From an uncultured Erysipelotrichaceae bacterium (lineage in GTDB: Bacteria > Bacillota_I > Bacilli_A > Erysipelotrichales > Erysipelotrichaceae): a stretch of 64,000 nt of DNA. The notes under the pieces were generated by a model. The model made no database searches. It saw nothing but the letters and a program-made list of their open reading frames with translations, and had not been told where the DNA came from. Shown piece after piece: positions 1 to 64,000 of this stretch (position 1 is its first letter; each line of letters begins with the position of its first letter). The translations under genes and the position numbers were made by a program. Location of the stretch: the NCBI GenBank assembly GCA_964371715.1, contig CAYJNO010000004.1, positions 27,061 to 91,060 of the forward strand. Reading direction: 5' to 3'.

Positions 1-984
1 ATTGATGCTATACCAGATGGTATTATAGATATACTTGTTGATATAGCAATTGGATCTCCTGCAAGTTGTGCATTAAGATTATTTAATTATGATTTAGATA
101 TTGCAAAAGAGTTATCAAAAAAGATATTTGTTAGTATGTTTAATAAAGCAGAAAGTTCAGCCATAATAGATTTATTATATGGTAAAAAAGAAGATCATTT
201 TTATTATGAAAATGTCATTAAATATTGTGTAGATGGAAATCTACAAGCAACACTTGATGAATATGCTCATATATTAAATGAAGATGGTGAAAAGCTTGCT
301 AAAGCAATGATAGATAGTTTTTCAGATACTGCATCCTTACAAATTGAAACTAAAGAATCTTTTATGAATAATGAAGAAAAAGCACGTATGAGAACTCATT
401 TTGCTGTAGGATATTTTAATACTAAAATAAGTGATGAAAATGTACAAAGAACAGAAATGATAAGAAAATCATTTAATTCACCATTTAGACCATTTGTTTT
501 ATCAACTACTTCAATTGGTCAAGAAGGTTTAGACTTTCATAATTATTCTAGAAAAATAGTACATTGGAATTTACCATCTAATCCAATTGATTTGGAACAA
601 AGAGAAGGTAGAATAAATAGATTTAAATCACTTGCAGTTAGAAGAAACATCGCAAGAAAATATGGATATGAAAATACATGGGAAGAAATGTTTGAAAAAG
701 CAATGATACATGAAAAAGGAAACAAATCAGATCTTGTACCATATTGGTATTTACCTAATTTAGATAAGGAAGCAGAAAAGATTGAAAGAATAGTTCCTAT
801 GTATCCATTAAGTGGAGACATAGGTAAATACAATAGATTAATAGAAGTATTATCATTATATAGATTAACACTTGGACAACCAAGACAAGAAGAATTATTA
901 GATATCTTAAAAAATGAAATTGATGATTTTGTAGATGACGAATTATTTATTAATTTAAGTCCTTTTAGTAAAACACAATTATAA
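1..984 (+). CDS. SF2 helicase, C-terminal part (5' end lies upstream of the window)
   Basis: Frame 1 is open from nt 1 to the stop at 982-984, so the track Met at 136 is internal. Helicase C-terminal motifs are present: STTSIGQEGLDFH (motif V-like) and QREGRINR (motif VI). The tail LSLYRLTLGQPRQEELL follows. Confidence 0.8.
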   Translation: MDAIPDGIIDILVDIAIGSPASCALRLFNYDLDIAKELSKKIFVSMFNKAESSAIIDLLYGKKEDHFYYENVIKYCVDGNLQATLDEYAHILNEDGEKLAKAMIDSFSDTASLQIETKESFMNNEEKARMRTHFAVGYFNTKISDENVQRTEMIRKSFNSPFRPFVLSTTSIGQEGLDFHNYSRKIVHWNLPSNPIDLEQREGRINRFKSLAVRRNIARKYGYENTWEEMFEKAMIHEKGNKSDLVPYWYLPNLDKEAEKIERIVPMYPLSGDIGKYNRLIEVLSLYRLTLGQPRQEELLDILKNEIDDFVDDELFINLSPFSKTQL

Positions 985-993
985 GGAGAATTT

Positions 994-1893
994 ATGGTGA
1001 AAAGAGGAAAAAGTGTAAATTTATTTTTACTTAATGGTACTCCAACAGGAGTTATTAAATGTACAATGTCAAATTGGATTGGTACTGCATTAAAAATACC
1101 AAGAAGTGAAATAGAAAATGTAAAAACAAGAGAAGAACTTAAAAATAGTAGTGTATATTTTTTGTTTGGTGAATCTGAAGATGAAAGTAAACCATCGGTA
1201 TATATTGGACAAGCATCAGCAAGAAAAAATAAAGATGGTGTAATAACAAGATTATTTGAACATAATAAAGATGAAAGTAAAGATTATTGGAGTAATGATG
1301 CAGTTGTTTTTACAACTACACAAAATATTTTTGGATCAACTGAAATAACATATTTAGAGAATAGATTTTATAATTTAGCAAAAGATGCTGGTAGATATTC
1401 AGTAAAAAATAAAAATGAACCATCAAGGGGTAATGTTACTGAAGAAAAAGAATCTGAATTAGAAGAATTTATAGAATATGCAACTATAATGCTAGGTACA
1501 CTTGGTTATCCTGTGTTTATACCTGTTATTGATAGAAGTAATGATAGTACTATTGAAAACAAAGAGAATACCGTTAATTTTTATTTGAATAGAAAAATTA
1601 CTAGAAGTGGTATAACAGTAAATGGAATAATGCGTATTACTAGTGAAGGATATGTAGTATTAAAAGGTTCATTAATTAATCCAACAGATTCAATTTCAAT
1701 ACCAGAAAAAATAAAATTAATGAGAAAAACAGTGAATATAGATAGTAATAATATATTACAAGAAGATGTATTATTCAAAAGTCCATCTTATGCAGGTGCA
1801 TTTGTTATAGGTGGACATATTAATGGGCAAAAAGAATGGAAGCTAGATAATAAAGTTACACTAAGTGAGTATGAGAGTAAGACAGCTAATTGA
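994..1893 (+). CDS. GIY-YIG nuclease family protein with DUF4357-like C-terminal domain
   Basis: The start lies 9 nt after the helicase stop. GIY-YIG core residues: SVYFLFG ... VYIGQA ... RLFEH ... YLENRFYN. The C-terminus FKSPSYAGAFVIGGHINGQKEWK resembles the DUF4357 signature. Confidence 0.7.
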   Translation: MVKRGKSVNLFLLNGTPTGVIKCTMSNWIGTALKIPRSEIENVKTREELKNSSVYFLFGESEDESKPSVYIGQASARKNKDGVITRLFEHNKDESKDYWSNDAVVFTTTQNIFGSTEITYLENRFYNLAKDAGRYSVKNKNEPSRGNVTEEKESELEEFIEYATIMLGTLGYPVFIPVIDRSNDSTIENKENTVNFYLNRKITRSGITVNGIMRITSEGYVVLKGSLINPTDSISIPEKIKLMRKTVNIDSNNILQEDVLFKSPSYAGAFVIGGHINGQKEWKLDNKVTLSEYESKTAN

Positions 1894-2273
1894 TTTATAC
1901 GATGCCTTTATTATTGTAGTTAATGATAAAAATTGGATTATTAGCAATTATTTGAATATATCATTACATTTAAGTGATTTACTATAAATAATAAACATAA
2001 AAATTTTTTTAATTTCATACATAAAAATGTTAAGAATCAATAAAGATTATTATTGTTAAATAGCATATGATATAATATTTTCATGATATTAGATTTAATT
2101 AAAGATAATACATTTATAATTTTATGTTTGTTATAAAGTCAATTTTACAGAAATAAAAAATTTAAAATTAATTGTATTGCAACTTTGTCTAAGAGTTAGA
2201 TGTTGAAACTTAATAATTAAATTAAAAGATATTTTTTGATTAATTAAGAAAAATGTTATAGGAGGAATAAATA

Positions 2274-3776
2274 ATGTCAGAAATCAATTCATCAAGTATA
2301 GGGTTTGAAAAACAACTTTGGGAAGCAGCCGATTCCTTGCGTGGAAACTTAGATGCTTCAGAATATAAATCAGTTATACTTGGACTAATATTTTTAAAAT
2401 ACATATCAGACAGATTTGAAGCAAAATATAACGAACTTGTAGCTGAGGGCGATGGTTTCGAGGAAGATATGGATGAATATACATCAGAGGGTATATTCTT
2501 TGTTCCCAACACATCTCGTTGGTCGGTAATTGCGAGTTCCGCTCATACAGCTGAAATTGGTACAGTTATCGATGAAGCTATGAGAGCTATTGAAAAAGAA
2601 AATAAAAGACTTAAAGATATTTTGCCGAAAAACTTTGCAAGACCCGAACTTGATAAAAGACGATTAGGTGAAGTTGTAGACCTTTTTACAAATATTAAAA
2701 TGATAGAGCATGGTAACAGTAAAGATATTTTAGGTCGTGCTTATGAATACTGTCTATCTAACTTTGCATCACAAGAAGGTAAAAATGCAGGTGAATTCTA
2801 TACACCTGCCTGTGTGGTTAAGACGTTAGTTGAAGTGCTACAACCATACAACGGTAGAGTTTATGACCCTGCTTGTGGTAGTGGTGGTATGTTTGTTCAA
2901 TCAGCAAAATTTATTGAAAATCATGGTGGAAACATCGGAAATATTTCTGTTTATGGACAAGATAGCAACCCTACAACTTGGAAAATGGCACAAATGAATC
3001 TTGCTATTCGAGGAATTGAAGCAGATCTGGGGAAAAATCATGCGGATACTTTCTTCAATGACTTACACCCACAATTAAAAGCTGATTATATTTTAGCTAA
3101 TCCACCTTTTAATATTTCTAACTGGGGAGCTGATAAGCTTACCGATGATGTACGTTGGCAATATGGTACACCACCAAACGGAAACGCAAACTTTGCTTGG
3201 CTACAACACATGATACACCACTTAGCACCAAACGGAAAAATTGGTATGGTACTTGCGAATGGCTCGCTTTCATCACAAACTGGTGGAGAGGGAGAAATTC
3301 GTAAAAACATCATAAATGCTGACCTTGTAGAATGTATTATCGCAATGCCTACACAGCTATTTTACTCAACACAGATACCAGTATCCCTTTGGTTTTTAGC
3401 GAAAAACAAGCGACAAACTGGCAAAACTTTATTTATAGATGCACGAAAAATGGGTACTATGGTTACTCGTAAACTTCGTGAAATGACCGATGATGATATT
3501 GCCAAAATTGCTGATACATACAATGCTTTTGTAGACGGAAGTTTAGAAGATGTAAAAGGGTTTTGTGCTGTTACGAAAACATCTGAAATTGAAAAGCAGG
3601 ATTTTATATTAACTCCTGGTCGATATGTTGGGATTGAGGAACAAGAAGATGATGGAGAACCATTCGATGATAAAATGAAAAGGTTGACAAGTGAATTGTC
3701 GGAGCTTTTTGCAAAGTCCCACGATTTAGAAAACGAGATTAAGAAGAACTTGAGGACGCTCGGATATGAAATCTAA
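2274..3776 (+). CDS. hsdM: Type I restriction-modification N6-adenine DNA methyltransferase subunit M
   Basis: RBS AGGAGG lies 8 nt upstream of the ATG. HsdM N-terminal signature LWEAADSLRGNLDASEYKSVILGLIFLKYISD is present. SAM motif I is VYDPACGSGGMF and catalytic motif IV is ILANPPFN. The gene overlaps hsdS by 11 nt. Confidence 0.95.
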   Translation: MSEINSSSIGFEKQLWEAADSLRGNLDASEYKSVILGLIFLKYISDRFEAKYNELVAEGDGFEEDMDEYTSEGIFFVPNTSRWSVIASSAHTAEIGTVIDEAMRAIEKENKRLKDILPKNFARPELDKRRLGEVVDLFTNIKMIEHGNSKDILGRAYEYCLSNFASQEGKNAGEFYTPACVVKTLVEVLQPYNGRVYDPACGSGGMFVQSAKFIENHGGNIGNISVYGQDSNPTTWKMAQMNLAIRGIEADLGKNHADTFFNDLHPQLKADYILANPPFNISNWGADKLTDDVRWQYGTPPNGNANFAWLQHMIHHLAPNGKIGMVLANGSLSSQTGGEGEIRKNIINADLVECIIAMPTQLFYSTQIPVSLWFLAKNKRQTGKTLFIDARKMGTMVTRKLREMTDDDIAKIADTYNAFVDGSLEDVKGFCAVTKTSEIEKQDFILTPGRYVGIEEQEDDGEPFDDKMKRLTSELSELFAKSHDLENEIKKNLRTLGYEI

Positions 3777-4950
3777 TTGGAAACAGGTTAAATTAGGGGA
3801 AGTTTGTGATGTTAAAGGTGGAAAAAGACTGCCGAAAGGTGAAGTGTTAACATCAAAAACTTCAGCACACCCCTATATTAAAATTAAAGATATAAAGACT
3901 ACTAAGCATTTAGAATTAGACCGTTCATTTGAGTATATAACAGAAGATATCCATACTAAGATAAGCAAATACATTGTTAATGTTAATGATATCATTATTT
4001 CTATTGTTGGTAGCATAGGTTTAGTGGCAAAAATCGGAGAAAGTTTAAATGAGGCAAATTTAACTGAAAACTGTGTAAAACTCATTAACAGAAAAAACAT
4101 AGATGAAAATTTTTTATATTATTTTCTTTCATCAAATATAGGGCAGGAAGAAATAAAAAAAGGAACTGTTGGAGCTGTTCAAGCAAAATTACCAATAAAG
4201 AATATCCAAGAAATAAAATTATTTCTCCCACCTATAGAAACCCAAAAGCAGATAGCAAAAATACTATCATCAATCGACGATAAAATCGAACTTAATAATA
4301 AGATAAACGATAATTTAGAAAAGCAAGCACAGGCAATTTTTAAATCGTGGTTTGTTGACTTTGAGCCTTTTGGTGGTGTTATTCCTGCTGATTGGAATGT
4401 CGGCACTGTTGGCGATGTCATTGAACTGCATGATGCAAAACGAGTGCCTTTGTCGGGTGCTGTTCGAGATAAAATGACAAATAAGTTATATCCCTATTAT
4501 GGTGCAGCTTCACTCATGGACTATGTTGATAACTATATCTTCGATGGCACTTATTTGTTGTTGGGTGAAGATGGAACAGTAGTGGATAGTCAAGGCTATC
4601 CTATTCTCCAATATGTTTGGGGCAAGTTTTGGGTAAATAACCACGCACACATTCTCACTGGTAAAAATGGTTTTACTGTTGAGAGTTTATATTTGCTATT
4701 TAAGCAAACACCCGTCAAATCAGTTGTGACAGGTGCAGTTCAGCCTAAAATTAGTCAAGGAAACCTAAAGTCCATAGAAGCCTTGATACCTGAATTAAGT
4801 GTGATGAATAAGTTTAATGACTTGATAAAGCCATTCTTCTTGAAGATTAAATCTAACAAAGAAGAAATTGGCAGATTATCTCAGCTTCGTGACACACTAC
4901 TACCAAAACTTATGAGTGGCGAAATAGATGTATCAAAAGTAGAGGTTTAA
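3766..4950 (+). CDS. hsdS: Type I restriction-modification specificity subunit S (two target-recognition domains)
   Basis: 394 aa. Two TRD-plus-conserved-spacer units are visible: LFLPPIETQKQIAKILSSIDDKIELNNKINDNLEKQAQAIF and IPELSVMNKFNDLIKPFFLKIKSNKEEIGRLSQLRDTLLPKLMSGEI. The start overlaps the hsdM stop. Confidence 0.9.
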   Translation: MKSNWKQVKLGEVCDVKGGKRLPKGEVLTSKTSAHPYIKIKDIKTTKHLELDRSFEYITEDIHTKISKYIVNVNDIIISIVGSIGLVAKIGESLNEANLTENCVKLINRKNIDENFLYYFLSSNIGQEEIKKGTVGAVQAKLPIKNIQEIKLFLPPIETQKQIAKILSSIDDKIELNNKINDNLEKQAQAIFKSWFVDFEPFGGVIPADWNVGTVGDVIELHDAKRVPLSGAVRDKMTNKLYPYYGAASLMDYVDNYIFDGTYLLLGEDGTVVDSQGYPILQYVWGKFWVNNHAHILTGKNGFTVESLYLLFKQTPVKSVVTGAVQPKISQGNLKSIEALIPELSVMNKFNDLIKPFFLKIKSNKEEIGRLSQLRDTLLPKLMSGEIDVSKVEV

Positions 4951-4980
4951 GCCACTAAATTATCGTTTATAGGAGGAATT

Positions 4981-5487
4981 ATGTTTTTAGATATTATTCG
5001 GGATATAGAAAATGCCTTAGAAAATGAAGTATATTTATCTGCACTGGCTTTATCTTTAACATTACCCGATATATGTGGGAAAGTAGAGTTTCCTACTATA
5101 AAGTCTACCAAACAACGATATATAAAGTGGTATGATAAGCACATTACAGCTAACAACTACCCCAATGACCACGACGAAGCATTAAAATTTAATGGCGAAA
5201 GATGTTACAAACTTAGATGTTCTTATTTACACGCAGGCGAAGTAGAACAATTTGATGGAATTGAAAATTTTGAGTTGATAATTTCAAATAAAACTCACCC
5301 TAGCGTTTATGGTGGTGGTTGTAGCACAATATTCATTGACCAAAACGGGACTAAAACTTACACAATACAACAAGATGTTGCACAACTATGTTTTTGGATT
5401 CACAGATGTGCAGAAGGTTTTTATAAAAAACATGAAAACAAAGATGCTTTTGAAAAAATAAATCCAATAATAAAAGTTAAATATTAA
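4981..5487 (+). CDS. Hypothetical protein, HEPN-like (Rx4H motif), embedded between hsdS and hsdR
   Basis: RBS GGAGG lies 5 nt upstream of the ATG. The 168-aa ORF fills the hsdS-hsdR gap. It has an N-terminal helix ALENEVYLSALALSLTLPDICG and the motif KLRCSYLH (R79-x4-H84, nt 5215-5232), typical of HEPN RNase folds. The family assignment was not verified. Confidence 0.5.
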   Translation: MFLDIIRDIENALENEVYLSALALSLTLPDICGKVEFPTIKSTKQRYIKWYDKHITANNYPNDHDEALKFNGERCYKLRCSYLHAGEVEQFDGIENFELIISNKTHPSVYGGGCSTIFIDQNGTKTYTIQQDVAQLCFWIHRCAEGFYKKHENKDAFEKINPIIKVKY

Positions 5488-5507
5488 ATTTGAAAGGAGC
5501 TGATGCA

Positions 5508-8500
5508 ATGGCATACACTGAAGCTAACTATGAAAATGCAATAATAGATTTATTCCAAAATCAATTTGGATACAACCATATATATGCACCAGAATTACCT
5601 CGTGATTACAGCAGTCCTTTGTATGAAGATATGCTTGTTTCTTGCCTTGCTCGAATAAACAAGAAACTACCACAAGATGCTATCAACGAAGCTATTTATA
5701 AGCTGAAAAACTTTGAGAGTGGTACACTAACTCAAAAGAATATTGTGTTTATGGACTACTTGCAAAATGGTGTCTCAGTTAGGTATTTTGAAAAAGGCGA
5801 AGAAAGAAATGCTATTGTTTATCTTATAGATTATCAAAATATAAACAATAACGATTTTACAGTAGCTAATCAATGGACATGTATTGAAAATTCAGAAAAA
5901 AGACCTGATGTACTACTTTTTGTAAATGGTTTGCCACTTGTAATGATAGAGCTTAAATCTCCATCAAGAGAAGAAACTGATGTGTCAGAAGCATATAGAC
6001 AACTAAGAAATTATATGTACGAGATACCATCTATGTTTTATTATAACGCAGTCTTGGTTATGAGCGACTTAACGACCTCTAAAGCAGGAACAATTACCAG
6101 TGGCGAAGATAGATTTATGGAATGGAAAACAACAGATGGAAACTATGAAAACACCCAGTATGCACAATTTGACACTTTCTTTGAAGGTATTTTTGAAAAG
6201 AATAGGTTTATAGATATTCTGAAAAACTTTATCTGTTTTAATGCTGATGGCGAGAAAACTTTTAAGATACTCGCAGGATATCATCAATATTTTGCAGTTA
6301 AAAAAGCTGTGGAAAAAGCAATGCAAGCTACTGAAACCGATGGTAAAGGTGGTGTGTTTTGGCATACGCAAGGTAGTGGTAAATCACTGTCAATGGTTTT
6401 CTATGCTCACTTGCTACAAGAGAAACTAAATTCTCCTACAATCGTAGTTATTACGGATAGAAATGATTTAGATGACCAACTGTATGGGCAGTTTTCAAGG
6501 TGTAGAGACTTTCTAAGACAAACACCAGTTCAAGCTGATAGTAGACCACATTTAAAAGAACTTTTAGCAGGTAGACAAGCTAACGGAATTATTTTCACAA
6601 CTATGCAAAAGTTTGAAGAAAATGATGTGCCTTTATCTGATAGAAGAAATATTATTGTTATGGCTGATGAAGCACATAGAGGACAATATGGACTTTCTGA
6701 AAAGGTAGAAATCAAAGAATATAAAGATGGCGAACTTACAGTAAAAACTAAAATTGGTGCTGCTAGAATTATTCGTGATAGCTTACCAAATGCTACATAC
6801 ATTGGCTTCACTGGCACTCCTATTTCATCAAAAGACCGTAGCACTCGTGAAGTGTTCGGCGATTACATAGATGTTTATGATATGACACAAGCCGTTGAAG
6901 ATGGAGCGACAAAGCCAGTTTATTATGAAAGCAGGGTTATTCATCTTAAACTAGATATTGATACTCTTGCTATGATAGATAATGAGTATGAAATTATGGC
7001 TGAAAATGCTGACGAATATGTTATTGATAAAAGCAAAAAAGAACTAGGAAAACTTGAAGTAATTTTGGGTGCTGATGAAACAATAGACTCGCTTGTCGGA
7101 GATATTTTAGACCACTATGAAAAGAATAGACAAAACTTACTTACTGGTAAAGCAATGATAGTTGCGTACTCTCGATCTATTGCAATGAAGATTTATAAAA
7201 AGATACTAGAACTTCGCCCTACTTGGGGAGAAACTGTTGGTGTTGTAATGACGCAGGGCAATAATGACCCCGAAGAATGGCGAGAGGTTATTGGAAATAA
7301 GGCGCATAAAGATGAACTGGCAAGAAAGTTTAAGGACAATAATTCTCATATGAAAATCGCTATTGTCGTTGATATGTGGCTTACTGGTTTTGATGTTCCA
7401 TCACTTGCTACAATGTATGTTTACAAGCCGATGATAGGACACAATTTAATGCAAGCAATCGCTCGTGTAAATCGTGTGTTTAAGGAAAAAGAAGGTGGTT
7501 TAGTTGTTGACTATGTAGGTATAGCTTCTGCACTTCGTAGTGCGATGAATGAATACACTAAACGAGATAAAGCAAACTTTGGCGATACAGATATTTCTAA
7601 AATGGCATTCCCTAAATTCAAAGAGAAGTTATCTGTTTGTCGTGACTTCTTGCATGGGTTTAATTATCAAAACTTTATGACGGGAACTGACCTTGAAAAA
7701 GCAAAAACTATCAGTGGTGGTGTAAACTTCTTACTTGGAAAATCTGTACTTGAAACAGATTTAGAAGAAAAAGAAAAATCACAAAATAAATATATCAAAG
7801 AAGCCTTGCTACTTAAACAAGCATTATCCCTTTGTAGTTCTTTAGTTGATGAACACACAAGGTTTGAAGCAGCTTATTTTGAAGCTGTTAGAACAATGCT
7901 TATCAGACTTACTATTGGTGGAGGTGGAAAGAAATTCACACTACCCGAAGTTAATGAGCGAATAAATGAGCTATTGAAACATTCAATTCAAAACGAGGGT
8001 GTAATAAATTTATTCTCTGATGTGCAAAATGAATTTTCGCTATTTGACCCTAAGTTCTTAGAAGAAATTGCAAATATGAAAGAGAAGAATTTAGCAGTAG
8101 AGCTTTTGAAAAAACTTATAGCCGAGCAAGTGTCAATTTACAGAAGAACTAATGTAGTTAAAAGCGAAAAATTTTCTGATATGATACAAATGGCAATGAA
8201 TAAATATTTGAATGGTATGCTAACAAATGAAGAAGTTATACAGGAGCTTTTAAAACTAGCTAAAGATTTAGCAGAAGCAAATGCTGAGGGTGATAAACTA
8301 GGACTTACACCAGATGAACTTGCTTTCTATGATGCACTCACAAAGCCACAAGCAATAAAGGATTTTTATGAGAATGATGAACTTGTTTCTCTTACAAAAG
8401 AGCTAACAGAACTGCTTAGAAAAAATCGTTCTATTGATTGGCAAAAGAAAGAAACAGCAAGAGCTAGCATGAGAAAACTTGTTAAAAGACTTTTAAAAAA

Positions 8501-8600
8501 ACATAGATATCCACCAGAAGGAATGGATGATGCAGTTCTAAGTGTTATCAGTCAGTGCGAGCTTTGGACGGATAACATTATGACAATTAAAAAAAATTAA
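5508..8600 (+). CDS. hsdR: Type I restriction endonuclease subunit R
   Basis: The preferred start is ATG 5508 (MAYTEANYENA), 8 nt after AAAGGAG; the track start 5490 is a TTG. N-terminal nuclease motif: RPDVLLFVNGLPLVMIELKS (D..E.K). Helicase motifs: HTQGSGKSLSM (Walker A), MADEAHRGQ (DEAH) and QAIARVNR (motif VI). The C-terminal LTPDELAFYDAL is typical of HsdR tails. Confidence 0.95.
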   Translation: MAYTEANYENAIIDLFQNQFGYNHIYAPELPRDYSSPLYEDMLVSCLARINKKLPQDAINEAIYKLKNFESGTLTQKNIVFMDYLQNGVSVRYFEKGEERNAIVYLIDYQNINNNDFTVANQWTCIENSEKRPDVLLFVNGLPLVMIELKSPSREETDVSEAYRQLRNYMYEIPSMFYYNAVLVMSDLTTSKAGTITSGEDRFMEWKTTDGNYENTQYAQFDTFFEGIFEKNRFIDILKNFICFNADGEKTFKILAGYHQYFAVKKAVEKAMQATETDGKGGVFWHTQGSGKSLSMVFYAHLLQEKLNSPTIVVITDRNDLDDQLYGQFSRCRDFLRQTPVQADSRPHLKELLAGRQANGIIFTTMQKFEENDVPLSDRRNIIVMADEAHRGQYGLSEKVEIKEYKDGELTVKTKIGAARIIRDSLPNATYIGFTGTPISSKDRSTREVFGDYIDVYDMTQAVEDGATKPVYYESRVIHLKLDIDTLAMIDNEYEIMAENADEYVIDKSKKELGKLEVILGADETIDSLVGDILDHYEKNRQNLLTGKAMIVAYSRSIAMKIYKKILELRPTWGETVGVVMTQGNNDPEEWREVIGNKAHKDELARKFKDNNSHMKIAIVVDMWLTGFDVPSLATMYVYKPMIGHNLMQAIARVNRVFKEKEGGLVVDYVGIASALRSAMNEYTKRDKANFGDTDISKMAFPKFKEKLSVCRDFLHGFNYQNFMTGTDLEKAKTISGGVNFLLGKSVLETDLEEKEKSQNKYIKEALLLKQALSLCSSLVDEHTRFEAAYFEAVRTMLIRLTIGGGGKKFTLPEVNERINELLKHSIQNEGVINLFSDVQNEFSLFDPKFLEEIANMKEKNLAVELLKKLIAEQVSIYRRTNVVKSEKFSDMIQMAMNKYLNGMLTNEEVIQELLKLAKDLAEANAEGDKLGLTPDELAFYDALTKPQAIKDFYENDELVSLTKELTELLRKNRSIDWQKKETARASMRKLVKRLLKKHRYPPEGMDDAVLSVISQCELWTDNIMTIKKN

Positions 8601-8858
8601 ATCTTGTCAATAATTACTAATTTATTACAGGCCACACACTAAAAAAATGAAAAGTGATATTAATAAAGAGGAATACCTTTACTTTATATATCATTTTTTT
8701 GTTACAAAAAAACAACTTTATAGAAATATACTTAAAATCCTTACCACGATACATGTAACAATTAGAATAGTATTTGGGTAATAGTTTTGACATATTTTAA
8801 ATTATATTTTTGTTTTTTAAAAAGGAATAAACAAACATAATTATATATTTCGATTTAA

Positions 8859-8888
8859 ATTGTATCTTTATATACAATGTGGTAAAAT
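8859..8888 (+). promoter_or_regulatory. Candidate sigma-A promoter with an inverted repeat over the -35, upstream of the NTPase/deaminase operon
   Basis: TTGTAT (8860-8865), 17 nt, then TAAAAT (8883-8888) preceded by TG at 8880-8881 (extended -10). The inverted repeat ATTGTAT-N6-ATACAAT (8859-8878) overlaps the -35. The site is 57 nt upstream of ATG 8945. Confidence 0.4.
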
Positions 8889-8944
8889 TTGATGGCATAT
8901 GTTGTGAAAGTTTTATTAAATGTTAAATACTGAGGGAGGATAAT

Positions 8945-11473
8945 ATGGATAAAACAGTATCATTTAAATGGGAATTAACAAAAAGAGCAATAGAAATAGA
9001 AGTAGATAAAATAGGTGATTCTAATTACTTATTTAATGAACAAATAAATCAAGTTGATAAAATTTGTAAAGAAATAATGAATTCTGGAGACAAGAATATA
9101 AACAAAGTAATTAGTGTAATTGGAGAAAGAGGAGCAGGTAAATCATCTTTACTTTTAAGTGCAAAATCTAAATTAGAAAGTAATGATGTTTATACTATTG
9201 GTCCAATAGACCCAGGTGTGTTTGATGATAAGTTAAATATACTAGAGCTAACATTAGCACACATTCACTCTATAGTTAAACGTAATAAAAATACATTTAG
9301 AGGGGAAAGTGCAGAATGTCAAAAAATTCATCTATATAATAGAATAAAATCAATTCTACAAGTTTTAAATAACATTAGAAGATGTCGTGAAGATTTTATC
9401 GAAAGTAATGATACTGATTATGTGTTAGATGATTATGATAAAAGAAGTAATTTCTCTGAATTATTAAAAGAGTTACTTGATATGTTTAGAGATTATATTA
9501 ATGCTACTAATAACAAACACTATAAACAAATTGCAATTATTATTGATGACTTAGATTTAGTAGGTAATAGTAGAATAGTCAATTTTTTAGAGGATATTAG
9601 AAAATATTTAATGAATAATGTGATTGTTGTTTTAGCTTATAGAGATATACAGCTACAAAATGCAATGAGTGAATATTTAATAAAAGAAAATGATGATCTA
9701 ATTAGAAATAAAATGATTGATACAAATGAGATAATAGCTCAATCTACAAAATATATAGATAAATTCTCACCACCTTCATCAAGAATTTATATGCCAAATC
9801 TTTCAATATCAGATAAATTTACAGTTTTAGATTTATTGGTAGGTATTAGTGATAGTAGTAAGAGTGAGTTAAAAGAATATTTAAAATTATATGGTTTAAA
9901 TGATGATTTACCGCTAAAAGAAGGTGTATTAGTTATCTTAAATAATCAATTGAGAATAAATCTTAATGCGATAGATGCAAGAGAAAGAAATATGAGCTTA
10001 TTACCTACTAATCTTAGAGGATATCTAGAACTTTTTAATTTAATATTTGAAAAAATGGAGGTTGTAAACTGCAAATCAAAAGATGATATTAAAGTGGCAT
10101 CTAAAAGTATTCTATTCAATATAGAGCTATTTAAAATATATATGCAAGAAAACTATAAGAATAGATTAACTAGTGCACAAATAACAATAATAAATGAATG
10201 GTCTAATTGCAATGTGGATATGAAAAATTACTTATTATATAAGAGTATGATTGATTCAAGTGAAAATTACATTGCTAGTCCATATTTTGGACAATTATTA
10301 GACTTGAGATTAGTTCAACCATTTAATGTTACTTTAGCTGATGTTTATATCGCATTAGAGGTATATAAAGACTTATCAAAAGAAGATCAAAATTATTATT
10401 TTATATATATTATAAAAATATTATATTCAATGGAACTCTCAAAAAATTATGTTAATTGGATATGTAGTGATTCTGAAGAGGATGGGGAAGTATTTTTAGA
10501 TTCATACTTAACAATCTTAAACTCTTATGTAATTCCGAATTATTGGATGGATGGGATCATGATCAACATTAGTAGAAATATAAGATATGATAATGGAAAC
10601 AAAAATGAAGTATTTGAAAATTTCTATAAAAATTGTGTATATAACCAAGTAACAGCATTAGGGTTAGTTAACAGAGGTGCAAGGCAAGAATTGACTTACA
10701 GTGTAGCAAAAGCAGATGATGATATCTTTGCTAATAGAAATTCAAGATTGGTAAATCCAAGAAACTCGAAAAGGATTTCTGCATTTAGATATCGCAAAAT
10801 ATTTTCATCAGATTATATTGAGTTTGAAAATGGTAGAAGTTATGAATATGACTTCTTTGGATTTATTGGAAGAAGAAGCTATTTAGAAGAGTCAAAGGCT
10901 AAATTATTATCTAATCAAGAAATGAAACTAAATTATGTTTTAACATCGTTATTTGATATAGACGTATTTATATCACAAAACTATTTCACTAATGACGAAA
11001 CGAATATAATTAACATAATCATAAAAAATATTGACAAATTATTTAATGGAGAAAGACTTGGTGATGAAGAAAATTCGAAAGCAAAAGATAGAAGGTTAGG
11101 TAATTTATCAAGTGAGATATTTACTAGTAGTATAAATTATGAAAATTTTTATTTAAATATAAGCTCAAATAATGAAACAACAGACAATAATAAGTATAGA
11201 GAAATATCGGATAGTCTGTATAATTTTATTAAACAAGAAAATATACAGCTAAAGAGGATTGTAAACAATATTGATAAAATTAAAAATAAACATGATTTAT
11301 TATCGTTTATTAAGCTAGAAACTCAAAAATTGAACAGTAAAAAATACAGAAATCAAATTTTAATATTAGATGAAATCAACGCTGTTTTAAATGCATCAGG
11401 AAAAAAACTATCAATTGAAATAAAGGAAAAATATAAATCTGTATTTAAAGAAATTTATAAAATTGATAACTAA
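8945..11473 (+). CDS. rdrA: Large P-loop NTPase (KAP/AAA-like), RADAR RdrA-like by size and gene context
   Basis: RBS GGGAGG. 842 aa. Walker A is VIGERGAGKSSLL (nt ~9121-9148) and Walker B is IAIIIDDLDLV (nt ~9531-9560). A long alpha-rich C-terminal region follows and there are no TM segments. The stop lies 1 nt before the ATG of the deaminase gene. The symbol is assigned from architecture, not from measured identity. Confidence 0.55.
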   Translation: MDKTVSFKWELTKRAIEIEVDKIGDSNYLFNEQINQVDKICKEIMNSGDKNINKVISVIGERGAGKSSLLLSAKSKLESNDVYTIGPIDPGVFDDKLNILELTLAHIHSIVKRNKNTFRGESAECQKIHLYNRIKSILQVLNNIRRCREDFIESNDTDYVLDDYDKRSNFSELLKELLDMFRDYINATNNKHYKQIAIIIDDLDLVGNSRIVNFLEDIRKYLMNNVIVVLAYRDIQLQNAMSEYLIKENDDLIRNKMIDTNEIIAQSTKYIDKFSPPSSRIYMPNLSISDKFTVLDLLVGISDSSKSELKEYLKLYGLNDDLPLKEGVLVILNNQLRINLNAIDARERNMSLLPTNLRGYLELFNLIFEKMEVVNCKSKDDIKVASKSILFNIELFKIYMQENYKNRLTSAQITIINEWSNCNVDMKNYLLYKSMIDSSENYIASPYFGQLLDLRLVQPFNVTLADVYIALEVYKDLSKEDQNYYFIYIIKILYSMELSKNYVNWICSDSEEDGEVFLDSYLTILNSYVIPNYWMDGIMINISRNIRYDNGNKNEVFENFYKNCVYNQVTALGLVNRGARQELTYSVAKADDDIFANRNSRLVNPRNSKRISAFRYRKIFSSDYIEFENGRSYEYDFFGFIGRRSYLEESKAKLLSNQEMKLNYVLTSLFDIDVFISQNYFTNDETNIINIIIKNIDKLFNGERLGDEENSKAKDRRLGNLSSEIFTSSINYENFYLNISSNNETTDNNKYREISDSLYNFIKQENIQLKRIVNNIDKIKNKHDLLSFIKLETQKLNSKKYRNQILILDEINAVLNASGKKLSIEIKEKYKSVFKEIYKIDN

Positions 11474-11474
11474 T

Positions 11475-13859
11475 ATGCAAAATGTTGATAGAATAATAAG
11501 AGTTATATATCGAGAATTATTTAGTAAAATTCTCGATAGTAACACAATAGAAAAGGATTTAAAAGTAGATTATAGTTTAAATAATACTGATTTTGTTAGG
11601 GATATTATTTATGCATATTTAAAAATATATCCAAATAACTATAATTATGAAGAAGTAAATATATTAGTTGAAAAAGTTAAAGATGAAATTAAGCATAAGT
11701 ATAATAATTTGAATCCACTATATATAATTATGCTTTATGCTAATGAAATATTACTAGTTGAATCAAATAGGCTCAAAGTTAAATTTGATGATTTATTTGA
11801 ATGGAATGGATTTATCACTAAAATAGATAGTAATATTTTTCAAGCTGCATTTTTACAAAATAGTAATGGTTTAAACTGTGAAACAGTTATAGAACATGAC
11901 AATGAAAGATTATATAATATTCTTAAAACTGGCTTATATGAAAACCATATGCATTTAAATGGTTCTGGATATTCATGGGAAATTAACTGGGATATACTAG
12001 TTTGTTCAAAGCCTTTTAATTATATAAAAAGGAAAATTAGTAAAAATATAAAATTAGCTAAATACGCTAATGAAAATTATTTAAGGATTGATAAAATCAA
12101 ATGTATAAGGTTATATCTAATATGGATAATATTAGGTAAAAAGAAAGAATACCATTTTGAAATTAGTAGAATATTAAAGAATAATTATAGATTTTACATG
12201 TATCAGGACTTAGATAAGCTTACAATATTATATGATTTATCGAAAGAATACTTTAAAAAACAATATGGAGATAGTCAAGAAGTTAATAAAAAAGAGAGAA
12301 ACTTTTTAATAGAAATATTTAAATGTTTTAATAATGGTCAATTAAATAATTTCGACAAAAATCTATTAAACATATATCTAGCAGAATTAAGTGAGTTAAA
12401 GTTCATTTTTGTTCAAGATAATATTGGTATGGGATTTAGTAAGTTTAAAGATTGTGAAATGATTAAAAGTGATTTCATGGATAAAAAAGAAGATAAGCTT
12501 TTATTAGAATCTGTATTAGAAAAATATTATAGTGAAGGTGTTGTTTTAGCTATAGAAGTAAGAATAGCTCCAAAAGATAAAACAGGACTAATTAAAAAAA
12601 TAAAGGAACTAGAAAAAGTAAATGAGAAAGTTTACAAAAAGTATTTAAGAAGAAATAAGTGTTTAAAGAAAATCAAAATTGGAATTATAATACATTATAT
12701 AAAGATGAGTGAAAAATTTACAAATAATGGTTGTAGACATTCAAATTTAAGGGGTAGAATTAAAAAAGCTGCAGTAGGTCTTGATCAGTATTTTGAAAGT
12801 GGATATAAATCTGATATTAAAGTTGTCGGTATAGATGCTGCAAATGTTGAAATAGATTGTCCACCTGAAGTATTAGCACCTATATTTAGGAAACATAGAG
12901 CAAATACTTCCAGTAAATATGATTTAGGTTTTACATATCATGTAGGTGAAGAATTTTTAACTTTAGCAAGTGGGTTAAGAGCAATAGATGATTTAATTGA
13001 ATTTTTTAATTTCAAATCTGGTGATAGGTTAGGGCATGCTTTAAGCCTTGGGTTAGATCCTGATAAATACTTTTCTACTAAAAGAAATCTAATTAATACA
13101 ACATTAGAAAGCCATGTAGATGATCTTGTGTTTTTACATAAAATAAATTGTGCTTTAGGTGAAGCAAATTTATGTTTCAAATTAGAACAAGAATTTATTA
13201 AATATGCTTCAAAATTATTTGTAAATACTTTAGAAAGTCTTCCATTAATTACAGATTATAGAGATAGCTATGCGCTAAGAGGAAATGATCCAAAGTATTT
13301 AGATAATAACATATGTTCTGAAAATCAACCTGTATTTATGTGTGAGAAAGACCATATCTATAATTTCAACAATTCTAATCATAATGAAGCTTTTAAAAAT
13401 AAGCTTGCCCATAAATTATTGGGATTATATCATTATAATGAAGACTTATATAATACAGGTAAAACTTCTCTTTCTATAAATGTTGAAGATTTCTATATTA
13501 ATGCAGTTAAAAATGTTCAAAAATATATGATTAAAAGAGTACATAACATTGGTATCTCAATAGAAATCAATCCATCATCAAATAAGAAAATATCATTTAT
13601 TGACAAGTATAGTGATTTAACAGTATACAAACTTAATAATTATAAACTACCTAATGCAGATAATACAATTAATAACTTACATGTAAGTATTAATACAGAT
13701 GATAGTGGAATTTTTGAAACTAACTTATCTACTGAATATTCATACATTGCTCTATCTTTGATAAAAGATGGTGTTGATAAAGAAATAGTTTATGAATATA
13801 TAGAATATTTAATTAAGATGGGAAAAGATGCTTCATTTTTAAATAAGACTATAAGGTGA
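11475..13859 (+). CDS. rdrB: Divergent adenosine deaminase-fold protein with large insertions, RADAR RdrB-like
   Basis: The preferred start is ATG 11475; the track start 11463 is a TTG overlapping the upstream gene. All four metal/catalytic signatures of the adenosine/AMP deaminase superfamily occur in the correct order. They are ENHMHLNGS (HxH, nt ~11944-11966), TYHVGEEF (HxGE, nt ~12939-12956), DRLGHAL (nt ~13025-13042) and SINTDDSGIF (NTDD, nt ~13690-13710). At ~795 aa it is about twice the size of housekeeping Add. Confidence 0.65.
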   Translation: MQNVDRIIRVIYRELFSKILDSNTIEKDLKVDYSLNNTDFVRDIIYAYLKIYPNNYNYEEVNILVEKVKDEIKHKYNNLNPLYIIMLYANEILLVESNRLKVKFDDLFEWNGFITKIDSNIFQAAFLQNSNGLNCETVIEHDNERLYNILKTGLYENHMHLNGSGYSWEINWDILVCSKPFNYIKRKISKNIKLAKYANENYLRIDKIKCIRLYLIWIILGKKKEYHFEISRILKNNYRFYMYQDLDKLTILYDLSKEYFKKQYGDSQEVNKKERNFLIEIFKCFNNGQLNNFDKNLLNIYLAELSELKFIFVQDNIGMGFSKFKDCEMIKSDFMDKKEDKLLLESVLEKYYSEGVVLAIEVRIAPKDKTGLIKKIKELEKVNEKVYKKYLRRNKCLKKIKIGIIIHYIKMSEKFTNNGCRHSNLRGRIKKAAVGLDQYFESGYKSDIKVVGIDAANVEIDCPPEVLAPIFRKHRANTSSKYDLGFTYHVGEEFLTLASGLRAIDDLIEFFNFKSGDRLGHALSLGLDPDKYFSTKRNLINTTLESHVDDLVFLHKINCALGEANLCFKLEQEFIKYASKLFVNTLESLPLITDYRDSYALRGNDPKYLDNNICSENQPVFMCEKDHIYNFNNSNHNEAFKNKLAHKLLGLYHYNEDLYNTGKTSLSINVEDFYINAVKNVQKYMIKRVHNIGISIEINPSSNKKISFIDKYSDLTVYKLNNYKLPNADNTINNLHVSINTDDSGIFETNLSTEYSYIALSLIKDGVDKEIVYEYIEYLIKMGKDASFLNKTIR

Positions 13860-13950
13860 TTAGCGAGAATAAAAAATAATTTTATGAATATGATATAATA
13901 ATATAGTGAAATAAGTAATGTATGTAATTAAGGTTAAAAGGAGATCATAT

Positions 13951-15135
13951 ATGAGCGAATCAAATTCTTCACATGTAAAGGGTCTACATAATTTTTTAGC
14001 TAATATCGATTGTTTAAATAAAATATATGAACATACAAATAGATTTAACATATTTGATGTGCTAAAAATAGCAAAGACTGAAATCAGACATAGTAATACT
14101 ATTGCATGGTTGTTAGACCCAAATGAAAATCATGGATTAAATGAAAAGATTTTATTAGGTCTAGTTAAAAATATTGCTAGTCACTTAGATGTTGAATCAA
14201 GTATTAAGTTATTATCTATAGATTTAAATGATTTTAAGGTATATAGAGAAAAGTATAATATAGATATTTTGCTAGTTTCAACAAAGAATAAAGTTGTTAT
14301 ATGCATTGAAAATAAAGTTTGTTCATATGAACATGGTGATCAATTAAACTATTACAAAGGGATTGTTGAAAATAGTTATAAAGACTTTAATAAATACTAC
14401 ATTTACTTAACAGCAAGAAATGATGAACCAAGTGATGGTGAAAATTGGAAAAAATTTTCTTATGAAAAACTGGTTAATATAATTGATGAAGCAATAAAAG
14501 ATAATGAAATAATATCAGTTGAAGTTTATTATTTTTTAAAAAATTACATAGAAATAGTGAGGTATAATGTTTTGGAAAATAAAGAATTAATAGATATTTG
14601 TCAAAAGATTTATAATGATCATTCAAAAGCTTTGGATTTAATTTATGAATATAAGCCAGATCATAGAGAAGAATATAAAACATTTATTTTAGATTATTTG
14701 AAAAGATGTGATTTATTTAATAGTCGTTTTAACTTAAATGAAGGTTGTTCTAATAATGAGCATATTAGATTTACATCATATATACTTGATGAGAAAATTC
14801 CTCAATCATCAACAAAAACAAGTGGGTGGGATACGAAAAATCATTATTTTTATGAAATATATAATGATGGTTTTTCAATATATTTACAACTTGCGATCAG
14901 CAAAGGTAGCTTAAGTACGGATGAAGCAAATAATAAGTTTGAAAAAATAATTAAAAAATTAAAATGTAAAAATAATAAAGTTAATTGGAAATGGAAAGTT
15001 TTAATAAAATATGATGTTTGTGATTATAGGGGATATGAAGATGTTGCAGATGCTAAAAAAGATATTAAATTGGAATTAGATAAAAATTTGAAAAAAATAA
15101 TTGAACTTGAAAATAATAACTTTAAAACTTTATAG
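13951..15135 (+). CDS. PD-(D/E)xK nuclease superfamily protein (PDDEXK_4-like)
   Basis: The preferred start is ATG 13951 (MSESNSS), 7 nt after AAAGGAG; the track start is 13918. N-terminal signature: FNIFDVLKIAKTEIRHSNTIAWLLDPNENHGL. Nuclease core: DILLVSTKNKVVICIENKV (D...E.K). A possible own promoter TGATATAAT lies at 13891-13899. Confidence 0.6.
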   Translation: MSESNSSHVKGLHNFLANIDCLNKIYEHTNRFNIFDVLKIAKTEIRHSNTIAWLLDPNENHGLNEKILLGLVKNIASHLDVESSIKLLSIDLNDFKVYREKYNIDILLVSTKNKVVICIENKVCSYEHGDQLNYYKGIVENSYKDFNKYYIYLTARNDEPSDGENWKKFSYEKLVNIIDEAIKDNEIISVEVYYFLKNYIEIVRYNVLENKELIDICQKIYNDHSKALDLIYEYKPDHREEYKTFILDYLKRCDLFNSRFNLNEGCSNNEHIRFTSYILDEKIPQSSTKTSGWDTKNHYFYEIYNDGFSIYLQLAISKGSLSTDEANNKFEKIIKKLKCKNNKVNWKWKVLIKYDVCDYRGYEDVADAKKDIKLELDKNLKKIIELENNNFKTL

Positions 15136-15164
15136 TAGTTGAAAGAAAAAAATATGTATTAAAG

Positions 15165-15198
15165 AGAGGATAATCTAAAATCATTATCTTCTTTTTTT
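15165..15198 (+). terminator. Rho-independent terminator after the PD-(D/E)xK gene
   Basis: A 10-bp stem AGAGGATAAT / ATTATCTTCT (one G:U pair) with an 8-nt loop, followed by a T7 run. Confidence 0.6.
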
Positions 15199-15430
15199 AC
15201 TATGAATTATTTGCTTATTAATAAGTACCTATTAATATAAAATAGTACTTTTTTATCGAAAACTGCTACAGATAAAATATAAATAGACAAAATTTAATCA
15301 ACAGCTAAAATATTTACTAAGTCAGGTAGAATAAAATTTGTGTTTTAATATAAATTACATAAACGAACGGGTGAATGATAAAAAAATAAAAGCAATATCA
15401 TTTTGTACACAAAAACATATATCATCAAAA

Positions 15431-15473
15431 GTTATGTCTGATCTATTGACATAACTTTTATTATTAGTATAAT
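15431..15473 (+). promoter_or_regulatory. Near-consensus sigma-A promoter with a perfect 8-bp inverted repeat over the -35 (candidate operator)
   Basis: TTGACA (15446-15451), 16 nt, then TATAAT (15468-15473). The inverted repeat GTTATGTC-N9-GACATAAC (15431-15455) overlaps the -35. The site is ~50 nt upstream of ATG 15523. Confidence 0.55.
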
Positions 15474-15522
15474 AACACTCATAAATGAACATAAAAACAT
15501 ATATCAAATAAAGGGGGGTTGA

Positions 15523-16098
15523 ATGCACACAAATATTAAAGGAATAGGTAATTTAATTGGTGGTCAGATTATTAATAGAGTTGAGGCTAAACGTGATGAT
15601 TTTGAATTTGGTGAAATTAAAATACTAGCTCCCAAAGCTATTACAAATGGTGTAATTGATCACAGTTCACTAACAAGTCTAAAAATTAAAACAATGCCAG
15701 ATGAAAAGAAATTAACTAAAGAAGGTGACATTGTCTTAAAGTTATCTCAACCATATGAGGCAGCATATATTAATAAAGATGATGAAGGTTTATTAGTTAC
15801 ATCATTTTGTATTATTTTAAGGAATATTCAAAAAGATGAAATTAGTCCAAACTTTATACTTACATTTATTAACTCTGAATTATATAAAGAACAAGTATTA
15901 GAGTTAACATCAGGTGCAAGTGTTCCTTTATTAACTAAAGGCTTAATAGAAAAGATAACACTAGATGTACCTACTATTATTGCTCAATCTATTATAGTAG
16001 GTAAATCTGACTCTATTAAAAGAAAAGAAGCTTTGTTTAATGAAGTAATTAAGTTAGAAAAAATGAAACTTGAAAATATGCTTAGAGGTGAAGAATAA
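15523..16098 (+). CDS. Half-size HsdS-like specificity protein (single target-recognition domain)
   Basis: RBS GGGGGG. 191 aa. One TRD is followed by the S-subunit conserved helix region LDVPTIIAQSIIVGKSDSIKRKEALFNEVIKLEKMKLENML. Its stop overlaps the next ATG (TAATG). Confidence 0.7.
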   Translation: MHTNIKGIGNLIGGQIINRVEAKRDDFEFGEIKILAPKAITNGVIDHSSLTSLKIKTMPDEKKLTKEGDIVLKLSQPYEAAYINKDDEGLLVTSFCIILRNIQKDEISPNFILTFINSELYKEQVLELTSGASVPLLTKGLIEKITLDVPTIIAQSIIVGKSDSIKRKEALFNEVIKLEKMKLENMLRGEE

Positions 16099-17423
16099 TG
16101 AACACTAAATTTGATGAAGTACTATGGAAATGTATGGATGCATTAAGAGGTAATTTTGCATATGAAGATTGTAATAGAATCTTAATCTATATTATATTTT
16201 TAAAATATATTATAGATAATAAAAAGATTGATTTAAATAATGAATCCTTTGAAACATTCTTAAATGCTCAAAGAATGTTTGATAAAGGATTATTAGAAAA
16301 AGATATTATAAATGATTTAAATTATATGATAGAAAATCAATATAATATGGCAAATGGTGCTTTAAGTGATTTCTCTAATACTTACTTTAAAGTTCTAGAT
16401 TTTAATAATAAAGTTAATATCATTGAAAAATTAAAAGTTGAATCATTTGTTAATGAAAGTGATGCTGTTATGGATTCATTAAAAATGATTTTATTAGAAC
16501 ATGCATCAAGCTTTTCAAGAATAGTAGGTGATGAAATATCAAGTAATTCAATATCATTATTAACTAAAGAATTATTAGGTTTAAAAGATCATGAAAGCTT
16601 AATAGATTTAACTTATGGTTTAGGATTATCATCATTAGAAATAACTAATGATAGTAATGAACTTATAGGTTATGAAATAGATAGATCTATTGCCACAATG
16701 GGTATCATGTTATTAATTATTTCAGAAAAGTCTAATTTTAAACTATACAATGAAGATGCTACAAATAGTGATGAATATGAAAACTACTTTGATAAAGTAG
16801 TAGCATATCCACCACTTGGTATTAAAGTAAAAGATTTTGATTTAAATAAATCTAACTTGTTAAAAGAATTTAATTTGCCTGAAAAAAATTGTAATCTAGA
16901 AGTCTTTATTGCACTTAGTGCAATAAAGAAACTTAAAGAAACGGGTATTGCAATAATTGCTATATCATCTAATATCTTATTTTCATCAACAGTAGTTGAA
17001 AAAAGTTTTAGAGAATTAATAGTAAATAATTATTTAAGTAGTGTTATTACATTACCACCATTATATTATGGTACTAATGCAGATATTAACTTAATTATCT
17101 TAGAGAAAAATCGTATTAGTGATAACGTTACCTTTATAGATGCAAGTAATAATGAACATTATGATTTTATCGTTAAAGATAAAAAATCACAAAATGAATT
17201 ATCAAATGATGCTATAAGTAAAATTGTAAGTATAGTTAATGAAAAACAAACCTTTAAAGGTATTTCTTATACTTGTAGTGTTAGTGATTTAAAACGAAAT
17301 GATTACACTTTATCACCATCAAAATACACAAAAATGAAGAAACAAAGAGAAGTATTATCTAATGAAGAAATTGATAGTAGATTAAGTGAATTATATGAAG
17401 AAATAAAAAGAATATTAAAATAA
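16098..17423 (+). CDS. HsdM-like gamma-class methyltransferase homologue with non-canonical motifs I and IV
   Basis: The HsdM_N-like N-terminus is LWKCMDALRGNFAYEDCNRILIYIIFLKYIID. Motif I reads IDLTYGLGLSS instead of DPxCGSGG. The motif II acidic residue is kept (GYEID). Motif IV reads VVAYPPLG (nt 16801-16820) instead of NPPF/Y. The C-terminal DLKRNDYTLSPSKY is typical of HsdM. Confidence 0.65.
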   Translation: MNTKFDEVLWKCMDALRGNFAYEDCNRILIYIIFLKYIIDNKKIDLNNESFETFLNAQRMFDKGLLEKDIINDLNYMIENQYNMANGALSDFSNTYFKVLDFNNKVNIIEKLKVESFVNESDAVMDSLKMILLEHASSFSRIVGDEISSNSISLLTKELLGLKDHESLIDLTYGLGLSSLEITNDSNELIGYEIDRSIATMGIMLLIISEKSNFKLYNEDATNSDEYENYFDKVVAYPPLGIKVKDFDLNKSNLLKEFNLPEKNCNLEVFIALSAIKKLKETGIAIIAISSNILFSSTVVEKSFRELIVNNYLSSVITLPPLYYGTNADINLIILEKNRISDNVTFIDASNNEHYDFIVKDKKSQNELSNDAISKIVSIVNEKQTFKGISYTCSVSDLKRNDYTLSPSKYTKMKKQREVLSNEEIDSRLSELYEEIKRILK

Positions 17424-17437
17424 AAAGGAGGAAATAA

Positions 17438-18142
17438 ATGAATTATTTTATAAAAGAAAACAAATGGTTAACGCTTATCTCATTGCCACTTATTATATGG
17501 AGTGTCTTATTTATCACAATGCCATTTATTACTTACTATAATATCAATTTATTTAGTAGTAGCTATATGATGCTATATGCAGTATATTTAGGATCTTATA
17601 TTATTGTGGTAGGTATTACATTAAATAACAAAAAAGCAATGAAAATTAAACAAGCAGAAAAAGAAAGACTACTTATTGTCGAATCATTAGCTAAAATTAA
17701 GATAAATGAACCGAAAAATATCTTGACTACATTTACATCAATGAATGCAGCTAATAATATTAATAATAATGATATAGTTATCATTAAAGAGCGTTTATCT
17801 AATCTAATTTATAGCATAAATAATAATAAACTTATATTAAGTACATCAAATGATAAAAGACTAAATCATTATATTGACCAGTTTAACAAGACTACAAACA
17901 CCATTGAAGAAACAATAGCTAAATTAGAATTATTTATCAATAATTCTATAGAAAATAATAAGACAATTTTTGAACTTGAAAAAGCTAAACAATTATTCAA
18001 TGAGTCACCAAGTTTTACAAGATCTTTAAAGGTACAAAAATTTAAACATGAAATGATAGATCTTACACAAGATTTTGAAGAATTAACTTTATTAACTGAA
18101 GAATGTTCTAAAGTAAATTATAAGATTAATATTGATAATTAA
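17438..18142 (+). CDS. Two-TM membrane protein with a cytoplasmic coiled-coil-like domain, function unknown
   Basis: RBS AGGAGG; the start is 14 nt after the M-like stop. Two hydrophobic helices are present: LTLISLPLIIWSVLFITMPF and MMLYAVYLGSYIIVVGITL. A ~170-aa charged and Asn-rich helical region follows. Confidence 0.6.
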   Translation: MNYFIKENKWLTLISLPLIIWSVLFITMPFITYYNINLFSSSYMMLYAVYLGSYIIVVGITLNNKKAMKIKQAEKERLLIVESLAKIKINEPKNILTTFTSMNAANNINNNDIVIIKERLSNLIYSINNNKLILSTSNDKRLNHYIDQFNKTTNTIEETIAKLELFINNSIENNKTIFELEKAKQLFNESPSFTRSLKVQKFKHEMIDLTQDFEELTLLTEECSKVNYKINIDN

Positions 18143-18358
18143 TGATAAGTAAAACCTTCACTTTATGTTCACTTATCTCATATTGAAAATGTAATATAAG
18201 CTATGCTATACTGTGTAAGTTGATTATTTACAACAGATTAAAAGAAGTTTTTAAGATATAGTTATATAATACTTTGCTCATGTTGTGATCATGTTTTATT
18301 AATGATATACAACGATTTGTAAAGTACTATTTTTGTAAGTAATCTATTGGAGGTTATT

Positions 18359-20911
18359 ATGAAGAAAGTATCACATATATATGATGGTAAAGAATCATTT
18401 ATAAATAAATTAAATGAAAATAAAATAGATTTTTATGCTCCATTACTTGTAAGAATTGTAACTGCTAAAAGTTCAAGAGATAATGCTTTAGCTTTAGCAA
18501 AACAAATTAAAGAAATATTACCGAATGGAATGATTGTTGGAGCAACATCTTCAGTAAGTGTTATTCATAATGGAGAAGCAGTTGATGATGCTACATTAAT
18601 TGTGGTAGAACAATATACTAAGTTAATATTAAGTGTTAGAAAACTACCTTTTATAGATAAAAATATTGAAACAATTGCTAAACAAGTACATGACATTAGT
18701 ATGGAAATTGGAAGTACAAAAACAACAATTAATTTATTATTTAGTAATAAATTTTGGGATGGATTTAAATTTGTACGTGAATTTGATAAATTAACACCTC
18801 AAATGAAACTTGCAGGTGGGATGGCTGGAGAAATGTCTCATTTCTATGGCGATAGTTATTTGTTTGATGAAAATGGTGTTTATGATGAAGAGATGTTTAT
18901 TTTTGCAGCTACAGCTGAAGAAGAATATCATTTCACACAAGCATTTACACCACATGATAAATTAAACGATGATATTCATGAAATAACAAAAGTTGATGGA
19001 CATTTCATCAAAGAAATAGATAATGAACCAGCAGGAGATTGGATGCTTAATTATCTTAATTTAAATAAAGATAATGTAGCACATTATGATTTTGTTACTA
19101 CTCAAACTGATTTTGATACAACCTTTGAACAATTAAATAATGATTACTTAACAAGGTTTCCTTTATTGTTAGAACATGATGGTACAGGATTTTATAATAG
19201 TTATGATAGTAAAGAAAATAGTTTATCTGCATATCATGCTAATTTAATGGTTAAAGAAAAATTTAAAGTAGGGTATGTAACACCAATTGCAGCTATGAAT
19301 GCTACTTATGAACTTATTTCTGCAACATATAGTGCACCTATTGAATTAGTATTTGCTTATTCTTGTGTTGTACTTAGAATGTATTTATCAAACGTAGCTA
19401 AATGGGCATTATCACCATTTGAACAATTTGATGTCTCAGGAATGTTCATGATGGGTGAATTAGTCTATCAAAATGGAAGAAATGAATATCATCAAGGTGC
19501 ATGTGTTCTACAATGCATTGCTGAAAGTGAAGTATATGCAATACCAAATTTAAAAACATTAGAACAAATAGAACTTGTAGAAACTGATTTAGACTTTATT
19601 TTAAAAGCCATTGAAAAACAATCACAAACTACAAAAAGTGGAGCTAAATATGCTGAAAAACTAGAAAAATATCGTCGTGGTGGAAGCATTGAAAGCTACT
19701 ATAAAGATCCTGATTTTAATATGCCAAACATGCTACAATATCGAGTAGATAATGATACTTTTAAAATGAATAAAGTTTGTTTAGTAGAAATTCAAACAGC
19801 TGATGCTACAGTTGCATTTGCTGGACAAGAAGCATATAACTTATCATGTGTTGAAATGATAAATGAAATTGGAGAAATATATAAAGATAATCCAGTATAT
19901 AAACTATCAAGGATGTATGCATTTAACTATAAATGTATTGTTATTTCATGTCTTGATTATGTAAGTAATATGGATTTTATTGAGTATTGTAAAGAGCTTC
20001 ATAAACAATATGGATATGCCAAATCTCGATGCCATGACATTACAAGTGTAAGTCGCTTTGTAGTAGTATTAAATCAAGAAAATCCTGTAGAAGAGGGTAT
20101 GAAGTATTTATTTTCAAATTCTGATAAAATGGAAACATTCTTTATTAGTAGTACATCATCACAAGATTATGATGTTAGTAATGAAGAATTAAGAGCCTTA
20201 GATTTACTTAATAGAGCAATAGAAAATAAATTAGTTGTTCCATATTATCAAGGTATACATAATAATCAAACAAATAAAATTGATAAATATGAAGCTCTAA
20301 TGAGAATAATTGACTTAGATGATAAAGTATATTCTCCATATGCATTTATTGATATATCTCAAAAATATAAATTATATACGCATATCAGTAGATTAATGAT
20401 TGAACAAGTTTTACATGACTTTAAGGATAGAGATGAACAAGTATCAATAAATATATCAGTAAATGATATTGAATCATCAACATTTAGGGAATGGTTTATT
20501 AATGCTTTATCTAATTTTAATAAGCCAGAGAGAGTTATTGTAGAACTATTAGAGAGTGATGATTTTAAACAACTAGATAATTTCTTTGAGTTTGTAAATG
20601 AAATCAAAAGCCTAGGTTGTAAAATTGCTATTGATGATTTTGGTTCAGGATATTCAACATTTACAACAGTAATGCAATTAGAGCCAGATTATATAAAAAT
20701 AGATGGTAGTATTGTAAGTCAGGTTGCTAATAATAGTAAATCAATTATGGTTCTTGATACAATTCAATACTTAACTAAAAAATTAGAAGCAAAAGCTGTC
20801 GCTGAATTTGTTGAAAATGTAGATATTCAAAATATTTTAAATAAATATGAAATATCATATTCTCAAGGCTATTATTTTGCAAAACCTGTTCCTTTTGATG
20901 AATTGCCTTAA
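18359..20911 (+). CDS. FIST domain / degenerate GGDEF-like / EAL domain c-di-GMP phosphodiesterase
   Basis: The preferred start is ATG 18359, 5 nt after GGAGG; the track start 18347 is a TTG. EAL signatures: YEALMRII, IAIDDFGSGYSTF, YIKIDGS, AVAEFVEN, SQGYYFAKP. The N-terminal ~400 aa looks FIST-like and the central region lacks a GG(D/E)EF motif. Confidence 0.75.
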   Translation: MKKVSHIYDGKESFINKLNENKIDFYAPLLVRIVTAKSSRDNALALAKQIKEILPNGMIVGATSSVSVIHNGEAVDDATLIVVEQYTKLILSVRKLPFIDKNIETIAKQVHDISMEIGSTKTTINLLFSNKFWDGFKFVREFDKLTPQMKLAGGMAGEMSHFYGDSYLFDENGVYDEEMFIFAATAEEEYHFTQAFTPHDKLNDDIHEITKVDGHFIKEIDNEPAGDWMLNYLNLNKDNVAHYDFVTTQTDFDTTFEQLNNDYLTRFPLLLEHDGTGFYNSYDSKENSLSAYHANLMVKEKFKVGYVTPIAAMNATYELISATYSAPIELVFAYSCVVLRMYLSNVAKWALSPFEQFDVSGMFMMGELVYQNGRNEYHQGACVLQCIAESEVYAIPNLKTLEQIELVETDLDFILKAIEKQSQTTKSGAKYAEKLEKYRRGGSIESYYKDPDFNMPNMLQYRVDNDTFKMNKVCLVEIQTADATVAFAGQEAYNLSCVEMINEIGEIYKDNPVYKLSRMYAFNYKCIVISCLDYVSNMDFIEYCKELHKQYGYAKSRCHDITSVSRFVVVLNQENPVEEGMKYLFSNSDKMETFFISSTSSQDYDVSNEELRALDLLNRAIENKLVVPYYQGIHNNQTNKIDKYEALMRIIDLDDKVYSPYAFIDISQKYKLYTHISRLMIEQVLHDFKDRDEQVSINISVNDIESSTFREWFINALSNFNKPERVIVELLESDDFKQLDNFFEFVNEIKSLGCKIAIDDFGSGYSTFTTVMQLEPDYIKIDGSIVSQVANNSKSIMVLDTIQYLTKKLEAKAVAEFVENVDIQNILNKYEISYSQGYYFAKPVPFDELP

Positions 20912-21023
20912 ATCCATATTTAATATTGATTGTATATAGACAATGTTTGACATACAATGTTAATTTTGATATTTTAATGTCCATAAAAGCTGCAGTGAAT
21001 TCTACTGAGCCTGTTTGCGAAAG

Positions 21024-21060
21024 AACATCATATAACTTAAGTAGGTATATGATGTTTTTT
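21024..21060 (+). terminator. Rho-independent terminator downstream of the EAL gene
   Basis: A perfect 11-bp stem AACATCATATA / TATATGATGTT with an 11-nt loop, followed by a T run. Confidence 0.6.
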
Positions 21061-21152
21061 AATATATCAAGAAGAAATTATACTAAAAGTATAGATTATG
21101 ATAAAATTATAAATAATGATTAATTTTAAATATTATATATAGGGGAAAATTT

Positions 21153-21827
21153 ATGAAGAAAATATTAATTATTGAAGATGATAGAATTATTGCAGAAGCA
21201 ATTAATGAACATTTAAGCTTATGGGGCTATGATGTATTATGTATTCAAGATTTTAGTAAAGTTATGGAGTCTTTTAATGAGTTTTCACCACATTTAGTGT
21301 TATTAGATATAACATTACCATTTAAGAATGGATATAGCATATGTGAAGATATACGTAAAGTATCAAAACTACCAATCATTTTTATTTCATCAGCAAATGA
21401 GAGTATGAATATTGTTTTAGCAATGAGTATGGGAGGCGATGATTTTATTGCTAAACCATTTGATTTAGATGTACTTAGTGCAAAGGTTCAAGCTACAATT
21501 AGACGTAGTTATGACTTTAATAATGATGAAACACAACTTAATATAAAAGGTGTTATACTAAATACTGAAAATGCTTTATGCTCTTATAATGAAAATAGTA
21601 TAGAATTAAGCAAAAATGAATTTATAATTCTTAAAACGCTAATGATTAATAAATCAAAGATAGTATCGAGAGATGAAATAATGAATAGACTTTGGAACAC
21701 AAATATTTTTATTGATGATAATACTTTAACTGTAAACATAACAAGGCTTAGAAAGAAATTAAATGATATCGGAATTATTAATTTTATTGAGACACGAAAG
21801 AGTTTAGGGTATGTTGTAAATGAATAA
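21153..21827 (+). CDS. OmpR-family response regulator (BceR-like)
   Basis: The receiver domain has LLDITLP (phospho-acceptor Asp). The winged-helix output is LTVNITRLRKKL...SLGYV. The gene overlaps the kinase gene. Confidence 0.9.
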   Translation: MKKILIIEDDRIIAEAINEHLSLWGYDVLCIQDFSKVMESFNEFSPHLVLLDITLPFKNGYSICEDIRKVSKLPIIFISSANESMNIVLAMSMGGDDFIAKPFDLDVLSAKVQATIRRSYDFNNDETQLNIKGVILNTENALCSYNENSIELSKNEFIILKTLMINKSKIVSRDEIMNRLWNTNIFIDDNTLTVNITRLRKKLNDIGIINFIETRKSLGYVVNE

Positions 21828-22794
21828 AAAATATATTCTAAAAAAACTACATTTATTTGGTGTTATTATCTGTACTACAATTATTTTCTTATTAGTTTTT
21901 ATTAGTGAAAACATTGCAATTGATTCAATAGTTTATGCCTTTATAATTTCATCTTTTTTCTTTTTAGTTTATTTTATAATTGATTACTATTATTACATAA
22001 AAAAAGTTAAAGTACTAAAACAAATTAATGAAAACATCTTTTTAAAAACAAACAAATTAGTACATAATAATGATGAAATTGAATTGTTATATATAGAAAT
22101 CATAAAACAATGGGAAAAACTTTATAATCAAGAATATCTAAATAATACTAAAAGTATGAAAGAAATGTCAGATTTTTATACTACATGGGTTCATCAAATT
22201 AAAACACCAATATTTGCATTATCATTATTAATTAAAGACACACCAAATAATAGTATTATGAAATCAGAACTTATAAAAATTCAACAATATTCAGATATGA
22301 TATTAGGATATTTAAGGTTACATGAAAGTCATAATGATCTTGTTATAAAAGAAATCAATTTAAAAGATGTAATTAGTGATGTTTTAAAAAACTTTACTGC
22401 AATATTTCTTGCTAAAAATTTAAGACCTATATTATCTATAGATGATTATTATTTAAAATCAGATGAAAAACATTTAAAATTTGCTATTAGTCAAATTATT
22501 TCTAATGCTACAAAATATAGTGAAAATGATGAAATTATAATTAGTTTAAAAAATAATGTTATTGAAATAACTGATAAAGGAATAGGTATTGAAGAATGTG
22601 ATATTCCAAGAATATTTGATAAAGGATATACAGGATACTCAGGAAGAGTTGATGATAAATCAAGTGGACTTGGATTGTTTTTATGTAAAGGAACTCTTGA
22701 TTTATTAGGCTTTAAGATATCTGTAATATCAAATAAAGGTATTAATACAAGTTTCTTTATAGATCTAAGACAAGAAGATAGAATATTAGATTAA
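21820..22794 (+). CDS. Intramembrane-sensing histidine kinase (BceS-like)
   Basis: Two N-terminal TM helices have almost no extracellular loop. H-box: WVHQIKTPIFAL. ATPase motifs: N-box ISNATKY and G-boxes DKGIGI / SGLGLFL. Confidence 0.85.
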   Translation: MNKKYILKKLHLFGVIICTTIIFLLVFISENIAIDSIVYAFIISSFFFLVYFIIDYYYYIKKVKVLKQINENIFLKTNKLVHNNDEIELLYIEIIKQWEKLYNQEYLNNTKSMKEMSDFYTTWVHQIKTPIFALSLLIKDTPNNSIMKSELIKIQQYSDMILGYLRLHESHNDLVIKEINLKDVISDVLKNFTAIFLAKNLRPILSIDDYYLKSDEKHLKFAISQIISNATKYSENDEIIISLKNNVIEITDKGIGIEECDIPRIFDKGYTGYSGRVDDKSSGLGLFLCKGTLDLLGFKISVISNKGINTSFFIDLRQEDRILD

Positions 22795-22796
22795 CC

Positions 22797-22810
22797 TTAC
22801 AAAAATGTAA
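22797..22810 (+). promoter_or_regulatory. Candidate BceR-type response-regulator box upstream of the ABC transporter promoter
   Basis: TTACA-AAAA-TGTAA fits the TNACA-N4-TGTAA inverted repeat reported for BceR-like regulators (recalled from the literature, not checked). A TATAAT lies at 22855-22860 with a poor -35, as expected for an activator-dependent promoter. The same palindrome could instead act as the kinase-gene terminator hairpin. Confidence 0.45.
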
Positions 22811-22888
22811 GGTTACTTTTGTTTAAGGCTAAGGTAACACTTTTACTATAAGCTTATAATTAATTCATAACTAAAAAGGAGAATTATT

Positions 22889-23647
22889 ATGGAAATATTA
22901 AAAGTATCTAATTTAAAAAAAACGTACAACGCTAAGCTTTTAAAAAATAGTGTTGAAGCTTTAAAAGATGTGAGCTTTACAGTAGATAATGGTGAATTTA
23001 TTGCTATTATGGGAGAATCAGGTTCTGGTAAAACAACTTTACTTAATATACTAGCAGGACTTGATAATAAAACACATGGTGAAGTATTAGTAGATAATAA
23101 CAATTTTTCTTCATTAAAAGAAAGTGATCTTGCCAAATACAGAAGAGAAAGTCTTGGGTTTGTGTTTCAAGATTTTAACTTACTTGATACATTAAATGTC
23201 GAAGAAAATATTATATTACCACTTGTACTATCTAGAAAAGATAAAAATGAAATAAAGGATAGATTAAATAATATTACAAGCAAACTTAAAATAACAAGTT
23301 TATTAAAAAAATATCCTCATGAAATATCAGGAGGAGAAAAACAAAGAGTAGCTGTAGCAAGAGCTGTTATCACTAATCCGAAACTACTATTAGCAGATGA
23401 GCCAACAGGAGCTCTTGATTCAAAATCTACTGATACTTTATTATTAGAGTTTATTAATATTAATAAAGATGGACAAACAATTATTATGGTCACTCATAGT
23501 GTTAAATGTGCATCTATTGCAAATCGTGTTTTATTTATTAAAGATGGAATTATATTTCATCAAATCTATAAAGGAAATCATAGCCAACAACAATTTTATG
23601 AGAAGATTTCTGATTCACTTATAGCCATTCAAAATGGAGGTGAATAA
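22889..23647 (+). CDS. ABC transporter ATP-binding protein (BceA-like)
   Basis: Walker A GESGSGKTT, signature ISGGEKQR and Walker B LLLADEPTGALD. Confidence 0.9.
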   Translation: MEILKVSNLKKTYNAKLLKNSVEALKDVSFTVDNGEFIAIMGESGSGKTTLLNILAGLDNKTHGEVLVDNNNFSSLKESDLAKYRRESLGFVFQDFNLLDTLNVEENIILPLVLSRKDKNEIKDRLNNITSKLKITSLLKKYPHEISGGEKQRVAVARAVITNPKLLLADEPTGALDSKSTDTLLLEFININKDGQTIIMVTHSVKCASIANRVLFIKDGIIFHQIYKGNHSQQQFYEKISDSLIAIQNGGE

Positions 23648-23650
23648 GAT

Positions 23651-25603
23651 ATGAATAGACCTCATTATTTTAAATTTGCTATTGCAAATTTAAAGAATAA
23701 TTCAAAAACCATATTGCCATTCACTCTAGCATCGGCAATATCAGTTTTATTATTTTATAATTGTATTAATATTGCTTTTAGTGATACAACAGGTAGTGGT
23801 ACTCTATCTGCAATCTTTGGAGTTTGTGTTTTTTTACTAGGAGTATTTTCAAGTGCATTTTTGTTTTATACTAATGGATTTCTATTAAAAAGAAGAAAAA
23901 AAGAGTTTGGACTATATAATATTTTAGGACTTCAAAAAAGACATATTAGTATGATTATATTAATTGAAAATGCATTTATTTTTATTGCATCAATTATTTT
24001 AGGTTTATTATTGGGTATTCTTTTTTCAAGAATATTAATCTTTACACTTTATAGTGTTATAAAGTTTGATTTGCATTATGAGTTTGAAGTAAACTTTTTA
24101 GCTGTTGTATATACATTTTTATTCTATTGTTTCATCTTCTTATTATTATCTATTTATAACATTATTGTTGTATATAACACTAAAATTGTAAACTTACTAA
24201 AAAGCAGTAAAATTTCCGATAAAACTTTTAAATCAAACTATATTTTATTAATTATTGGTGTAATACTATTGATAAGTGGATATACAATAGCACTTAGTTT
24301 TAAAAATATTATTTTTGAAATGGATAAATATGCTTTAGCTATTATTTTAGTATCAGTAGCTACATTTTGTTTATTTTCAGTACTTGGAAGCACAGTGTTA
24401 AAAGCCTTAAGGTTTAATAAAAAATTTTATTATCGACCAGAAAATTTTACTGCAGTTTCAGGACTTATGCATCGAATTAGTAAAAATGTTGGAGCTTTAA
24501 CACTTATTTGTATATTATCTACTGGAATTATTATTGCTTTATCAACTACTGTAAGTATGTATTTAGGTATTAATGATATTTTAAATTTCAGATATTCTCA
24601 TGATTATAAAATTGATATTGTTAGTGAAGATATGATTGATGATAAAATTGATTTTGTCATTGAAAATGTAAATAGTGAATTTAATGAAATAGAAGATATA
24701 AAGTACTATACACATTTTTATTTCTTTGGTTCAAAATTCAATGAGTTTATTTTTTATGAGGAAAATGAAGATGGTGGATCATCGATCGAAGAACCAAATA
24801 GTGATGATATTACCTTATATGTTTTAATGAATGTTAGTGGATATGAAGCCATAACAAACAATGAATTAGTTTTAAAAGATAATGAAATACTATTAGCTAA
24901 TGAAATAGAAAGTAATGAATTTAACTTACTAAATAAAACATATGATATTGTAAAAACTAATCCATCTCTTATAACAATGTTAGATGAATATGCTGTATAT
25001 TCAAACATTCAAGTCATCGTTATGAATAACCAAGAATTTATAAGCTTTCATCAGAATAGTGAAAACTATTCTTTAAAGAATAGTATTTATTTTAATTCAG
25101 TAAAGGAGATCGATTTTGATGCATTATATAATGTAGTTAATGAAAATATAAGTGATGTATATTCAATTGAATATATAATTAAAGCAGATAATGTTAAAGA
25201 CTTTTATTCGATATATGGAGGCTTATTATTTGTTGGTATTTTCCTTGGTTTACTAATGTTATTTTATGTATTATTAATTCTCTATTATAAGCAAGTAGTG
25301 GAAGGATATGAAGATAGAGATAATTATAAAACTATGGAAAAAATAGGAATGAGTAAAGAGATGATTAAAAGAAGTATTAATAGACAAATCATCTTTGTAT
25401 TTTTAATACCTATCATTACAGCTGTAATACACTTATTTTTTGCATATAATTCAATAATTCAGATGCTAAGAGTATTTAATTTAACTAACACAGATTTATT
25501 TATGAAATGTACTATCGGTGTAATTATTGTATTCTTCATAATATATTTATTAATGTATTACTTTACATCAAAGATTTATCATAAAATAATTAGTGAATCA
25601 TAG
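23651..25603 (+). CDS. FtsX-family ABC permease with a large extracellular domain (BceB-like)
   Basis: 650 aa. About 10 hydrophobic segments are split by a ~200-aa hydrophilic domain (aa ~300-510). This matches the BceB size and topology, and the gene immediately follows the ATPase gene. Confidence 0.85.
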   Translation: MNRPHYFKFAIANLKNNSKTILPFTLASAISVLLFYNCINIAFSDTTGSGTLSAIFGVCVFLLGVFSSAFLFYTNGFLLKRRKKEFGLYNILGLQKRHISMIILIENAFIFIASIILGLLLGILFSRILIFTLYSVIKFDLHYEFEVNFLAVVYTFLFYCFIFLLLSIYNIIVVYNTKIVNLLKSSKISDKTFKSNYILLIIGVILLISGYTIALSFKNIIFEMDKYALAIILVSVATFCLFSVLGSTVLKALRFNKKFYYRPENFTAVSGLMHRISKNVGALTLICILSTGIIIALSTTVSMYLGINDILNFRYSHDYKIDIVSEDMIDDKIDFVIENVNSEFNEIEDIKYYTHFYFFGSKFNEFIFYEENEDGGSSIEEPNSDDITLYVLMNVSGYEAITNNELVLKDNEILLANEIESNEFNLLNKTYDIVKTNPSLITMLDEYAVYSNIQVIVMNNQEFISFHQNSENYSLKNSIYFNSVKEIDFDALYNVVNENISDVYSIEYIIKADNVKDFYSIYGGLLFVGIFLGLLMLFYVLLILYYKQVVEGYEDRDNYKTMEKIGMSKEMIKRSINRQIIFVFLIPIITAVIHLFFAYNSIIQMLRVFNLTNTDLFMKCTIGVIIVFFIIYLLMYYFTSKIYHKIISES

Positions 25604-25604
25604 T

Positions 25605-25639
25605 GAAAAGCCACGTAGATATTAACTGCGTGGCTTTTC
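25605..25639 (+). terminator. Rho-independent terminator after the Bce-like permease
   Basis: An 11-bp stem GAAAAGCCACG / CGTGGCTTTTC begins 2 nt after the stop codon. Confidence 0.75.
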
Positions 25640-25995
25640 ACATTAACTAGTGATGACAAATAAATCAACTTTTCACAAAATATAATTGCATCTAAACCAT
25701 ATAAATTAATTTGATATATTAGCAAAAACATCAAACTAATTTATATTAAAAGATAACAATATTTTCTATGAATACTTTTTCATAAATGCTTCAGCGAATT
25801 CTACGAAACATTGTTGTGAAAAGATATCATTTACTGAATTAGATATATGTTCTTTTTTTATAGATATTTCAAATAATCAGTTAATAGATAAATTATGAGT
25901 TTAAGTTACATTTGTATTTATTGATTTATCATCATACTTATTATCATTTATAATTATTGGAGGTTATGATAAGTGTAGTTTTATCAACTTAATTT

Positions 25996-26199
25996 ATGAA
26001 GAGTGTTAAACAAGACTATTTAGAAAGAGTATTATCAGTATTAAATTCTTTAATCACTTGTGCTATGCCTTTATCATCTTTATTGCTTTCTTTTTTAGCA
26101 GTATTTTTAAAAGTAGAATTAATATTTTTTAGTTATGGTATATTAAGTGTTATTTTAGTTTTATTGATTTATGATTTTGTTAAAAGCAAAGATATTTAA
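25996..26199 (+). CDS. Small hydrophobic ORF (67 aa); may be a gene fragment
   Basis: It has two predicted TM helices but no convincing RBS, and it sits in a decayed-looking intergenic region. Confidence 0.25.
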   Translation: MKSVKQDYLERVLSVLNSLITCAMPLSSLLLSFLAVFLKVELIFFSYGILSVILVLLIYDFVKSKDI

Positions 26200-26633
26200 G
26201 TATTTTTATTTAGAAAAAATATATATGTTCAATCTTTATAATCTTATATCGATAAACTTTAATCATTTGGAGCTTTATAATCCAACAAATGTATAAGAAA
26301 ATTCTTAATGAACTAAATTGATAAAATATCATGTAACGCTTCGTCGATAATGAAGAATGTTTGTCGATGATTAACATCTAAACATCGTTTGGTAGCACTA
26401 AAAGATAAAGATATTGCATACAATGTATTTTCGTAAATTTTTTATAATTGAAAGAAACCCAATTAATAAATTCAAAATTCAAGAATAGAATAGTAGAATA
26501 CTTAAACAAAGTTTATAAAATTTTTGTGCATGTTCATAAAAAATAATATATATTAATTTATGTAGCCAATAATGATGTTTTTGTTGATTGAAAATGAAAT
26601 AAAGTGTTATAATTTACTACAAGGGAGATAAAA

Positions 26634-29198
26634 ATGAAAAAATTAATAACAAACCTATTTAAAGGTATTTTGATACTATTTGTACTGTTTCTTTCAGTTC
26701 AATCAAATTTTAATGAAGTATCTGCGGAAGTTGGTGAAGATTTTCCAGCTGTAGTTGTGTATACAAATAGCGAAAATGTTGAATCGGCTTATACTTTACT
26801 TTTTAGAGTTTTAACTGAAGACTCGGATACTAATACTGGAACAGTAGCAATCGTTTCTAAAGAAAGTAGTGTAGCGGGAGGGATTCTTACGATACCAGAA
26901 AAAGTATCAAATAATGGATACACATATACAATAACTGAAATTTGGCAAGAAGCATTTAGATACTCACACTTTTTACATTTGGACTTAAGTGATGCTACAG
27001 GGTTAGAAAGTATTGGAAAAGATGCATTTTTATTGACAAGTTTAACTAGTGTTGATTTTGGTGGAGCCCCTAGTTTAGAGAGTATAGGGGATGGAGCATT
27101 TGCTTTCACATTCCTAGCTAGAATTGACTTAAGTAATGCGACTAATTTAAAAAATATTGGAGATAGAGCATTTATGAACAGTGAATTAGAGAGTGTTGAC
27201 TTAAGTAACGCAACTAACTTAAGAAGTATTGGGGAAAAAGCATTTTATGATACAGATTTAACTAGCATTGATTTAGGAGGAGCCCCTAGTTTAAAAAGTA
27301 TTGGAAGTTATGCATTTAGAGGAACTCCATTAGTTAACATTGATTTAAGTGATGCAACAAATTTAATAAGTATTGGAGAATATGCTTTTGCTAACACACA
27401 ACTAGCTAGAATTGATTTAAGCAATGCTACAAGTTTAGAAAGTATTGGAGAATATGCTTTTGCTGATACAAATTTAACTAGCATTGATTTAAGTGATGCA
27501 ACAAATTTAATAAGTATTGGAAGATATGCTTTTGCTAACACACAACTAGCTAGAATTGATTTAAGCAATGCTACAAGTTTAGAAAGTATTGGAAGCGATG
27601 CATTTGCTGATACAAATTTAACTAGCATTGATTTAGGAGGAGCCCCTAGTTTAGAAAGTATTGGAGATTCTGCATTTAGGAGCACTAAATTAGAAAGTGT
27701 TGATTTAAGTGAAGCTACAAGGTTAAAAAGTATTGGGAACAGAGCATTTAAAGGGACAAATTTAACTAGCATTGATTTAGGAGGAGCCCCTAGTTTAGAA
27801 AGTATTGGAAATGATGCATTTATGAGCACTAAATTAGAAGGTGTTGATTTAAGTGGAGCTACAAGTTTAAAAAGTATTGGTAACGAAGTATTTGCTGATA
27901 CAAATTTAACTAGTATTGAATTAGGAGGAGCACCTAGTTTAGAAAGTATTGGATATTTGGCTTTTTTTGGAACAAAATTAGAAAGTGTTGATTTAAGTGA
28001 TGCAACAAATTTAATAAGTATTGGAGATGGAGCATTTGAAGGAACTCAATTAATTTACATTGATTTAAGTAATTCAACTAACTTAAAAAGTATTGGAAGT
28101 AATGCTTTCGCTAATACACGACTAGCTAGTATTGATTTAAGCAATGCAACAAGTTTAGAAGATATTGGTGATAGTGCTTTTAGATTTCTTAATCTAGAAT
28201 CAATCTATATAAATTCTAATCTTACAGGAAATAAAGATGGAATAACTAATCTACCTAATCCGAATATTGTATATCTATCAAATGCTATTTATGACACGTT
28301 TCCTAAAGCAGATATTGGAACTACAGTTATTAATAAGTATCATACACTAAATGTAAATGGAGCGGAAATTACTTCTGTACATGCTGGTACTACAACAAAC
28401 TTCTCTAAAGTAGGTGTAGGTGAGATTGTAACAATAAAACTTAATACAGGTCATAACTTAAGTGACTCTAATATACCAAGTAGTATTTCACTTACTCCTA
28501 CGGCTGATGTAAATGTTTATACATTTACAATGCCTGATGAAAATGTAGTTTTGGATATTAAAGTTATAAATCCACCAACTCCAACTACAACACCATCACC
28601 AACCCCAACCACAACACCGTCACCAATTCCAACAACTACACCTTTACCAACAGCTACACCATCACCAACACTACCTACAACTCAACCAGGGGGAAGTGTT
28701 GTCTCATTGTCTAGTTTAGAAATAGTAAATAAACCATCTAAAGTTTTATATGGAGAAGGTCAAGCAATTAATCTAAATGGTATCAAAGTGAATGCTGTAT
28801 ATGAAGATGGAAGTATATACTCTGTACAACCTAATGAATTAACAGTATCAGGATTTAATAGTAATCAAGTAGGTACACAAACTATCACTGTAAAATATGC
28901 AGGACTGACTGATACATTTGTTATTAACGTTGAAGGAGATAATGAAAATACTAATGTTGATGTAGAAAAAGAAACTACTGATAACACAACAGAAACTACA
29001 GAAGATGAAGTTGCTACAGAAACTCCAAACACTGAAGATACGAGTGAGTCAACAGATTCTGAAGCATCTACAGAACCTACAACTGATGAAGTTATACCTA
29101 CTGAAGAAGAAAGTGGAATGAATTTAATATTCGCAGGATTGATAACTGCAATAATAGGTGGAACTGTTTTCTATTTTGTAAAAAGGAATAAAAAATAG
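26634..29198 (+). CDS. Cell-surface leucine-rich-repeat (BspA/TpLRR-type) protein with Pro/Thr linker, Ig-like domain and C-terminal TM anchor
   Basis: A signal peptide is present. About 18 LRR units of 24-25 aa follow the pattern DLSxATxLxSIGxxAFxxTxLxxI. The PT-rich linker is PPTPTTTPSPTPTTTPSPIPTTTP. A Big_3-like segment reads LEIVNKPSKVLYGEGQ...ITVKYAG. An acidic Thr/Glu tail follows. The C-terminal hydrophobic helix plus KRNKK has no LPxTG. Confidence 0.85.
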   Translation: MKKLITNLFKGILILFVLFLSVQSNFNEVSAEVGEDFPAVVVYTNSENVESAYTLLFRVLTEDSDTNTGTVAIVSKESSVAGGILTIPEKVSNNGYTYTITEIWQEAFRYSHFLHLDLSDATGLESIGKDAFLLTSLTSVDFGGAPSLESIGDGAFAFTFLARIDLSNATNLKNIGDRAFMNSELESVDLSNATNLRSIGEKAFYDTDLTSIDLGGAPSLKSIGSYAFRGTPLVNIDLSDATNLISIGEYAFANTQLARIDLSNATSLESIGEYAFADTNLTSIDLSDATNLISIGRYAFANTQLARIDLSNATSLESIGSDAFADTNLTSIDLGGAPSLESIGDSAFRSTKLESVDLSEATRLKSIGNRAFKGTNLTSIDLGGAPSLESIGNDAFMSTKLEGVDLSGATSLKSIGNEVFADTNLTSIELGGAPSLESIGYLAFFGTKLESVDLSDATNLISIGDGAFEGTQLIYIDLSNSTNLKSIGSNAFANTRLASIDLSNATSLEDIGDSAFRFLNLESIYINSNLTGNKDGITNLPNPNIVYLSNAIYDTFPKADIGTTVINKYHTLNVNGAEITSVHAGTTTNFSKVGVGEIVTIKLNTGHNLSDSNIPSSISLTPTADVNVYTFTMPDENVVLDIKVINPPTPTTTPSPTPTTTPSPIPTTTPLPTATPSPTLPTTQPGGSVVSLSSLEIVNKPSKVLYGEGQAINLNGIKVNAVYEDGSIYSVQPNELTVSGFNSNQVGTQTITVKYAGLTDTFVINVEGDNENTNVDVEKETTDNTTETTEDEVATETPNTEDTSESTDSEASTEPTTDEVIPTEEESGMNLIFAGLITAIIGGTVFYFVKRNKK
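26940..28210 (+). repeat. In-frame ~72-nt tandem repeats encoding the LRR units
   Basis: The repeat unit is visible throughout the region. Two adjacent 144-nt double units (27341-27484 and 27485-27628) differ at only ~7 positions. Confidence 0.9.
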
Positions 29199-29267
29199 AT
29201 ATCAGAAATTCGAAATAACAAAAAGATATTGTTGTAAATAACTCAAAGTCACTAATAGAATTTATAC

Positions 29268-29454
29268 TGTGAAACGGACCCCAAAAGTTGGATACCCAAT
29301 TATTAGGAGGTTCGTTTTTATATGTAAAATTATCAAGAGAACTAAAATGGAAATATATAATTTAAGGATAATGGGAATAACATTTTCTGAGTTGATATTA
29401 AGATATGATATTAGTCAAAAAGTTATTGAATATTTAATTAGATTAATCGTATAG
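29268..29454 (+). mobile_element. Possible IS3-family left-end remnant (terminal repeat plus truncated orfA HTH)
   Basis: TGTGAAACGGACCCCAAAAGTTGGATACCC resembles IS3/IS150-group terminal repeats (TG...CCCCAAAAGTT). AGGAGG follows it, then a short ORF MEIYNLRIMGITFSELILRYDISQKVIEYLIRLIV that is HTH-like. No transposase body and no right end were found. Confidence 0.3.
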
Positions 29455-30204
29455 CATGATGTTGACATCTTAGTATATGAAACACTAAGATATAAAATTA
29501 AAGTAAATGAGTGATTAATGCAATTAAATTAATATTATGTAACAGATATTGTGTTGTATCGACAAAGAAACAATACGTATGCTTGATACTATAATCGTTG
29601 CATTAAGCCACCTCGAGACAATATTAGTGATGACACGTCTATAATCGTCAGTGTTTGCAGTGGTTTATGAAGGTTTTTTCTTAAAAAAATGAAATGTAAA
29701 AAAATGCAAAAAATTTGATGACATTGCTATTTTGACTATTTTAGGTAGATTACATAGGAATTAGTCGATTTACTAAGTGTTTAATTAACGTGATAGATAT
29801 CCTATCACGAAGTCCATTATTATAGTAGATTTTTATATGTAATCAATTATATATAATGATATAAGTTAATGTTTAAATTGAGATAATTGTTATTGTATAT
29901 GTAATGTCTATTATTGTTTTATCTTTTAAATCTAGAATTTATGAATTTTAGTTATTGAAAATTAATTATGCACTTATATATATGATTAATATACCATATA
30001 TCGTACAAGAGTGTTAGTTTATAGTGTTTTTATGTGTTTGTTTGTAATATAATTTAATAGTCAAAATCATTTAATTACTTAATATTTTATAATTTAAGTT
30101 TTTAAATGATTATATATATAGTAAAGCTTAATTGTAATTTAGATGTACTAAAACTTAGTTATATGTTTAAAGTTTCATAAAAATGAAAAAAGGGGAGATA
30201 GAAA

Positions 30205-30789
30205 ATGGAAGATTCAATAGTAGGTTGTTTATTAATTGCTGGTATATCTTTAGCTATAGGTATAAGAACACAATTAAATAAAAAATATTATAATAATGGA
30301 ATAATTACAAATTTAATTATTATCAATGCATATTTATGTACGGTTTTATCCGTATTGTGCACCGTAATAGGACAACAGTTAGGATTAGTTGTACTTATGT
30401 ATGGAATAACATCAGGCTCAATATTATCAATAGTAGGTAATTATTATTATATTGCTAAATGTTCAGTTAAAATAGATGATGCAATATGTACGCATTATCA
30501 TGAGAATAGATCAAAACATGGCGTAAAGTCTTATCAACCATGTTTTATCTATAAATATAATGGTATAGAATATAAAGACCGATTCGATGTTAATAACGAA
30601 CTAAGTGTACGCGATTTTGTACAGAATTATAAAATAGGAGGCATAAGTTCTATCTTTATAAATCCTAATAAACCTGAAGAAATGATGATAAATAGAACAT
30701 ATCCATATCGTGTTTTTATTATTCTTATCTTAGTTATCATTATTTGGATATTTATTTTTGATGATATATTATTATTATTAAATCTTTAA
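30205..30789 (+). CDS. Membrane protein, DUF3592-like
   Basis: RBS GGGGAG. TM helices flank a beta-rich soluble segment YQPCFIYKYNGIEYKDRFD...INPNKPEE, typical of DUF3592. Confidence 0.55.
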   Translation: MEDSIVGCLLIAGISLAIGIRTQLNKKYYNNGIITNLIIINAYLCTVLSVLCTVIGQQLGLVVLMYGITSGSILSIVGNYYYIAKCSVKIDDAICTHYHENRSKHGVKSYQPCFIYKYNGIEYKDRFDVNNELSVRDFVQNYKIGGISSIFINPNKPEEMMINRTYPYRVFIILILVIIIWIFIFDDILLLLNL

Positions 30790-30858
30790 TGTTTTCATAA
30801 TTAAAATAAGAAATTTATTATTGATATGTTATAATTTATTTCGAAAAAGGGGGATATT

Positions 30859-31812
30859 ATGAAAAAATTATTATTAATTGCTTTAACAATGACAATGTTA
30901 GTGTCATGTACTACAACACAGGTGGAAGAAGAAAAAGAAGTAGTAGAAGATTCAGTAAAAAATGAAGAATCAATTTTGGAAGTAGAAAGTTATGAATATG
31001 AGACTACAGCTCATACTTATGAAAGTGTAAGAGGTACAACAATCTATGCTAATGTGACTATGCCTGTAACTGATGAAGATGTACCAGCAATTGTCTTTAC
31101 CCATGGACATGGTGGATTTAAAGAAGAATTAGAAATCCTTACTAATACTATTGCGAAAAATGGTATTGCAGTTATTATATTTGATCATCCAGGATGTGGT
31201 GAAAGTACAGAAGATTTTATCTTAGATAACAACATGGAAAACATTTTAGCTGATATGAATTCAACAAAAGAGTATTTACTAACTCTTGATGGAATTAATA
31301 AAGATTTAATTGCAGTAGGTGGTTATAGTATGGGTGGTAGAGCTGCTACTTTAAGTGCTGCTAATGATGATTTTTATAAAGCAGTAGTACTATGGTCACC
31401 AGCTGTTGCAAATAATGCTGAAGATATGTATTCATTTACTCAAACTGATGAAACATCTTTTAAAGCACTAGCAGATAATGCTCATGAAAATGGACAAGTA
31501 ACATATACTGCTATATATGGCTTTGATCAAACACTTTCTAGCAAATGGTTTAGTGATATGGAAAAATATAATCCAATTGATGTTGCAAGTCAAATAACAG
31601 CTCCAATATTTATTGTTAGACCAACAAATGATGAGATTATTTCATTAGATGCAATTACTACATTTGTTGAGGCAACAGTGAATTCTAGTGCTGTTGAACT
31701 TGTTGAATTAGAAGGTGGAAATCATGGATTTGGTATCTATTCTGATGAATTAGAATTTACAGAGCATGCTGCAAATTTAACGGCATCATATTTAAAAACA
31801 ACATTAAAATAG
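30859..31812 (+). CDS. Lipoprotein alpha/beta-hydrolase
   Basis: Lipobox MLVSC. HGHGG oxyanion region. Nucleophile elbow GGYSMGG. C-terminal GGNHGF. Confidence 0.75.
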   Translation: MKKLLLIALTMTMLVSCTTTQVEEEKEVVEDSVKNEESILEVESYEYETTAHTYESVRGTTIYANVTMPVTDEDVPAIVFTHGHGGFKEELEILTNTIAKNGIAVIIFDHPGCGESTEDFILDNNMENILADMNSTKEYLLTLDGINKDLIAVGGYSMGGRAATLSAANDDFYKAVVLWSPAVANNAEDMYSFTQTDETSFKALADNAHENGQVTYTAIYGFDQTLSSKWFSDMEKYNPIDVASQITAPIFIVRPTNDEIISLDAITTFVEATVNSSAVELVELEGGNHGFGIYSDELEFTEHAANLTASYLKTTLK

Positions 31813-31822
31813 TAAACTTAAA

Positions 31823-31860
31823 AAAACTAGAAATGGAAAATAACTCATTTCTAGTTTTTT
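31823..31860. terminator. Bidirectional terminator between convergent genes
   Basis: A perfect 13-bp stem AAAACTAGAAATG / CATTTCTAGTTTT is flanked by an A run and a T run. Confidence 0.75.
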
Positions 31861-31891
31861 AATATTGTTTAAAATTATTATATATAAATAC

Positions 31892-32338
31892 TCAGGTGAT
31901 CTTTTGAATCTTAGAATATATATAAGATATGGAAATAACGCTCAATAGATACATTATTAAAATAATGATTAAAAAAATACCGACAACAATAATTGAATTT
32001 TGTAATGCATAAGTAACTAAAAATAATGTGATCAATAAGCAGATTGATATTATTAATATTTTAGCTATTGTTTGTTGTTTTAAACTAATTATAGTATTTT
32101 TATTTTCTTTATATGCTTGATAACATAAATATAAAATAAATAATAGTTCTGCTATAAAATATAATGTATTACTAGCATTAGAAGAAGAAAAATGGACTAT
32201 ATTAAAGTATTTTAATAAAAAATATAGCAATAAAGTTTCTAAAATGAAACATAAAATAATTGATATAAAATAATCATAGGTGACTTTTATTTTCATGATT
32301 TTAACTCCTTTGTATTGTCTATATTCATATTTTAGCAT
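31892..32338 (-). CDS. Integral membrane protein, unknown function
   Basis: 148 aa with four hydrophobic helices. RBS AAGGAG on the minus strand. Confidence 0.5.
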   Translation of the reverse strand: MLKYEYRQYKGVKIMKIKVTYDYFISIILCFILETLLLYFLLKYFNIVHFSSSNASNTLYFIAELLFILYLCYQAYKENKNTIISLKQQTIAKILIISICLLITLFLVTYALQNSIIVVGIFLIIILIMYLLSVISISYIYSKIQKIT

Positions 32339-32457
32339 GAACTTAATAAATTAATAATTCATATTATATTTAATCGCTTTTAGATTGTAAAAGATAGATA
32401 TAAATATAATAATGTTATAATTTTGATAGAAGATGATTAAATTAAGGAGGAATAATT

Positions 32458-32919
32458 ATGCTTAAGATTAAATTTAGTGAAGAGCAATTAGCTATTCGTA
32501 ATAAATTAGGTTATCAAAGTTTTATATTTATGCTTATATTGATATTTATTAATATTATGGCTAATGAATCATATATGTGGGCAGATTATTTCACACAATC
32601 ATTTATATTAATAATAATATCTGTGTATTATTTTTTGATTTGTGGATTATTAAAAGGTTTATTTTTAACAAGTTATAAGAAATATTATATACGAAGTTCA
32701 ATTTTCTCTATAATATTTTCAGTAGTATTTATGGTTGTGATATATATAGAATTATTTCAAACTAGAAGTGAAGTACTAATAAAAGATGGTGTAGTTCAAA
32801 GGATGATGATTATTGTAGTATATTTATTACTAAATTTAATAAAAGAGTTTATTCAGTTAATAATAATTGTTAAAAATAAAAAAAAGAAAAATATTAATGA
32901 TATTAAAGAGATTATATAG
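32458..32919 (+). CDS. Integral membrane protein, unknown function
   Basis: RBS AGGAGG. 153 aa with four hydrophobic helices and a Lys-rich tail. Confidence 0.5.
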   Translation: MLKIKFSEEQLAIRNKLGYQSFIFMLILIFINIMANESYMWADYFTQSFILIIISVYYFLICGLLKGLFLTSYKKYYIRSSIFSIIFSVVFMVVIYIELFQTRSEVLIKDGVVQRMMIIVVYLLLNLIKEFIQLIIIVKNKKKKNINDIKEII

Positions 32920-33039
32920 ATAAATTAAAAGAGTAAAGATACTCATTTATATTGATTGAATTTACTCTTTTTGTTATAAAAAGTATCTTTATGTATTGTA
33001 TTCATAATTTATGTATGTTATTATTTATCCTGTCCCTAA

Positions 33040-33298
33040 AAGGGAGTGAAAATATTTTCGAAAAATGACCAATTAGCTAAGGCCAACGGACAGCCGGTCA
33101 ATGCCGAACCATAATATGGTGGCAGTTGCCATCTTATTGATTTATAAAGTTTAATAAACTTTATACCAAATAAATATGTATTTATTTAAGCACTATTGTT
33201 TGGTCAATAAGAGTAGTAAAAACATTTTTTGTTATATAGACTCGATAATGACAATAAGGCAAAAAGCCTTGTAACACAGTGTATCTGTGTTTTTTTTA
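33040..33298 (+). promoter_or_regulatory. Candidate structured leader RNA or unclassified riboswitch-like element ending in a terminator
   Basis: A locally GC-rich block at 33040-33135 (CCTAAAAGGGAG ... GGCCAACGGACAGCCGGTCAATGCCGAACCATAATATGGTGGCAGTTGCC) sits in otherwise AT-rich spacer. Local helices include TCCCT/AGGGA and GCC-ACCAT/ATGGT-GGC. A terminator-like hairpin ACACAG-TGTAT-CTGTGT plus T8 (33275-33298) lies 38 nt before ATG 33336. I did not recognise a known RNA class. Confidence 0.3.
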
Positions 33299-33335
33299 TG
33301 AATTTTAATTTATAAATTGTTTTTAGGAGGACAAA

Positions 33336-35480
33336 ATGAAAAAATTATTATCACTAATTGTAGTGGGTTCATTATTTTTATCTTTAATTGGTTGTAAAAG
33401 TGAGGAAACAACTACAAATAATGCAGCAAAAGATGAGTATCAAAACTATATTGATGCTGTTAATCCAGAGTTTGGATATGATATTGCAATGGAATTATCA
33501 ACAAACCCTGAATTACTAAATAACGATTTAGGAAGTAGAACTTCAGGAAGTGATGCTGAGCATAAAGCGGCAGATTATTTATTTGAAGTGATGCAAGATA
33601 TGGGTCTTGAAGATGTTGAGAAAATTGCTGCAGATGCTGATAAATGGCAATCTAATGGCGCAAGCTTAACAATTGATGGCAAAGAATATAATGTAGCTTC
33701 TTATGCAACTAATGGTACAGATATTGATGGCATAACAAGTGAAATTATCTTTTTAAATGATGGTACAATGTGGGATTATGAGAACATTGATGCTACAGGA
33801 AAAATAGTATTAATTGATATAAATCAAAGAGAGAATTGGTGGATTACATATCCAATGCTTGAAGCAGAACTTCAAGGTGCAGCAGCTATTTTAGCGGCTA
33901 ATGTAGGTGGCTATTCACAAATATCTGGGGATGCATTAAATTTACAAGATATTTGTGCACCATTAAGTATTCCTACACTAAGTATTAGTGTAAATGATTC
34001 TTTAGAGATTCAAGAAAAAATAGCTGCAGGACCAACAACGGCAACTTTAGTAGTAGATAATGTTGTAGAAGAGGGTGGAACTACTTATAATGTAATTGGT
34101 AAAATTCCAGGAAAAAGTAGTGAAAATCAAATTGTTGTGGGAGCACACTATGATATGTATTTTAGTGGCTTTCAAGATGATAGTGTTGCAATTGGGTTAG
34201 TATTAGCGATGGCTAAAGGGATGATTGATTCAGGATTTGTTCCAGAAAATGACATCGTCTTTGTAATGCATGGTGCTGAAGAGTGGGGTTCAATTGGTAC
34301 TCAATTTGACTGGACTGTTGGAGCATGGGAAATGGTTAATAATGTACATCCAGAATGGACTGATAAAACATTAGCATTCATTAACTTTGAATTACCTGCT
34401 TATGCATTTGGCTCAAGCACAAGAACAGCAACAGCACCTGAGTTATATTCAATGGTTGAATACTTTACAAATACATATGAATTCACACCAGATCCAAGTG
34501 CAGCATTCCCTGATGGTGTTAATACTGATGGAACACCAACTTATACATATTCTGATGACTTTTCATATCATATTGCAGGTATTCCTTCAATGGTTAATGG
34601 AACAGTTACTGCCGATGATGTAAAGTCAGGTTCAGATTTCATGGTAGATTATTATCATTCTAACTATGATACTTATGAAACATATAATGAAGAGGTTATG
34701 AAGTTTAATCTTGAATACTATGGAGCTATAGCCATGTATATAGATTCACGTCCAGCTTTAGAATTAGACTTTAGCGCACAATATGATCGTATTTTTGCAA
34801 GTATTTCAGAAGAAACTATGGCAAATGCTGGTGTAGATATTCAAATATATAATGAAGCTTTAGATACATTAAAAGCTAATGCTGAATTAATGAATGAAAA
34901 AATAAATCAAGTAAACACTGATTATGATATTGCACTTTTAAATGGTGATGAAGAAGCTATGAGTGCTTTATGGCAAGAAGGTAAGCAATTAACTGCACAA
35001 AATCTTGCAGCATTTAAATTTGCTCAAAGCGAATTATTAAGTCTAATGTATGAAAAACCAATCGTACCACATGAAGGTCCACAAATTAATATTGAATTAA
35101 TGGAAGAAATTGTTACATTATTAGAAGATGGACAAGGTGATGTCGCAACAGATGAATACGTATGGCAAGTAAATAATGTCTTTGAATGGTATGCAATGTA
35201 TTTCTCTGAAGGTGTAATCGATATTCAAAATGAAATGATTTGGGGTGAAGATAACCAAGATAATCTATATTGGGGAACTGATAAAGGCTTTGTTAAAGCA
35301 CAAGTTGAAGAAGCAACTAGAAGTTTAATGTTAAAGTATGGTTTAGAAAACCAAGATTATTCTAGTGAAATTGCAATCTACAAAACAGAAATAGAAGCAC
35401 AAAAACAAACTTTAAAAGAACTAGCTGATAAAGAAATTAATGATATTACTACATTAAGTGAAATGTTAGTTTTAAAATAA
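33336..35480 (+). CDS. Lipoprotein M28-family zinc aminopeptidase with PA domain and long C-terminal extension
   Basis: Lipobox LSLIGC. M28 metal-ligand motifs: GAHYDMYFSGFQDDSVAIG and HGAEEWGSIGT. Confidence 0.75.
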   Translation: MKKLLSLIVVGSLFLSLIGCKSEETTTNNAAKDEYQNYIDAVNPEFGYDIAMELSTNPELLNNDLGSRTSGSDAEHKAADYLFEVMQDMGLEDVEKIAADADKWQSNGASLTIDGKEYNVASYATNGTDIDGITSEIIFLNDGTMWDYENIDATGKIVLIDINQRENWWITYPMLEAELQGAAAILAANVGGYSQISGDALNLQDICAPLSIPTLSISVNDSLEIQEKIAAGPTTATLVVDNVVEEGGTTYNVIGKIPGKSSENQIVVGAHYDMYFSGFQDDSVAIGLVLAMAKGMIDSGFVPENDIVFVMHGAEEWGSIGTQFDWTVGAWEMVNNVHPEWTDKTLAFINFELPAYAFGSSTRTATAPELYSMVEYFTNTYEFTPDPSAAFPDGVNTDGTPTYTYSDDFSYHIAGIPSMVNGTVTADDVKSGSDFMVDYYHSNYDTYETYNEEVMKFNLEYYGAIAMYIDSRPALELDFSAQYDRIFASISEETMANAGVDIQIYNEALDTLKANAELMNEKINQVNTDYDIALLNGDEEAMSALWQEGKQLTAQNLAAFKFAQSELLSLMYEKPIVPHEGPQINIELMEEIVTLLEDGQGDVATDEYVWQVNNVFEWYAMYFSEGVIDIQNEMIWGEDNQDNLYWGTDKGFVKAQVEEATRSLMLKYGLENQDYSSEIAIYKTEIEAQKQTLKELADKEINDITTLSEMLVLK

Positions 35481-35486
35481 AAGTAA

Positions 35487-35519
35487 ATCGCAATCAATAA
35501 ATCTGATTGCGATTTTTTT
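35487..35519 (+). terminator. Rho-independent terminator after the M28 peptidase gene
   Basis: A perfect 10-bp stem ATCGCAATCA / TGATTGCGAT with a 7-nt loop, followed by a T7 run. Confidence 0.8.
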
Positions 35520-35844
35520 AATATAATTAATTAGATTTTTTTAAATCTAGAACAAATACAAGATATAAATAATTATGATGACTTTAATGCTATGACAGCT
35601 GAGATAGTCAAATTATTAAAGACAGTGCTTTTATTTTCTAGATAATCAAGATAAGTGAGATTTATGATAGATGCTAATTCAGTAAAGTAATAACTATAAA
35701 ATTAATGATAATATAATAAAAAGTTAATAATCTTTTATGCTTGTCTAAAAAAGTATATAAATCCACTTAAGTATGTAGACATAAAGTTTTATTTGTGATA
35801 AAGTTACATCTGTATAAAATGATTTTTAGGAGATTGACTATATT

Positions 35845-38800
35845 ATGAAGAATAAGTTTAAGAATATTATATTAACGATTTTAATGTTATGCATGTTTAG
35901 TGTGCAATTATATGCAAGTGAGGATACTATTGAGATTGATGATATCTATGAACTAATAGATACAATTAAGTATAATCCTGATGCTAATATATCTATTATA
36001 AAAGATTTAGATTTTTTAGAATATACTACAAAAGAAGTAGCATATGTTTTAAGTGATTTTACAGGGACTATAAATGGTAATAACTATGCGATAAAAAATA
36101 TTAACAGTCCCATATTTAATAACTTAAATAATGCAATAGTAGAAAATTTAATATTAGATAATGTAAATATAAATAACAATAATGTAAATGGTTTATTAGC
36201 TAATAGTGCTACAACATCTATTATAAATAATGTGCATATTATAGATTCAAATGCATATTCTACAAGCGGTAATGGTCTTGGTGGTTTTATAGGTAACATT
36301 ACTGATTCGACAATCACTAATTCAAGTGTAAGTAATACTACAATTATTGGACATCAATTTGTTGGCGGCTTTGTAGGATATACTAATGGTACAAATAACA
36401 TTAGTAATGTTACTATTACTGCTGAGGTTACAGGAAATGGTTGGTCAGTTGGTGGTTTTGTAGGCCGTAATAATGGTTTTTTAAATATATCAAATAGTAT
36501 TATTGCTCCAAACTTTGTACCAACAGGTGGAACAACTGCAAAAGGTGGATTACAAGGACATTCAAATGGAGAAAATCTACTTACTTTAACTAATGTATTT
36601 ATTGCTCCGACAAGTACTAATAATGCAGAATCAAAAAGAATTATAGGTACAGGAAATATTAGTGGTACCAATGTAATTGAATGGGCTGATAGTGCATTAG
36701 TAAAACAAGATTATAGTTGGCTAGCTAGCGAAGATACAGCTAATATTAATGAAACATTCTTTAAAGATACACTAAATTTAACTGAAGATAATTTTAATAT
36801 GGTTGATACATCAATGGATAATCTACCATTTCCTAAATCTTTTAGTATGGTAAATGATTATTTGACAAGACAAGTAAGTGAACCTGAATTTATTAAAACT
36901 GTTGAAGAATTAGACACTGCTATTAAAGCTTCATCAATGTTTGATATGAATGAAGATTATCAAATGTTACTAATGCAAAGAGAATTTGTTAATAATGTAA
37001 GTTATGATTATTTGATGAAGTTTGCTGTACTTAGTGAATCACATTCAAACTTTTTAAAATGGTTATATAATGATTATACTAACTTATATACTTACACAAT
37101 GGGAGGAACACCAGATTATAATAATTATCAAAATGAATTATCAGTTTTAAAAGAATTATATGATGTTTATAAATCAGATTTAGAACTAACTACAATTACT
37201 GAACATGGCAATGTATTAGGTGATGTGTATCGTACAATGTTTTTCTCAATAGGTAAAGCTTATGCAACTCCTGTTAGATTTTGGACAGCATGGGATACGG
37301 TAGATGCAAAAGTAGGGGATAGTAATCATCCATCAACATCAGATCCTGTAGAAAGATATAGTGTTTTTAAAAAGTTATATGAAAACAATCTATTAGGGTA
37401 TCAAGATGAGGAAGAAAACTTTATTCAAAGTAATTTAATGTTTGAAAATTTAGAAGTTGAAGAAATGCGTTATGTTGTTAGTGCTCATATGGATGATGCT
37501 TCTTTAGAATGGTTAAACTGGTATATTGAAAGTGATTTAGCAAAAACAAATCATCCAAAATGGAATAATTCATTAGAAAGTAGAAGAAACCCATATACAT
37601 ATATGGATTATTCATATGGTTTTAAATATAACGATGAATATTATGCAGATCCAGATAACTATCCAATGTTTGATGCAAAATACAATTTATCATCATTTGG
37701 TCTAGATAATCTTGTAAGTGAGAGTCCAAAACATTATGTTATTTTTAATGAAGCTGGTATTTGTTGGGGGATTTCTAAAGTTGGAGCTGATATTTGGAAT
37801 GCACTTGGAGTTCCTTCAAATGCTGTAAGTCAACCAGGACATTTAGCTTATATTTATTCTTCATATGATGATGATAATGATTTAATGTATTGGGGTAATA
37901 TTGGTAATGCAATATCAAATTGGGCTACTACAGGAGATGGTGGACCAACAGCTAAAGCTGATAAGTTCTATATTAGAATGCCTTTAACATGGGGTGATGA
38001 TTCATCAGCTACTGGATATAATGCATCATACTTAGCACTGTCACAAGAAGCAATTAATAATTTTGATACATATACAAGTTCACAAATGGTATTATTGTTA
38101 GAAAAAACATATAGTGATAATAATGAATCATTAGAAACTATATATAAAAAAGCGATTGAATTAAATTCAAGAGATTATGATGCATGGCTAAAATTGACTA
38201 AACTGTATGCTAATGATATGGATAAAACAAATGATGAATTAATAGAACACTTAACTAAATTATCAACTGCTTTAAATAATGCACCATTACCAATGTTTGA
38301 TTTATTTAATATAATCAAACCACGTTTAGATGGTGATGCATTAAACTTAACTAGATTTAATTTGATGTTAGAGCAAAATTTAAATAATGATTTAAATGCA
38401 ACTATTGAAGATTCATTAGATTATAATATGATTACTCAAACAGCTAATTATCTATTGGGTAATACTAATAATGATATTGCTACATTCTCATTTAGTGGTG
38501 ATTTAGAAAATACAATTATATTATCTGAAGATGTCTTTGGTACTAATGATGTAGTTTGGGATTATTCATTAGATGGTGGTAAAACATGGACGCAAGTTGA
38601 ATCTAATCAAATAGAATTATCACAAGAAGAAATTGCTAAAGTGAGTGTAGAATTAGATATATTAGTTCATATCATTGGTGTTAATTATAATCCTGAGAAT
38701 ATCTTTACAATTGATATATTAAAAGCTCCAATACTTTCTAATATGCATGCTAATGATTTAGAAAATAGAGTTTATAAAACTGATTTACCATTAGAATGGT

Positions 38801-41800
38801 ATGATGAAGTAAATGGTGAATGGACAGATATATTAGAAGATACAAGATTTATAGGTGATGTGAGCATTGATATTAGATTAAAAGCAGATGGTGTAACACT
38901 AGCAGGTGATCCTACTCAATATATATTTACATTAGATAATCAACCAGATAATCGTAAATATCTTACAATAAATAATATTAATCTTGTTAGTTCAACTGCT
39001 CCATATAATGAAAATAAATCAGGTTTAAACATGATTGATGGATATAATGGTACTAATTTTTATTCTACAGTTGCAGGTGATAAAGAAATAGTATATTCAT
39101 TTGATTCTCCGATAAAATTATCAGCAATAGAGTATGTACCATATGGTGGTAATATTGGACGTATATTAGATATGGTAATCTATGGTAGTGTTGAAGGTGA
39201 AACATATTTTGAATTATATAGAGTTGAAAATTTAGAAAATAATACATCAATAAAAGCTTTTGAAATTGATACTCCAACAGAAGTTCAATTTGTTAAATTT
39301 AGCGTAACAAGAACTAACGATGGTAGTTTAACAGGCACAATGCTTAATTTTTATCATGATATTGGTGAATCTATTGATTTAGATCAACTTATTAATAAAA
39401 TAGATGAGGCAACGACAACATTAAATAGCAGTGATTATAATAAAACTAATGCAGCCAAAGAAGCATTTAAAGTAGAAATAAATAATGCTAGAGATGTATT
39501 AAATAATCCTAATTCTACACAAAGTGAAGTAGATAATGCTGTAATTACGTTAACAGGTTCAATCAGTACATTTATTGATTCAAAAGATGCAGCATTTAAA
39601 AATGTACTAATTGATGAAATCAATAAAGCTAAAGAAACTTTAAATAATATTACATATGATAAAGAACAAAGTGCTAAAGATGCTTTATCTTTAGTAATAG
39701 CTAATGCAACAGATATTTTAAACAATGATGATGCAACTCAAGCTAATGTTGATGAAATGGTCATTAATTTATCAAATGCTATTACAACATATATTGAATC
39801 AAAAGATGTTGTACATAAAGAAGAATTAAGAGATAAAATAACTGAAGCAACTAATACTTTAAACAGTACAGATTATGATAAAGAGCAAAGTGCTAAAGAT
39901 GCATTTAATCTAGCAATAACAAATGCAACAAATGTCTTAGATAATGTTGATGCTTTACAAAGTGATGTTGATAGTGCTTTAGAAGCTTTAACAAGTGCGA
40001 TTACTACGTATATTGAATCAAAAGATGTAGTACGAAAAGAAGCTTTAAATGACAAGATAAATGAGGCGACAGAAATTTTAAATAATCCTGATATTAGTAA
40101 AGAAGAAAGTGCAAAAAATGATTTTATTTTAGCAATAACAAATGCAACAAATGTCTTTAATAATGCTGATGCTTTACAAAGTGAAGTTGATGATGCTTTA
40201 GCTACATTGATACTAGCAGTAAATACATATATTAATTCAACAGATTTAATTGATAGTGAATTAGCTAATGTTATTGAAAATGCAAAAGACACATTAAATA
40301 ATGATCTGTATGATAAAACACAAAGTGCTAAAGATACTTTAGATGCTGCAATTAATACGGCTGTAAGTATTTTAGAAAATCCTGATTCAACTGATGAAGA
40401 AATTATTAATGCTAAAGAAACATTAACAAATGCTATTAATGCATATATATCATCAAAAGATGTGGTTTATAAAGAAGAATTAACAACAAAGATTGATGAG
40501 GCAATCAATGTTTTAAATAGTGAAGACTATCATAAAGAACAAAGTGCAGTTGATGGCTTAAATCAAGCAATAACAAACGCAACCAATGTCTTAAATAATG
40601 AAGATGCACTTCAAAGTGAAGTAGACAGTGCTACTGCAATATTAGCAGCGTCTATTACAACATATATTAATTCTAAAGATGTTGTCATTAAAGATGATCT
40701 AACAGCTAAAATTGAAGAAGCTAAAGCAACATTAAATAGTAGTGAATATAATAAAGAACAAAGTGCAATTGATGCCTTAAATCAAACAATAACAAATGCA
40801 ACAAATGTGTTGAATGATGCTGATGCAACACAAAGTGAAGTTGATAATGCATTAGCTGCTTTAACAAATTCAATCACTACATTTATTGAATCAAATGAAG
40901 TAATTGAATTTGAAGCACTTGAAACTAAAATTGAAACTGCAAAAAATACTTTAACAAGTTTAGCTTCACAAAAACCACAAGCTACAGAAAATACTTTAAG
41001 TACTGCAATTAATAATGCTATAGACATTTTAAATAATGCTACTAATCAAAGTGAAGTAGATAATGCTATTAGTGCATTAAATACAGCAATTGATAATTAT
41101 ATCAATAGTGATAATATTGCGTTAGATAATAGTGCATTAAAAGATTTGATTAATAATGCTACAACAGCTTTAAATAGTGATGAGTACAAAAAAGAGCAAA
41201 GTGCAATTAATGCATTAAACACAGCTATTAGCAATGCATTAGCAGTATTTAATAATAAAGAAGCAACACAAGTTGAAGTTGATTTAGCAAGTTCACATTT
41301 AAAGCAAGCTATCGATACATTTATTAATTCACCAAATTTAAGTGTTAATACAACTAACTTAAGTCAAAAAATTAATGATGCTATAAACACTTTAAATAAC
41401 AGTTCATATAATAAAGTTACAAGTGCAAAAAATGAATTAAGTACAGCTATTGAAAATGCTAAAAATATCTTAAATGATTCTAGTTCTTCACAAGATTTGA
41501 TTGATGAGGCTTATAAGATGTTAAATGATGCAGTTATGAAGTATATCTTAGCTGACAATAACGTTAATGAACCAACTGTTGATGAAGTAGAAAAAGATGA
41601 AGTAAAAGAAGATATTAATGAAGAAAATGTAGTAGAAGATAAATTAAATATTGAAATTGAATCAGACATTGAATTTAATATTGATAATGAAGAATTAGAA
41701 TACATCTTTAAAGATTATTCAAATATTAAATTAACGATTATTAATCAAGACTTAGATACAAATGAAAATGATAAAGAAATTATCAATGCATTTATTTCTA

Positions 41801-42225
41801 ATAATGAAGAAAACTTTAATATAATTTCAAGTTATGATATTTATTTTGAATCAATTGATGCAAATGGAAATACATACATTGAAAAATTAGATGAAAAAAT
41901 TAGAATTACAATTGATATCCCAGATGGCTACGATACTAATAAAAAATATGCTATGTTAAGACTTCATAATGATGAAGTTACTATGTTATTAGATCTTGAT
42001 AATAATGATAAAACAATTACTATTGAAACTGATTGCTTCTCTACTTATGTTTTAATTGAACAAGAAGTAGTTGAAGAAGAAGCAAGTGAAGATTTAGATT
42101 TAGATGAAACTAATGAAAATACAAGTGATAATAGCTCATCAAGTTCAAATATGATGTATTTAGTATATTTATTTGCGCTTGTTATAGTTATTGTTGTAAT
42201 TGTGAGAGTGTTAAAGAAAAGATAA
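35845..42225 (+). CDS. Giant (2126 aa) surface protein: GLUG-type repeats, papain/transglutaminase-like Cys-His region, F5/8 type C (discoidin) domain, 10 FIVAR repeats, C-terminal TM anchor
   Basis: A signal peptide is present. GLUG-like motifs: GLGGFIGN, FVGGFVGY, SVGGFVGRN. The candidate Cys/His pair is EAGICWGISK...QPGHLAYIY. The discoidin-like segment runs LNMIDGYNGTNFYS...VQFVKFSV. Ten ~72-aa repeats follow. The C-terminal helix plus LKKR has no LPxTG. Confidence 0.85.
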   Translation: MKNKFKNIILTILMLCMFSVQLYASEDTIEIDDIYELIDTIKYNPDANISIIKDLDFLEYTTKEVAYVLSDFTGTINGNNYAIKNINSPIFNNLNNAIVENLILDNVNINNNNVNGLLANSATTSIINNVHIIDSNAYSTSGNGLGGFIGNITDSTITNSSVSNTTIIGHQFVGGFVGYTNGTNNISNVTITAEVTGNGWSVGGFVGRNNGFLNISNSIIAPNFVPTGGTTAKGGLQGHSNGENLLTLTNVFIAPTSTNNAESKRIIGTGNISGTNVIEWADSALVKQDYSWLASEDTANINETFFKDTLNLTEDNFNMVDTSMDNLPFPKSFSMVNDYLTRQVSEPEFIKTVEELDTAIKASSMFDMNEDYQMLLMQREFVNNVSYDYLMKFAVLSESHSNFLKWLYNDYTNLYTYTMGGTPDYNNYQNELSVLKELYDVYKSDLELTTITEHGNVLGDVYRTMFFSIGKAYATPVRFWTAWDTVDAKVGDSNHPSTSDPVERYSVFKKLYENNLLGYQDEEENFIQSNLMFENLEVEEMRYVVSAHMDDASLEWLNWYIESDLAKTNHPKWNNSLESRRNPYTYMDYSYGFKYNDEYYADPDNYPMFDAKYNLSSFGLDNLVSESPKHYVIFNEAGICWGISKVGADIWNALGVPSNAVSQPGHLAYIYSSYDDDNDLMYWGNIGNAISNWATTGDGGPTAKADKFYIRMPLTWGDDSSATGYNASYLALSQEAINNFDTYTSSQMVLLLEKTYSDNNESLETIYKKAIELNSRDYDAWLKLTKLYANDMDKTNDELIEHLTKLSTALNNAPLPMFDLFNIIKPRLDGDALNLTRFNLMLEQNLNNDLNATIEDSLDYNMITQTANYLLGNTNNDIATFSFSGDLENTIILSEDVFGTNDVVWDYSLDGGKTWTQVESNQIELSQEEIAKVSVELDILVHIIGVNYNPENIFTIDILKAPILSNMHANDLENRVYKTDLPLEWYDEVNGEWTDILEDTRFIGDVSIDIRLKADGVTLAGDPTQYIFTLDNQPDNRKYLTINNINLVSSTAPYNENKSGLNMIDGYNGTNFYSTVAGDKEIVYSFDSPIKLSAIEYVPYGGNIGRILDMVIYGSVEGETYFELYRVENLENNTSIKAFEIDTPTEVQFVKFSVTRTNDGSLTGTMLNFYHDIGESIDLDQLINKIDEATTTLNSSDYNKTNAAKEAFKVEINNARDVLNNPNSTQSEVDNAVITLTGSISTFIDSKDAAFKNVLIDEINKAKETLNNITYDKEQSAKDALSLVIANATDILNNDDATQANVDEMVINLSNAITTYIESKDVVHKEELRDKITEATNTLNSTDYDKEQSAKDAFNLAITNATNVLDNVDALQSDVDSALEALTSAITTYIESKDVVRKEALNDKINEATEILNNPDISKEESAKNDFILAITNATNVFNNADALQSEVDDALATLILAVNTYINSTDLIDSELANVIENAKDTLNNDLYDKTQSAKDTLDAAINTAVSILENPDSTDEEIINAKETLTNAINAYISSKDVVYKEELTTKIDEAINVLNSEDYHKEQSAVDGLNQAITNATNVLNNEDALQSEVDSATAILAASITTYINSKDVVIKDDLTAKIEEAKATLNSSEYNKEQSAIDALNQTITNATNVLNDADATQSEVDNALAALTNSITTFIESNEVIEFEALETKIETAKNTLTSLASQKPQATENTLSTAINNAIDILNNATNQSEVDNAISALNTAIDNYINSDNIALDNSALKDLINNATTALNSDEYKKEQSAINALNTAISNALAVFNNKEATQVEVDLASSHLKQAIDTFINSPNLSVNTTNLSQKINDAINTLNNSSYNKVTSAKNELSTAIENAKNILNDSSSSQDLIDEAYKMLNDAVMKYILADNNVNEPTVDEVEKDEVKEDINEENVVEDKLNIEIESDIEFNIDNEELEYIFKDYSNIKLTIINQDLDTNENDKEIINAFISNNEENFNIISSYDIYFESIDANGNTYIEKLDEKIRITIDIPDGYDTNKKYAMLRLHNDEVTMLLDLDNNDKTITIETDCFSTYVLIEQEVVEEEASEDLDLDETNENTSDNSSSSSNMMYLVYLFALVIVIVVIVRVLKKR
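39373..41565 (+). repeat. Ten in-frame ~216-219-nt tandem repeats encoding FIVAR-type three-helix modules
   Basis: The repeated pattern is ...LNSxDYxKEQSAKDALxxAIxNATNVLNNxDAxQSEVDxAxxxLxxAIxTYIxSKD. The copies have diverged at the DNA level. Confidence 0.85.
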
Positions 42226-42248
42226 TTAATTAAAATTTAAATTTTGTA

Positions 42249-42276
42249 TTGACTTACATTAATTTATCAATATAAT
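42249..42276 (+). promoter_or_regulatory. Sigma-A promoter of the PTS operon
   Basis: TTGACT (42249-42254), 16 nt, then TATAAT (42271-42276). Confidence 0.6.
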
Positions 42277-42285
42277 TTAAGTATA

Positions 42286-42349
42286 ACGTGTTACTGATAA
42301 GCAGGCATGAGTTAACTATTAAGATTTTTATAGTGACTCATGCCTTTTA
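42286..42349 (+). promoter_or_regulatory. RAT (ribonucleic antiterminator) element overlapping a terminator, copy 1
   Basis: AACGTGTTACTGATAAGCAGGCATGAG matches the BglG/LicT RAT consensus (GGATTGTTACTG...CAGGCAAAACC). It overlaps the 5' arm of the terminator AGGCATGAGT...ACTCATGCCT followed by TTTTAT. Confidence 0.75.
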
Positions 42350-42366
42350 TATTAAAGGAGAAGAAG

Positions 42367-42834
42367 ATGTTTTTTAATAAAGACAAAAAAATAACTGCAG
42401 CAGTTGAAGGAATTGCAATAGATATTAAAGATGTAAAGGATGATATGTTTGCTAATGAATTAATGGGTTTAGGCTTAGCTATTACACCAACTAGTACAAC
42501 TATTTGTGCTCCGGTTGATGGAGAAATCACTTTATTTGCTAGTACAAAACATGCCTTTGGATTAAAAACAAAAGATGATTTAGAAGTGTTAGTCCATTTA
42601 GGTGTTGATACAGTAAAATATGAAGGAAAAGGTTTTACAAAACACTTAGATGAGGGCGCTAAAGTAAAAGCAGGACAACCAATAGTTGAATATGATTATG
42701 AATTCTTTAAAAATGAAGGTTTAGATATTAGTGTAATGACTATCTTATTAAATCATACTGAATATACAATTAATGATATTGTAAAAAGTGGTAATGTTTC
42801 TACAAAAGATGTAGTTGCAAACTACAAGAAGTAA
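42367..42834 (+). CDS. PTS EIIA component, glucose family
   Basis: The preferred start is ATG 42367 after AAAGGAG; the track start 42340 lies inside the terminator stem. Phosphorylation-site region: HAFGLKT...VLVHLGVDTV. Confidence 0.85.
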   Translation: MFFNKDKKITAAVEGIAIDIKDVKDDMFANELMGLGLAITPTSTTICAPVDGEITLFASTKHAFGLKTKDDLEVLVHLGVDTVKYEGKGFTKHLDEGAKVKAGQPIVEYDYEFFKNEGLDISVMTILLNHTEYTINDIVKSGNVSTKDVVANYKK

Positions 42835-42838
42835 AATT

Positions 42839-43666
42839 ATGAAGATTGTAAAAGTCTTCAATAATAATGCAGTAGCTGTAATTACTGATGAAAATAAAGA
42901 GGCAGTTGCTTTAGGTTCAGGGATTGGATTTGGAAAAAAAGTAGAGGATATTATTGATACAACAAAGGTTGAAAAGATCTATTATATTCAAGATGATTTA
43001 CAAACAAAATTCTTAGAATTATTAAAAGATACTAATCTAAAGTACTTAGAACTAGCAGAAGAGGTTTGTAATAAAGCCAATGCTGTTGGAATTAAAATGC
43101 AACATGGTTCAATAGTAGCACTGGCAGATCATATAAGCTTTGCATTGACAAGAGCTAGTAATAATATAACACTACCAAATTTAATAGTTGATGAATTAAA
43201 AGTATTATATAAAACAGAATTTGACTTAGGTTTAGAAATGCTAGATCTAATAAAAGATAAAACAGGTATCTTATTACCAAATGATGAAGCAGGTTATATA
43301 GCTTTACATATTATTCAAGCAAGTGGAGAAATTACAGCTGATGCTACATTAAAAGTAGTTGATTTTGTAAAAGTATCTATTAACTTAATTGAAGATGTCT
43401 ATCAATTAAAGTTTAAAGAAAATGACTTTTATTACTTAAGATTAACGACTCATTTAAAGTTTTTAGCTTTAAGAGTCATGAATAAAGAAAAACAAGCTTT
43501 AGATGTAGATGTAGAAATGTTAAACTTCTTCTTTACATCTAACAAATTACATAAAGTCTTTGCTGAAAGGTTTTATGAAGAAATATTGATTAAGTTTAAT
43601 CAAAAAATAAATAAGGAAGAAATCTTATTTATCATTATCCATATTACTAAATTTCTAAAAAAATAA
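42839..43666 (+). CDS. licT: BglG/LicT-family transcription antiterminator (CAT domain plus two PRDs)
   Basis: The preferred start is ATG 42839 (MKIVKVFNNNAV is the canonical CAT N-terminus). PRD histidines occur in ALADHISFAL and YIALHI. RAT sites flank the gene. Confidence 0.85.
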   Translation: MKIVKVFNNNAVAVITDENKEAVALGSGIGFGKKVEDIIDTTKVEKIYYIQDDLQTKFLELLKDTNLKYLELAEEVCNKANAVGIKMQHGSIVALADHISFALTRASNNITLPNLIVDELKVLYKTEFDLGLEMLDLIKDKTGILLPNDEAGYIALHIIQASGEITADATLKVVDFVKVSINLIEDVYQLKFKENDFYYLRLTTHLKFLALRVMNKEKQALDVDVEMLNFFFTSNKLHKVFAERFYEEILIKFNQKINKEEILFIIIHITKFLKK

Positions 43667-43667
43667 T

Positions 43668-43724
43668 AGGATTGTTACTGTGTTCAGGCAAGACCGAAAA
43701 ATAGAAATATTTTTTGGTCTTTTT
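43668..43724 (+). promoter_or_regulatory. RAT element overlapping a terminator, copy 2
   Basis: GGATTGTTACTGTGTTCAGGCAAGACC is the RAT. It overlaps the terminator AAGACCGAAAAAT...ATTTTTTGGTCTT followed by TTTT. Confidence 0.8.
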
Positions 43725-43748
43725 TGATATAAAAAGAGGAGAAATGAA

Positions 43749-45305
43749 ATGAAAAATTTTAAAGGAGCTTTAGAAAAATTCGCTAAAGTCATGGTTCAAC
43801 CATTAATGTATTTATCAGTTGCTGGTTTATTAATGGTATTTGGAGTATTATTTACAAATGATACAGTGAAAGGATTATTACCATTTTTAAATTGGTATCC
43901 AATTCAATTAATTGCAAACTTAATTTATAATGCAATTTTTGCGTTAATTAATAATTTAAGTGTTGTATTTGCTGTTGGTATTGCGGCAGCTTTAGCTAAA
44001 AAAGATAAGCATCAAGCTGCTATTATTGGTTTATTATCATATTTAATGTATTTAACAGTATCTAAAACTGTACTTGAAATGTCTGGAAATTTAGCGGTTG
44101 CAGATCCAATGTTTGGTTTAATGGGAACTGGACAATCAGAAATTTTAGGTATCCAAAACGTAGACATGAATGTATTTGGTGGTATTATTGTTGGTTTTTT
44201 AACAGGTTATGTATTTAATAAAACTTGTAATAAAAGATTTAAAGGGGCAATGCAAATCTATTCGGGTCCTAACTTCTCATTTGCAGTTATGATCTTTGTA
44301 ATGATTGGTTTTGGTTTAGTATCTACTTATTTATGGCCATATGCTCAACAAGCAATTTCAGCTTTAACTACATATATTAAAAATTCAGGTGAATTTGGTT
44401 TATTCTTATATGGTTTCTTAGATCGTTTATTATTACCAACAGGATTACATCATTTAGTTTATATGCCATTTATGTTTACTGATGTTGGAGGAGTATTACA
44501 ACTTGGAGATACTACAATAGCTGGTGCATATCCAATTATGGCAACAGAAATTCAAATGGGTGTAGAGCAATTCTCAAGCTCAATTTATTATATGGCTAAT
44601 GGATTCACTAAAATGTTTGGTTATATTGGTATTGGTGCTGCATTTATCTTTACTGCTAAAAAAGAAAATAAAGCAAAAACTAAAGCATTATTAATTCCAT
44701 TAATTGTTACTGCATGTGTTGCATCAATTACAGAACCAATTGACTTTATGTTTGCATTTGTTGCACCATTATTATATTTAGTACATTCAATTATTGCCGG
44801 TTTATTTATCGCTTTATTATCTATATTTGAAGTAACAGCAGTAAGTGGTAACTTAATCACATCTTCAATTACAAATGTTGTATTAGGTGCCGAATTAACA
44901 AACTACCCAATGTTCTTCTTACTTGGAGCAATTCAAATCGTTTTATACTTTGTTGTGTTTACAGCATTAATTAAAATTTTCAAATTTAAAACACCTGGTC
45001 GTGAAGATGATACAAATGTAACAGAAAATAAAGAAGAAAAAACAACAACAGTTGATATTAAAGAAGAAGATATTAAAACATTAGTTGAAGGTCTTGGTGG
45101 TAAAGCTAATATTAATTCAGTAGAAAATTGTTTTACAAGACTAAGAGTAAATGTAAAAGATGTATCATTATTAGATGATAATAAAATAAATACAGTTAAA
45201 AACAGTGGAATTGTAAAAAAAGATAATGATATTCAAGTAATTATTGGTTTACAAGTATCAGATGTAAGAGCTGCAGTTGAAACAGTATTAAATAAAGGAG
45301 AATAA
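43749..45305 (+). CDS. PTS EIICB component, glucose/alpha-glucoside family
   Basis: A multi-TM EIIC domain with LPTGLHH is followed by a C-terminal EIIB domain with the phospho-Cys motif NCFTRLRV. Confidence 0.85.
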   Translation: MKNFKGALEKFAKVMVQPLMYLSVAGLLMVFGVLFTNDTVKGLLPFLNWYPIQLIANLIYNAIFALINNLSVVFAVGIAAALAKKDKHQAAIIGLLSYLMYLTVSKTVLEMSGNLAVADPMFGLMGTGQSEILGIQNVDMNVFGGIIVGFLTGYVFNKTCNKRFKGAMQIYSGPNFSFAVMIFVMIGFGLVSTYLWPYAQQAISALTTYIKNSGEFGLFLYGFLDRLLLPTGLHHLVYMPFMFTDVGGVLQLGDTTIAGAYPIMATEIQMGVEQFSSSIYYMANGFTKMFGYIGIGAAFIFTAKKENKAKTKALLIPLIVTACVASITEPIDFMFAFVAPLLYLVHSIIAGLFIALLSIFEVTAVSGNLITSSITNVVLGAELTNYPMFFLLGAIQIVLYFVVFTALIKIFKFKTPGREDDTNVTENKEEKTTTVDIKEEDIKTLVEGLGGKANINSVENCFTRLRVNVKDVSLLDDNKINTVKNSGIVKKDNDIQVIIGLQVSDVRAAVETVLNKGE

Positions 45306-45307
45306 GC

Positions 45308-46657
45308 ATGATTATAACTTTAGTAGGTGGAGGAAGTACTTTTACTCCAGGTATTGTTAAATCAATCGTACAAAGAGAAAAAGAACTTGGAGTTAAAGAA
45401 GTTCGTTTATTTGATATAAATAAAGAAAGACAAGATAAAGTAGCAGTTATTGTAAAATGGATCATTGAAAATCAATTAAAAAGTAGTGTTAAATTAACAG
45501 TAACTAATGATCCTAAAGAAGCATATACAGGAGCTAAATTTATCTTCTCACAAATGCGTGTTGGTGGATATAAGATGCGCGAACTTGATGAAAAGATACC
45601 ATTAAAACATGGATGTGTTGGACAAGAAACATGTGGACCTGGAGGTCTTGCATATGGAATGAGAACATTAAATCCAATGATAAATTTAATTGATGAAGTT
45701 GAAAAGTATGCTGACCCAGAACATTGGATCTTAAATTATTCAAACCCAGCATCAATTGTTTCTGAAGGATGTAGATTATTAAGACCGAATGCTAGAATAA
45801 TTAATATTTGTGATATGCCAATTGCTATTATTGCAATTATTGGTCAATGTTTAGATATTAAAGATCATAATGCAATTGATTATGATTACTTTGGATTAAA
45901 CCATTTTGGATGGTTTACTAAAATGTCATATGAAGGTAGAGATATTTTAAAAGAAATTAAAGAATATATTAAAGAAAATAAAATATTATTACCAAAATCA
46001 GTTATTGATAGAATTAATGATCCAACTAACGTTAATAGACATGCTAATCAATCATGGATACATGTATGGACTGCTGTATATGAAATGATGGAATTATTCC
46101 CAGAGTATTTACCAAATACTTATATGAATTACTATTTATTATCTAAAGAAGCGGTAGAACATAGTGATATCAATAAAACACGTGCAAATGAAGTAATGAA
46201 TGGTAGAGAAAGTGATTTGTTTAAAGGTATTGATAAATATTTAGAAACTGGTGAAGTAGATCCTAAAACATTCTATGCAGGAGATCATGGTGATTGGATA
46301 GCTGATCTTGCTATTGCAATCAAAAATGATACAAAACGTAAATACTTAGTAATTGTACCAAATAATGGAACATTACCAAATATTGCTGATGATGTAATGG
46401 TAGAAGTACCAGCATATCTAGGCAAAAATGGCCCAGAGGTTATCAAACAAGAAGCAGTACAAACTTTCTATCAAACTTTAATTTCACAACAAGCAAATAG
46501 TGAAAAATTATTAATTGAAGGTATGGTAGAACAAAGCTATCAAAAAGTATTACAAGCATTCACTTTAAATCGTACAATTCCAAGTGCAAAAGTTGCAAAA
46601 GAATTATTAGATGACTTAATTGAAGCAAATAAAGATTACTGGCCAGAATTAAGATAA
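45308..46657 (+). CDS. GH4 6-phospho-alpha-glucosidase (GlvA/MalH-like)
   Basis: The N-terminal NAD-binding motif is ITLVGGGSTFTPGIV (the GGGSTFTPG form is typical of GlvA/AglB). GH4 core: NYSNPASIV and INICDMP. The gene is 2 nt downstream of the EIICB gene. Confidence 0.8.
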   Translation: MIITLVGGGSTFTPGIVKSIVQREKELGVKEVRLFDINKERQDKVAVIVKWIIENQLKSSVKLTVTNDPKEAYTGAKFIFSQMRVGGYKMRELDEKIPLKHGCVGQETCGPGGLAYGMRTLNPMINLIDEVEKYADPEHWILNYSNPASIVSEGCRLLRPNARIINICDMPIAIIAIIGQCLDIKDHNAIDYDYFGLNHFGWFTKMSYEGRDILKEIKEYIKENKILLPKSVIDRINDPTNVNRHANQSWIHVWTAVYEMMELFPEYLPNTYMNYYLLSKEAVEHSDINKTRANEVMNGRESDLFKGIDKYLETGEVDPKTFYAGDHGDWIADLAIAIKNDTKRKYLVIVPNNGTLPNIADDVMVEVPAYLGKNGPEVIKQEAVQTFYQTLISQQANSEKLLIEGMVEQSYQKVLQAFTLNRTIPSAKVAKELLDDLIEANKDYWPELR

Positions 46658-46666
46658 TATAATTAT

Positions 46667-46699
46667 AAGAACATAGAAGATAATTCTATGTTCTTTTTT
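46667..46699 (+). terminator. Rho-independent terminator after the GH4 gene
   Basis: A perfect 12-bp stem AAGAACATAGAA / TTCTATGTTCTT with a 5-nt loop, followed by a T run. Confidence 0.85.
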
Positions 46700-46849
46700 A
46701 GATTAGTAAATAAAAATATATTAATGCCCTATAATTAATTATATATGTGAAATATAACGCCATAAACAACTATTTATACCACATAGACATAAGAAGAATT
46801 TTTTTAAATCTTTTTATGATAGTATTTAGCTGTAGAAGGGAGAGGTAAG

Positions 46850-47293
46850 ATGAAGATTAAACTAGAAGATCTAGATAGTGATGAAATTGAAGTAATAATT
46901 AGAGGAGATATTGCTGATGATAAAATACAACATCTCATTAGTTTATTAAAGTCAACTAATATTACAAGTAAAATTCTTTTACAAGCAAAAGATAAAGAGA
47001 TTCTTGTCGATATAAATGAAATTATGTATTTTGAAACTATTGACCGAAAAAATTATGCATGTACAGTTAATGAAAAATTAGTAACTAAATATTCACTGAA
47101 TGAAATTTTATTAATGTACAAATCTAGGGGAATAACCCAAATTGGAAAAAGTCTTTTAGTAAATGTAAATTATGTTAAATTTTTAGAAGCGGAGTTTAGT
47201 GGGAACTATACACTTACTTTGAAAAATGAGGAAAAACTATTGATATCAAGATTTTATATGAAAGATTTCAGAAATACAATTATGGAGGTATAA
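46850..47293 (+). CDS. LytTR-domain DNA-binding protein
   Basis: The LytTR pattern is INEIMYFETIDRKNYACTVNEKL...SLLVNVNYVKFL. The gene is coupled to the following DUF3021-like gene with a 2-nt gap. Confidence 0.75.
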   Translation: MKIKLEDLDSDEIEVIIRGDIADDKIQHLISLLKSTNITSKILLQAKDKEILVDINEIMYFETIDRKNYACTVNEKLVTKYSLNEILLMYKSRGITQIGKSLLVNVNYVKFLEAEFSGNYTLTLKNEEKLLISRFYMKDFRNTIMEV

Positions 47294-47295
47294 AT

Positions 47296-47673
47296 ATGAA
47301 AATTATGAAATATTTAATTGCAGGAACAGGGATTGGTTTTATTTGTACGACATTTTTTATGATAATGTTTATTGGTTTTAATCCATTAACAGCACAAATT
47401 TTAGCCTGGCTTATCGCATCAGCTATCTATGGGTTATCAACGATGATATTTGATAATCAAAAACTTAGGTTTTTTTATAAAATTATAATTCACTATATTA
47501 TTGCCTTAAGTGTAACACTTTGCATAATCTATTTATTTTATCAACCTTATGTAATATCAGTGTTAATCTCATTTACAATCACTTATATTATAGTTCTCTA
47601 TGCAGTGTGGCAAATTGAAAAAAACAATATAAAGAAATTAAATGAAAAATTAAAAGAAAATAATATGATTTAG
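47296..47673 (+). CDS. DUF3021-like four-TM membrane protein
   Basis: 125 aa with four TM helices. This is the recurrent partner of LytTR regulators in Bacillota. Confidence 0.6.
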   Translation: MKIMKYLIAGTGIGFICTTFFMIMFIGFNPLTAQILAWLIASAIYGLSTMIFDNQKLRFFYKIIIHYIIALSVTLCIIYLFYQPYVISVLISFTITYIIVLYAVWQIEKNNIKKLNEKLKENNMI

Positions 47674-47737
47674 ATTTGACATAAATGTTAGTACATGATA
47701 TAAATAAATTGTTAGTCATAACTAACTGGAGGTACTT

Positions 47738-48307
47738 ATGTTAAATATGGAAGAATTAATTTTAAATCATTGTGCACCAACACTGGCTGGTGTTAAAGCA
47801 TCTAATATGTTTAGTATTAGACATTTAAATAAATCATATAAGGAACAATATAAAGAAATTATATTTTGGAAATTTAAATTATATACAAAAGGCTTATCGT
47901 TAAAGATATTAAATTATAATCCAAAAAGTTCAGCATTTTTAATTTTAATATATCGATATAAGGCCTTAAAAGAATCACTTTTTTGTGATATTAAGTTAAG
48001 TTGTCTTAATGAATTTGGTTATGACATTAAAGGGAATTTAGAGAGTTTAATTGATGAATTATCAGTTCGTATTAAAAATAATTTCGAATTCCCACATGAG
48101 GTTGGCTTCTTTCTAGATTATCCAACTGTAGATGTATTAGGCTTTATCGAACATAAAGGAGCTAATTATACGTTTAATGGTATATGGAAAGCTTATGGCG
48201 ATTATGATATTGCGAAAAAGCGCTATGAAGAAATCAGACGTTGTACTGAAAAATATTGGGAGAAATATGAAACAGGAAAAGGGGTAATGCAACTAATCCT
48301 GATATAA
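47738..48307 (+). CDS. DUF3793-family protein
   Basis: RBS GGAGG. The N-terminus LILNHCAPTLAGVKASNMFS and the C-terminal FPHEVGFFLDYP are characteristic of DUF3793. Confidence 0.6.
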   Translation: MLNMEELILNHCAPTLAGVKASNMFSIRHLNKSYKEQYKEIIFWKFKLYTKGLSLKILNYNPKSSAFLILIYRYKALKESLFCDIKLSCLNEFGYDIKGNLESLIDELSVRIKNNFEFPHEVGFFLDYPTVDVLGFIEHKGANYTFNGIWKAYGDYDIAKKRYEEIRRCTEKYWEKYETGKGVMQLILI

Positions 48308-48345
48308 AAAAATGGATGCCTTGATAAAAGGTATCCATTTTTATG

Positions 48346-48720
48346 TTATATAAGTTTTTTTAAAACTTCTTCAAAATTATTTTTTTCATCATTAATTTTG
48401 TTGTCATCATAACGTGGTATAATGTGAAAATGTGTATGAAATACTTCTTGACCTGCGCTTGCTTTAATATTTGATTCAATATTAATACCTGTAGCATTTA
48501 ATTTCAATAAAGCATGATTTGCTAAAGCTTTTAAATCAACCATCATTGCTTTTGTATCTTCATCATTCATTTCTAAAAAATCAGAAGTATGATTTTTAGG
48601 GATTACAACAATATGGCCATAAGTTGCTGGATTTATATCTAAAAAAGCATATGTAGTGTTTGTATCTAATACTTTATAAGAGGGAATTTTTTTGTTTACT
48701 ATTTTACAAAAAATGCACAT
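48346..48720 (-). CDS. HIT-family nucleotide hydrolase
   Basis: The N-terminus is CIFCKIV and the histidine triad is HTHFHIIP. Confidence 0.9.
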   Translation of the reverse strand: MCIFCKIVNKKIPSYKVLDTNTTYAFLDINPATYGHIVVIPKNHTSDFLEMNDEDTKAMMVDLKALANHALLKLNATGINIESNIKASAGQEVFHTHFHIIPRYDDNKINDEKNNFEEVLKKLI

Positions 48721-48755
48721 ATTTATTCTCCTTTAAAAAAAGCGTGAAATCACGC

Positions 48756-49511
48756 TTAATTGAATGCCCAACTAGCATTTGATTCAACTGCATCATATAT
48801 TTCTTGTACATATACATCAAAGTTATATAAGTCAAAGTAATAAGCATATGCAGCAGTAATTGCTGTTGTATCAGATGTTAGAGTTAAGAAGTATTCTTCT
48901 TTGTAATTGTTGACATCAGTATCAACAACATTAACTACATAATAAGAAGCACTTTCTTCATCGTAAACAACTGGTAATAATGTAGGTTCTGTTGCTGCTT
49001 CAAGTCCAGCTTTAATATCTAATGGGATATCAGATGTTAAAGTTAAGATAGTTGGAGCAGTTGATCCTAAATATCCAATTTCAGTTGCAGCTTCAGCTGT
49101 TGTTTTACCTTCAGTAATTAAGGCATGAGCTTGATTAGCTAATGCTTCATCAGTAAATGTCATAATTTCAACTTGTTTTGGTGCATGTGGTGTGATATAC
49201 GTTTCAGCATTTGCATCAAAGTATTTATTGATTAATTTGATTACTGCTTCATTTAAAGTTGTTGAATCACTTAAATCTTCCATTGTGTATTCTTCGGCAA
49301 ATTCTTTTGTAATAACGATTTTTAAAGATCCTTCAATTACTGCAGAACTACCAACATTAGCGTTCATGATTGTATATACTTCATTTGTATCAACTGTAGT
49401 ATTTCCAAGAGTGAAGATTACATCATCTCCATTAGTGATTTTATCAGAACCTTCAGTTGCACATCCTGTAATTAAAATTAATGATAATAATAAAACTAAT
49501 AATTTTTTCAT
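48756..49511 (-). CDS. Lipoprotein, unknown function (possibly PrsA/SurA N-domain-like)
   Basis: Lipobox LITGC. The gene is coupled to the upstream PPIase gene with a 2-nt gap. Confidence 0.55.
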   Translation of the reverse strand: MKKLLVLLLSLILITGCATEGSDKITNGDDVIFTLGNTTVDTNEVYTIMNANVGSSAVIEGSLKIVITKEFAEEYTMEDLSDSTTLNEAVIKLINKYFDANAETYITPHAPKQVEIMTFTDEALANQAHALITEGKTTAEAATEIGYLGSTAPTILTLTSDIPLDIKAGLEAATEPTLLPVVYDEESASYYVVNVVDTDVNNYKEEYFLTLTSDTTAITAAYAYYFDLYNFDVYVQEIYDAVESNASWAFN

Positions 49512-49513
49512 AA

Positions 49514-50557
49514 TTATTCTTCTCCTTGAGCTGCATCTGGTGTCACTGTAGGTTCAACCGTTGCTTCAGGCTCTTCAGTAACTTCAGGTTCTGGTGTAGT
49601 GAAACCTAAAGATTCTTCGATTTCTTGTTGTAAAGCAGGATCTGTGAATGTATATCCAATAGTTTCTGCTTGTTCTTTTAAATATGTTGTTAACCATGAT
49701 TCATCATATGCCATGATTGTATTTAAGAAATCATTTGGATATTGTAATAATGAATCAAAATCATTTGCATCAAATAAGATTAAATGAGCACCATATTGAG
49801 TGTATACCCATTCACTTACAATACCTGGTTCTAAAGTGAAGATAGCATCTTTAAATTCTGGTACATATGCTTCTGCAGCATCAATATCAGTATATCCAAG
49901 AGAACCACCATTTGTAGCGCTTCCTGTATCATCAGAGTATTCAATAGCTACTTCAGCAAATGATTTACCATCACTTAATGATGTTAATACTGCATCCATT
50001 TTTGCTTGTTCTTCTTCTGTTGGGTTTTCAGGGTCTGCTAACGATACTAAAATATGAGAAATTATTCTTGGTTGTTTTTCTGCACTAAACTCTGGGAATA
50101 ATTCTTTTGCGCCAATTGATAATACTTCGATTTGTTTTAAATTAGCTAAAGCGTATAAGTAAAATTCATCTTCGTTTTCATAACCTAAACCATTTAAAAT
50201 GTTTTCCATAATAGTGTCATATTCAGCACCATATGTCGCTTTTAATTGTTGAATTGTTAAATCAGCTTGCTCTTTAGCTTCTGCTTCAAGTTCTGGAGTT
50301 GTTTCAATAATTGCATCATATAAAGCTTGAACAAATCTTTGAGCAACAACATCTGTTCCTACAGCTGCATACATTTCATTGTAAAATTCATTAGCTGTAA
50401 CATTTTCATCAGCTATCGAGTAAATTACATTTTCTCCGTTTTCTGTTTTTCCTTCAATTATATTAGCTTGTTGTTCTGTGGCAAAGAAGATAGTAGCGCC
50501 AATAAGGCATACTCCAACTAAGCCTATAAACCAATATTTTTTTAATAATTCTGTCAT
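49514..50557 (-). CDS. prsA: Membrane-anchored parvulin-type peptidyl-prolyl isomerase (PrsA-like foldase)
   Basis: An N-terminal TM anchor is present. Parvulin domain: RIISHILV...GGSLGYTD...PEFKDAIFTL...QYGAHLI. Confidence 0.7.
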   Translation of the reverse strand: MTELLKKYWFIGLVGVCLIGATIFFATEQQANIIEGKTENGENVIYSIADENVTANEFYNEMYAAVGTDVVAQRFVQALYDAIIETTPELEAEAKEQADLTIQQLKATYGAEYDTIMENILNGLGYENEDEFYLYALANLKQIEVLSIGAKELFPEFSAEKQPRIISHILVSLADPENPTEEEQAKMDAVLTSLSDGKSFAEVAIEYSDDTGSATNGGSLGYTDIDAAEAYVPEFKDAIFTLEPGIVSEWVYTQYGAHLILFDANDFDSLLQYPNDFLNTIMAYDESWLTTYLKEQAETIGYTFTDPALQQEIEESLGFTTPEPEVTEEPEATVEPTVTPDAAQGEE

Positions 50558-50832
50558 ATTGCCTCCTTTTAGACTAACTTAATAATTTTAGCTTAATTAC
50601 CATAATATTACAATTGGTTGTAACTGAATATTTTGTGAATTCATTATAGTTTATTAAAATTCTACATTAATAGCAATTAAACAACAATTATAATAATAAA
50701 TCAATAACAAAAATTACACAAGAGTAAAACAATTTAATATTTATATTTAATCCTTAATGATATTGTGTTTTTGGTAGATAAAATAAATTCCATTTGTGAT
50801 ATAATAAATACTGAAATTGGAGGTCGATTTAG

Positions 50833-51633
50833 ATGAATGATTTTAAAATAACAGATTTATACGTTGAAATAGACGGTAAAGAAATATTAAAAGGAATTAA
50901 CTTAGAAGTTAATGAAAATGAGATACATGCTCTTATGGGGCCAAATGGTGGAGGAAAATCTACACTAGTTCAAGTTATTATGGGACACCCTAAATATAAA
51001 GTTACAAAAGGGTCTATTACATATAAAGGAAAAGAAGTGTTAGAATTGCCTGTTGATGAAAGAAGTAAACTTGGTATTTTCTTAGGGATGCAATATCCAC
51101 AAGAAATTAATGGGATTACAAATTCAGATTTTTTAAGAGCTTGTTTAAATGCTCGTAGTGAAAAGTCTGTACCATTCTATAAATTCTTTAAATTAATGGA
51201 AGAAAATGTTCAACAATTAGAAATGAAGAGTGATTTAGCACACCGTTTCTTAAATGTTAACTTCTCAGGTGGAGAAAAGAAAAGAAATGAAATCGTACAA
51301 ATGAATATCTTAGATCCATCATTTTGTATGTTAGATGAAATTGATAGTGGACTTGACGTTGATGCTTTAAAGTTAGTTGCCGATGCAATTAATGCAAAAC
51401 AAAGAACATTCTTAGTAGTATCACACTATGAAAGATTTTATGATTTAGTTAAACCAACATTTGCTCATGTTATTATTAACGGTAAAATCGTTAAAAGTGG
51501 AGACTATTCATTAGTTAAGAAAATTGATGAAGAAGGCTATGATTGGTTATATAAAGAATTAGATATTAAACCTGTACAAGAAGAAAAAGCTAAAGCACCA
51601 ATCAGTATTGGTACTTGTAAAGTTAATGGTTAA
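50833..51633 (+). CDS. sufC: Fe-S cluster assembly ATPase SufC
   Basis: Walker A GPNGGGKST, signature FSGGEKKR and Walker B MLDEIDSGLD. It is the first gene of the suf operon. Confidence 0.9.
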   Translation: MNDFKITDLYVEIDGKEILKGINLEVNENEIHALMGPNGGGKSTLVQVIMGHPKYKVTKGSITYKGKEVLELPVDERSKLGIFLGMQYPQEINGITNSDFLRACLNARSEKSVPFYKFFKLMEENVQQLEMKSDLAHRFLNVNFSGGEKKRNEIVQMNILDPSFCMLDEIDSGLDVDALKLVADAINAKQRTFLVVSHYERFYDLVKPTFAHVIINGKIVKSGDYSLVKKIDEEGYDWLYKELDIKPVQEEKAKAPISIGTCKVNG

Positions 51634-51637
51634 TGCT

Positions 51638-52417
51638 ATGAATAAAGAATTAATTATATCTAAAAATGAAATTATTGAATTAAATGAAGAAACACTTAGT
51701 TTAACATTTGTTCCACAAAATGATGCAACTATTATCTTAAAGTGTCAAAATATAAAAAATTTAAATTTAAATGGTAATTTTGATAAAGCTATTACAAATA
51801 TAATTATTATTAATGAAAGTAATGAAAAACTTACAGTTAATGAAGAATATGAAATTAATGGTGGAACTTTAACAATTGGTCATGGTGTTTTTAGTGTAAA
51901 TGATTATGTATTAAATACTAAAGCTTTAATCTACAAAGGTGAGTATAATATTCATACTTATACTTTATGTAAGCCTAATGTTGTAATTAATCAAAAAGTA
52001 ATAAATATGAAACCAAACACTTCAGCTACTATAAATAATAGTTGTGTAGCCTTAAAAGGTTCAAACTATAACTTAGTTGCAAGTGGTGAAATAGCAAAAG
52101 ATGCATATGGGTCTAAAAGTTTACAAGGATCTAAATGTTTAACATTTGGAGAACTTGAAAATGTAAAAGTATTACCTGTGCTTGTAATTGATGAAAATGA
52201 TGTAAGTGCATCACATTCATTAAGTGTAGGGAAAATGGATGAAGTACAAATGTTCTACTTAAAGAGTAGAGGGTTAAATGATGAAATGATTAGTGAGCTT
52301 GTAACAGTTGGTTATGTAATGCCATTAATTGATTTAGTAAGTGATGATTATAGAGAGTTTATGGAGGGATTTATTTCAAGGAAGGTAAATGAACTATGTT
52401 TAACATCGACAAAATAA
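51638..52417 (+). CDS. sufD: SufD-like Fe-S assembly protein (short form)
   Basis: The preferred start is ATG 51638, just after the sufC stop. The C-terminal SufB/D beta-helix signature is ASHSLSVGKMDEVQMFYLKSRGL. It sits between sufC and sufS. Confidence 0.7.
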   Translation: MNKELIISKNEIIELNEETLSLTFVPQNDATIILKCQNIKNLNLNGNFDKAITNIIIINESNEKLTVNEEYEINGGTLTIGHGVFSVNDYVLNTKALIYKGEYNIHTYTLCKPNVVINQKVINMKPNTSATINNSCVALKGSNYNLVASGEIAKDAYGSKSLQGSKCLTFGELENVKVLPVLVIDENDVSASHSLSVGKMDEVQMFYLKSRGLNDEMISELVTVGYVMPLIDLVSDDYREFMEGFISRKVNELCLTSTK

Positions 52418-53616
52418 GAAATGATTTCCCATTACTTACAAAAAATAAAGATTTAGTATATTTTGATAATGCAGCAACGACTTTAAAACCACAAGTTGTT
52501 ATTGATGAAATTATGAATGTTTTAAGTTATGAATCAGTTAACGTACATCGTGGTGATTATAACTTATCACATCATATTTCTACTAAATTTGATAATGTTA
52601 GAGTTAAAGTTGCAAAGTTTATTAATGCAGAAACTAAAGAAATAGTCTTTACTTCAGGTGCTAGTGAATCTTTAAATTTAGTTGCTTATGGCTATGGTCG
52701 TAAATATTTAAAGGAAGGCGATATTATCTTGTCTAGTGAAGCAGAACATGCATCAAATATCTTACCTTGGTTTAAAGTCGCTGAAGAAACAAAAGCCGAA
52801 GTAAAATATATTAAATTATCAGAAAATGGTGAATTTACATTAGATAACTTTAAAGCTGCCATGAATGATAGAGTAAAAGTTGTATCTTTAGCTAATGTGA
52901 CTAATGTATTGGGTTATATTTTACCAATGAAAGAAATATGTGCGATTGCTCATAGTTATGGTGCTATTGTTATTTGTGATGGTGCACAATCTGTGCCACA
53001 TACAATAACTGATGTTAAAGATATGGATTGTGATTTTCTAGCATTTTCAGCACATAAAATGTGTGGTCCAACAGGTGTTGGTATCTTATATGGTAAATAT
53101 GATTTACTACAAGATTTAGAACCATTTATGTTAGGTGGTGGTTCAAATGCTCGTTTTGATATGTGTGGAAATATCAAACTAAAAGATGCACCTTATAAAT
53201 TTGAATCAGGAACTCCACCAATAGAAGGAATCATTGGACTTGGAAGTGCAATTGATTATTTAACTGAGGTTGGTATGAAGAACATTCATCAATATGAAGT
53301 TGAATTACATACTTATTTAATTGAAAAATTAAAAGAGTTAAAACATATTACAATTTATAATCCAAATGCTGGAACAGGAATTGTATCATTTAATGTTGAA
53401 GGTATCTTTCCACAAGATGCTGCTTCATATTTAAATAAATTTAATATAGCTGTAAGAAGTGGTAATCATTGTGCAAAGATATTAATGAATGTCTTAAAGA
53501 CACAATATACAATTAGAGCAAGTTTATACTTTTATAACACTAAAGAAGAAGTGGATGCATTTGTAGATGCTTTAAAAGATATAAGCTTAGATAAATGCGT
53601 AGATATCGTTATTTAG
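52396..53616 (+). CDS. sufS: Cysteine desulfurase SufS
   Basis: PLP-Lys motif FSAHKMCGPTG, catalytic Cys loop RSGNHCA, and class V aminotransferase layout. Confidence 0.9.
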   Translation: MFNIDKIRNDFPLLTKNKDLVYFDNAATTLKPQVVIDEIMNVLSYESVNVHRGDYNLSHHISTKFDNVRVKVAKFINAETKEIVFTSGASESLNLVAYGYGRKYLKEGDIILSSEAEHASNILPWFKVAEETKAEVKYIKLSENGEFTLDNFKAAMNDRVKVVSLANVTNVLGYILPMKEICAIAHSYGAIVICDGAQSVPHTITDVKDMDCDFLAFSAHKMCGPTGVGILYGKYDLLQDLEPFMLGGGSNARFDMCGNIKLKDAPYKFESGTPPIEGIIGLGSAIDYLTEVGMKNIHQYEVELHTYLIEKLKELKHITIYNPNAGTGIVSFNVEGIFPQDAASYLNKFNIAVRSGNHCAKILMNVLKTQYTIRASLYFYNTKEEVDAFVDALKDISLDKCVDIVI

Positions 53617-53629
53617 AAACGAGGTAAAT

Positions 53630-54067
53630 ATGGAAAAATTTTCAGTTGATTTAAGAAGAGGAATTATCTTAGATCATTATCAAAATCCTCGCAATCGTGG
53701 ACTTATTGAGGATGAAACATATAAAAAAACACATCAAGCTAGTGAATCATGTATTGATGATTTACACTTACAAATTTTCGTAGATCAAAATGTGATTAAA
53801 GATGCTAGATTTGATGGTGAAGCTTGTACAATTTCTACAAGCTCAACTTCAATCATTAGTGAAATGATTGTTGGAAAAACAATAGAAGAAGCAAAAGAAA
53901 TTATCAGAAATTATCAATTAATGTGTACTGGTGAAGCTTATGATGAAGACTTATTAGAAGAAGCTAATGCTTTTAGTGAGTTATATAAACAAGCCAATCG
54001 TATAAAATGTGGTTTAATTGGTCCTGAAGGATTTTTATTGCTGTTAAATGGTGAAAATAATGAATGA
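53630..54067 (+). CDS. sufU: Sulfur-transfer/scaffold protein SufU
   Basis: NPRNRG, then conserved Cys residues in [14 protein letters not shown] and RIKCGL. Confidence 0.85.
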
Positions 54068-55406
54068 TAAAATGTTTGATACAGGAAATGGTTTAAATGA
54101 AGAAGTCATTAGAACTATTTCAAAAATAAAAAATGAACCAGAATGGATGTTGGAATATCGTTTAAAAGCATATGATGCTTTTGTAAAAATGCCAAATCCA
54201 TCATTTGGTCCAAACTTAGATTTTTTAGCTTTTGATGAATATACTTATTATATTAAACCATCAGAAAAAGCTGAAAGTGATTGGGATGATGTACCAACTG
54301 ATATTAAAGATACTTTTGAAAAATTAGGAATACCTGAAGCTGAACAAAAATTCTTAGCTGGTGTTTCAACGCAATTTGAATCAGAAGTTGTATATCATAG
54401 TATGTTAAAAGAAGTTGAAGATAAAGGTGTTATTTTCTTAGATACAGATAGTGCTTTAAGAGAATATCCGGAATTATTTAAGGAATACTTTGGAACTGTT
54501 GTTCCATATAGTGATAATCGCTATTCTGCATTAAATTCAGCAGTATGGTCAGGTGGATCATTTATCTATATGCCAAAAGGTGTAAGACTTGATAAACCAT
54601 TACAATCATATTTTAGAATTAACTCAGAAAGAATGGGGCAGTTTGAAAGAACATTAATCATTGTTGAAGATGAGGCTGATTTACATTATGTTGAAGGATG
54701 TACAGCACCAATTTATTCAAAAGATTCTTTACATGCTGCTGTTGTTGAAATTATTGTTAAGAAAAATGCGACAATGCGTTATTCAACTGTTCAAAACTGG
54801 TCAAACAATATTGTTAACTTAGTTACTAAAAGAGCTGTGGTTTTAGATCATGGCTTAATGGAATGGGTTGATGGTAATATTGGATCAAAAGTTAATATGA
54901 AATATCCTGCATGCATCTTAAAAGGTGAATATGCTAAAGGAAGCTGTATCTCAATTGCTGTTGCAAGTGAAGAACAAGTTCAAGATGCTGGAGCAAAAAT
55001 GATACACTTAGCACCTAATACTTCAAGTACTATTATTTCAAAATCTATTGCGAAAAATGGTGGAGCTGCTAACTATCGTGGTGAAGTGTTTATCGGTAAA
55101 AATGCTAAAAATTCAAGAACAAAAATTGAATGTGATACTTTATTATTAGATAAAATATCTCGTAGTGACACAATTCCGACAAACATTATGAAAAATAGTG
55201 ATTCTATTATTGAACATGAAGCAACTGTTTCAAAAATATCAGAAGAACAATTATTCTATTTAATGTCTCGTGGATTAAGTGAAGAAGCTGCTACTGAAAT
55301 GATAGTATTAGGATTCTTAGAACCATTCACTAAAGAATTACCAATGGAATATGCTGTTGAACTTAACCAGTTATTGAAACTAGATATGTCAGGTTCAATT
55401 GGATAA
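54048..55406 (+). CDS. sufB: Fe-S cluster assembly protein SufB
   Basis: SufB core motifs: [23 protein letters not shown] and [21 protein letters not shown]. Confidence 0.9.
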
Positions 55407-55926
55407 ACAAGAAATAAGAGCATACATAAAAAGTCAATTCGCTAATAATGACTTTAAATATTTAGATCAAAAAATCAATGAGATACTCATTGATTTTTTA
55501 AGCAATTATCAATCTATTGCTTTATATAATGCAATGAATGATGAAGTTAATCTAAAAGCGACTATAAAGCATTATATTGGATATAAGAATTTATATGTAC
55601 CAAAAATAACTGATGATAGTATGGAATTTACAAAAATAAACATAGGAAATGAAGTACAATTTAATAAATATAATATAGAAGAAGTTAAGACAAATGATTA
55701 TGTTGATTTAAGTACAATAGAAGTAATGATTGTACCACTAAGGGCTTTTGATAAAAACTTAAATCGTTTAGGTCGTGGAAAAGGATACTATGATAAAGTT
55801 TTAAATAACATCAAATTAAAAGTAGGTGTTGCTTATAGTATTCAAGAAGTTGATTTAGTTCCAACAGAATTTCATGATATTAAGTTAGATATGATAATTA
55901 CTGAGAAAGGAATCGTATGTATTTAG
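55399..55926 (+). CDS. 5-formyltetrahydrofolate cyclo-ligase
   Basis: The TTG start overlaps the sufB stop. The motif is [22 protein letters not shown]. Confidence 0.7.
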
Positions 55927-58073
55927 TAAGAATATACATTGAATACAGTCTAATGAGTTTAGACCATTATTTTACATATTTATCTAATGATGATTCTTTA
56001 AGTATCGGTAAAAGAGTTATCGTTAATTTTAATCATAAAAATATTGTAGGTTTTATTGCTGGATTTGAAAAAACAAATAGAACTGAAGAAGAATTAGTTA
56101 AAGATTTTGGATATAAGTTGAAATTTATTGAAGAAATTATAGATAATGAAAATATTATGAATGAAGAACTAATGGATTTAGCCCATTTTATGGCTAAAAA
56201 TACGATTAGTCCTTTAATGTCATGTCTAAATACAATATTACCACCACAATTAAAACCTAAGAAAAGTAATAGTAAAATAATTTATGATAAATGGGTAAGA
56301 AAAACAAATAATAATAACGATAAATTAACACTTAAACAACAAGAATTATTATTAAAGATTGATAAACCTATTTTATATAGTGATGCATTAAAACATAGCT
56401 CAAGTATTACTAAAAAACTTTTGGAATTAAATCTAATTGAAATATTTGAAGAAATAAAAAGGGTAGAAGTGCCAAAATATGATAGTTTCGCTGAAGTTAA
56501 ACTAAATGATGAACAAAAAAATGCAATTGACTCAATTTATCATAGTACTATACCATCACTTTTATATGGGATTACAGGTTCTGGAAAAACTGAAGTTTAC
56601 TTACAACTGACAAAAATGCTGGTTGAAGAAAATAAACAAGTATTAATTTTAGTGCCTGAAATATCTCTAACACCACAAATGATAAAAAGATTTATAGGGC
56701 GTTTTAATAATTTAGTTGGTGTTTATCACTCTGGTCTATCAAATACTGAAAAATTTCATTATTATCAAATGGTTAAAAATAATGAAATTAAAATTATTGT
56801 TGGAACTAGAAGTAGTGTTTTTTTACCATTTGATAATCTTGGTTTAATAGTCATGGATGAAGAGCATGATAATTCATATAAACAAGATAAAACACCAACA
56901 TATCATGTAAGAGATATTGTTTTGCAAAGAGCAAAAACTCATAAGGCTAAAGTGGTATTTGGAAGTGCAACACCAACACTTGAAAGCTTTGCGAAAGGAA
57001 TTAAAAAAGTATATAATCTTGTTTACTTGAAAAAAAGAGTAAATAATATGTTACCGGAAATCAATATCGTCGATCTCAATAAAGTAATTGCGAAAAATGA
57101 CAATCATATTATTACAAAAGAAATGCAAAAAGCGATAGAAAAACGTATTAGTGCAAATGAACAAGTAATTATTTTACTGAATCGTCGAGGATTTTATCCA
57201 TTATTAAAATGTAGTGAATGTAATAATACCTTAAAATGTGTGCATTGTGATGTGGCTTTAAATTATCATCATGAAAGTAAAAGCTTGAAGTGTCATATGT
57301 GTGGCTATGAAATCAAAAAACCAACACCATGTGGTTGTGGTAATAAAAACTATTCAACTTTTGGCTATGGGATACAAAAGGTCGAATTAGAGTTAAATAA
57401 TATGTTTAAAGAAGCAAAAGTATTAAGAGTTGATAAAGACACAACTAGCAAAAAAAATGCTCATGAAAATTTATTAAAAGCTTTTGAGAACAAAGAATAT
57501 AACATAATGATTGGAACACAAATGATTGCGAAAGGTTTAGACTTTAAAGATGTCACTTTAGTGATTATATTAAATGCTGATCAAGGACTTGGAAGTTTAG
57601 ATTACCAATCATGTGAAAATACATTTGGTTTATTAATGCAAGCATGTGGCAGAAGTGGAAGACATAAGCAAGGTGAAGTAATTTTACCATTATATAATGT
57701 AAATCACTTTATTATAAATGCATTAAAGAATCAAAGTTATGAATATTTCTTTAAAGAAGAAATGAAATATCGACATATATTAAAATATCCACCATATTCA
57801 TATGTCGTTGCAGTAGAATTTAATGATTTAAAGGAAATTAACTGCATTAATGCAGTTAATTATATTGAAAATGCTCTTGATTTAGTTAATATTGAGCATT
57901 TAAAAGCTACTGCATTAAGAAAAATTAAAGATAAGTATCGTTATAGAATAATAATTAAAGGCTCTAATCTAGAACAGATTAAAGAAGAGTTGTATAATAT
58001 TGTCAAAGGATATTATAAAATGGGTTTTAAAACAAATATCAATGTTGATATAAATCCATCATATTTGGGGTAA
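55917..58073 (+). CDS. priA: Primosomal replication-restart helicase PriA
   Basis: Walker A GITGSGKTE, DEEHD box, and Cys-rich zinc insert CSECNNTLKCVHCDVAL...CHMCG. Confidence 0.9.
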   Translation: MYLVRIYIEYSLMSLDHYFTYLSNDDSLSIGKRVIVNFNHKNIVGFIAGFEKTNRTEEELVKDFGYKLKFIEEIIDNENIMNEELMDLAHFMAKNTISPLMSCLNTILPPQLKPKKSNSKIIYDKWVRKTNNNNDKLTLKQQELLLKIDKPILYSDALKHSSSITKKLLELNLIEIFEEIKRVEVPKYDSFAEVKLNDEQKNAIDSIYHSTIPSLLYGITGSGKTEVYLQLTKMLVEENKQVLILVPEISLTPQMIKRFIGRFNNLVGVYHSGLSNTEKFHYYQMVKNNEIKIIVGTRSSVFLPFDNLGLIVMDEEHDNSYKQDKTPTYHVRDIVLQRAKTHKAKVVFGSATPTLESFAKGIKKVYNLVYLKKRVNNMLPEINIVDLNKVIAKNDNHIITKEMQKAIEKRISANEQVIILLNRRGFYPLLKCSECNNTLKCVHCDVALNYHHESKSLKCHMCGYEIKKPTPCGCGNKNYSTFGYGIQKVELELNNMFKEAKVLRVDKDTTSKKNAHENLLKAFENKEYNIMIGTQMIAKGLDFKDVTLVIILNADQGLGSLDYQSCENTFGLLMQACGRSGRHKQGEVILPLYNVNHFIINALKNQSYEYFFKEEMKYRHILKYPPYSYVVAVEFNDLKEINCINAVNYIENALDLVNIEHLKATALRKIKDKYRYRIIIKGSNLEQIKEELYNIVKGYYKMGFKTNINVDINPSYLG

Positions 58074-58077
58074 GAAG

Positions 58078-59280
58078 ATGAATGAAAGAAAACTAACATA
58101 CGAAATATTAACAGAAGTAATAATCAATAATGGTTATGCCAATTTAATGATGAGAAAATATCAAGATTCTGATATTAATTTTAATTATGTAACAGAAGTT
58201 GTATATGGAGTATTAAGAAATTATAGTATTTTAAAACATCAATTTAAAGATTTATTGAAGAAAAGGTGTGAACATAAAATAGAAATATTAATTATCATAG
58301 GGATATATGAATTGCATTTTATGAAGAGTGATGACTATGCTGTTGTAAATGAAATTGTAAAAATGGCTAATCCAACAAATAGAGGTTTTGTAAATTTTAT
58401 TTTAAGAGAATCATTAAGAAGAGGGTTTATTGATAGTGAAGAATTAAGTATTCAATATTCAATTCCTACATGGATTTATCGTTTATGGATTGCCCATTAT
58501 GGGGAAGATATCGCAAAAAAACTGGCAAAAGCTGCAACTGAAAAATTACCGATATATTATCGATTAAATAATATCAAAGCGAGTTTTAGTGATTTAAAAG
58601 ATTTAAAAATAAATAAAATTGATGATTATAGTTTTACAAGTGAACTTAATTTGATTAAGTCAGCTGAATTTAGAAAAGGACTATTTGCAATACAAGATCT
58701 ATCTGCTGCTCAAATTATCTATAACTTAGACTTAAATGAAAATAATAAAGTTTTAGATATGTGTGCAGCACCTGGTACTAAAACATCACAAATTGCAGGG
58801 TTAATGAATAATAAAGGATCAATTGTTGCTTTAGATATTCATGAACATCGAGTAGAGTTAATAGATAGAGCAATGCAAAAGTTTGATATTACAAATGTTG
58901 AAACAAAAGTCATGGATGCTTCAATTATTAATGAAGACTGGATTGATTATTATGATCGTATTTTATTGGATGCACCATGTTCAGGGTTTGGTGTATTATC
59001 TAGAAAACCAGATATTAAGTTTCATATTAAACCAGAAGGTTTAGATGAAATTATTCAAATACAGGCTCAATTATTAGATAATGCTTATAAGTACTTAAAA
59101 AATGATGGTATTTTAGTTTATAGTACTTGTACACTTAATTTAAAAGAAAATGAAAAGCAAGTAAAAGCTTTTTTAAATCGCTATTCAGATTTAGAATTGA
59201 TGAAAGAAGAAACAATATTTTCATATTCAAAGCAAACAGATGGCTTTTATTATGCTAAAATAATTAAGAGAGGTAGATAA
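58078..59280 (+). CDS. rsmB: 16S rRNA m5C methyltransferase RsmB
   Basis: A NusB-like N-domain is present. Motifs: DMCAAPGTKT, DAPCSGFGV and YSTCT. Confidence 0.85.
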   Translation: MNERKLTYEILTEVIINNGYANLMMRKYQDSDINFNYVTEVVYGVLRNYSILKHQFKDLLKKRCEHKIEILIIIGIYELHFMKSDDYAVVNEIVKMANPTNRGFVNFILRESLRRGFIDSEELSIQYSIPTWIYRLWIAHYGEDIAKKLAKAATEKLPIYYRLNNIKASFSDLKDLKINKIDDYSFTSELNLIKSAEFRKGLFAIQDLSAAQIIYNLDLNENNKVLDMCAAPGTKTSQIAGLMNNKGSIVALDIHEHRVELIDRAMQKFDITNVETKVMDASIINEDWIDYYDRILLDAPCSGFGVLSRKPDIKFHIKPEGLDEIIQIQAQLLDNAYKYLKNDGILVYSTCTLNLKENEKQVKAFLNRYSDLELMKEETIFSYSKQTDGFYYAKIIKRGR

Positions 59281-60317
59281 TGCAAACAATATTAGACTTA
59301 ACACAAGAACAATTAGAGAATGTAATTGTTGAACTAAATGAGAAAAAATTTAAAGCAGGACAAATATTTAATTGGCTATATCAAAAACGAGTTAGTAGCT
59401 TTGAAGAGATGACAGATTTAAAAAAATCATTTATAGAAACATTAAATTCAAAATATATTATTAATCCTTTAAAAGAGGTATCAAGACAAGTATCACAAGA
59501 TGGAACTGTTAAGTTTTTATTTGAATTACAAGATTCATCAGTAATAGAAACTGTATTAATGCGTTTTGATTATGGTAATACAGTATGTGTTACTACACAA
59601 GTAGGCTGTAATATGGGGTGTACATTTTGTGCCAGTGGACTTTTAAAGAAAACACGTGATTTAACAAGTGGTGAAATAGTTGCACAAATTATGAAAAGTT
59701 TAGAATACTTAAATGAATTTAATGAAAGAGTAGATAATATCGTTGTTATGGGGATTGGTGAACCATTTGATAATTATGATAATGTCTTAAATTTTTGTAA
59801 AATAGTTAACCATCCAAAAGGTTTAGCAATAGGTGCTAGACATATTACTATATCTACATGTGGTTTAGTTGATGGTATTAGAAGATTTGCAGATGAAAAT
59901 ACGCAGTTTAATTTAGCTATTTCTTTACATGCGCCAAATAATATTAAAAGAAGCGCAATTATGCCAATAAATAAAGCCTATAATTTAAAGCAATTATTTG
60001 AAGCTTTAAAATACTATAGTGAAAAAAGTAATAGAAAAATAACATTTGAATATATAATGCTAGAAAATATCAATGATACTAAAGAAGATGCTTTAGAATT
60101 AGCAAATTTAGTTAAGGGTTTAAATGCCTATATTAATTTAATTAGTTATAATTCAGTTGATGAGCATGGATACCAAGGAAGTTCACATAAAACAATGTTA
60201 CAATTTTACGATATATTAATGAAAAACAAAGTAAAAGCTACTATTAGAAATAAAGTAGGAGATGATATTGATGCAGCATGTGGTCAATTAAGAGCTAAAC
60301 ATAAAGGAATACTATGA
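59280..60317 (+). CDS. rlmN: Radical-SAM 23S rRNA/tRNA A2503 methyltransferase RlmN
   Basis: The motif is QVGCNMGCTFCASG (Cx3Cx2C) and a C-terminal catalytic Cys lies in DIDAACGQL. Confidence 0.9.
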   Translation: MQTILDLTQEQLENVIVELNEKKFKAGQIFNWLYQKRVSSFEEMTDLKKSFIETLNSKYIINPLKEVSRQVSQDGTVKFLFELQDSSVIETVLMRFDYGNTVCVTTQVGCNMGCTFCASGLLKKTRDLTSGEIVAQIMKSLEYLNEFNERVDNIVVMGIGEPFDNYDNVLNFCKIVNHPKGLAIGARHITISTCGLVDGIRRFADENTQFNLAISLHAPNNIKRSAIMPINKAYNLKQLFEALKYYSEKSNRKITFEYIMLENINDTKEDALELANLVKGLNAYINLISYNSVDEHGYQGSSHKTMLQFYDILMKNKVKATIRNKVGDDIDAACGQLRAKHKGIL

Positions 60318-61045
60318 AATATTTTGGACTAAGTGATAAAGGACTTGTAAGAGAAAATAACGAAGATCATTATGCAATAATCAGAAACCATGCTAACGAC
60401 TTATTAGCAATTGTTTGCGATGGTGTTGGTGGTTCTGCTGATGGAGAAGTAGCATCATATGAGACATGTAAATATTTAAGTGAAGTATTTGCGAAAAGTC
60501 ATGCTATGAAATATGAAGATTTATTAGAATTTTTAAAATATCATTTTAGAGTAATAAATCAAAATATTCAAGATATGGCTAAAAACCATGGTCGATCATT
60601 AGGTACGACATTAACTGGTATTGTAGTATGTAAAAACTATTCATTAGTATTTAATATTGGTGATAGTAGAGTTTATGGTTTTAAAGATGGTATTTTAAAA
60701 CAATTATCAGTAGATCACAATGTATTAAATGAACTTATTAGAAATCAAAATAAAACTTATGAAGAAGCTATAAAACATGATAAAGCTTACCATATTACAA
60801 GAGCTATTGGGAGTTTTTCACATGTTGAAGCAGATTTCTACTTATTAGATAAATCTTATCAAGATATTTTAATATGTAGTGATGGTTTATCAGGTGTTGT
60901 TGAACATATTAGCATTAAAGATATATTAAAACAAAATATTTCTGTTGCCAAAAAAGCAGAAAAATTAGTTGATAGTGCCTTAGAGGGTGGCGGGTATGAT
61001 AACATAACAGTAATTCTAATTGAGATGGAGGGTATAAATGAGTAA
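60314..61045 (+). CDS. stp: PP2C-family Ser/Thr phosphatase (Stp/PrpC)
   Basis: Motifs: RENNEDH, VCDGVGG, CSDGLS and YDNITV. Confidence 0.9.
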   Translation: MKYFGLSDKGLVRENNEDHYAIIRNHANDLLAIVCDGVGGSADGEVASYETCKYLSEVFAKSHAMKYEDLLEFLKYHFRVINQNIQDMAKNHGRSLGTTLTGIVVCKNYSLVFNIGDSRVYGFKDGILKQLSVDHNVLNELIRNQNKTYEEAIKHDKAYHITRAIGSFSHVEADFYLLDKSYQDILICSDGLSGVVEHISIKDILKQNISVAKKAEKLVDSALEGGGYDNITVILIEMEGINE

Positions 61046-62747
61046 TAATATTATAGCGGATAGATATAAATTAATTAAACATATAGGCCATGGTGGAATG
61101 GCGGATGTTTTTTTAGCCTTTGATCAAGTATTAAGTAGAGACGTTGCGATAAAGATGATAAGAAGTGATAAAAATTTTGATCCAATTAACTTACTGCGCT
61201 TTAAACAAGAAGCATCAGCAGCTTCAAAATTAATACATCCAAATATAATTGAAATTTATGATGTTGGTGAATATAAGGGACGAAGTTTTATTGTAATGGA
61301 GTATATCAAAGGATATACTTTAAGACAAATTATACAAAAAAGAGGCGCAATTATTGTCGAAGAAGCAGTATCTGTTATGAAGCAATTAACAAGCGCAATA
61401 ATTCATGCACATCAAAAAGGTATTATTCATCGTGATATAAAAACACAAAATATCATTGTAAAAGCTGATGGAACTATTAAAGTTTTGGACTTTGGTATTG
61501 CCTTAGCCCAAGATTCATTAGAGTTAACAAATAGTGATAGTGTTATGGGTTCTATTTATTATCTAGCACCTGAAGTAGTAAAAGGAAATCAAGCTACAAT
61601 ACAATCTGATATTTATGCTTTAGGTATCGTGTTTTATGAATTGTTAGTAGGAGAGGTACCCTTTAAAGGTAATCAGTTAGTTGAAGTAGCATTAAATCAT
61701 ATCAATGAAAAGTTACCAAGTATTAGAGCGTATAATCCAAATGTTTTAATGAGTATTGAAATGATTATTAATAAAGCATGCGCTAAAGACTTAAACTATC
61801 GTTATGCTAATACAGACCAATTACTTACAGATTTAAATCATTGCTTAGATCCAAATGTTAATGTTGTGATTGAAGAGATTAAAAACACAAGTAAACCACA
61901 AAATAATGGTAAAAGATTAAGAGAGTTAAATAAGGAATTATCAAAAAGAAACTTTGATTCACCAGAATTAAAAGAAGAAAAAAAGAAAAATAAGATTTCT
62001 TTATTTTTAGGTATTTCACTATCTATTGTATCATTGGTGTTTATTGGGGCTATTTTATTCTTTGCTGGTGCCTTTGATTTTGTATTAAAAGAGGTTACTA
62101 TGCCTAATATTATTGATATGGAAGTAGAAGAAGCTAGTACTGCACTTGAAGAATTAGGCTTAGGAATAGATTATGCTAATGTTGAAAGAGTTTTAACTAT
62201 TAACACGCCAAAAGGTGTAATTGTTGAAACAAACTATGAAGAAGGTACAATATTGGATCGTGGAGATCTTGTAAAGGTTACAATTTCAGATGGTATTTAT
62301 TCTGTAATGGATGATTTTACAAATTATAGTATCGATGAGGCAAAAGAAATTATTGCTACTAGCTTTCCGAATATTTATATAACGGAAAGAACAGAAGTAA
62401 GTGAAGAAGTTGATCCAGGACTTATTATTAGACAAGAAGGTTTGTTACCAAATGATCATTTTGATGCATCTAAATCTAATGAGTTAGTACTTGTCTATTC
62501 AGCATATACAACAGTTGTCTTAGAGCATAATTTAGTTGGTAGAGCCATTGATGATGTAAAGTTAATGTTTGAAAATCAAGGTATTATAGTAGAGGTACAA
62601 CCATTATTAATGGAAGAGTTAACAAAAGCAGAAGCTAAAAAAGTAACTCCTAATACCTTAATTAGAACAAATCCAGGACTTGGTACATCATATACACAAC
62701 AAGGAGATAATAAATTAATACTTTATTATGTTAGTGATATGAACTAA
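61038..62747 (+). CDS. prkC: Ser/Thr protein kinase with TM segment and PASTA repeats (PrkC)
   Basis: Kinase motifs: GHGGMADV, AIK, HRDIKTQN, DFGIA and APE. A single TM helix is followed by three PASTA-like repeats. Confidence 0.9.
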   Translation: MSNNIIADRYKLIKHIGHGGMADVFLAFDQVLSRDVAIKMIRSDKNFDPINLLRFKQEASAASKLIHPNIIEIYDVGEYKGRSFIVMEYIKGYTLRQIIQKRGAIIVEEAVSVMKQLTSAIIHAHQKGIIHRDIKTQNIIVKADGTIKVLDFGIALAQDSLELTNSDSVMGSIYYLAPEVVKGNQATIQSDIYALGIVFYELLVGEVPFKGNQLVEVALNHINEKLPSIRAYNPNVLMSIEMIINKACAKDLNYRYANTDQLLTDLNHCLDPNVNVVIEEIKNTSKPQNNGKRLRELNKELSKRNFDSPELKEEKKKNKISLFLGISLSIVSLVFIGAILFFAGAFDFVLKEVTMPNIIDMEVEEASTALEELGLGIDYANVERVLTINTPKGVIVETNYEEGTILDRGDLVKVTISDGIYSVMDDFTNYSIDEAKEIIATSFPNIYITERTEVSEEVDPGLIIRQEGLLPNDHFDASKSNELVLVYSAYTTVVLEHNLVGRAIDDVKLMFENQGIIVEVQPLLMEELTKAEAKKVTPNTLIRTNPGLGTSYTQQGDNKLILYYVSDMN

Positions 62748-63613
62748 TGAAGGGTAGAATCATCAAAATTATATCTAATCAGTATACAGTTTTAGATCAT
62801 AACTATAACAGCTATGAAACATTTTGTTTAGGCAAAATTAGAAATATGAATATTAAACCTAAAGTAGGTGATTTAGTAGATTTTAATCAAGTTGAAGATA
62901 AATATGCTATTGAAAATGTATATCCAAGAGAAAATGAACTTGTAAGACCACCACTTGCAAATATTGATCAAGCAATAATTGTAATGTCTGCTTTAGAACC
63001 AGCATTTTCTAATGTTTTAGTAGACCGTTTAATCTTTCTTGCATCATATGCTAATATTAAACCAATTTTATATATCACAAAAATGGATTTAGTAAAAGCA
63101 GATAATATAATCTTTAAATATATTGAAGATTATCGAAGCAGTGGATATACAGTTTTATGTGGCAATAAAACTACTTTAGACACTAACTTATTAACTGTCA
63201 TAGAAAATAAGGTAAGTGTTTTAATGGGACAAAGTGGTGTTGGTAAAAGTAGTATGTTAAATCTAATTAATCCAGATTATAACTTAAGAACTAATATCAT
63301 TTCTAAAGCGTTAAATCGTGGTAAACATACTACTAGACATTCAGAATTATTCTTAATAGATAAAGCATTACTAGCTGATACACCAGGGTTTAGTGCTTTA
63401 GAGTTTATTAATATTGATCCTTTAATCCTAAAAGATGTAATACATGATTTTAAACCATTTCATAATCAATGTAAGTTTAATGATTGTATTCATATAAATG
63501 AGCCTGGATGCGCAATAAAAAAAGCAGTAGAAGAAAATAAATTATCAAAATTAAGATATGAATCTTATAAAGATGTGTTGACGATAATAAAAAATGGAGG
63601 ACCTTTAATATGA
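62747..63613 (+). CDS. rsgA: Ribosome small-subunit biogenesis GTPase RsgA
   Basis: The circularly permuted GTPase has TKMDL, GQSGVGKSS and DTPG. Zinc knuckle: CKFNDCIHINEPGCA. Confidence 0.9.
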   Translation: MKGRIIKIISNQYTVLDHNYNSYETFCLGKIRNMNIKPKVGDLVDFNQVEDKYAIENVYPRENELVRPPLANIDQAIIVMSALEPAFSNVLVDRLIFLASYANIKPILYITKMDLVKADNIIFKYIEDYRSSGYTVLCGNKTTLDTNLLTVIENKVSVLMGQSGVGKSSMLNLINPDYNLRTNIISKALNRGKHTTRHSELFLIDKALLADTPGFSALEFINIDPLILKDVIHDFKPFHNQCKFNDCIHINEPGCAIKKAVEENKLSKLRYESYKDVLTIIKNGGPLI

Positions 63614-64000
63614 TAATTGCACCATCAGTTTTATCACTAGATTATAGTGATTTAAACAATCAAATGAATGCTTTAAATGAATCAAGCGCTGAATGGATTC
63701 ATTTTGATGTAATGGATGGACATTTTGTTCCTAATCTTACATTTGGTCCAGATATTTTAAAAGGCATGAAGAAAATATCAAAGCATGTTTTTGATGTTCA
63801 TATAATGGTATCAAATCCCATCTTTTTTGCACCAATATTTATTGATGCAGGTGCTAATATTTTAACTTTCCACTATGAAGCTATTAAAGAAGATGAGATT
63901 TTAACTTTAATAAAATTAATTAAAACTAAAAATTGTAAAGCTGGTATATCAATAAAGCCAAATACTGATGTAAGAGTATTAGATAAATATTTAAAAGATT
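63610..64000 (+). CDS. rpe: Ribulose-phosphate 3-epimerase (3' end beyond the window)
   Basis: The ATG overlaps the rsgA stop (ATGA). The N-terminus is IIAPSVLSLDYS...HFDVMDGHFVPNLTFGP. The frame stays open to nt 64000. Confidence 0.85.
   Translation, partial: MIIAPSVLSLDYSDLNNQMNALNESSAEWIHFDVMDGHFVPNLTFGPDILKGMKKISKHVFDVHIMVSNPIFFAPIFIDAGANILTFHYEAIKEDEILTLIKLIKTKNCKAGISIKPNTDVRVLDKYLKD

Follow-up and report, generated by a model that had tools for sequence, protein, structure and literature searches.

What does a small gene of no described family do between the specificity and restriction genes of a type I restriction-modification (R-M) operon, and does its place there reflect functional coupling or mere travel in company? 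The gene, here called X, lies in a stretch of 64,000 nucleotides from an uncultured Erysipelotrichaceae bacterium (the window). From the sequence it had been predicted to be a HEPN-like ribonuclease of 168 amino acids with its own GGAGG ribosome-binding site, inserted between hsdS and hsdR on the same strand of a complete type I operon and possibly guarded by the restriction complex. The genetic part of this description holds. The reading frame is intact (4981-5487, +), AGGAGG at 4971-4976 is its ribosome-binding site, 4 nt ahead of the ATG, and it is flanked by the hsdS stop codon TAA (4948-4950) and by the hsdR ATG at 5508, which is in frame with the long hsdR reading frame and has AAAGGAG before it. 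The peptide KLRCSYLH is indeed found, at residues 77-84, where R79 and H84 form an R-x4-H motif, and Pfam and PADLOC identify hsdM, hsdS and hsdR unambiguously, so that the operon has the complete order hsdM-hsdS-X-hsdR. Its parts are as follows.

2274-3776, + strand: hsdM, type I methyltransferase subunit, first gene of the operon (Pfam N6_Mtase, 6.8e-113, and HsdM_N, 8e-28; PADLOC MTase_I, 5.6e-218)
3766-4950, + strand: hsdS, encoding the specificity subunit; two target-recognition domains (two stretches of Pfam Methylase_S, 5.6e-44; PADLOC Specificity_I, 1.4e-97)
4951-4980, + strand: leader of X, 30 nt, with AGGAGG (sequence; junction comparison with the closest copy of X, at locus L001)
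4981-5487, + strand: X, 168 amino acids, unannotated HEPN-like family member, PHROG 18591 (PHROG match, homologue alignment, predicted model; dN/dS 0.13)
5068-5082, + strand: codons D30-K34 in the LTLPDICGK block, candidate counterpart of the upstream acidic E-x3-[KR] element of HEPN domains (conservation)
5215-5232, + strand: codons R79-C-S-Y-L-H84, the R-x4-H motif, presumed catalytic centre (conservation; AlphaFold model)
5508-8600, + strand: hsdR, restriction/translocase subunit (Pfam HSDR_N, SWI2_SNF2, T1R_D3-like and T1RH-like_C; PADLOC REase_I, 3.9e-293)

The genes are tightly packed, the 5′ end of hsdS overlapping the 3′ end of hsdM by 11 nt and only 20 nt separating the stop codon of X from the start of hsdR. 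The 30-nt leader of X leaves no room for a terminator or a separate RNA gene. Given these 30- and 20-nt spacers, and since no terminator-like site was found between the genes of the operon, X belongs to the hsdMSR transcript. A look for public sequencing runs that could show its expression returned none. Its closest copy, at locus L001 of a Clostridia metagenome-assembled genome (MAG), is 83% identical, in an operon whose hsdM and hsdR are 95% and 90% identical to those of the window. The two copies of X differ with a dN/dS of 0.13 at a dS of 0.62, and X is therefore a real gene under purifying selection. Other genes lie between hsdS and X at L001; the leader of X and its junction with hsdR are conserved between the two loci even though the gene upstream is different. 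The GC content rises from 21-27% in the flanking DNA to 32-38% over 2274-8600, with X, at 31%, on the side of the operon; hsdM, hsdS, X and hsdR evidently arrived as one block. The step in GC content coincides exactly with the edges of the operon, which has the look of a recent acquisition by a genome of about 2.0 Mb that is very AT-rich. An antisense reading frame of 69 amino acids (4947-5156) covers the region of X, but it is short and starts with TTG, and we treat it as probably spurious; the antisense open stretches at 77 loci of X, of which the length alone was measured, have a median of 90 amino acids including 300-nt flanks.

X has no family name in the databases consulted. Pfam-A gave no family match, just one sub-threshold match due to chance, and neither NCBIfam nor PADLOC gave any. 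None of the 5027 models of PADLOC v2.0.0, which include the PDC and HEC candidates, assigns X to a family, which suggests that it is absent from the 145 candidates listed by Payne et al. The 136 relatives that were aligned with X gave only scattered weak matches to PADLOC, DzbB being the commonest (4 members, best E 0.0017), and searches of PDB sequences with X and with the family profile returned nothing at E≤10. What does match is PHROG 18591, of unknown function (E = 5e-31, residues 4-163 of X against profile positions 5-154 of 168), whose phage members are annotated as hypothetical, as are the family's proteins in every source that names them. The family is nevertheless large: an exhaustive search found 1730 representatives at 50% identity (E≤1e-3), and a word-indexed search found 53 clusters at 90% identity. 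Most are from Bacillota, others from Planctomycetota, Bacteroidota, Actinomycetota, Pseudomonadota, candidate-phyla bacteria, one archaeon, temperate phages and plasmids, some of the latter large. The phages are temperate ones of Arthrobacter, Gordonia, Erysipelothrix, Acinetobacter and Bacillus (SPbeta-like). At the two phage loci examined, X adjoins the integrase (Arthrobacter phage Nandita) or follows the lysis cassette (Erysipelothrix phage SE-1), both classic positions of prophage accessory genes.

If X were an enzyme with R79 and H84 in its active centre, as originally predicted, these residues should resist change throughout the family, and this is what the alignment of 136 diverse members (about 30-40% identical to X) displays. 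R79 and H84 are its only invariant columns (136 of 136), always spaced by four residues. Conservation reaches at least 90% at P29, D30, C32, Y47, W50, Y76, L78, C80, L83, G86 and F97, giving the signature LTLPDICG[KQ] ... Y-x-L-R-[CN]-x-x-L-H-x-G. The residue after the arginine is usually cysteine (123 members), as opposed to the N, D or H typical of HEPN domains; 12 members have asparagine and one has arginine, and the asparagine form, a minority, is the canonical RN-x3-H of HEPN. HEPN domains also have a conserved acidic element upstream, typically E-x3-[KR], in helix 2 (PMC3710099). D30-x3-K34, in a helix ahead of the motif (28-36), resembles it and is a candidate equivalent: D30 is kept in 134 of the 136 members, with D as the acidic residue and not E, and at position 34 one finds K in 83 members, Q in 25 and R in 8. 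A few members are fused. In P0055, a natural protein, two X domains stand in tandem, each with an R-x4-H, which hints that the working unit is a dimer. P0102 carries a C-terminal region of about 250 amino acids ending in C-x6-C-x2-C-x5-C, similar by eye to the Fe-S loop of endonuclease III, and P0116 is joined to DUF2971; Pfam recognised only DUF2971 and LRR_5 among the fusion partners of the longer homologues, neither of them informative.

The predicted structure is compatible with a HEPN-like fold, with reservations. An AlphaFold2 model of X built on a 49-sequence alignment (pLDDT 87, pTM 0.84) consists of helices at 2-14, 18-25, 28-36, 43-59 and 72-85, three strands within 96-132, and helices at 133-150 and 154-160; a second AlphaFold model, of P0024 (35% identical to X), has the same layout. 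In both, the R-x4-H motif closes a core helix and is followed by a glycine and a loop (helix 72-85 with R79, H84 and G86 in X; helix 68-81 with R75 and H80 in P0024). The long amphipathic helix predicted ahead of the motif was thus only roughly right, the motif being the end of a 14-residue helix which itself follows one of 17 residues (43-59). By definition, the HEPN motif sits where core helix 3 ends and the loop towards helix 4 begins (PMC3710099), and the modelled position of the X motif, at the C-terminal end of a core helix, agrees with this. The sheet of three strands between the motif helix and the last helix, on the other hand, is outside the canonical HEPN core.

Structural searches gave a similar picture. 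Foldseek found no significant match in the PDB for either model (E 0.3-9, TM below 0.5). Among the 50 best matches listed for the first model, however, only AF0298 (2hsb, TM 0.38/0.47) and AbiV (9bj7, 0.35-0.40) exceed a TM of 0.3, and among the 18 matches of the second model at E≤10, 2hsb ranks 2 and AbiV ranks 4, 5, 6 and 13 (TM 0.35-0.43). These two HEPN proteins are the only full-length matches of both models (TM 0.36-0.47). Since HEPN proteins make up, by our own rough estimate, well under 1% of the 350,000 chains in the PDB, the recurrence of these two entries for both predicted models is unlikely to be a chance match, weak as each match is by itself. In BFVD, only uncharacterised phage members of the X family matched, besides short, weak, local matches to SprT/M10 peptidases. 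Sequence profiles did not follow: contrary to the expectation of a match to DUF4145 or another family of the clan, no Pfam HEPN-clan model matched X or its 136 relatives, even at E≤10. Comparison of the 136-sequence alignment by hhalign with DUF4145 (18 genome-derived domains) and PF05168 (8 sequences) gave probabilities below 1%, in a test whose control, DUF4145 against PF05168, also failed. Sequences of AbiU2 (PF18734) and AbiV (PF18728) were sought for the same comparison in 200 genomes each, and none was found. Between the position of the motif, the RN-x3-H minority and the two structural neighbours on one side, and the weak Foldseek values on the other, the HEPN-like assignment of X is plausible and internally coherent rather than proven.

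How tightly, then, is X bound to R-M? In a scan of one genome per species, which gave 116 relatives and 80 retained loci, type I genes were found beside X in about 30 of the 80 (~38%), as judged by tblastn and jackhmmer with the Hsd proteins of the window; 18 of these have a complete set of hsdM, hsdS and hsdR. In all the embedded loci X is co-oriented with the operon, with hsdR downstream, and hsdM precedes X except at one locus. Usually the order is hsdM-hsdS-X-hsdR or hsdM-X-hsdS-hsdR, X upstream of hsdM also occurs, and the start and stop codons of X often abut or overlap hsdS or hsdR. When the genes within four places of X were clustered, HsdM (26 loci), HsdS (22) and HsdR (19) were by far the largest groups, followed by GmrSD-type enzymes (6 loci) and a type ISP-like enzyme of about 1350 amino acids with ResIII and Eco57I domains (5 loci). 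The other loci, about 47, or roughly 60% outside R-M operons, are heterogeneous, with T5orf172, Fic, ArdA, methyltransferases, GmrSD and housekeeping genes as neighbours. The consistent embedding proposed as a check of the original prediction is found in a part of the family and is absent from the larger part.

Nor is the embedded part a single lineage. The similarity of its Hsd proteins to those of the window ranges from near-identity to barely detectable (E about 1e-25), meaning that several type I families host X. When the embedded state was mapped on a maximum-likelihood tree of the X proteins, 15 changes were needed, at least 10 of them forced by well-supported branches, so that embedding was gained or lost many times, at least 10; even so, the label is more clustered on the tree than in shuffles. 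The same mobility is visible from the side of the operon. The N-terminus of the window's HsdR was searched against 350 genomes of the same class and the 30 best loci were compared: X is upstream of hsdR at the window's own locus only and at none of the 29 others, including those with HsdRs 73% and 68% identical. In many of the 30 hsdS abuts hsdR, and in four the slot is filled by unrelated, unannotated reading frames of 172-309 amino acids. As relatives have this slot either empty or occupied by unrelated genes, the hsdS-hsdR junction is a slot for cargo, of which X is one kind among several.

The other occupants deserve a record of their own. The four reading frames (L117 2476-3081 on the minus strand, L119 142-853, L123 477-1102 and L126 564-1490) have no Pfam match, two are predicted membrane proteins, and all are candidates for further embedded defence genes. 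Elsewhere further cargo lies between X and hsdR: DUF4238 (L004/L006 8574-9491), DUF5677 (L051 8785-9840) and GmrSD-type genes (L010 10351-12447, from Pfam; L039 9008-11116, 702 amino acids, presumably so from its size and position). One type I operon can therefore hold stacks of accessory genes. L004 and L006 are 15-kb loci with the same layout of reading frames and identical X, one in a Lachnospiraceae MAG and the other in a Prevotella MAG of the same rumen study, which points to faulty binning or else to a transfer across phyla that happened very recently. In one clade, the hsdS beside X contains 2.7-4.7 copies of the 12-nt repeat CTTACAGCCGAG, which encodes LTAE and varies in copy number by locus (L005 5592-5635, L007 1414-1462, L008 9114-9157, L009 9097-9128, L013 9148-9203, L014 9097-9140). 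A similar repeat, TAEL, occupies the centre of type IC HsdS and sets the length of the spacer there.

These observations are best accounted for, with about an even chance of the account being correct, if X is a self-contained, dimeric, HEPN-like and autonomous RNase defence effector, carried as optional cargo by R-M operons. Its fold would be a helical core of the AbiV/AF0298 type with a three-stranded sheet added, and R79 and H84 would form the active centre. If X behaves as HEPN enzymes do, two copies could pair with their R-x4-H motifs face to face and cleave RNA without metal; such cleavage would stop translation in the infected cell and lead to abortive infection or growth arrest. X would ride the hsdS-hsdR slot of a horizontally acquired type I operon, where restriction of DNA could be the first layer of defence and X, through co-transcription with hsdMSR, the second. 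The fold, the RNase activity, the dimerisation and the defence role are all inferred. The control of X is better seen as intrinsic, for instance as an auto-inhibited oligomer opened by a phage protein, because X lacks a sensor domain and most of its homologues have neither R-M genes nor a conserved partner beside them; dependence on masking by the R-M complex is not favoured.

AbiV of Lactococcus (9bj7; HEPN_AbiV, PF18728) is similar to X in being small (about 200 amino acids) and stand-alone and in combining a helical core and a beta element with an R-x(4-6)-H after a core helix, and it is the best whole-length Foldseek neighbour of both models of the family (TM 0.40-0.42), though the PF18728 model matched neither X nor its 136 relatives. 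The differences are as instructive: AbiV is lysine-rich, its motif is flexible and poorly conserved and it has an RNA antitoxin, abiV2, whereas X is an acidic protein with an invariant, helical motif and has neither repeats nor, with spacers of 30 and 20 nt, room for an adjacent RNA gene. A layout of the type III toxin-antitoxin kind was rejected for the family, TRF finding no consistent arrays of tandem repeats within 1.2 kb upstream of X at 77 loci, where most X genes abut the gene upstream; a non-repetitive RNA is still conceivable at the stand-alone loci. The solo HEPN protein HepS of the Gifsy-1 prophage has R100 and H105, forms a tetramer and is activated by the tail protein J (Nature 2026, PMC13043305); it and Tha, of S. 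aureus prophages, are auto-inhibited oligomers opened by a phage structural protein. Both are stand-alone HEPN proteins and share with the X family an R-x4-H, the lack of an antitoxin protein and accessory positions in prophages, and by this analogy they are a likely model for the control of free-standing homologues of X. Unlike X, they were not reported inside type I R-M operons, no HepS entry figures among the Foldseek matches of X, and X has no sequence match to any PDB chain.

Further observations count against the autonomous effector. AbiV and Tha carry large positive RNA-binding patches, and the acidity of the X family (median pI 5.65) argues against a simple picture of RNA binding. Moreover, the searches turned up nothing that could keep a free RNase harmless, be it an antitoxin, an array of RNA repeats or a conserved partner: all-against-all clustering of the four genes on each side gave HsdM, HsdS and HsdR as the sole recurrent neighbours.

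In the original prediction the R-M complex itself could guard the RNase. There is a precedent in EcoprrI, a type IC system with the order prrA-prrB-prrC-prrD, where prrC, the gene of an anticodon nuclease, is found between type I R-M subunit genes (PMC3710099), between hsdS and hsdR and on the same strand, that is, in the position of X in hsdM-hsdS-X-hsdR. PrrC also shares with X a conserved motif of the R-x4-H type and the presumed role of a second-line, RNA-targeting defence. By the same scheme X would be a latent RNase held inactive by HsdMSR and freed when a phage anti-restriction protein (Ocr, ArdA or Stp-like) disables the complex. In agreement with this, X directly abuts hsdR in 9 loci and overlaps it by 1-4 nt in 5 of them (L016, L027, L028, L064, L072), suggesting coupled synthesis; the leader of X and the X-hsdR junction are shared by the window and L001, the hsdS side being different; and X is linked also to the type ISP-like enzymes, which translocate as well. 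PrrC, however, is about 400 amino acids long and starts with an ABC-ATPase sensor, an ATPase being fused N-terminally to the HEPN domain in RloC as well, and it hardly ever occurs outside type I R-M (Payne et al., bioRxiv 10.1101/2024.01.29.577857). X shares neither trait, having no ATPase, P-loop or other nucleotide-sensing domain in its 168 residues and about 60% of its relatives elsewhere, and for this we rate the guard lower; it has no sequence similarity to PrrC either. A family with so many members away from R-M needs a control that is independent of it, and the repeated gain or loss of embedding, the varying position of X within the operon and the frequent presence of other cargo before hsdR count against the guard. 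The guard is thus unlikely, even if possible for the embedded subset.

The same coupling to hsdR allows a leaner version, which we consider decidedly unlikely: X could be a minimal, ATPase-free guardian, an HEPN-like RNase dimer kept in fixed ratio to HsdR by coupled translation, docked on the type I motor subunit and perhaps on type ISP enzymes, and freed by a phage inhibitor to shut down translation. If true, X would do the work of a PrrC-type guard at less than half the size of PrrC and with no nucleotide sensor.

It is also conceivable, although quite improbable, that X is no nuclease but an accessory or regulatory subunit of translocating restriction enzymes, one that might tune the activity of HsdR, the alleviation of restriction or the establishment of the system in a new host; R79 and H84 would then bind and not catalyse. 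The preference for a place immediately ahead of hsdR, where stop and start codons overlap, the association with both type I and type ISP-like enzymes, and an acidity atypical of an RNA binder would all make sense for such a subunit, and some HEPN domains without catalysis are known to serve for binding (PMC3710099). Yet an arginine and a histidine invariant in kind and spacing across 136 sequences at about 35% identity are what marks an active site, for most homologues there is no restriction enzyme in the vicinity to assist, close relatives of the window's R-M system do without X, and the accessory-gene sites in prophages fit an autonomous function.

Very doubtful, finally, is another fold or chemistry with a coincidental R-x4-H, be it a Cys/His metal site (C32, C80, H84, C137) or an activity on DNA or nucleotides: the three cysteines, each on its own helix, are kept in more than 88% of members, no HEPN match is significant, P0102 ends in its Fe-S-like cysteine pattern and the weak BFVD matches are to peptidases, but X has no HExxH, its whole-length structural neighbours are HEPN proteins only, and, since the cysteines are replaced singly and without coordination by hydrophobic residues or Asn (C32 by F, L, M or G; C137 by A, S, I, L, V, T or Y; C80 by N), the pattern of buried packing, while R79 and H84 never change, a zinc site was rejected as the main reading.

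The autonomous effector we prefer belongs to a known kind. HEPN RNases in R-M operons and guilt by embedding are already established, and what had not been described is the X family. At least 16 HEPN clades are linked to R-M, and the PrrC analogy was proposed for all of them (Anantharaman et al. 2013, PMC3710099). DUF4145 (PF13643) and the other clades of these ~16 are, like the X family, short modules recurring in R-M loci, and DUF4145 is even fused to HsdR-sized proteins in relatives of the window's genome; its motif, R-x2-GN-x3-H, nevertheless differs from the R-[CN]-x2-L-H of X, hhalign gives the pair a probability of 0.4%, and its Pfam model matches neither X nor the 136 relatives. Genes embedded in type I R-M, BREX, DISARM and Hma are mostly defence genes, one of them, HEC-08, being an HEPN protein whose Rx4-6H histidine is needed for defence, and more than half of those embedded in type I R-M are still unexplained (Payne et al., bioRxiv 10.1101/2024.01.29.577857). 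The genetic logic of that work, an uncharacterised gene nested in a multi-gene defence system, is the one that applies to X. With the family absent from Pfam, NCBIfam and PADLOC, its naming, together with a testable active site in R79 and H84, would close a gap in the annotation of defence islands and would add a compact, single-gene candidate to the solo HEPN effectors, among them AbiV, HepS and Tha. Found within R-M operons as well as away from them, X also lends itself well to asking whether embedding is functional coupling or mere co-transfer and co-expression.

The neighbourhood of the operon offers some minor observations. Directly downstream of hsdR is a RADAR-like pair (8945-13859). 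Its second gene (798 amino acids) matches RdrB in NCBIfam (NF041744, 2.7e-39) with 135 bits, far below the cut-off of 800 bits, and in PADLOC (4e-25), and has an adenosine-deaminase stretch at its C-terminus; the first (842 amino acids) has AAA_22/STAND-like matches only and no match to RdrA in PADLOC. The pair may be a divergent RADAR variant. On the same strand, 13918-18142 holds further defence-like genes: a nuclease of the PDDEXK_4 family (13918-15135) and a second N6_Mtase (16098-17423), with two flanking reading frames that are unannotated (15523-16098 and 17438-18142). Together with 1-13859 this stretch forms a co-oriented defence island of 18 kb. Elsewhere in the window's genome, a separate reading frame of 137 amino acids (G000:C24:28309-28548, locus L111), unrelated to X, matches the Pfam HEPN family PF05168 just above its cut-off (23.3 bits).

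Follow-up and report, generated by a model that had tools for sequence, protein, structure and literature searches.

RADAR is a known two-gene anti-phage system, in which rdrA encodes an ATPase and rdrB a deaminase of adenosine nucleotides. It is already known to occur in Gram-positive bacteria, with experimental validation in Streptococcus suis (PMC9994260). The systems of S. suis, Escherichia coli and Citrobacter rodentium were shown to protect against T-even phages, and RdrB was shown to convert ATP and dATP into ITP and dITP both in vitro and in vivo, for which the active sites of both proteins are needed (PMC9994260). It was with E. coli and C. rodentium RADAR, and not with the S. suis-type clade, that the conversion of ATP into ITP was demonstrated (PMC9994260). 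Two insertions have been described in RdrA: a helical “crown”, which replaces helix α2 and docks RdrA onto RdrB, and “three helices between strands β4 and β5”; a phage-sensing role has been put forward as a hypothesis for its C-terminal lobe (PMC9994260). In E. coli RdrB, residues E595-E597 form an acidic three-fold interface that is needed for the dodecamer. RADAR is further characterised by a heptamer of RdrA, a dodecamer of RdrB and a supramolecular complex of the two. A 2023 survey counted 270 RADAR systems in about 38,000 genomes.

The locus described here is a very divergent member of this system, not a new one. It is located in a stretch of 64,000 nucleotides (hereafter the window) from an uncultured Erysipelotrichaceae bacterium, and its two genes very probably represent an intact, chromosomal RADAR pair of the S. 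suis-type clade, placed inside a defence island of an AT-rich member of the Bacillota. Both proteins are homologous to RdrA and RdrB in sequence and in fold; their catalytic residues are intact, the insertions specific to RdrA and to RdrB are present, and the pairing of the two genes is conserved. An earlier note on this DNA had proposed a remote RADAR variant, with a new NTPase-deaminase defence family as the fallback. The RADAR identity was borne out by matches to known RdrA and RdrB, and the fallback does not apply, as both proteins were placed in RADAR.

All features given below lie on the + strand. rdrA (ORF A, positions 8945-11473) has an ATG start and encodes an AAA+/KAP-type ATPase of 842 aa; the Shine-Dalgarno sequence GAGGGAGG (8932-8939) was read directly 5 nt upstream of this ATG, in a spacer that contains only ORFs of 33-58 aa. 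rdrB (11475-13859), also with an ATG start, encodes the adenosine-nucleotide deaminase of 794 aa. The genes meet in a TAA-t-ATG junction (11471-11477), with the stop of rdrA at 11471-11473 and the start of rdrB at 11475-11477. The distance of 1 nt between them agrees exactly with the earlier reading, in which two long coupled ORFs carrying the motifs GERGAGKS, IIIDDLDL, HMH, HVGEE, GHA and TDD had been reported, all of which are present. This junction is consistent with translational coupling of rdrA and rdrB, and the gap or overlap in homologous pairs is typically between -20 and +40 nt. In the mechanical ORF list, ORF B was given as 11463-13859 with a TTG start (798 aa), whereas the ATG at 11475 yields 794 aa; the N-terminus read from this ATG (MQNVDRIIRVIY) can be aligned with both S. 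suis RdrB and the consensus of the family, beginning at residue 1. Of the two lengths previously given for the deaminase, that of about 795 aa stands, while 798 aa applies only to the upstream TTG start.

The defence island around the module comprises ZacC, PDC-S14, a type I restriction-modification (R-M) system, PDC-S26 and a second S/M pair. The module itself sits between the type I R-M operon and a gene for a PD-(D/E)xK protein (PDC-S26, 13951-15135, same strand, starting 91 nt after rdrB), the position that had been described for it. Accessory genes of the RdrC/RdrD type were not found by PADLOC among the neighbours, in line with the adjacent accessory gene reported as absent before, and no CRISPR genes were present among the ORFs scanned between positions 136 and 25603. 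The window contained no tRNA and no Rfam match. It does contain the gene order priA-rsmB-rlmN-PASTA kinase, which is canonical for Bacillota and agrees with the low-GC Bacillota host suggested earlier. In DNA as AT-rich as this, scans for regulatory signals were uninformative, with 57 promoter-like sites against 67.6 expected from shuffles, and 0 terminators anywhere in the scanned region. Two elements read by hand, TTGTAT-17-TAAAAT about 55 nt upstream of rdrA as promoter candidate and an AT-rich hairpin with a T-run after PDC-S26 as terminator candidate, were not counted as evidence.

Searches with phmmer aligned aa 8-505 and 607-696 of RdrA with S. suis RdrA in PDB 8FNU (E=1.8e-49), and in BLASTP its aa 9-499 were aligned with an RdrA allele of S. 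suis at 28% identity (E=3e-50). When the AF2 model of RdrA (pLDDT 73 overall) was compared with the PDB using Foldseek, the best 20 matches were all RdrA, headed by 8fnu_A (E=3.7e-23, TM 0.63/0.67), and were followed by Cdc6/ORC, a likeness that has also been reported for RdrA by others (PMC9994260). The 8FNU match and the Foldseek results group the NTPase with RdrA and with no unrelated family. The Walker A motif GERGAGKS (aa 60-67, 9122-9145) can be read in the sequence; in the clade alignment its residues G60, R62, G63, G65 and K66 do not vary, and RdrA partners in the fetched loci repeatedly show the form G-x-R-G-x-G-K-[ST]. In the Walker B motif DDLD (aa 201-204 in IIIDDLDL, 9545-9556), the counterpart of D221/D222 in E. 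coli RdrA (PMC9994260), D201, D202 and D204 are invariant. R358, in PTNLRG (10016-10018), is invariant in both RdrA alignments and aligned with the R of LMPKTLRE in S. suis; it is a candidate sensor-2 arginine or arginine finger.

Both insertions that are specific to RdrA are present in the predicted model. The first is a predicted helical bundle (aa 99-188, 9239-9508, pLDDT ~70-92) which, according to the AF2 secondary structure, lies between strand β2 (aa 82-88) and the Walker-B strand (aa 195-200) and matches the description of the crown (PMC9994260). The second consists of three predicted helices (aa 234-274, 9644-9766, pLDDT ~90 in AF2) between β4 (aa 227-232) and β5 (aa 280-282), and fits the insertion described for the RdrA family (PMC9994260). 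The C-terminal lobe (aa ~501-842, 10445-11470), the proposed phage-sensing part, is highly divergent: HMMER aligns only aa 607-696 of it with S. suis RdrA, and BLAST gave no alignment with S. suis RdrA beyond aa 499. The Foldseek alignment of the model with 8FNU extends over 719 columns, with aa 586-622 and 703-842 modelled at pLDDT <50-60, so that the last ~140 residues are of low confidence in AF2.

The evidence for RdrB extends over nearly the whole protein. It was matched at almost full length by the PADLOC RdrB models (E=4e-25 and 8e-19) and by the NCBIfam RdrB model (E=2.5e-39, with aa 27-784 aligned to positions 16-843 of the 850 in the model), and it matched PDB 8FNV/8FNW at E=1.5e-24. 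It is colinear with S. suis RdrB from one end to the other (33% identity, E=3e-125); the gene upstream of this S. suis RdrB (locus L085) encodes an allele of the 8FNU protein (1079 bits). No S. suis-type RdrB structure was found among the PDB matches. For the AF2 model (pLDDT 92), the best 8 Foldseek matches were all E. coli RdrB, with TM 0.69-0.77 over the whole chain, whereas ADA, ADAL and AMP deaminases covered the core only (TMq <=0.31). A closer likeness to metabolic deaminases, which had been set beforehand as the outcome that would speak against RADAR, was not found.

The catalytic site of RdrB is aligned residue by residue with that of E. coli RdrB, a check that had been suggested for its HxH/H/H/D ligands. 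The zinc ligands H158 and H160 (HMH, aa 158-160, 11946-11954) are aligned with H152/H154; the zinc ligand H489 and the catalytic E492 (HVGEE, aa 489-493, 12939-12953) with H498/E501; the fourth histidine H521 in RLGHAL (13035-13037) with H530; and D742/D743 in NTDDSG (13698-13703) with D748/D749. Across 71 homologues, H158, H160, H489, E492, H521 and D742 do not vary, and D743 hardly does. The spacing of the zinc ligands (329/32/221 here, 344/32/218 in E. coli RdrB) is nearly equal in the two proteins, which indicates that the RdrB-specific insertions are present and substantiates the large insertions postulated in the earlier note. Together with about 150 aa ahead of the HxH motif and the full-length TM to RdrB, it identifies all three RdrB insertions, namely the N-terminal extension, the one that splits the core and the one after the last histidine. 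E595-E597 of E. coli RdrB stand opposite E-S-L in a single pairwise HMMER alignment of a variable region, so that a dodecameric RdrB cage is not assured.

The pairing of the two genes is widely conserved. Homologous loci were collected via the RdrB alignment, the RdrA alignment containing no sufficiently conserved stretch of 7-10 columns. In 61 of the 69 informative loci (those with enough flank), the gene immediately before the RdrB homologue encodes an RdrA-type ATPase, across several phyla and in unrelated contexts; conservation of the pair as neighbours had been named as a point to verify. The ATPase of one of these loci (L042) is matched at 4.6e-16 by the PADLOC RdrA model and at 1.5e-57 by the clade HMM, and represents a bridge to canonical RdrA. 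With the RdrA profile built here, ~3,157 representative clusters were retrieved at E<=1e-3, and 592 when the threshold was tightened to E<=1e-30. A side finding is a gene set of Bacteroidota that comprises a 345-aa protein, a pVip-like rSAM protein, an SNF2 helicase, an RdrB-like deaminase and a protein of ~130 aa. The variant is indeed remote, as had been supposed: the nearest relatives found are at most 34% (RdrA) and 45% (RdrB) identical, and both proteins are singletons without close relatives. The phage collection searched contained no RdrB relative and the plasmid collection only 8 weak RdrB matches; these searches gave no sign of the clade travelling on known phages or plasmids.

The PADLOC search of the locus, which had been suggested as a check, recovered RdrB and missed RdrA: the PADLOC RdrA models gave no match to the ATPase even at E<=10, nor did the NCBIfam RdrA model, and RdrB scored 135.5 bits with the NCBIfam RdrB model against a cut-off of 800. 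The pair thus falls outside RADAR as delimited by curated HMMs, a criterion that is operational and not biological. We rejected the misses of the RdrA models as evidence against RADAR, because the ATPase matches 8FNU and because RdrA of S. suis, S. sanguinis and Carnobacterium are likewise missed by the PADLOC models. For the S. suis allele tested, there was no match with PADLOC RdrA, and the NCBIfam scores were 47.5 against a cut-off of 600 for RdrA and 159 against 800 for RdrB. The whole S. suis-type clade is missed by the PADLOC v2 RdrA models and lies far under the NCBIfam cut-offs; as a consequence, automated annotation would probably overlook the pair in the window, and RADAR is probably under-counted in Bacillota and gut metagenomes. 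The pair opens no new mechanism, and its chief value lies in annotation and sampling rather than in concepts. Being compact and very divergent, it could help to single out the truly conserved positions in the crown, in the cage interfaces and in the sensor lobe.

Mechanistically, a phage-triggered, RdrA-dependent conversion of (d)ATP into (d)ITP is most likely; here the oligomeric assembly, trigger, substrate and defence phenotype are taken over from RADAR homologues. By analogy with the characterised systems, RdrA would be expected to assemble into an ATPase ring of two layers, and its crown would attach to a cage built of the RdrB deaminase. The divergent C-terminal lobe of RdrA may sense phage infection, upon which an ATP-dependent activity of RdrA would switch RdrB on. 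Active RdrB would then deaminate ATP and dATP to ITP and dITP, and these may poison the nucleotide pool and halt phage replication, resulting in abortive infection. Assembly or triggering in the S. suis-type clade might depart from the E. coli paradigm, which we consider a rather doubtful possibility; it is raised by an RdrB that lacks the EEE patch in the pairwise alignment, by an RdrA C-terminal lobe that is hard to align even within the clade, and by the occurrence of PDC-S26 directly after rdrB in two unrelated genomes. If true, the S. suis-type lineage could rely on another RdrB oligomer, respond to phage through a new trigger or employ a nuclease as an optional accessory.

An alternative that accepts the RADAR identity concerns the substrate: RdrA may load RNA into RdrB, which would convert adenosine into inosine in RNA and would not be a deaminase of mononucleotides. 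The name of the system and its first report (Gao et al. 2020, as summarised in PMC9994260) speak for such RNA editing, as do the titles of PDB 8HRA/8HRB (“RdrA ring in RNA-loading state”), which are among the structural matches of RdrA, and a weak A-to-G signal of about 4% with C. rodentium RADAR (PMC9994260). However, no RNA editing was detectable with E. coli RADAR although it protects, ATP and dATP are deaminated by purified RdrB whereas a hairpin RNA is not, and the RdrB site is an ADA-type His-tetrad for mononucleotides and not an ADAR or cytidine-deaminase fold (PMC9994260). RdrB in the window has the same ADA-type site, and we regard RNA editing as unlikely in comparison with the deamination of (d)ATP.

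A second alternative extends the module to three genes, with PDC-S26 (13951-15135) as a functional accessory or effector of RADAR. Its position 91 nt after rdrB on the same strand is compatible with this, and no terminator was found between the two genes, although the scan found none anywhere in the region; moreover, an unrelated locus of Sphingobacterium (L081) has PDC-S26 13 nt after the rdrB stop. None of the other fetched loci, the closest relatives included, has PDC-S26 downstream of rdrB, and within the clade no gene family is found repeatedly at this place, for which reason PDC-S26 as a conserved third RADAR gene was rejected as the main reading. In addition, the gene has its own AAGGAG ribosome-binding site and, in the spacer, the extended -10-like element TGATATAAT, and PADLOC catalogues it as a candidate system in its own right, of an “S” class that we take to mean single-gene. 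The S. suis system, finally, works as two genes (PMC9994260). A three-gene variant is very unlikely.

It is also highly improbable that the two-gene pair is a silent or decaying copy, with frames that are intact yet unexpressed or non-functional. No promoter could be called with confidence and the proteins stand as singletons, which would be compatible with such a copy. On the other hand, at the local G+C of 24% about 10% of random codons would be stops, and the chance probability of an open frame at this base composition is ~8e-41 for 842 codons and ~2e-38 for 794 codons, which places both intact reading frames far beyond chance. All family-invariant catalytic residues are kept, the Shine-Dalgarno sequence is strong and the junction coupled, and the GC3 of rdrA and rdrB matches that of host housekeeping genes, which suggests a long residence under selection. 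A distinct NTPase-deaminase family merely resembling RADAR, or a metabolic deaminase by chance beside an unrelated ATPase, to which the silence of the curated RdrA models and the sub-threshold Pfam A_deaminase match (26 bits, cut-off 27) might point, is hardly credible and, as far as computation goes, already refuted by the direct match of the ATPase to the S. suis RdrA structure (E=1.8e-49), by full-length fold matches to RdrA and RdrB only and by the conserved gene pairing. The RdrB-type insertions, and the failure of the same models on the S. suis allele tested, also speak against it.

Compared with known proteins and systems, RdrB shares its catalytic TIM-barrel core and metal ligands with the housekeeping adenosine deaminase (Add; PF00962, TIGR01430). 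However, its 794 aa are more than twice the length of Add, a single-domain enzyme of about 330-360 aa, and the family models hardly recognise it: PF00962 scored 26.0 against a cut-off of 27 over aa 685-757 only, and TIGR01430 27 bits against 216. Cad1, the CARF-fused adenosine deaminase of type III CRISPR that converts ATP into ITP, is also an immune deaminase of the ADA fold. The PADLOC CARF_ADA model gave a weak match (2.7e-09) to the C-terminal aa 684-791 of RdrB only, and Cad1 structures were weak fold matches to its model (TMq 0.23-0.28). Unlike Cad1, RdrB in the window has no CARF domain according to Pfam, is partnered by the RdrA ATPase and carries the RdrB-specific insertions.

Within RADAR, the systems of E. 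coli P0304799.3 and C. rodentium (PDB 8FNT, 8FNV, 8FNW, 8HR7-8HRC) have the same folds for both proteins, the same His tetrad, Glu and Asp, and the same two RdrA insertions. Their identity to the pair in the window is only about 14-19% by structural alignment, the EEE of the three-fold interface of E. coli RdrB is aligned with E-S-L, and the models of the E. coli group (PADLOC PDLC02216/7, NCBIfam NF041743) leave RdrA of the window undetected. The system of S. suis SS993 (PDB 8FNU; Duncan-Lowey et al. 2023, PMC9994260) differs in its genomic context and in an RdrA C-terminal lobe that BLAST does not align, and its proteins are longer (RdrA 873-907 aa against 842 aa, RdrB 860-864 aa against 794 aa), with the gaps spread over several regions of the alignments. 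It shares with the pair described here a Gram-positive host and the escape from the PADLOC RdrA models and NCBIfam cut-offs, an identity (to the L085 alleles) of 28% over the ATPase half of RdrA and of 33% over RdrB from end to end, and the same gene order with a coupled junction.

Two long, tightly adjoining ORFs carrying the motifs of a P-loop ATPase and an adenosine deaminase had been described in the earlier note, and both ORFs and all of the quoted motifs are present. The ATPase gene, rdrA (8945..11473, + strand), starts with ATG, encodes 842 aa and is preceded, 5 nt 5' of its start codon on the same strand, by the Shine-Dalgarno sequence GAGGGAGG. Its TAA stop (11471-11473) is separated by 1 nt from an ATG at 11475-11477. 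A mechanical ORF list opens the deaminase gene, rdrB, at a TTG (11463..13859, + strand); the ATG at 11475, which yields a protein of 794 aa, is the likely start, since the N-terminus MQNVDRIIRVIY can be aligned from residue 1 onward to the S. suis homologue and the family consensus. RdrA contains GERGAGKS (aa 60-67, Walker A) and IIIDDLDL (DDLD at aa 201-204, Walker B), while RdrB contains HMH (158-160), HVGEE (489-493), RLGHAL (with H521) and NTDDSG (with D742/D743). At 24% G+C, where about 10% of random codons are stops, the chance of an open frame is ~8e-41 for 842 codons and ~2e-38 for 794 codons.

The deaminase was matched by the PADLOC RdrB models PDLC02219 (E=4.3e-25) and PDLC02218 (E=7.7e-19; aa 81-756 against model positions 82-813 of 855), as well as by the NCBIfam RdrB equivalog (E=2.5e-39; aa 27-784 against model positions 16-843 of 850), where its score of 135.5 bits falls below the 800-bit cut-off. 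A PDB sequence search returned E. coli RdrB only (8FNV/8FNW, E=1.5e-24). Using the E. coli residue numbers of Duncan-Lowey et al. 2023 (PMC9994260), H489/E492 align with H498/E501, H521 with H530 and D742/D743 with D748/D749, with HxH opposite HxH; H158, H160, H489, E492, H521 and D742 were invariant in an alignment of 71 homologues. Three insertions (N-terminal, core-splitting and post-last-histidine) set RdrB apart from ordinary adenosine deaminases (PMC9994260). The window protein has an N-terminal extension of ~150 residues, and its zinc-ligand spacing (329/32/221 residues, compared to 344/32/218 in E. coli RdrB) indicates that the other two insertions are present and RdrB-sized. The best eight PDB matches of its AlphaFold2 model (71-sequence alignment; pLDDT 92.4, pTM 0.93) were all E. 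coli RdrB (TM 0.69-0.77 over ~850-877 columns), while ADA, ADAL, AMP deaminases and Cad1 ranked below (TMq <=0.34), most of them spanning the catalytic core alone. The alternative that this is a metabolic deaminase, aligning best with such enzymes and devoid of RdrB insertions, was therefore rejected on profiles, PDB search, model and ligand spacing alike.

The window ATPase gave no match to the PADLOC RdrA models, even at E<=10, or to NCBIfam RdrA, and Pfam returned only generic AAA_22 and nSTAND matches. The PDB sequence search identified one protein, 8FNU (E=1.8e-49; aa 8-505 and a second segment, 607-696), which is RdrA from S. suis SS993; the RADAR system of that strain shields E. coli from T-even phages (PMC9994260). 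All top 20 PDB matches of the AlphaFold2 model (25 sequences; pLDDT 73, pTM 0.69) were RdrA, the best being 8fnu_A (E=3.7e-23, TM 0.63/0.67, 719 columns), and the order of matches, with 8fnu_A followed by E. coli RdrA entries and then Cdc6/ORC, is identical to the ranking of RdrA relatives in PMC9994260. In the predicted secondary structure, beta2 (82-88) and the Walker-B strand (195-200) are separated by a helical bundle (aa 99-188), and beta4 (227-232) and beta5 (280-282) by three helices (aa 234-274). Both RdrA-specific insertions defined in PMC9994260, of which the bundle after beta2 is the "crown" that contacts RdrB, are in this way predicted to be reproduced in the window ATPase. The Walker A and Walker B residues and R358 were invariant in the RdrA alignments. 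In the C-terminal lobe, BLAST aligned nothing past aa 499 and the model was poor at aa 586-622 and 703-842, in agreement with the description of the RdrA C-terminus as highly variable and a possible sensor (PMC9994260).

In the S. suis RADAR locus (L085), the deaminase aligns end to end with window RdrB (33% identity, E=3e-125), and its gene lies directly 3' of, and overlaps, an RdrA allele matching 8FNU over its whole length (1079 bits). The closest homologues of window RdrA and RdrB were also found adjacent on shared contigs, in the same order and with unrelated surroundings: a TIR gene and McrBC-like genes flank the pair in two loci (L001/L002), and IS fragments lie beside it in Carnobacterium iners. 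A scan with the RdrB alignment over one genome per species yielded at least 327 relatives, and 80 loci were kept from Bacillota, Bacteroidota, Alphaproteobacteria, Fusobacteriaceae and Mollicutes. An RdrA-type ATPase, called by the clade HMM and/or the motif G-x-R-G-x-G-K-[ST], was directly upstream of the RdrB homologue in 61 of the 69 loci whose upstream flank was at least 2.4 kb long, usually with a gap or overlap of -20 to +40 nt. No recurrent downstream gene family was found within the clade in the fetched loci, so a third gene is not conserved in it. The RADAR-like reading of the earlier note is supported by the features observed here, namely homology of both proteins, intact active sites, insertions and conserved gene pairing: the window pair is a RADAR system and a very divergent member of the S. 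suis-type clade.

The nearest relatives are 33-34% (RdrA) and 45% (RdrB) identical. Neither protein clusters with another at 90% identity, which holds for all window proteins located in a collection of 15 billion proteins, and at 50% identity RdrA is the representative of its cluster; the host is an AT-rich, poorly sampled Bacillota lineage, and its species is absent from the GTDB representatives that were scanned. Identity between RADAR systems is 22-28% and confined to catalytic parts (PMC9994260), and by sequence comparison the divergence of the window pair falls within this spread. With the clade RdrA profile, 3,157 cluster representatives were matched at E<=1e-3 and 592 at E<=1e-30; similarity over the full length was seen for about 90. 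No RdrB relative was found in a phage collection, and a plasmid collection gave only eight weak matches, one being rdrB by RefSeq annotation.

The PADLOC RdrA models matched the ATPases of some homologous loci (L024, L042, L055), and none among the S. suis-type clade ATPases (P0004, Carnobacterium, S. sanguinis L008, L012, L014) or that of L074. The S. suis proteins likewise gave no PADLOC RdrA match, a PADLOC RdrB match of 1e-24, and NCBIfam scores of 47.5 bits against 600 (RdrA) and 159 bits against 800 (RdrB). The L042 ATPase is matched by both PADLOC RdrA (4.6e-16) and the clade HMM (1.5e-57), and so bridges canonical RdrA and the clade. For these reasons, missed cut-offs are a trait of a clade holding a validated system and not evidence against RADAR membership. 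Curated models would probably miss the window RADAR, and RADAR is probably under-called in Bacillota, with PADLOC v2.0.0 RdrA and the NCBIfam RdrA/RdrB cut-offs blind to the S. suis-type clade. This blind spot spans window 8945-11473, L085:3393-6014 (the allele matching the solved RdrA), L008, L012, L014 and L074.

The RADAR pair sits in a defence island. At its left end are the ~280-aa C-terminus of a ZacC-like helicase (136-984; PADLOC E=5e-105, model positions 732-1018 of 1019), whose gene probably begins before window position 1, and a candidate defence gene, PDC-S14, whose product has a DUF4357 domain (994-1893; E=7e-99). A complete type I R-M operon (2274-8600) comprises hsdM (2274-3776), hsdS (3766-4950), a 168-aa ORF (4981-5487) with no Pfam or PADLOC match, and hsdR (5490-8600). 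Its G+C (31-37%) and GC3 (0.22-0.27, against 0.10-0.17 elsewhere in the window) exceed the rest, suggesting more recent acquisition; rdrA (0.16) and rdrB (0.14) are at the GC3 level of priA and sufB. A PDC-S26 candidate defence gene (13951-15135; Pfam PDDEXK_4, PADLOC E=8e-106) starts 91 nt past rdrB; it has an AAGGAG ribosome-binding site of its own, and the spacer contains a TGATATAAT element. In Sphingobacterium tabacisoli (L081) a PDC-S26 gene (9558-10739) lies 13 nt past the rdrB stop; this arrangement was not found in the other ~83 loci, so its position is probably island co-location. Just past the PDC-S26 stop, an AT-rich hairpin and T-run (GAGAGGATAAT...ATTATCTTCTTTTTTT, 15157-15197) looks like a candidate for the first terminator downstream of rdrA, overlooked by the terminator scan because it has fewer than three G-C pairs. 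A second S/M pair (15523-17423) consists of a half-size specificity subunit (191 aa, 15523-16098), preceded by a perfect (12/12) sigma-70 consensus TTGACA-16-TATAAT at 15446-15473, and an N6-methyltransferase (16098-17423), followed by an unassigned 234-aa ORF (17438-18142). The S and M proteins also match mad5 and mad2, components of the PADLOC MADS system; a restriction subunit was not evident at 15446-18142. Further on are an 854-aa FIST-EAL protein (18347-20911), an 854-aa leucine-rich-repeat adhesin-like protein (26634-29198) and a 2126-aa ORF (35845-42225). Towards its right end, the window encodes sufS, sufB, priA, rsmB, rlmN and a PASTA Ser/Thr kinase (above equivalog cut-off), in the gene order of Bacillota chromosomes. 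Almost every long ORF reads along the + strand, and the GC skew stays positive from end to end.

The most interesting by-product, from outside the window, was a set of 11 Bacteroidota loci with an RdrB-like deaminase and no RdrA (L027:1797-9313 and neighbours, L035, L040, L051, L052, L054, L058, L065, L066, L071, L080). The L027 deaminase matches PADLOC RdrB (E=3.5e-33), and HxH/HVGE/GHA are kept in the deaminases checked (L027, L051, L071). Within a few kb lies a conserved trio, 42-56% identical between loci and variable in orientation relative to the deaminase: a ~345-aa protein without a PADLOC match, a ~445-aa radical-SAM/SPASM protein (PADLOC viperin, pVip, 3e-24) and a ~755-aa DpdE/ZorD-like SNF2 helicase (3e-108). 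On the 3' side of the deaminase, 10 of these loci share a conserved ORF of 101-159 aa. A limited literature search found no description of this deaminase, viperin-like and SNF2 combination, which may constitute a defence system of its own that modifies nucleotides. Separately, ~1.4 kb 3' of S. suis rdrB and past an Asp/Glu racemase gene, a gene (L085:9963-10973) encodes a protein with a Ham1/RdgB-like (ITP/dITP pyrophosphatase) domain; this is curious because RADAR makes ITP/dITP, and the two genes are probably a housekeeping pair.

By analogy with characterized systems (PMC9994260), window RdrA would assemble into a heptamer, a two-layer ring with its crown docked onto an RdrB dodecamer above the active site, and infection would switch on the complex within minutes. 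RdrB would then deaminate ATP and dATP to ITP and dITP, with both active sites needed, so poisoning the nucleotide pool. RNA editing by RADAR is a minority rival to this nucleotide-pool poisoning. The PDB matches from sequence and model searches include no S. suis-type RdrB structure, so cage assembly in this clade is putative. In E. coli RdrB the patch E595-E597 is essential for the three-fold interface (PMC9994260); in a single pairwise alignment it lies opposite E-S-L in window RdrB, a residue-level difference that may be of consequence for assembly.

Follow-up and report, generated by a model that had tools for sequence, protein, structure and literature searches.

A single-TRD HsdS-like gene (S′), translationally coupled to a gene for a ~440-aa HsdM-like protein (M′), is on sequence comparison a widespread two-gene module without a name, and full-text literature searches found no description of the family. 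At the locus studied here, in a 64-kb stretch of DNA from an uncultured Erysipelotrichaceae bacterium (the window, i.e. the whole stretch that was analysed), a third gene encoding a 2-TM protein was co-transcribed with the pair as one-off cargo and was not conserved with it. We put at about one half (0.5) the probability that a catalytically inactive (S′)2(M′)2 complex binds DNA boxes at the promoter of the module and controls its own operon.

S′ and M′ at the window locus

The locus contained the following features.

15405-15424, + strand: box 1, GTACACAAAAACATATATCA; upstream copy, ending 21 nt ahead of the −35
15427-15459, no strand assigned: perfect 12-bp inverted repeat, arms 15427-15438 (AAAAGTTATGTC) and 15448-15459 (GACATAACTTTT), 9-nt spacer; the second arm overlaps the −35
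15446-15473, + strand: sigma-70-type consensus promoter, TTGACA at 15446-15451, 16-nt spacer, TATAAT at 15468-15473
15487-15506, + strand: box 2, GAACATAAAAACATATATCA; direct repeat of box 1, starting 14 nt past the −10
15523-16098, + strand: S′, a 191-aa half-size HsdS-like protein with one TRD and one C-terminal conserved helix
16096-16100: TAATG overlap of S′ and M′, read from the sequence
16098-17423, + strand: M′, a short HsdM-like pseudo-methyltransferase of 441 aa
16605-16634: M′ motif I, DLTYGLGLSS vs DPACGSGGMF in the window hsdM at 2274; only D...GxG left
16797-16820: M′ motif IV, VVAYPPLG (Y237-P-P-L) vs ILANPPFN in the window hsdM at 2274
17424-17437, + strand: gap of 14 nt between M′ and the 2-TM gene, with an AGGAGG ribosome-binding site at 17426-17431
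17438-18142, + strand: 2-TM protein, a 234-aa ORFan; two TM helices at the N terminus, C-terminal part helical

The three tightly coupled ORFs, the TAATG overlap and the gap with AGGAGG were all as given in the preliminary description. The promoter, called near-consensus there, was a perfect TTGACA-16-TATAAT, with a score of 12/12 and the top promoter match of the region. A perfect 8-bp inverted repeat had also been placed at the −35; a perfect repeat does exist and overlaps the −35, but its length is 12 bp. As many as 37 inverted repeats of at least 12 nt within 30 nt occur in the window, which is AT-rich, so this one is statistically unremarkable and its significance doubtful; it was specific to the window locus and not conserved in relatives. 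No hsdR was found among the window ORFs in the operon after the S′, M′ and 2-TM genes, as had been stated, and a complete type I R-M system was rejected as an identity for the operon. The gene after that for the 2-TM protein encoded a FIST-EAL protein. A separate, complete type I R-M system was present elsewhere in the window (2274-8600, with HsdR at 5490-8600), and the surroundings of S′/M′ were a defence island (type I R-M, RADAR and PDC-S26).

M′ matched Pfam N6_Mtase (2e-29) and, weakly, HsdM_N; its NCBIfam hsdM score was far under the cutoff (59.7 vs 242.75), and the M′ profile matched EcoR124 HsdM at 5e-34. The AlphaFold (AF2) model (pLDDT 88, pTM 0.86) superposed over its full length on HsdM structures (3LKD and 7VRU/7VS4, TMq 0.71–0.78 by Foldseek), and the three-part HsdM fold was predicted to be kept, i.e. 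an N-terminal helical domain, a Rossmann catalytic domain and a C-terminal helix. None of the signatures of an active type I HsdM (NPPF/Y, DPxCGSGG and EFYTP) was present: the catalytic N/D of motif IV and DPxCGSGG were gone, and motif X read GDEISSNS vs GEFYTPAC in the window hsdM at 2274, while the motif II acid was retained (GYEID). Among the seven closest relatives (52–56% identical), the motif IV catalytic position was Y, F, I, L, F, F or V. The aromatic residue of this motif was replaced by L or I throughout. At another locus (L084), GxG was absent from motif I of M′ and motif IV read IDVSY. The broader family keeps a D in motif IV (DPPL or DAPI), and such members may, judging from this residue, have residual activity.

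S′ matched PADLOC Specificity_I at 3e-13, and its family profile matched solved HsdS structures (1e-18) and the half-S homodimer Esub1 (E=1.5e-6), bearing out the single TRD described earlier. A classical HsdS has two diversifying TRDs in one polypeptide, and these TRDs are highly diverse (PMC5100572). S′ has neither property. The window S′ was 58% identical to the copy at locus L001, conservation of S′ was on a par with that of M′ (58% vs 55% identity), and the family-wide TRD motifs (GGQI..R, PK.I, GDI..KLS.PY.AA and LV.SFC.I.R) were present in the window protein. An invariant TRD throughout the family implies one fixed DNA target. The C-terminal helices of S′ and M′ were nearly invariant, as expected for an M-S helical bundle.

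These comparisons supported the assignment of M′ as a catalytically degenerate HsdM paralogue paired with the single-TRD S′. The preliminary description had called the M-like protein HsdM-like with degenerate motifs I and IV and an intact motif II acid, and the AlphaFold model agreed in fold. Its suggestion that the pair resembles a DNA-recognition module rather than a working methylase was strengthened by the variable, hydrophobic motif IV position in relatives and by the loss of other motifs in other subfamilies.

Boxes flanking the S′/M′ promoter

Two 20-nt direct box copies around the promoter had been overlooked in the preliminary description. Box 2 lay at the extreme 5′ end of the transcript (about +5 to +32), immediately upstream of the ribosome-binding site. 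The box consensus was GAAC-N12/13-TCR, of 19–20 bp with TGA/TCA dyad ends, and it was found at the same relative promoter position in 18 distinct loci including the window; both boxes were readable in 16 of these, and box 1 alone in L020 and L022. G1, C4 and the terminal TC were invariant in all 34 boxes from the 18 loci. The boxes always sat one on each side of the TTGACA/TAtaaT promoter, whose two hexamers were conserved islands in an alignment of seven upstream regions and were found in 15 loci. The box was the sole conserved DNA element at S′/M′ loci.

No additional box copies were found in the window or elsewhere in the loci. At one mismatch, two boxes were found in the window against 2.5 expected by chance; as this count is not above chance, the significance of the boxes comes solely from their position and their conservation across loci. 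A search of 2.9 million viral contigs gave 39 single-box matches, about the chance level by our own rough estimate, and none of the 39 was paired or adjacent to S′/M′.

The boxes looked bipartite: their ends were conserved, and the A/T-rich spacer between them tolerated variation. Their symmetry was weak (ends TGA...TCA, but GAAC at one side facing ATATATC at the other), and a half-S homodimer would be expected to favour a true palindrome with a shorter spacer, which counts against binding of the boxes by S′/M′. The distance between box 1 and box 2 was about 60 to 93 bp without conserved phase, which argues against a fixed loop. The boxes were retained in the window subfamily, which is without the accessory gene X; S′ and M′ are thus the only conserved candidate binders, though a host factor might conceivably bind the boxes in their place. 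They were also retained though subfamilies had lost different catalytic and SAM-binding motifs. In the distant L015 pair, the TRD differed (20% identical) and three copies of a different, palindromic box surrounded the promoter, which may be read as one point of covariation between TRD and box.

Genomic contexts and the 2-TM protein

A search with the M′ profile gave 139 clusters at 50% identity (E<1e-30), mostly of 430–455 aa; some of the lower-scoring clusters carried canonical motifs, and the family size is put at ~100 or more clusters (50% identity). A second search gave >70 clusters at 90% identity (E<1e-130). S′ and M′ genes overlapped or were tightly coupled in every locus examined. In nine of 12 informative architectures, S′/M′ immediately preceded a complete canonical type I R-M system, which varied in family, the linked HsdR being of EcoR124_C, EcoEI_R_C or T1RH-like_C type. 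Exceptions, without such a system immediately downstream, included the window (2-TM ORFan), L084 (hsdR absent from the operon) and L016. Thus the earlier label of an R-less operon holds for the window locus and also for L084, but not for the family, in which relatives carry hsdR downstream. The window locus had the defining traits of the family, i.e. a half-S with the conserved TRD, a coupled degenerate HsdM-like protein of 425–455 aa and two boxes bracketing the promoter, and it lacked the usual, though not universal, type I R-M system immediately downstream.

The 2-TM protein had been described as two N-terminal TM helices with a helical remainder. Hydrophobic segments were indeed found at about residues 10–32 and 42–63, followed by a KK-rich stretch, and a single-sequence model was all helical, at low confidence (pLDDT 55). 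Among 5.8 billion proteins, no homologue was found besides the protein itself; there was no match in Pfam, PADLOC or NCBIfam, SLATT included, and a marginal match only in PHROG. The related S′/M′ loci had no counterpart of it, and no other small TM protein was apparent among their called genes, which were inspected without TM prediction. The role proposed for this protein, that of an effector tied into a conserved triplet, was therefore not upheld: it is an ORFan absent from relatives, which carry canonical hsdM-hsdS-...-hsdR instead. The neighbourhood comparison, which had been suggested for recurrence of the triplet, found the 2-TM gene not co-conserved with S′/M′, an outcome that the preliminary description itself had named as refuting. 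Its second proposal, an accessory of the RADAR system (SLATT-type RdrC/D), was likewise unsupported, as the protein had no family match, SLATT or other, and was not adjacent to rdrA/rdrB, being separated from rdrB by the PDC-S26 gene, 388 bp and its own consensus promoter. MADS (mad1–mad8) was considered and rejected: the matches to mad2 (2e-20) and mad5 (3e-11) were generic and comparable to those of generic Type I models, and none of the four flanking proteins tested matched a mad model.

Proposed control of the operon and alternative explanations

S′ and M′ would assemble as (S′)2(M′)2, like the core of a type I methyltransferase, and the complex would have one fixed DNA target, given the unvarying S′ TRD. 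It would bind the two direct box copies, which bracket the consensus promoter, without methylating them, and would control its own promoter, most likely by repression. Co-transcribed downstream genes would share this control, the cargo being the type I R-M operon in most relatives and the unrelated 2-TM ORFan in the window. A complex built of 440- and 190-aa proteins would be a costly repressor, which suggests that the type I architecture is kept for an additional reason.

The module shares HsdM fold, TRD plus conserved helix, translational coupling, an expected (S/2)2M2 assembly and a bipartite-looking box with the classical M2S1 enzymes and their half-S variants, whether engineered or natural. 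It differs from classical M2S1 by the loss of catalytic and SAM-binding motifs and by a TRD that does not diversify. Half-S variants recognise palindromic bipartite sites, e.g. GAA-N7-TTC and TCA-N8-TGA, whereas the box is only weakly symmetric, and its ends are 12–13 nt apart, compared with 6–8 for classical sites. A structural precedent for DNA binding by a half-S protein may be seen, by analogy, in Esub1 (SpyM3_0890; PDB 8VSQ/8VSR). This half-S protein of Streptococcus pyogenes stands alone and forms an S-like homodimer in crystals, and its authors suggested that it binds DNA in the manner of a transcription factor (PMC11754733). S′ is likewise a half-S protein, but Esub1 is encoded away from M genes, shows no clear HsdM binding and carries an inserted helix to which paratox, a phage protein, binds, and no cognate pseudo-methylase or promoter boxes are described for it (PMC11754733).

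Known controllers and methyltransferase-repressors of R-M systems include C.PvuII, M.SsoII and M.EcoRII, and a C-family gene is known upstream of a type I hsd operon in Mycoplasma gallisepticum (reviewed in PMC12707154). Like C proteins, S′/M′ is the first product of its operon, with repeated boxes at its own promoter (as a pair in 16/18 loci) and R-M genes downstream; binding and regulation by S′/M′ are presumed. Those regulators are, however, either small HTH proteins or active methylases with a fused HTH domain, whereas the presumed binder here is a whole, catalytically dead type I core, and a Pfam search with S′, M′ and the 2-TM protein gave no HTH domain. Two hsdM-like genes in one type I operon also occur in the PacII-type M1M2S systems, which make m6A plus m4C (PMC5100572, PMC9613975), and in the structural comparison of the M′ model PacII M1 and M2 ranked with the best matches. 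These are close paralogues, both active (NPPF and NPPY), that share one full-size, two-TRD S, whereas M′ has neither motif, is 19–26% identical to canonical HsdM in alignments and has its own half-S; a PacII-type system was therefore rejected.

An alternative that we regard as unlikely is a decoy guard resembling Ronin of E. coli (RonA-HsdS-HsdM; Silas et al., bioRxiv 10.1101/2023.04.06.535777), a decoy system that acts by abortive infection. S′/M′ would mimic the core attacked by Ocr or ArdA, whose binding would free or activate a toxic partner (in the window, the 2-TM protein) and cause abortive infection, the boxes serving autoregulation only. In Ronin, an HsdS/HsdM pair without HsdR and a small TM toxin kill on Ocr/ArdA independently of catalysis; the 61-aa single-TM toxin is always linked to a full-size HsdS and an NPPF HsdM, F287G being a knock-out, and an essential upstream non-coding region was reported (bioRxiv 10.1101/2023.04.06.535777). 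The window locus is similar in that its S/M pair would act independently of catalysis rather than in host-protective methylation, is translationally linked to a TM protein in an operon without hsdR, and lies in a defence island; M′ also keeps the whole HsdM fold despite lost catalysis. But the linked protein is a 234-aa 2-TM ORFan absent from all relatives, whose called genes (again without TM prediction) gave no other small TM protein, and no ronA-type small TM ORF, RonA being taken from its description, was found upstream of S′/M′ in the window. Further, Ronin has an intact NPPF HsdM and a full-size HsdS, whereas S′ has a single TRD and M′ is naturally dead; a TRD and a DNA box invariant through the family would be needless for a decoy; and the family normally heads an operon with a working type I R-M system, while most E. 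coli genomes with Ronin are without one. The comparative evidence does not favour an abortive-infection logic of this kind at the window locus.

That M′/S′ is an active, atypical methyltransferase, methylating the boxes for epigenetic regulation of the promoter or as a second host-protection mark, is improbable. It would fit the window M′, in which motif I still has GxG and motif II its acid, and the D at the motif IV catalytic position in the broader family. In the window subfamily, however, this position is Y, F, I, L or V beside the lost aromatic residue, motif X (FYTP) is gone, and another subfamily has lost GxG as well but still has the boxes. Among type I enzymes in which NPPF or NPPY was changed to APPA, the altered subunit methylated not at all or far less (PMC5100572). 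Recruitment of a neighbouring HsdR (5490-8600 in the window) by M′/S′ to a never-methylated fixed sequence would add a second, modification-independent restriction specificity, and is suggested by the recurrent linkage to complete type I R-M operons and by the retained N-terminal domain of M′. This domain contacts HsdR in classical type I enzymes. We consider such recruitment highly improbable: the target lies in the promoter of the module itself at every locus, where it would be self-destructive, the linked HsdR belong to the three different families named above, which argues against a specific co-evolved contact, and the operons of the window and L084 are without hsdR. Barely credible is a decaying, functionless type I R-M remnant with a spurious or unrelated ORF. 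Degenerate catalytic motifs and an operon without hsdR are what it would predict, but intact ORFs of constant length in >100 diverged clusters, and the conservation of non-catalytic residues, gene coupling, promoter and boxes, contradict it.

Control of the operon by S′/M′ might be extended to a sensor, a speculative and quite unlikely reading in which the pseudo-methyltransferase core would report anti-restriction proteins to transcription. In uninfected cells, (S′)2(M′)2 on both boxes would repress the very strong promoter. Ocr and ArdA, DNA mimics from phages and plasmids, occupy the DNA groove of any type I methyltransferase core, and so would strip the complex from its operator and relieve the repression. 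The output would be an extra type I R-M system and embedded second-line genes (GmrSD, Fic, SLFN/AlbA or CHAT) or, in the window, a toxic 2-TM protein. A sensor of this kind would give a reason for keeping an entire type I core merely for DNA binding.

In the prevailing view, type I R-M systems are regulated chiefly after translation, and to our knowledge the one case of a dedicated transcriptional controller is the C-family gene of a single Mycoplasma species. If the controller model is true, many gut, rumen and other bacteria place a dead type I core ahead of their type I R-M operons, and S′/M′ would be a sequence-specific controller with one universal operator, a new pseudoenzyme class and a new mode of regulating R-M and neighbouring defence genes, with a possible link from anti-restriction proteins to defence induction. 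M′ and S′ genes are currently annotated as ‘N-6 DNA methylase’ and ‘restriction endonuclease subunit S’, and surveys of methylomes and defence systems would wrongly count them as orphan or second type I methylases. The 19–20 bp box and its fixed protein partner could also serve as a portable repressor-operator pair.

The S'/M' locus in its defence island

The three ORFs of the preliminary description and their tight coupling were confirmed. The genes for a half-size HsdS-like protein (S') and an HsdM-like protein (M') shared a TAATG overlap at 16096–16100, and a 14-nt gap with AGGAGG lay between M' and the gene for a protein with two hydrophobic segments (2-TM protein).

Features of the S'/M' locus (window positions)
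15405–15424: box 1, GTACACAAAAACATATATCA
15427–15438 and 15448–15459: arms of a 12-bp inverted repeat over the -35
15446–15473: promoter, perfect TTGACA-16-TATAAT, the top match of the region
15487–15506: box 2, GAACATAAAAACATATATCA
15523–16098: S', 191 aa, type I specificity subunit match over a single TRD and one conserved helix
16098–17423: M', 441 aa, N6_Mtase match 2e-29
17438–18142: 2-TM protein, 234-aa ORF

The inverted repeat described over the -35 was present, but its length was 12 bp rather than 8 bp. Because 37 comparable repeats occurred in the AT-rich window (27% G+C) and this one was kept in none of the related loci compared, it merited little weight, and it was rejected as an operator. 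The M' gene also contained a perfect inverted repeat of 13 bp (16903–16929; spacer 1 nt), and the S' gene an 18-nt repeat, 89% complementary (15963–16008); such repeats were common in the window.

The 2-TM ORF is probably a real gene, judging from its good RBS and an uninterrupted frame of 234 codons, long for such AT-rich DNA. Its hydrophobic segments covered residues ~10–32 and 42–63, and the remainder was predicted, at low confidence, to be helical. Among 5.8 billion clustered proteins no homologue but itself was found; no Pfam, PADLOC or NCBIfam family was matched, a PHROG match (E=0.0018) was judged to be noise, and a single-sequence AF2 model (pLDDT 55) was too poor for a fold search. 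The gene followed M' in none of the seven close relatives of M' (52–56% identity). A conserved membrane effector, as had been proposed, was therefore not upheld, nor did the family comparisons lend support to a SLATT-type RADAR accessory. The 2-TM protein could conceivably be a toxin controlled by S'/M'.

A defence island ended with the S'/M' locus.

Genes around the S'/M' locus (window positions)
136–1893: helicase-C ORF (282 aa, possibly a fragment) and DUF4357 protein (299 aa), island start
2274–8600: complete canonical type I R-M system, HsdM 500 aa, HsdS 394 aa, HsdR 1036 aa with T1RH-like_C
4981–5487: 168-aa ORF between hsdS and hsdR, phrog_18591, function unassigned
8945–13859: RADAR-like pair, RdrA (842 aa, AAA/STAND-like) and RdrB (798 aa, adenosine-deaminase-like)
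13918–15135: PDC-S26 nuclease gene between RADAR and the S'/M' operon, PD-(D/E)XK (PDDEXK_4), PADLOC PDC-S26 match 8e-106
18347–20911: FIST-EAL c-di-GMP phosphodiesterase-like gene, downstream of the S'/M' locus

No S'/M' pair or box was found ahead of the type I operon at 2274–8600. RdrB scored 135 bits against an NCBIfam RdrB cutoff of 800 bits, indicating a divergent RADAR; rdrB started with TTG and overlapped rdrA by 11 nt. PDC-S26 was rejected as an effector of S'/M', since no related locus with a readable upstream gene had it ahead of S'/M'; it is also a single-gene PADLOC defence candidate. A two-component system and an ABC/FtsX transporter were seen further downstream of the locus.

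A pseudo-methylase and half-S pair and its relatives

When M' was aligned with canonical HsdMs, among them the one encoded in the window, the claimed degeneracy was borne out: motif X was GDEISSNS versus the canonical GEFYTP, motif I was DLTYGLGLSS versus DPACGSGG, and motif IV was VVAYPPLG versus ANPPF. A confident structure model of M' (pLDDT 88, pTM 0.86) could be superposed on HsdM structures from end to end (TMq 0.71–0.78). By motif extraction, motif IV of the window subfamily, to which the window M' belongs, was [Y/H/T/F/I]PPL. In the bulk of the family it was [IV]F[VI]D[PAGS]P[LI], the D being retained and the aromatic residue always replaced, while motif I was DFxSGxGxST and motif X was lost; at one related locus (L084; related loci are denoted by L and a number) even the GxG of motif I was lost and the motif IV position read IDVSY. 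Different lineages have thus shed different SAM-binding or catalytic parts yet kept the fold, which is the signature of a pseudoenzyme family.

When 1.84 billion representatives were searched with a profile, 139 clusters scored E<1e-30; most were of 425–455 aa, and some lower-scoring ones had canonical motifs. A second search gave >70 clusters at 90% identity (E<1e-130), none of them named. Scanning GTDB species genomes with the subfamily alignment yielded one partial match, at a contig end (L013), and tblastn of M' and a broad-family member against 72,556 plasmids detected only canonical HsdM at ≤26% identity.

Every one of the seven close relatives of M' was preceded by an S' of 190–195 aa (the window and L001 S' proteins, the only pair compared, were 58% identical). 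Of the triplet proposed earlier, S'/M' recurred as a pair, without the 2-TM gene. In three relatives on long contigs, a canonical 606-aa HsdM (motifs DGASGTGGM and NPPYG in L001, the sole copy aligned) started 12–14 nt after M' and was followed by HsdS, variable inserted genes and HsdR. Contexts gathered by a metagenome scan and look-ups gave the usual order as [box 1 - promoter - box 2] - gene X - S' - M' - canonical HsdM - HsdS - inserts - HsdR, the S' and M' genes being translationally coupled at all loci. The inserts included Fic-HTH, GmrSD, extra half-S and shufflon recombinases, and the HsdR families varied (EcoR124_C in L024, EcoEI_R_C in L021, T1RH-like_C in L076 and L078). One relative with the whole operon was L075 (GCA_045598285.1). 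A full R-M system was downstream of S'/M' in nine distinct architectures and absent in three, namely the window, L016, where a gene for a ResIII-like P-loop protein was downstream of M', and L084, where M' was followed by a GC-rich terminator-like hairpin (read from the sequence) and unrelated genes.

Gene X, an accessory ORF of ~130–150 aa, preceded S' in most of the broad family (L019:6989-7405, L021:6919-7350, L024:3745-4158, L075:9008-9403, L076:6288-6710 and L084:1315-1767) and was missing from the window and its subfamily. It contained the conserved motifs KCGHVGR and PRVKHHHKDAIR and had no match in Pfam, NCBIfam, PHROGs or PDB. Recombinase genes (tyrosine-recombinase or MrpR-like) and extra partial hsdS were seen in type I loci after S'/M' at L076:10181-13450 and L078:11351-12316, which suggests phase-variable (shufflon-type) specificity of these canonical systems while S' stays invariant.

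No description of the S'/M' family was found in a full-text literature search, NCBIfam or PADLOC models, or plasmid records. A family with this box, heading type I R-M operons, appears to be undescribed.

Paired boxes around the promoter

By comparing regions upstream of S', a box of the form GAAC-N12/13-TCR was found, two direct copies of which flanked the promoter wherever the region was available. In a comparison of 34 boxes (18 distinct loci), none departed from G1, C4 or the terminal TC (34/34), position 3 was A in all but one (33/34), and the A/T-rich middle tolerated changes. Box length was 20 nt in the window subfamily and 19 nt in the other loci. A TGA/TCA dyad was common to both ends, and the inner halves were unlike (GAACAT versus ATATATC). 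Box 1 ended 4–30 nt 5' of TTGACA, and box 2 started ~10–18 nt past the -10, putting it right at the 5' end of the transcript. An alignment of seven upstream regions had no conserved islands apart from the boxes and the -35 and -10 hexamers.

The exact pattern occurred nowhere else in the loci scanned (L001–L018), and the matches of a relaxed pattern elsewhere were all weaker. The 64-kb window held no copy beyond the two even at one mismatch; taken within the window alone, this count (2, versus 2.5 expected) was no more than chance. What makes the box significant is its position and its conservation across loci. As a negative control, 2.9 million viral contigs were scanned with the consensus, giving 39 isolated matches, none paired and none adjoining S'/M'; by our own estimate, the chance yield was similar. 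Rfam had no match at the locus or across the whole window, so the boxes and 5' UTR corresponded to no known RNA element.

GAACAT in the box is identical to one LexA half-site; a LexA (Cheo) box was rejected, there being no GTTC partner at the required spacing. By an eye count, ~12 of the 18 loci had a further TGA-type half-site, the third, 9–10 nt 3' of the TCA that closes box 1, yielding a TCA-N9/10-TGA dyad that at times coincided with the -35 TTGACA. The corresponding region in the window was 15425–15452, where the nearest TGA was 14 nt from the TCA end, with equivalents in L001, L016, L017, L019, L021, L024, L027, L075 and L076.

A proposed role for S' and M'

The TRDs of classical HsdS are extremely diverse, as specificity diversifies (PMC5100572). 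S' was conserved as strongly as M', and its TRD had family-wide invariant motifs, which implies that S' would have one fixed DNA target. The box pair was the sole conserved DNA element, and S' and M' were the sole proteins conserved with it, since the boxes persisted where gene X was absent. The C-terminal helices of S' and M' were nearly invariant; in classical enzymes the corresponding helices of M and S form the M-S helical bundle. Given the implied fixed target, the sole conserved DNA element and the conserved, coupled pair, the likeliest mechanism is one in which an (S')2(M')2 complex without catalytic activity would bind the boxes and control the very strong promoter between them. As box 2 is at about +5 to +32, this control would most probably be repression.

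The half-S protein Esub1, the structure of which has been solved, is an S-like homodimer for which its authors proposed DNA binding (PMC11754733). At L015, a distant short-HsdM/half-S pair (P0029) had a different TRD and, around a TTGACT promoter (L015:1290-1400), three copies of another, palindromic box, AATCTAG-N2-CTAGATT; this is possibly a single case of operator and TRD covarying. Motif IV of that HsdM was QPPF. The possible covariation and the Esub1 precedent fit the box-binding model. The box-to-box spacing varied (~60–93 bp) without helical phasing, and a fixed DNA loop between the boxes was therefore rejected; this variable spacing and the box itself, long and only weakly symmetric, are at odds with a fixed loop or a simple type I geometry.

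Among known systems, Ronin, a decoy abortive-infection system, was the closest concept to the idea put forward earlier, but its defining features were lacking at the window locus: there was no ronA-type toxin, S' was not full-size and M' had no intact NPPF. PacII-type M1M2S differs from S'/M': its two M subunits are similar and both active, and they share a single full-size S. A MADS reading was not supported by Pfam, PADLOC and NCBIfam comparisons. C proteins and MTase-repressors were the closest functional analogues of a controlling S'/M' pair, but these are built on HTH modules. Of the preliminary description, the dead DNA-recognition module was retained and the conserved membrane effector was not.

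The window locus is an atypical member of the family, in which the controller-like pair and boxed promoter drive an ORFan 2-TM/helical protein and not an R-M operon. It is a new variant made from type I R-M parts, in a family whose pseudo-methylase/half-S pairs share one universal, operator-like box. Embedded in S'/M'-headed R-M operons at L019:13703-15808, L021:12047-12961 and L006:5263-8745 were second-line genes, namely GmrSD, HTH-Fic, and SLFN/AlbA_2 together with a CHAT-like protein. All of them followed hsdS, and in L021 and L006, the loci with a visible hsdR, they preceded hsdR; these genes would be under the same boxed promoter.
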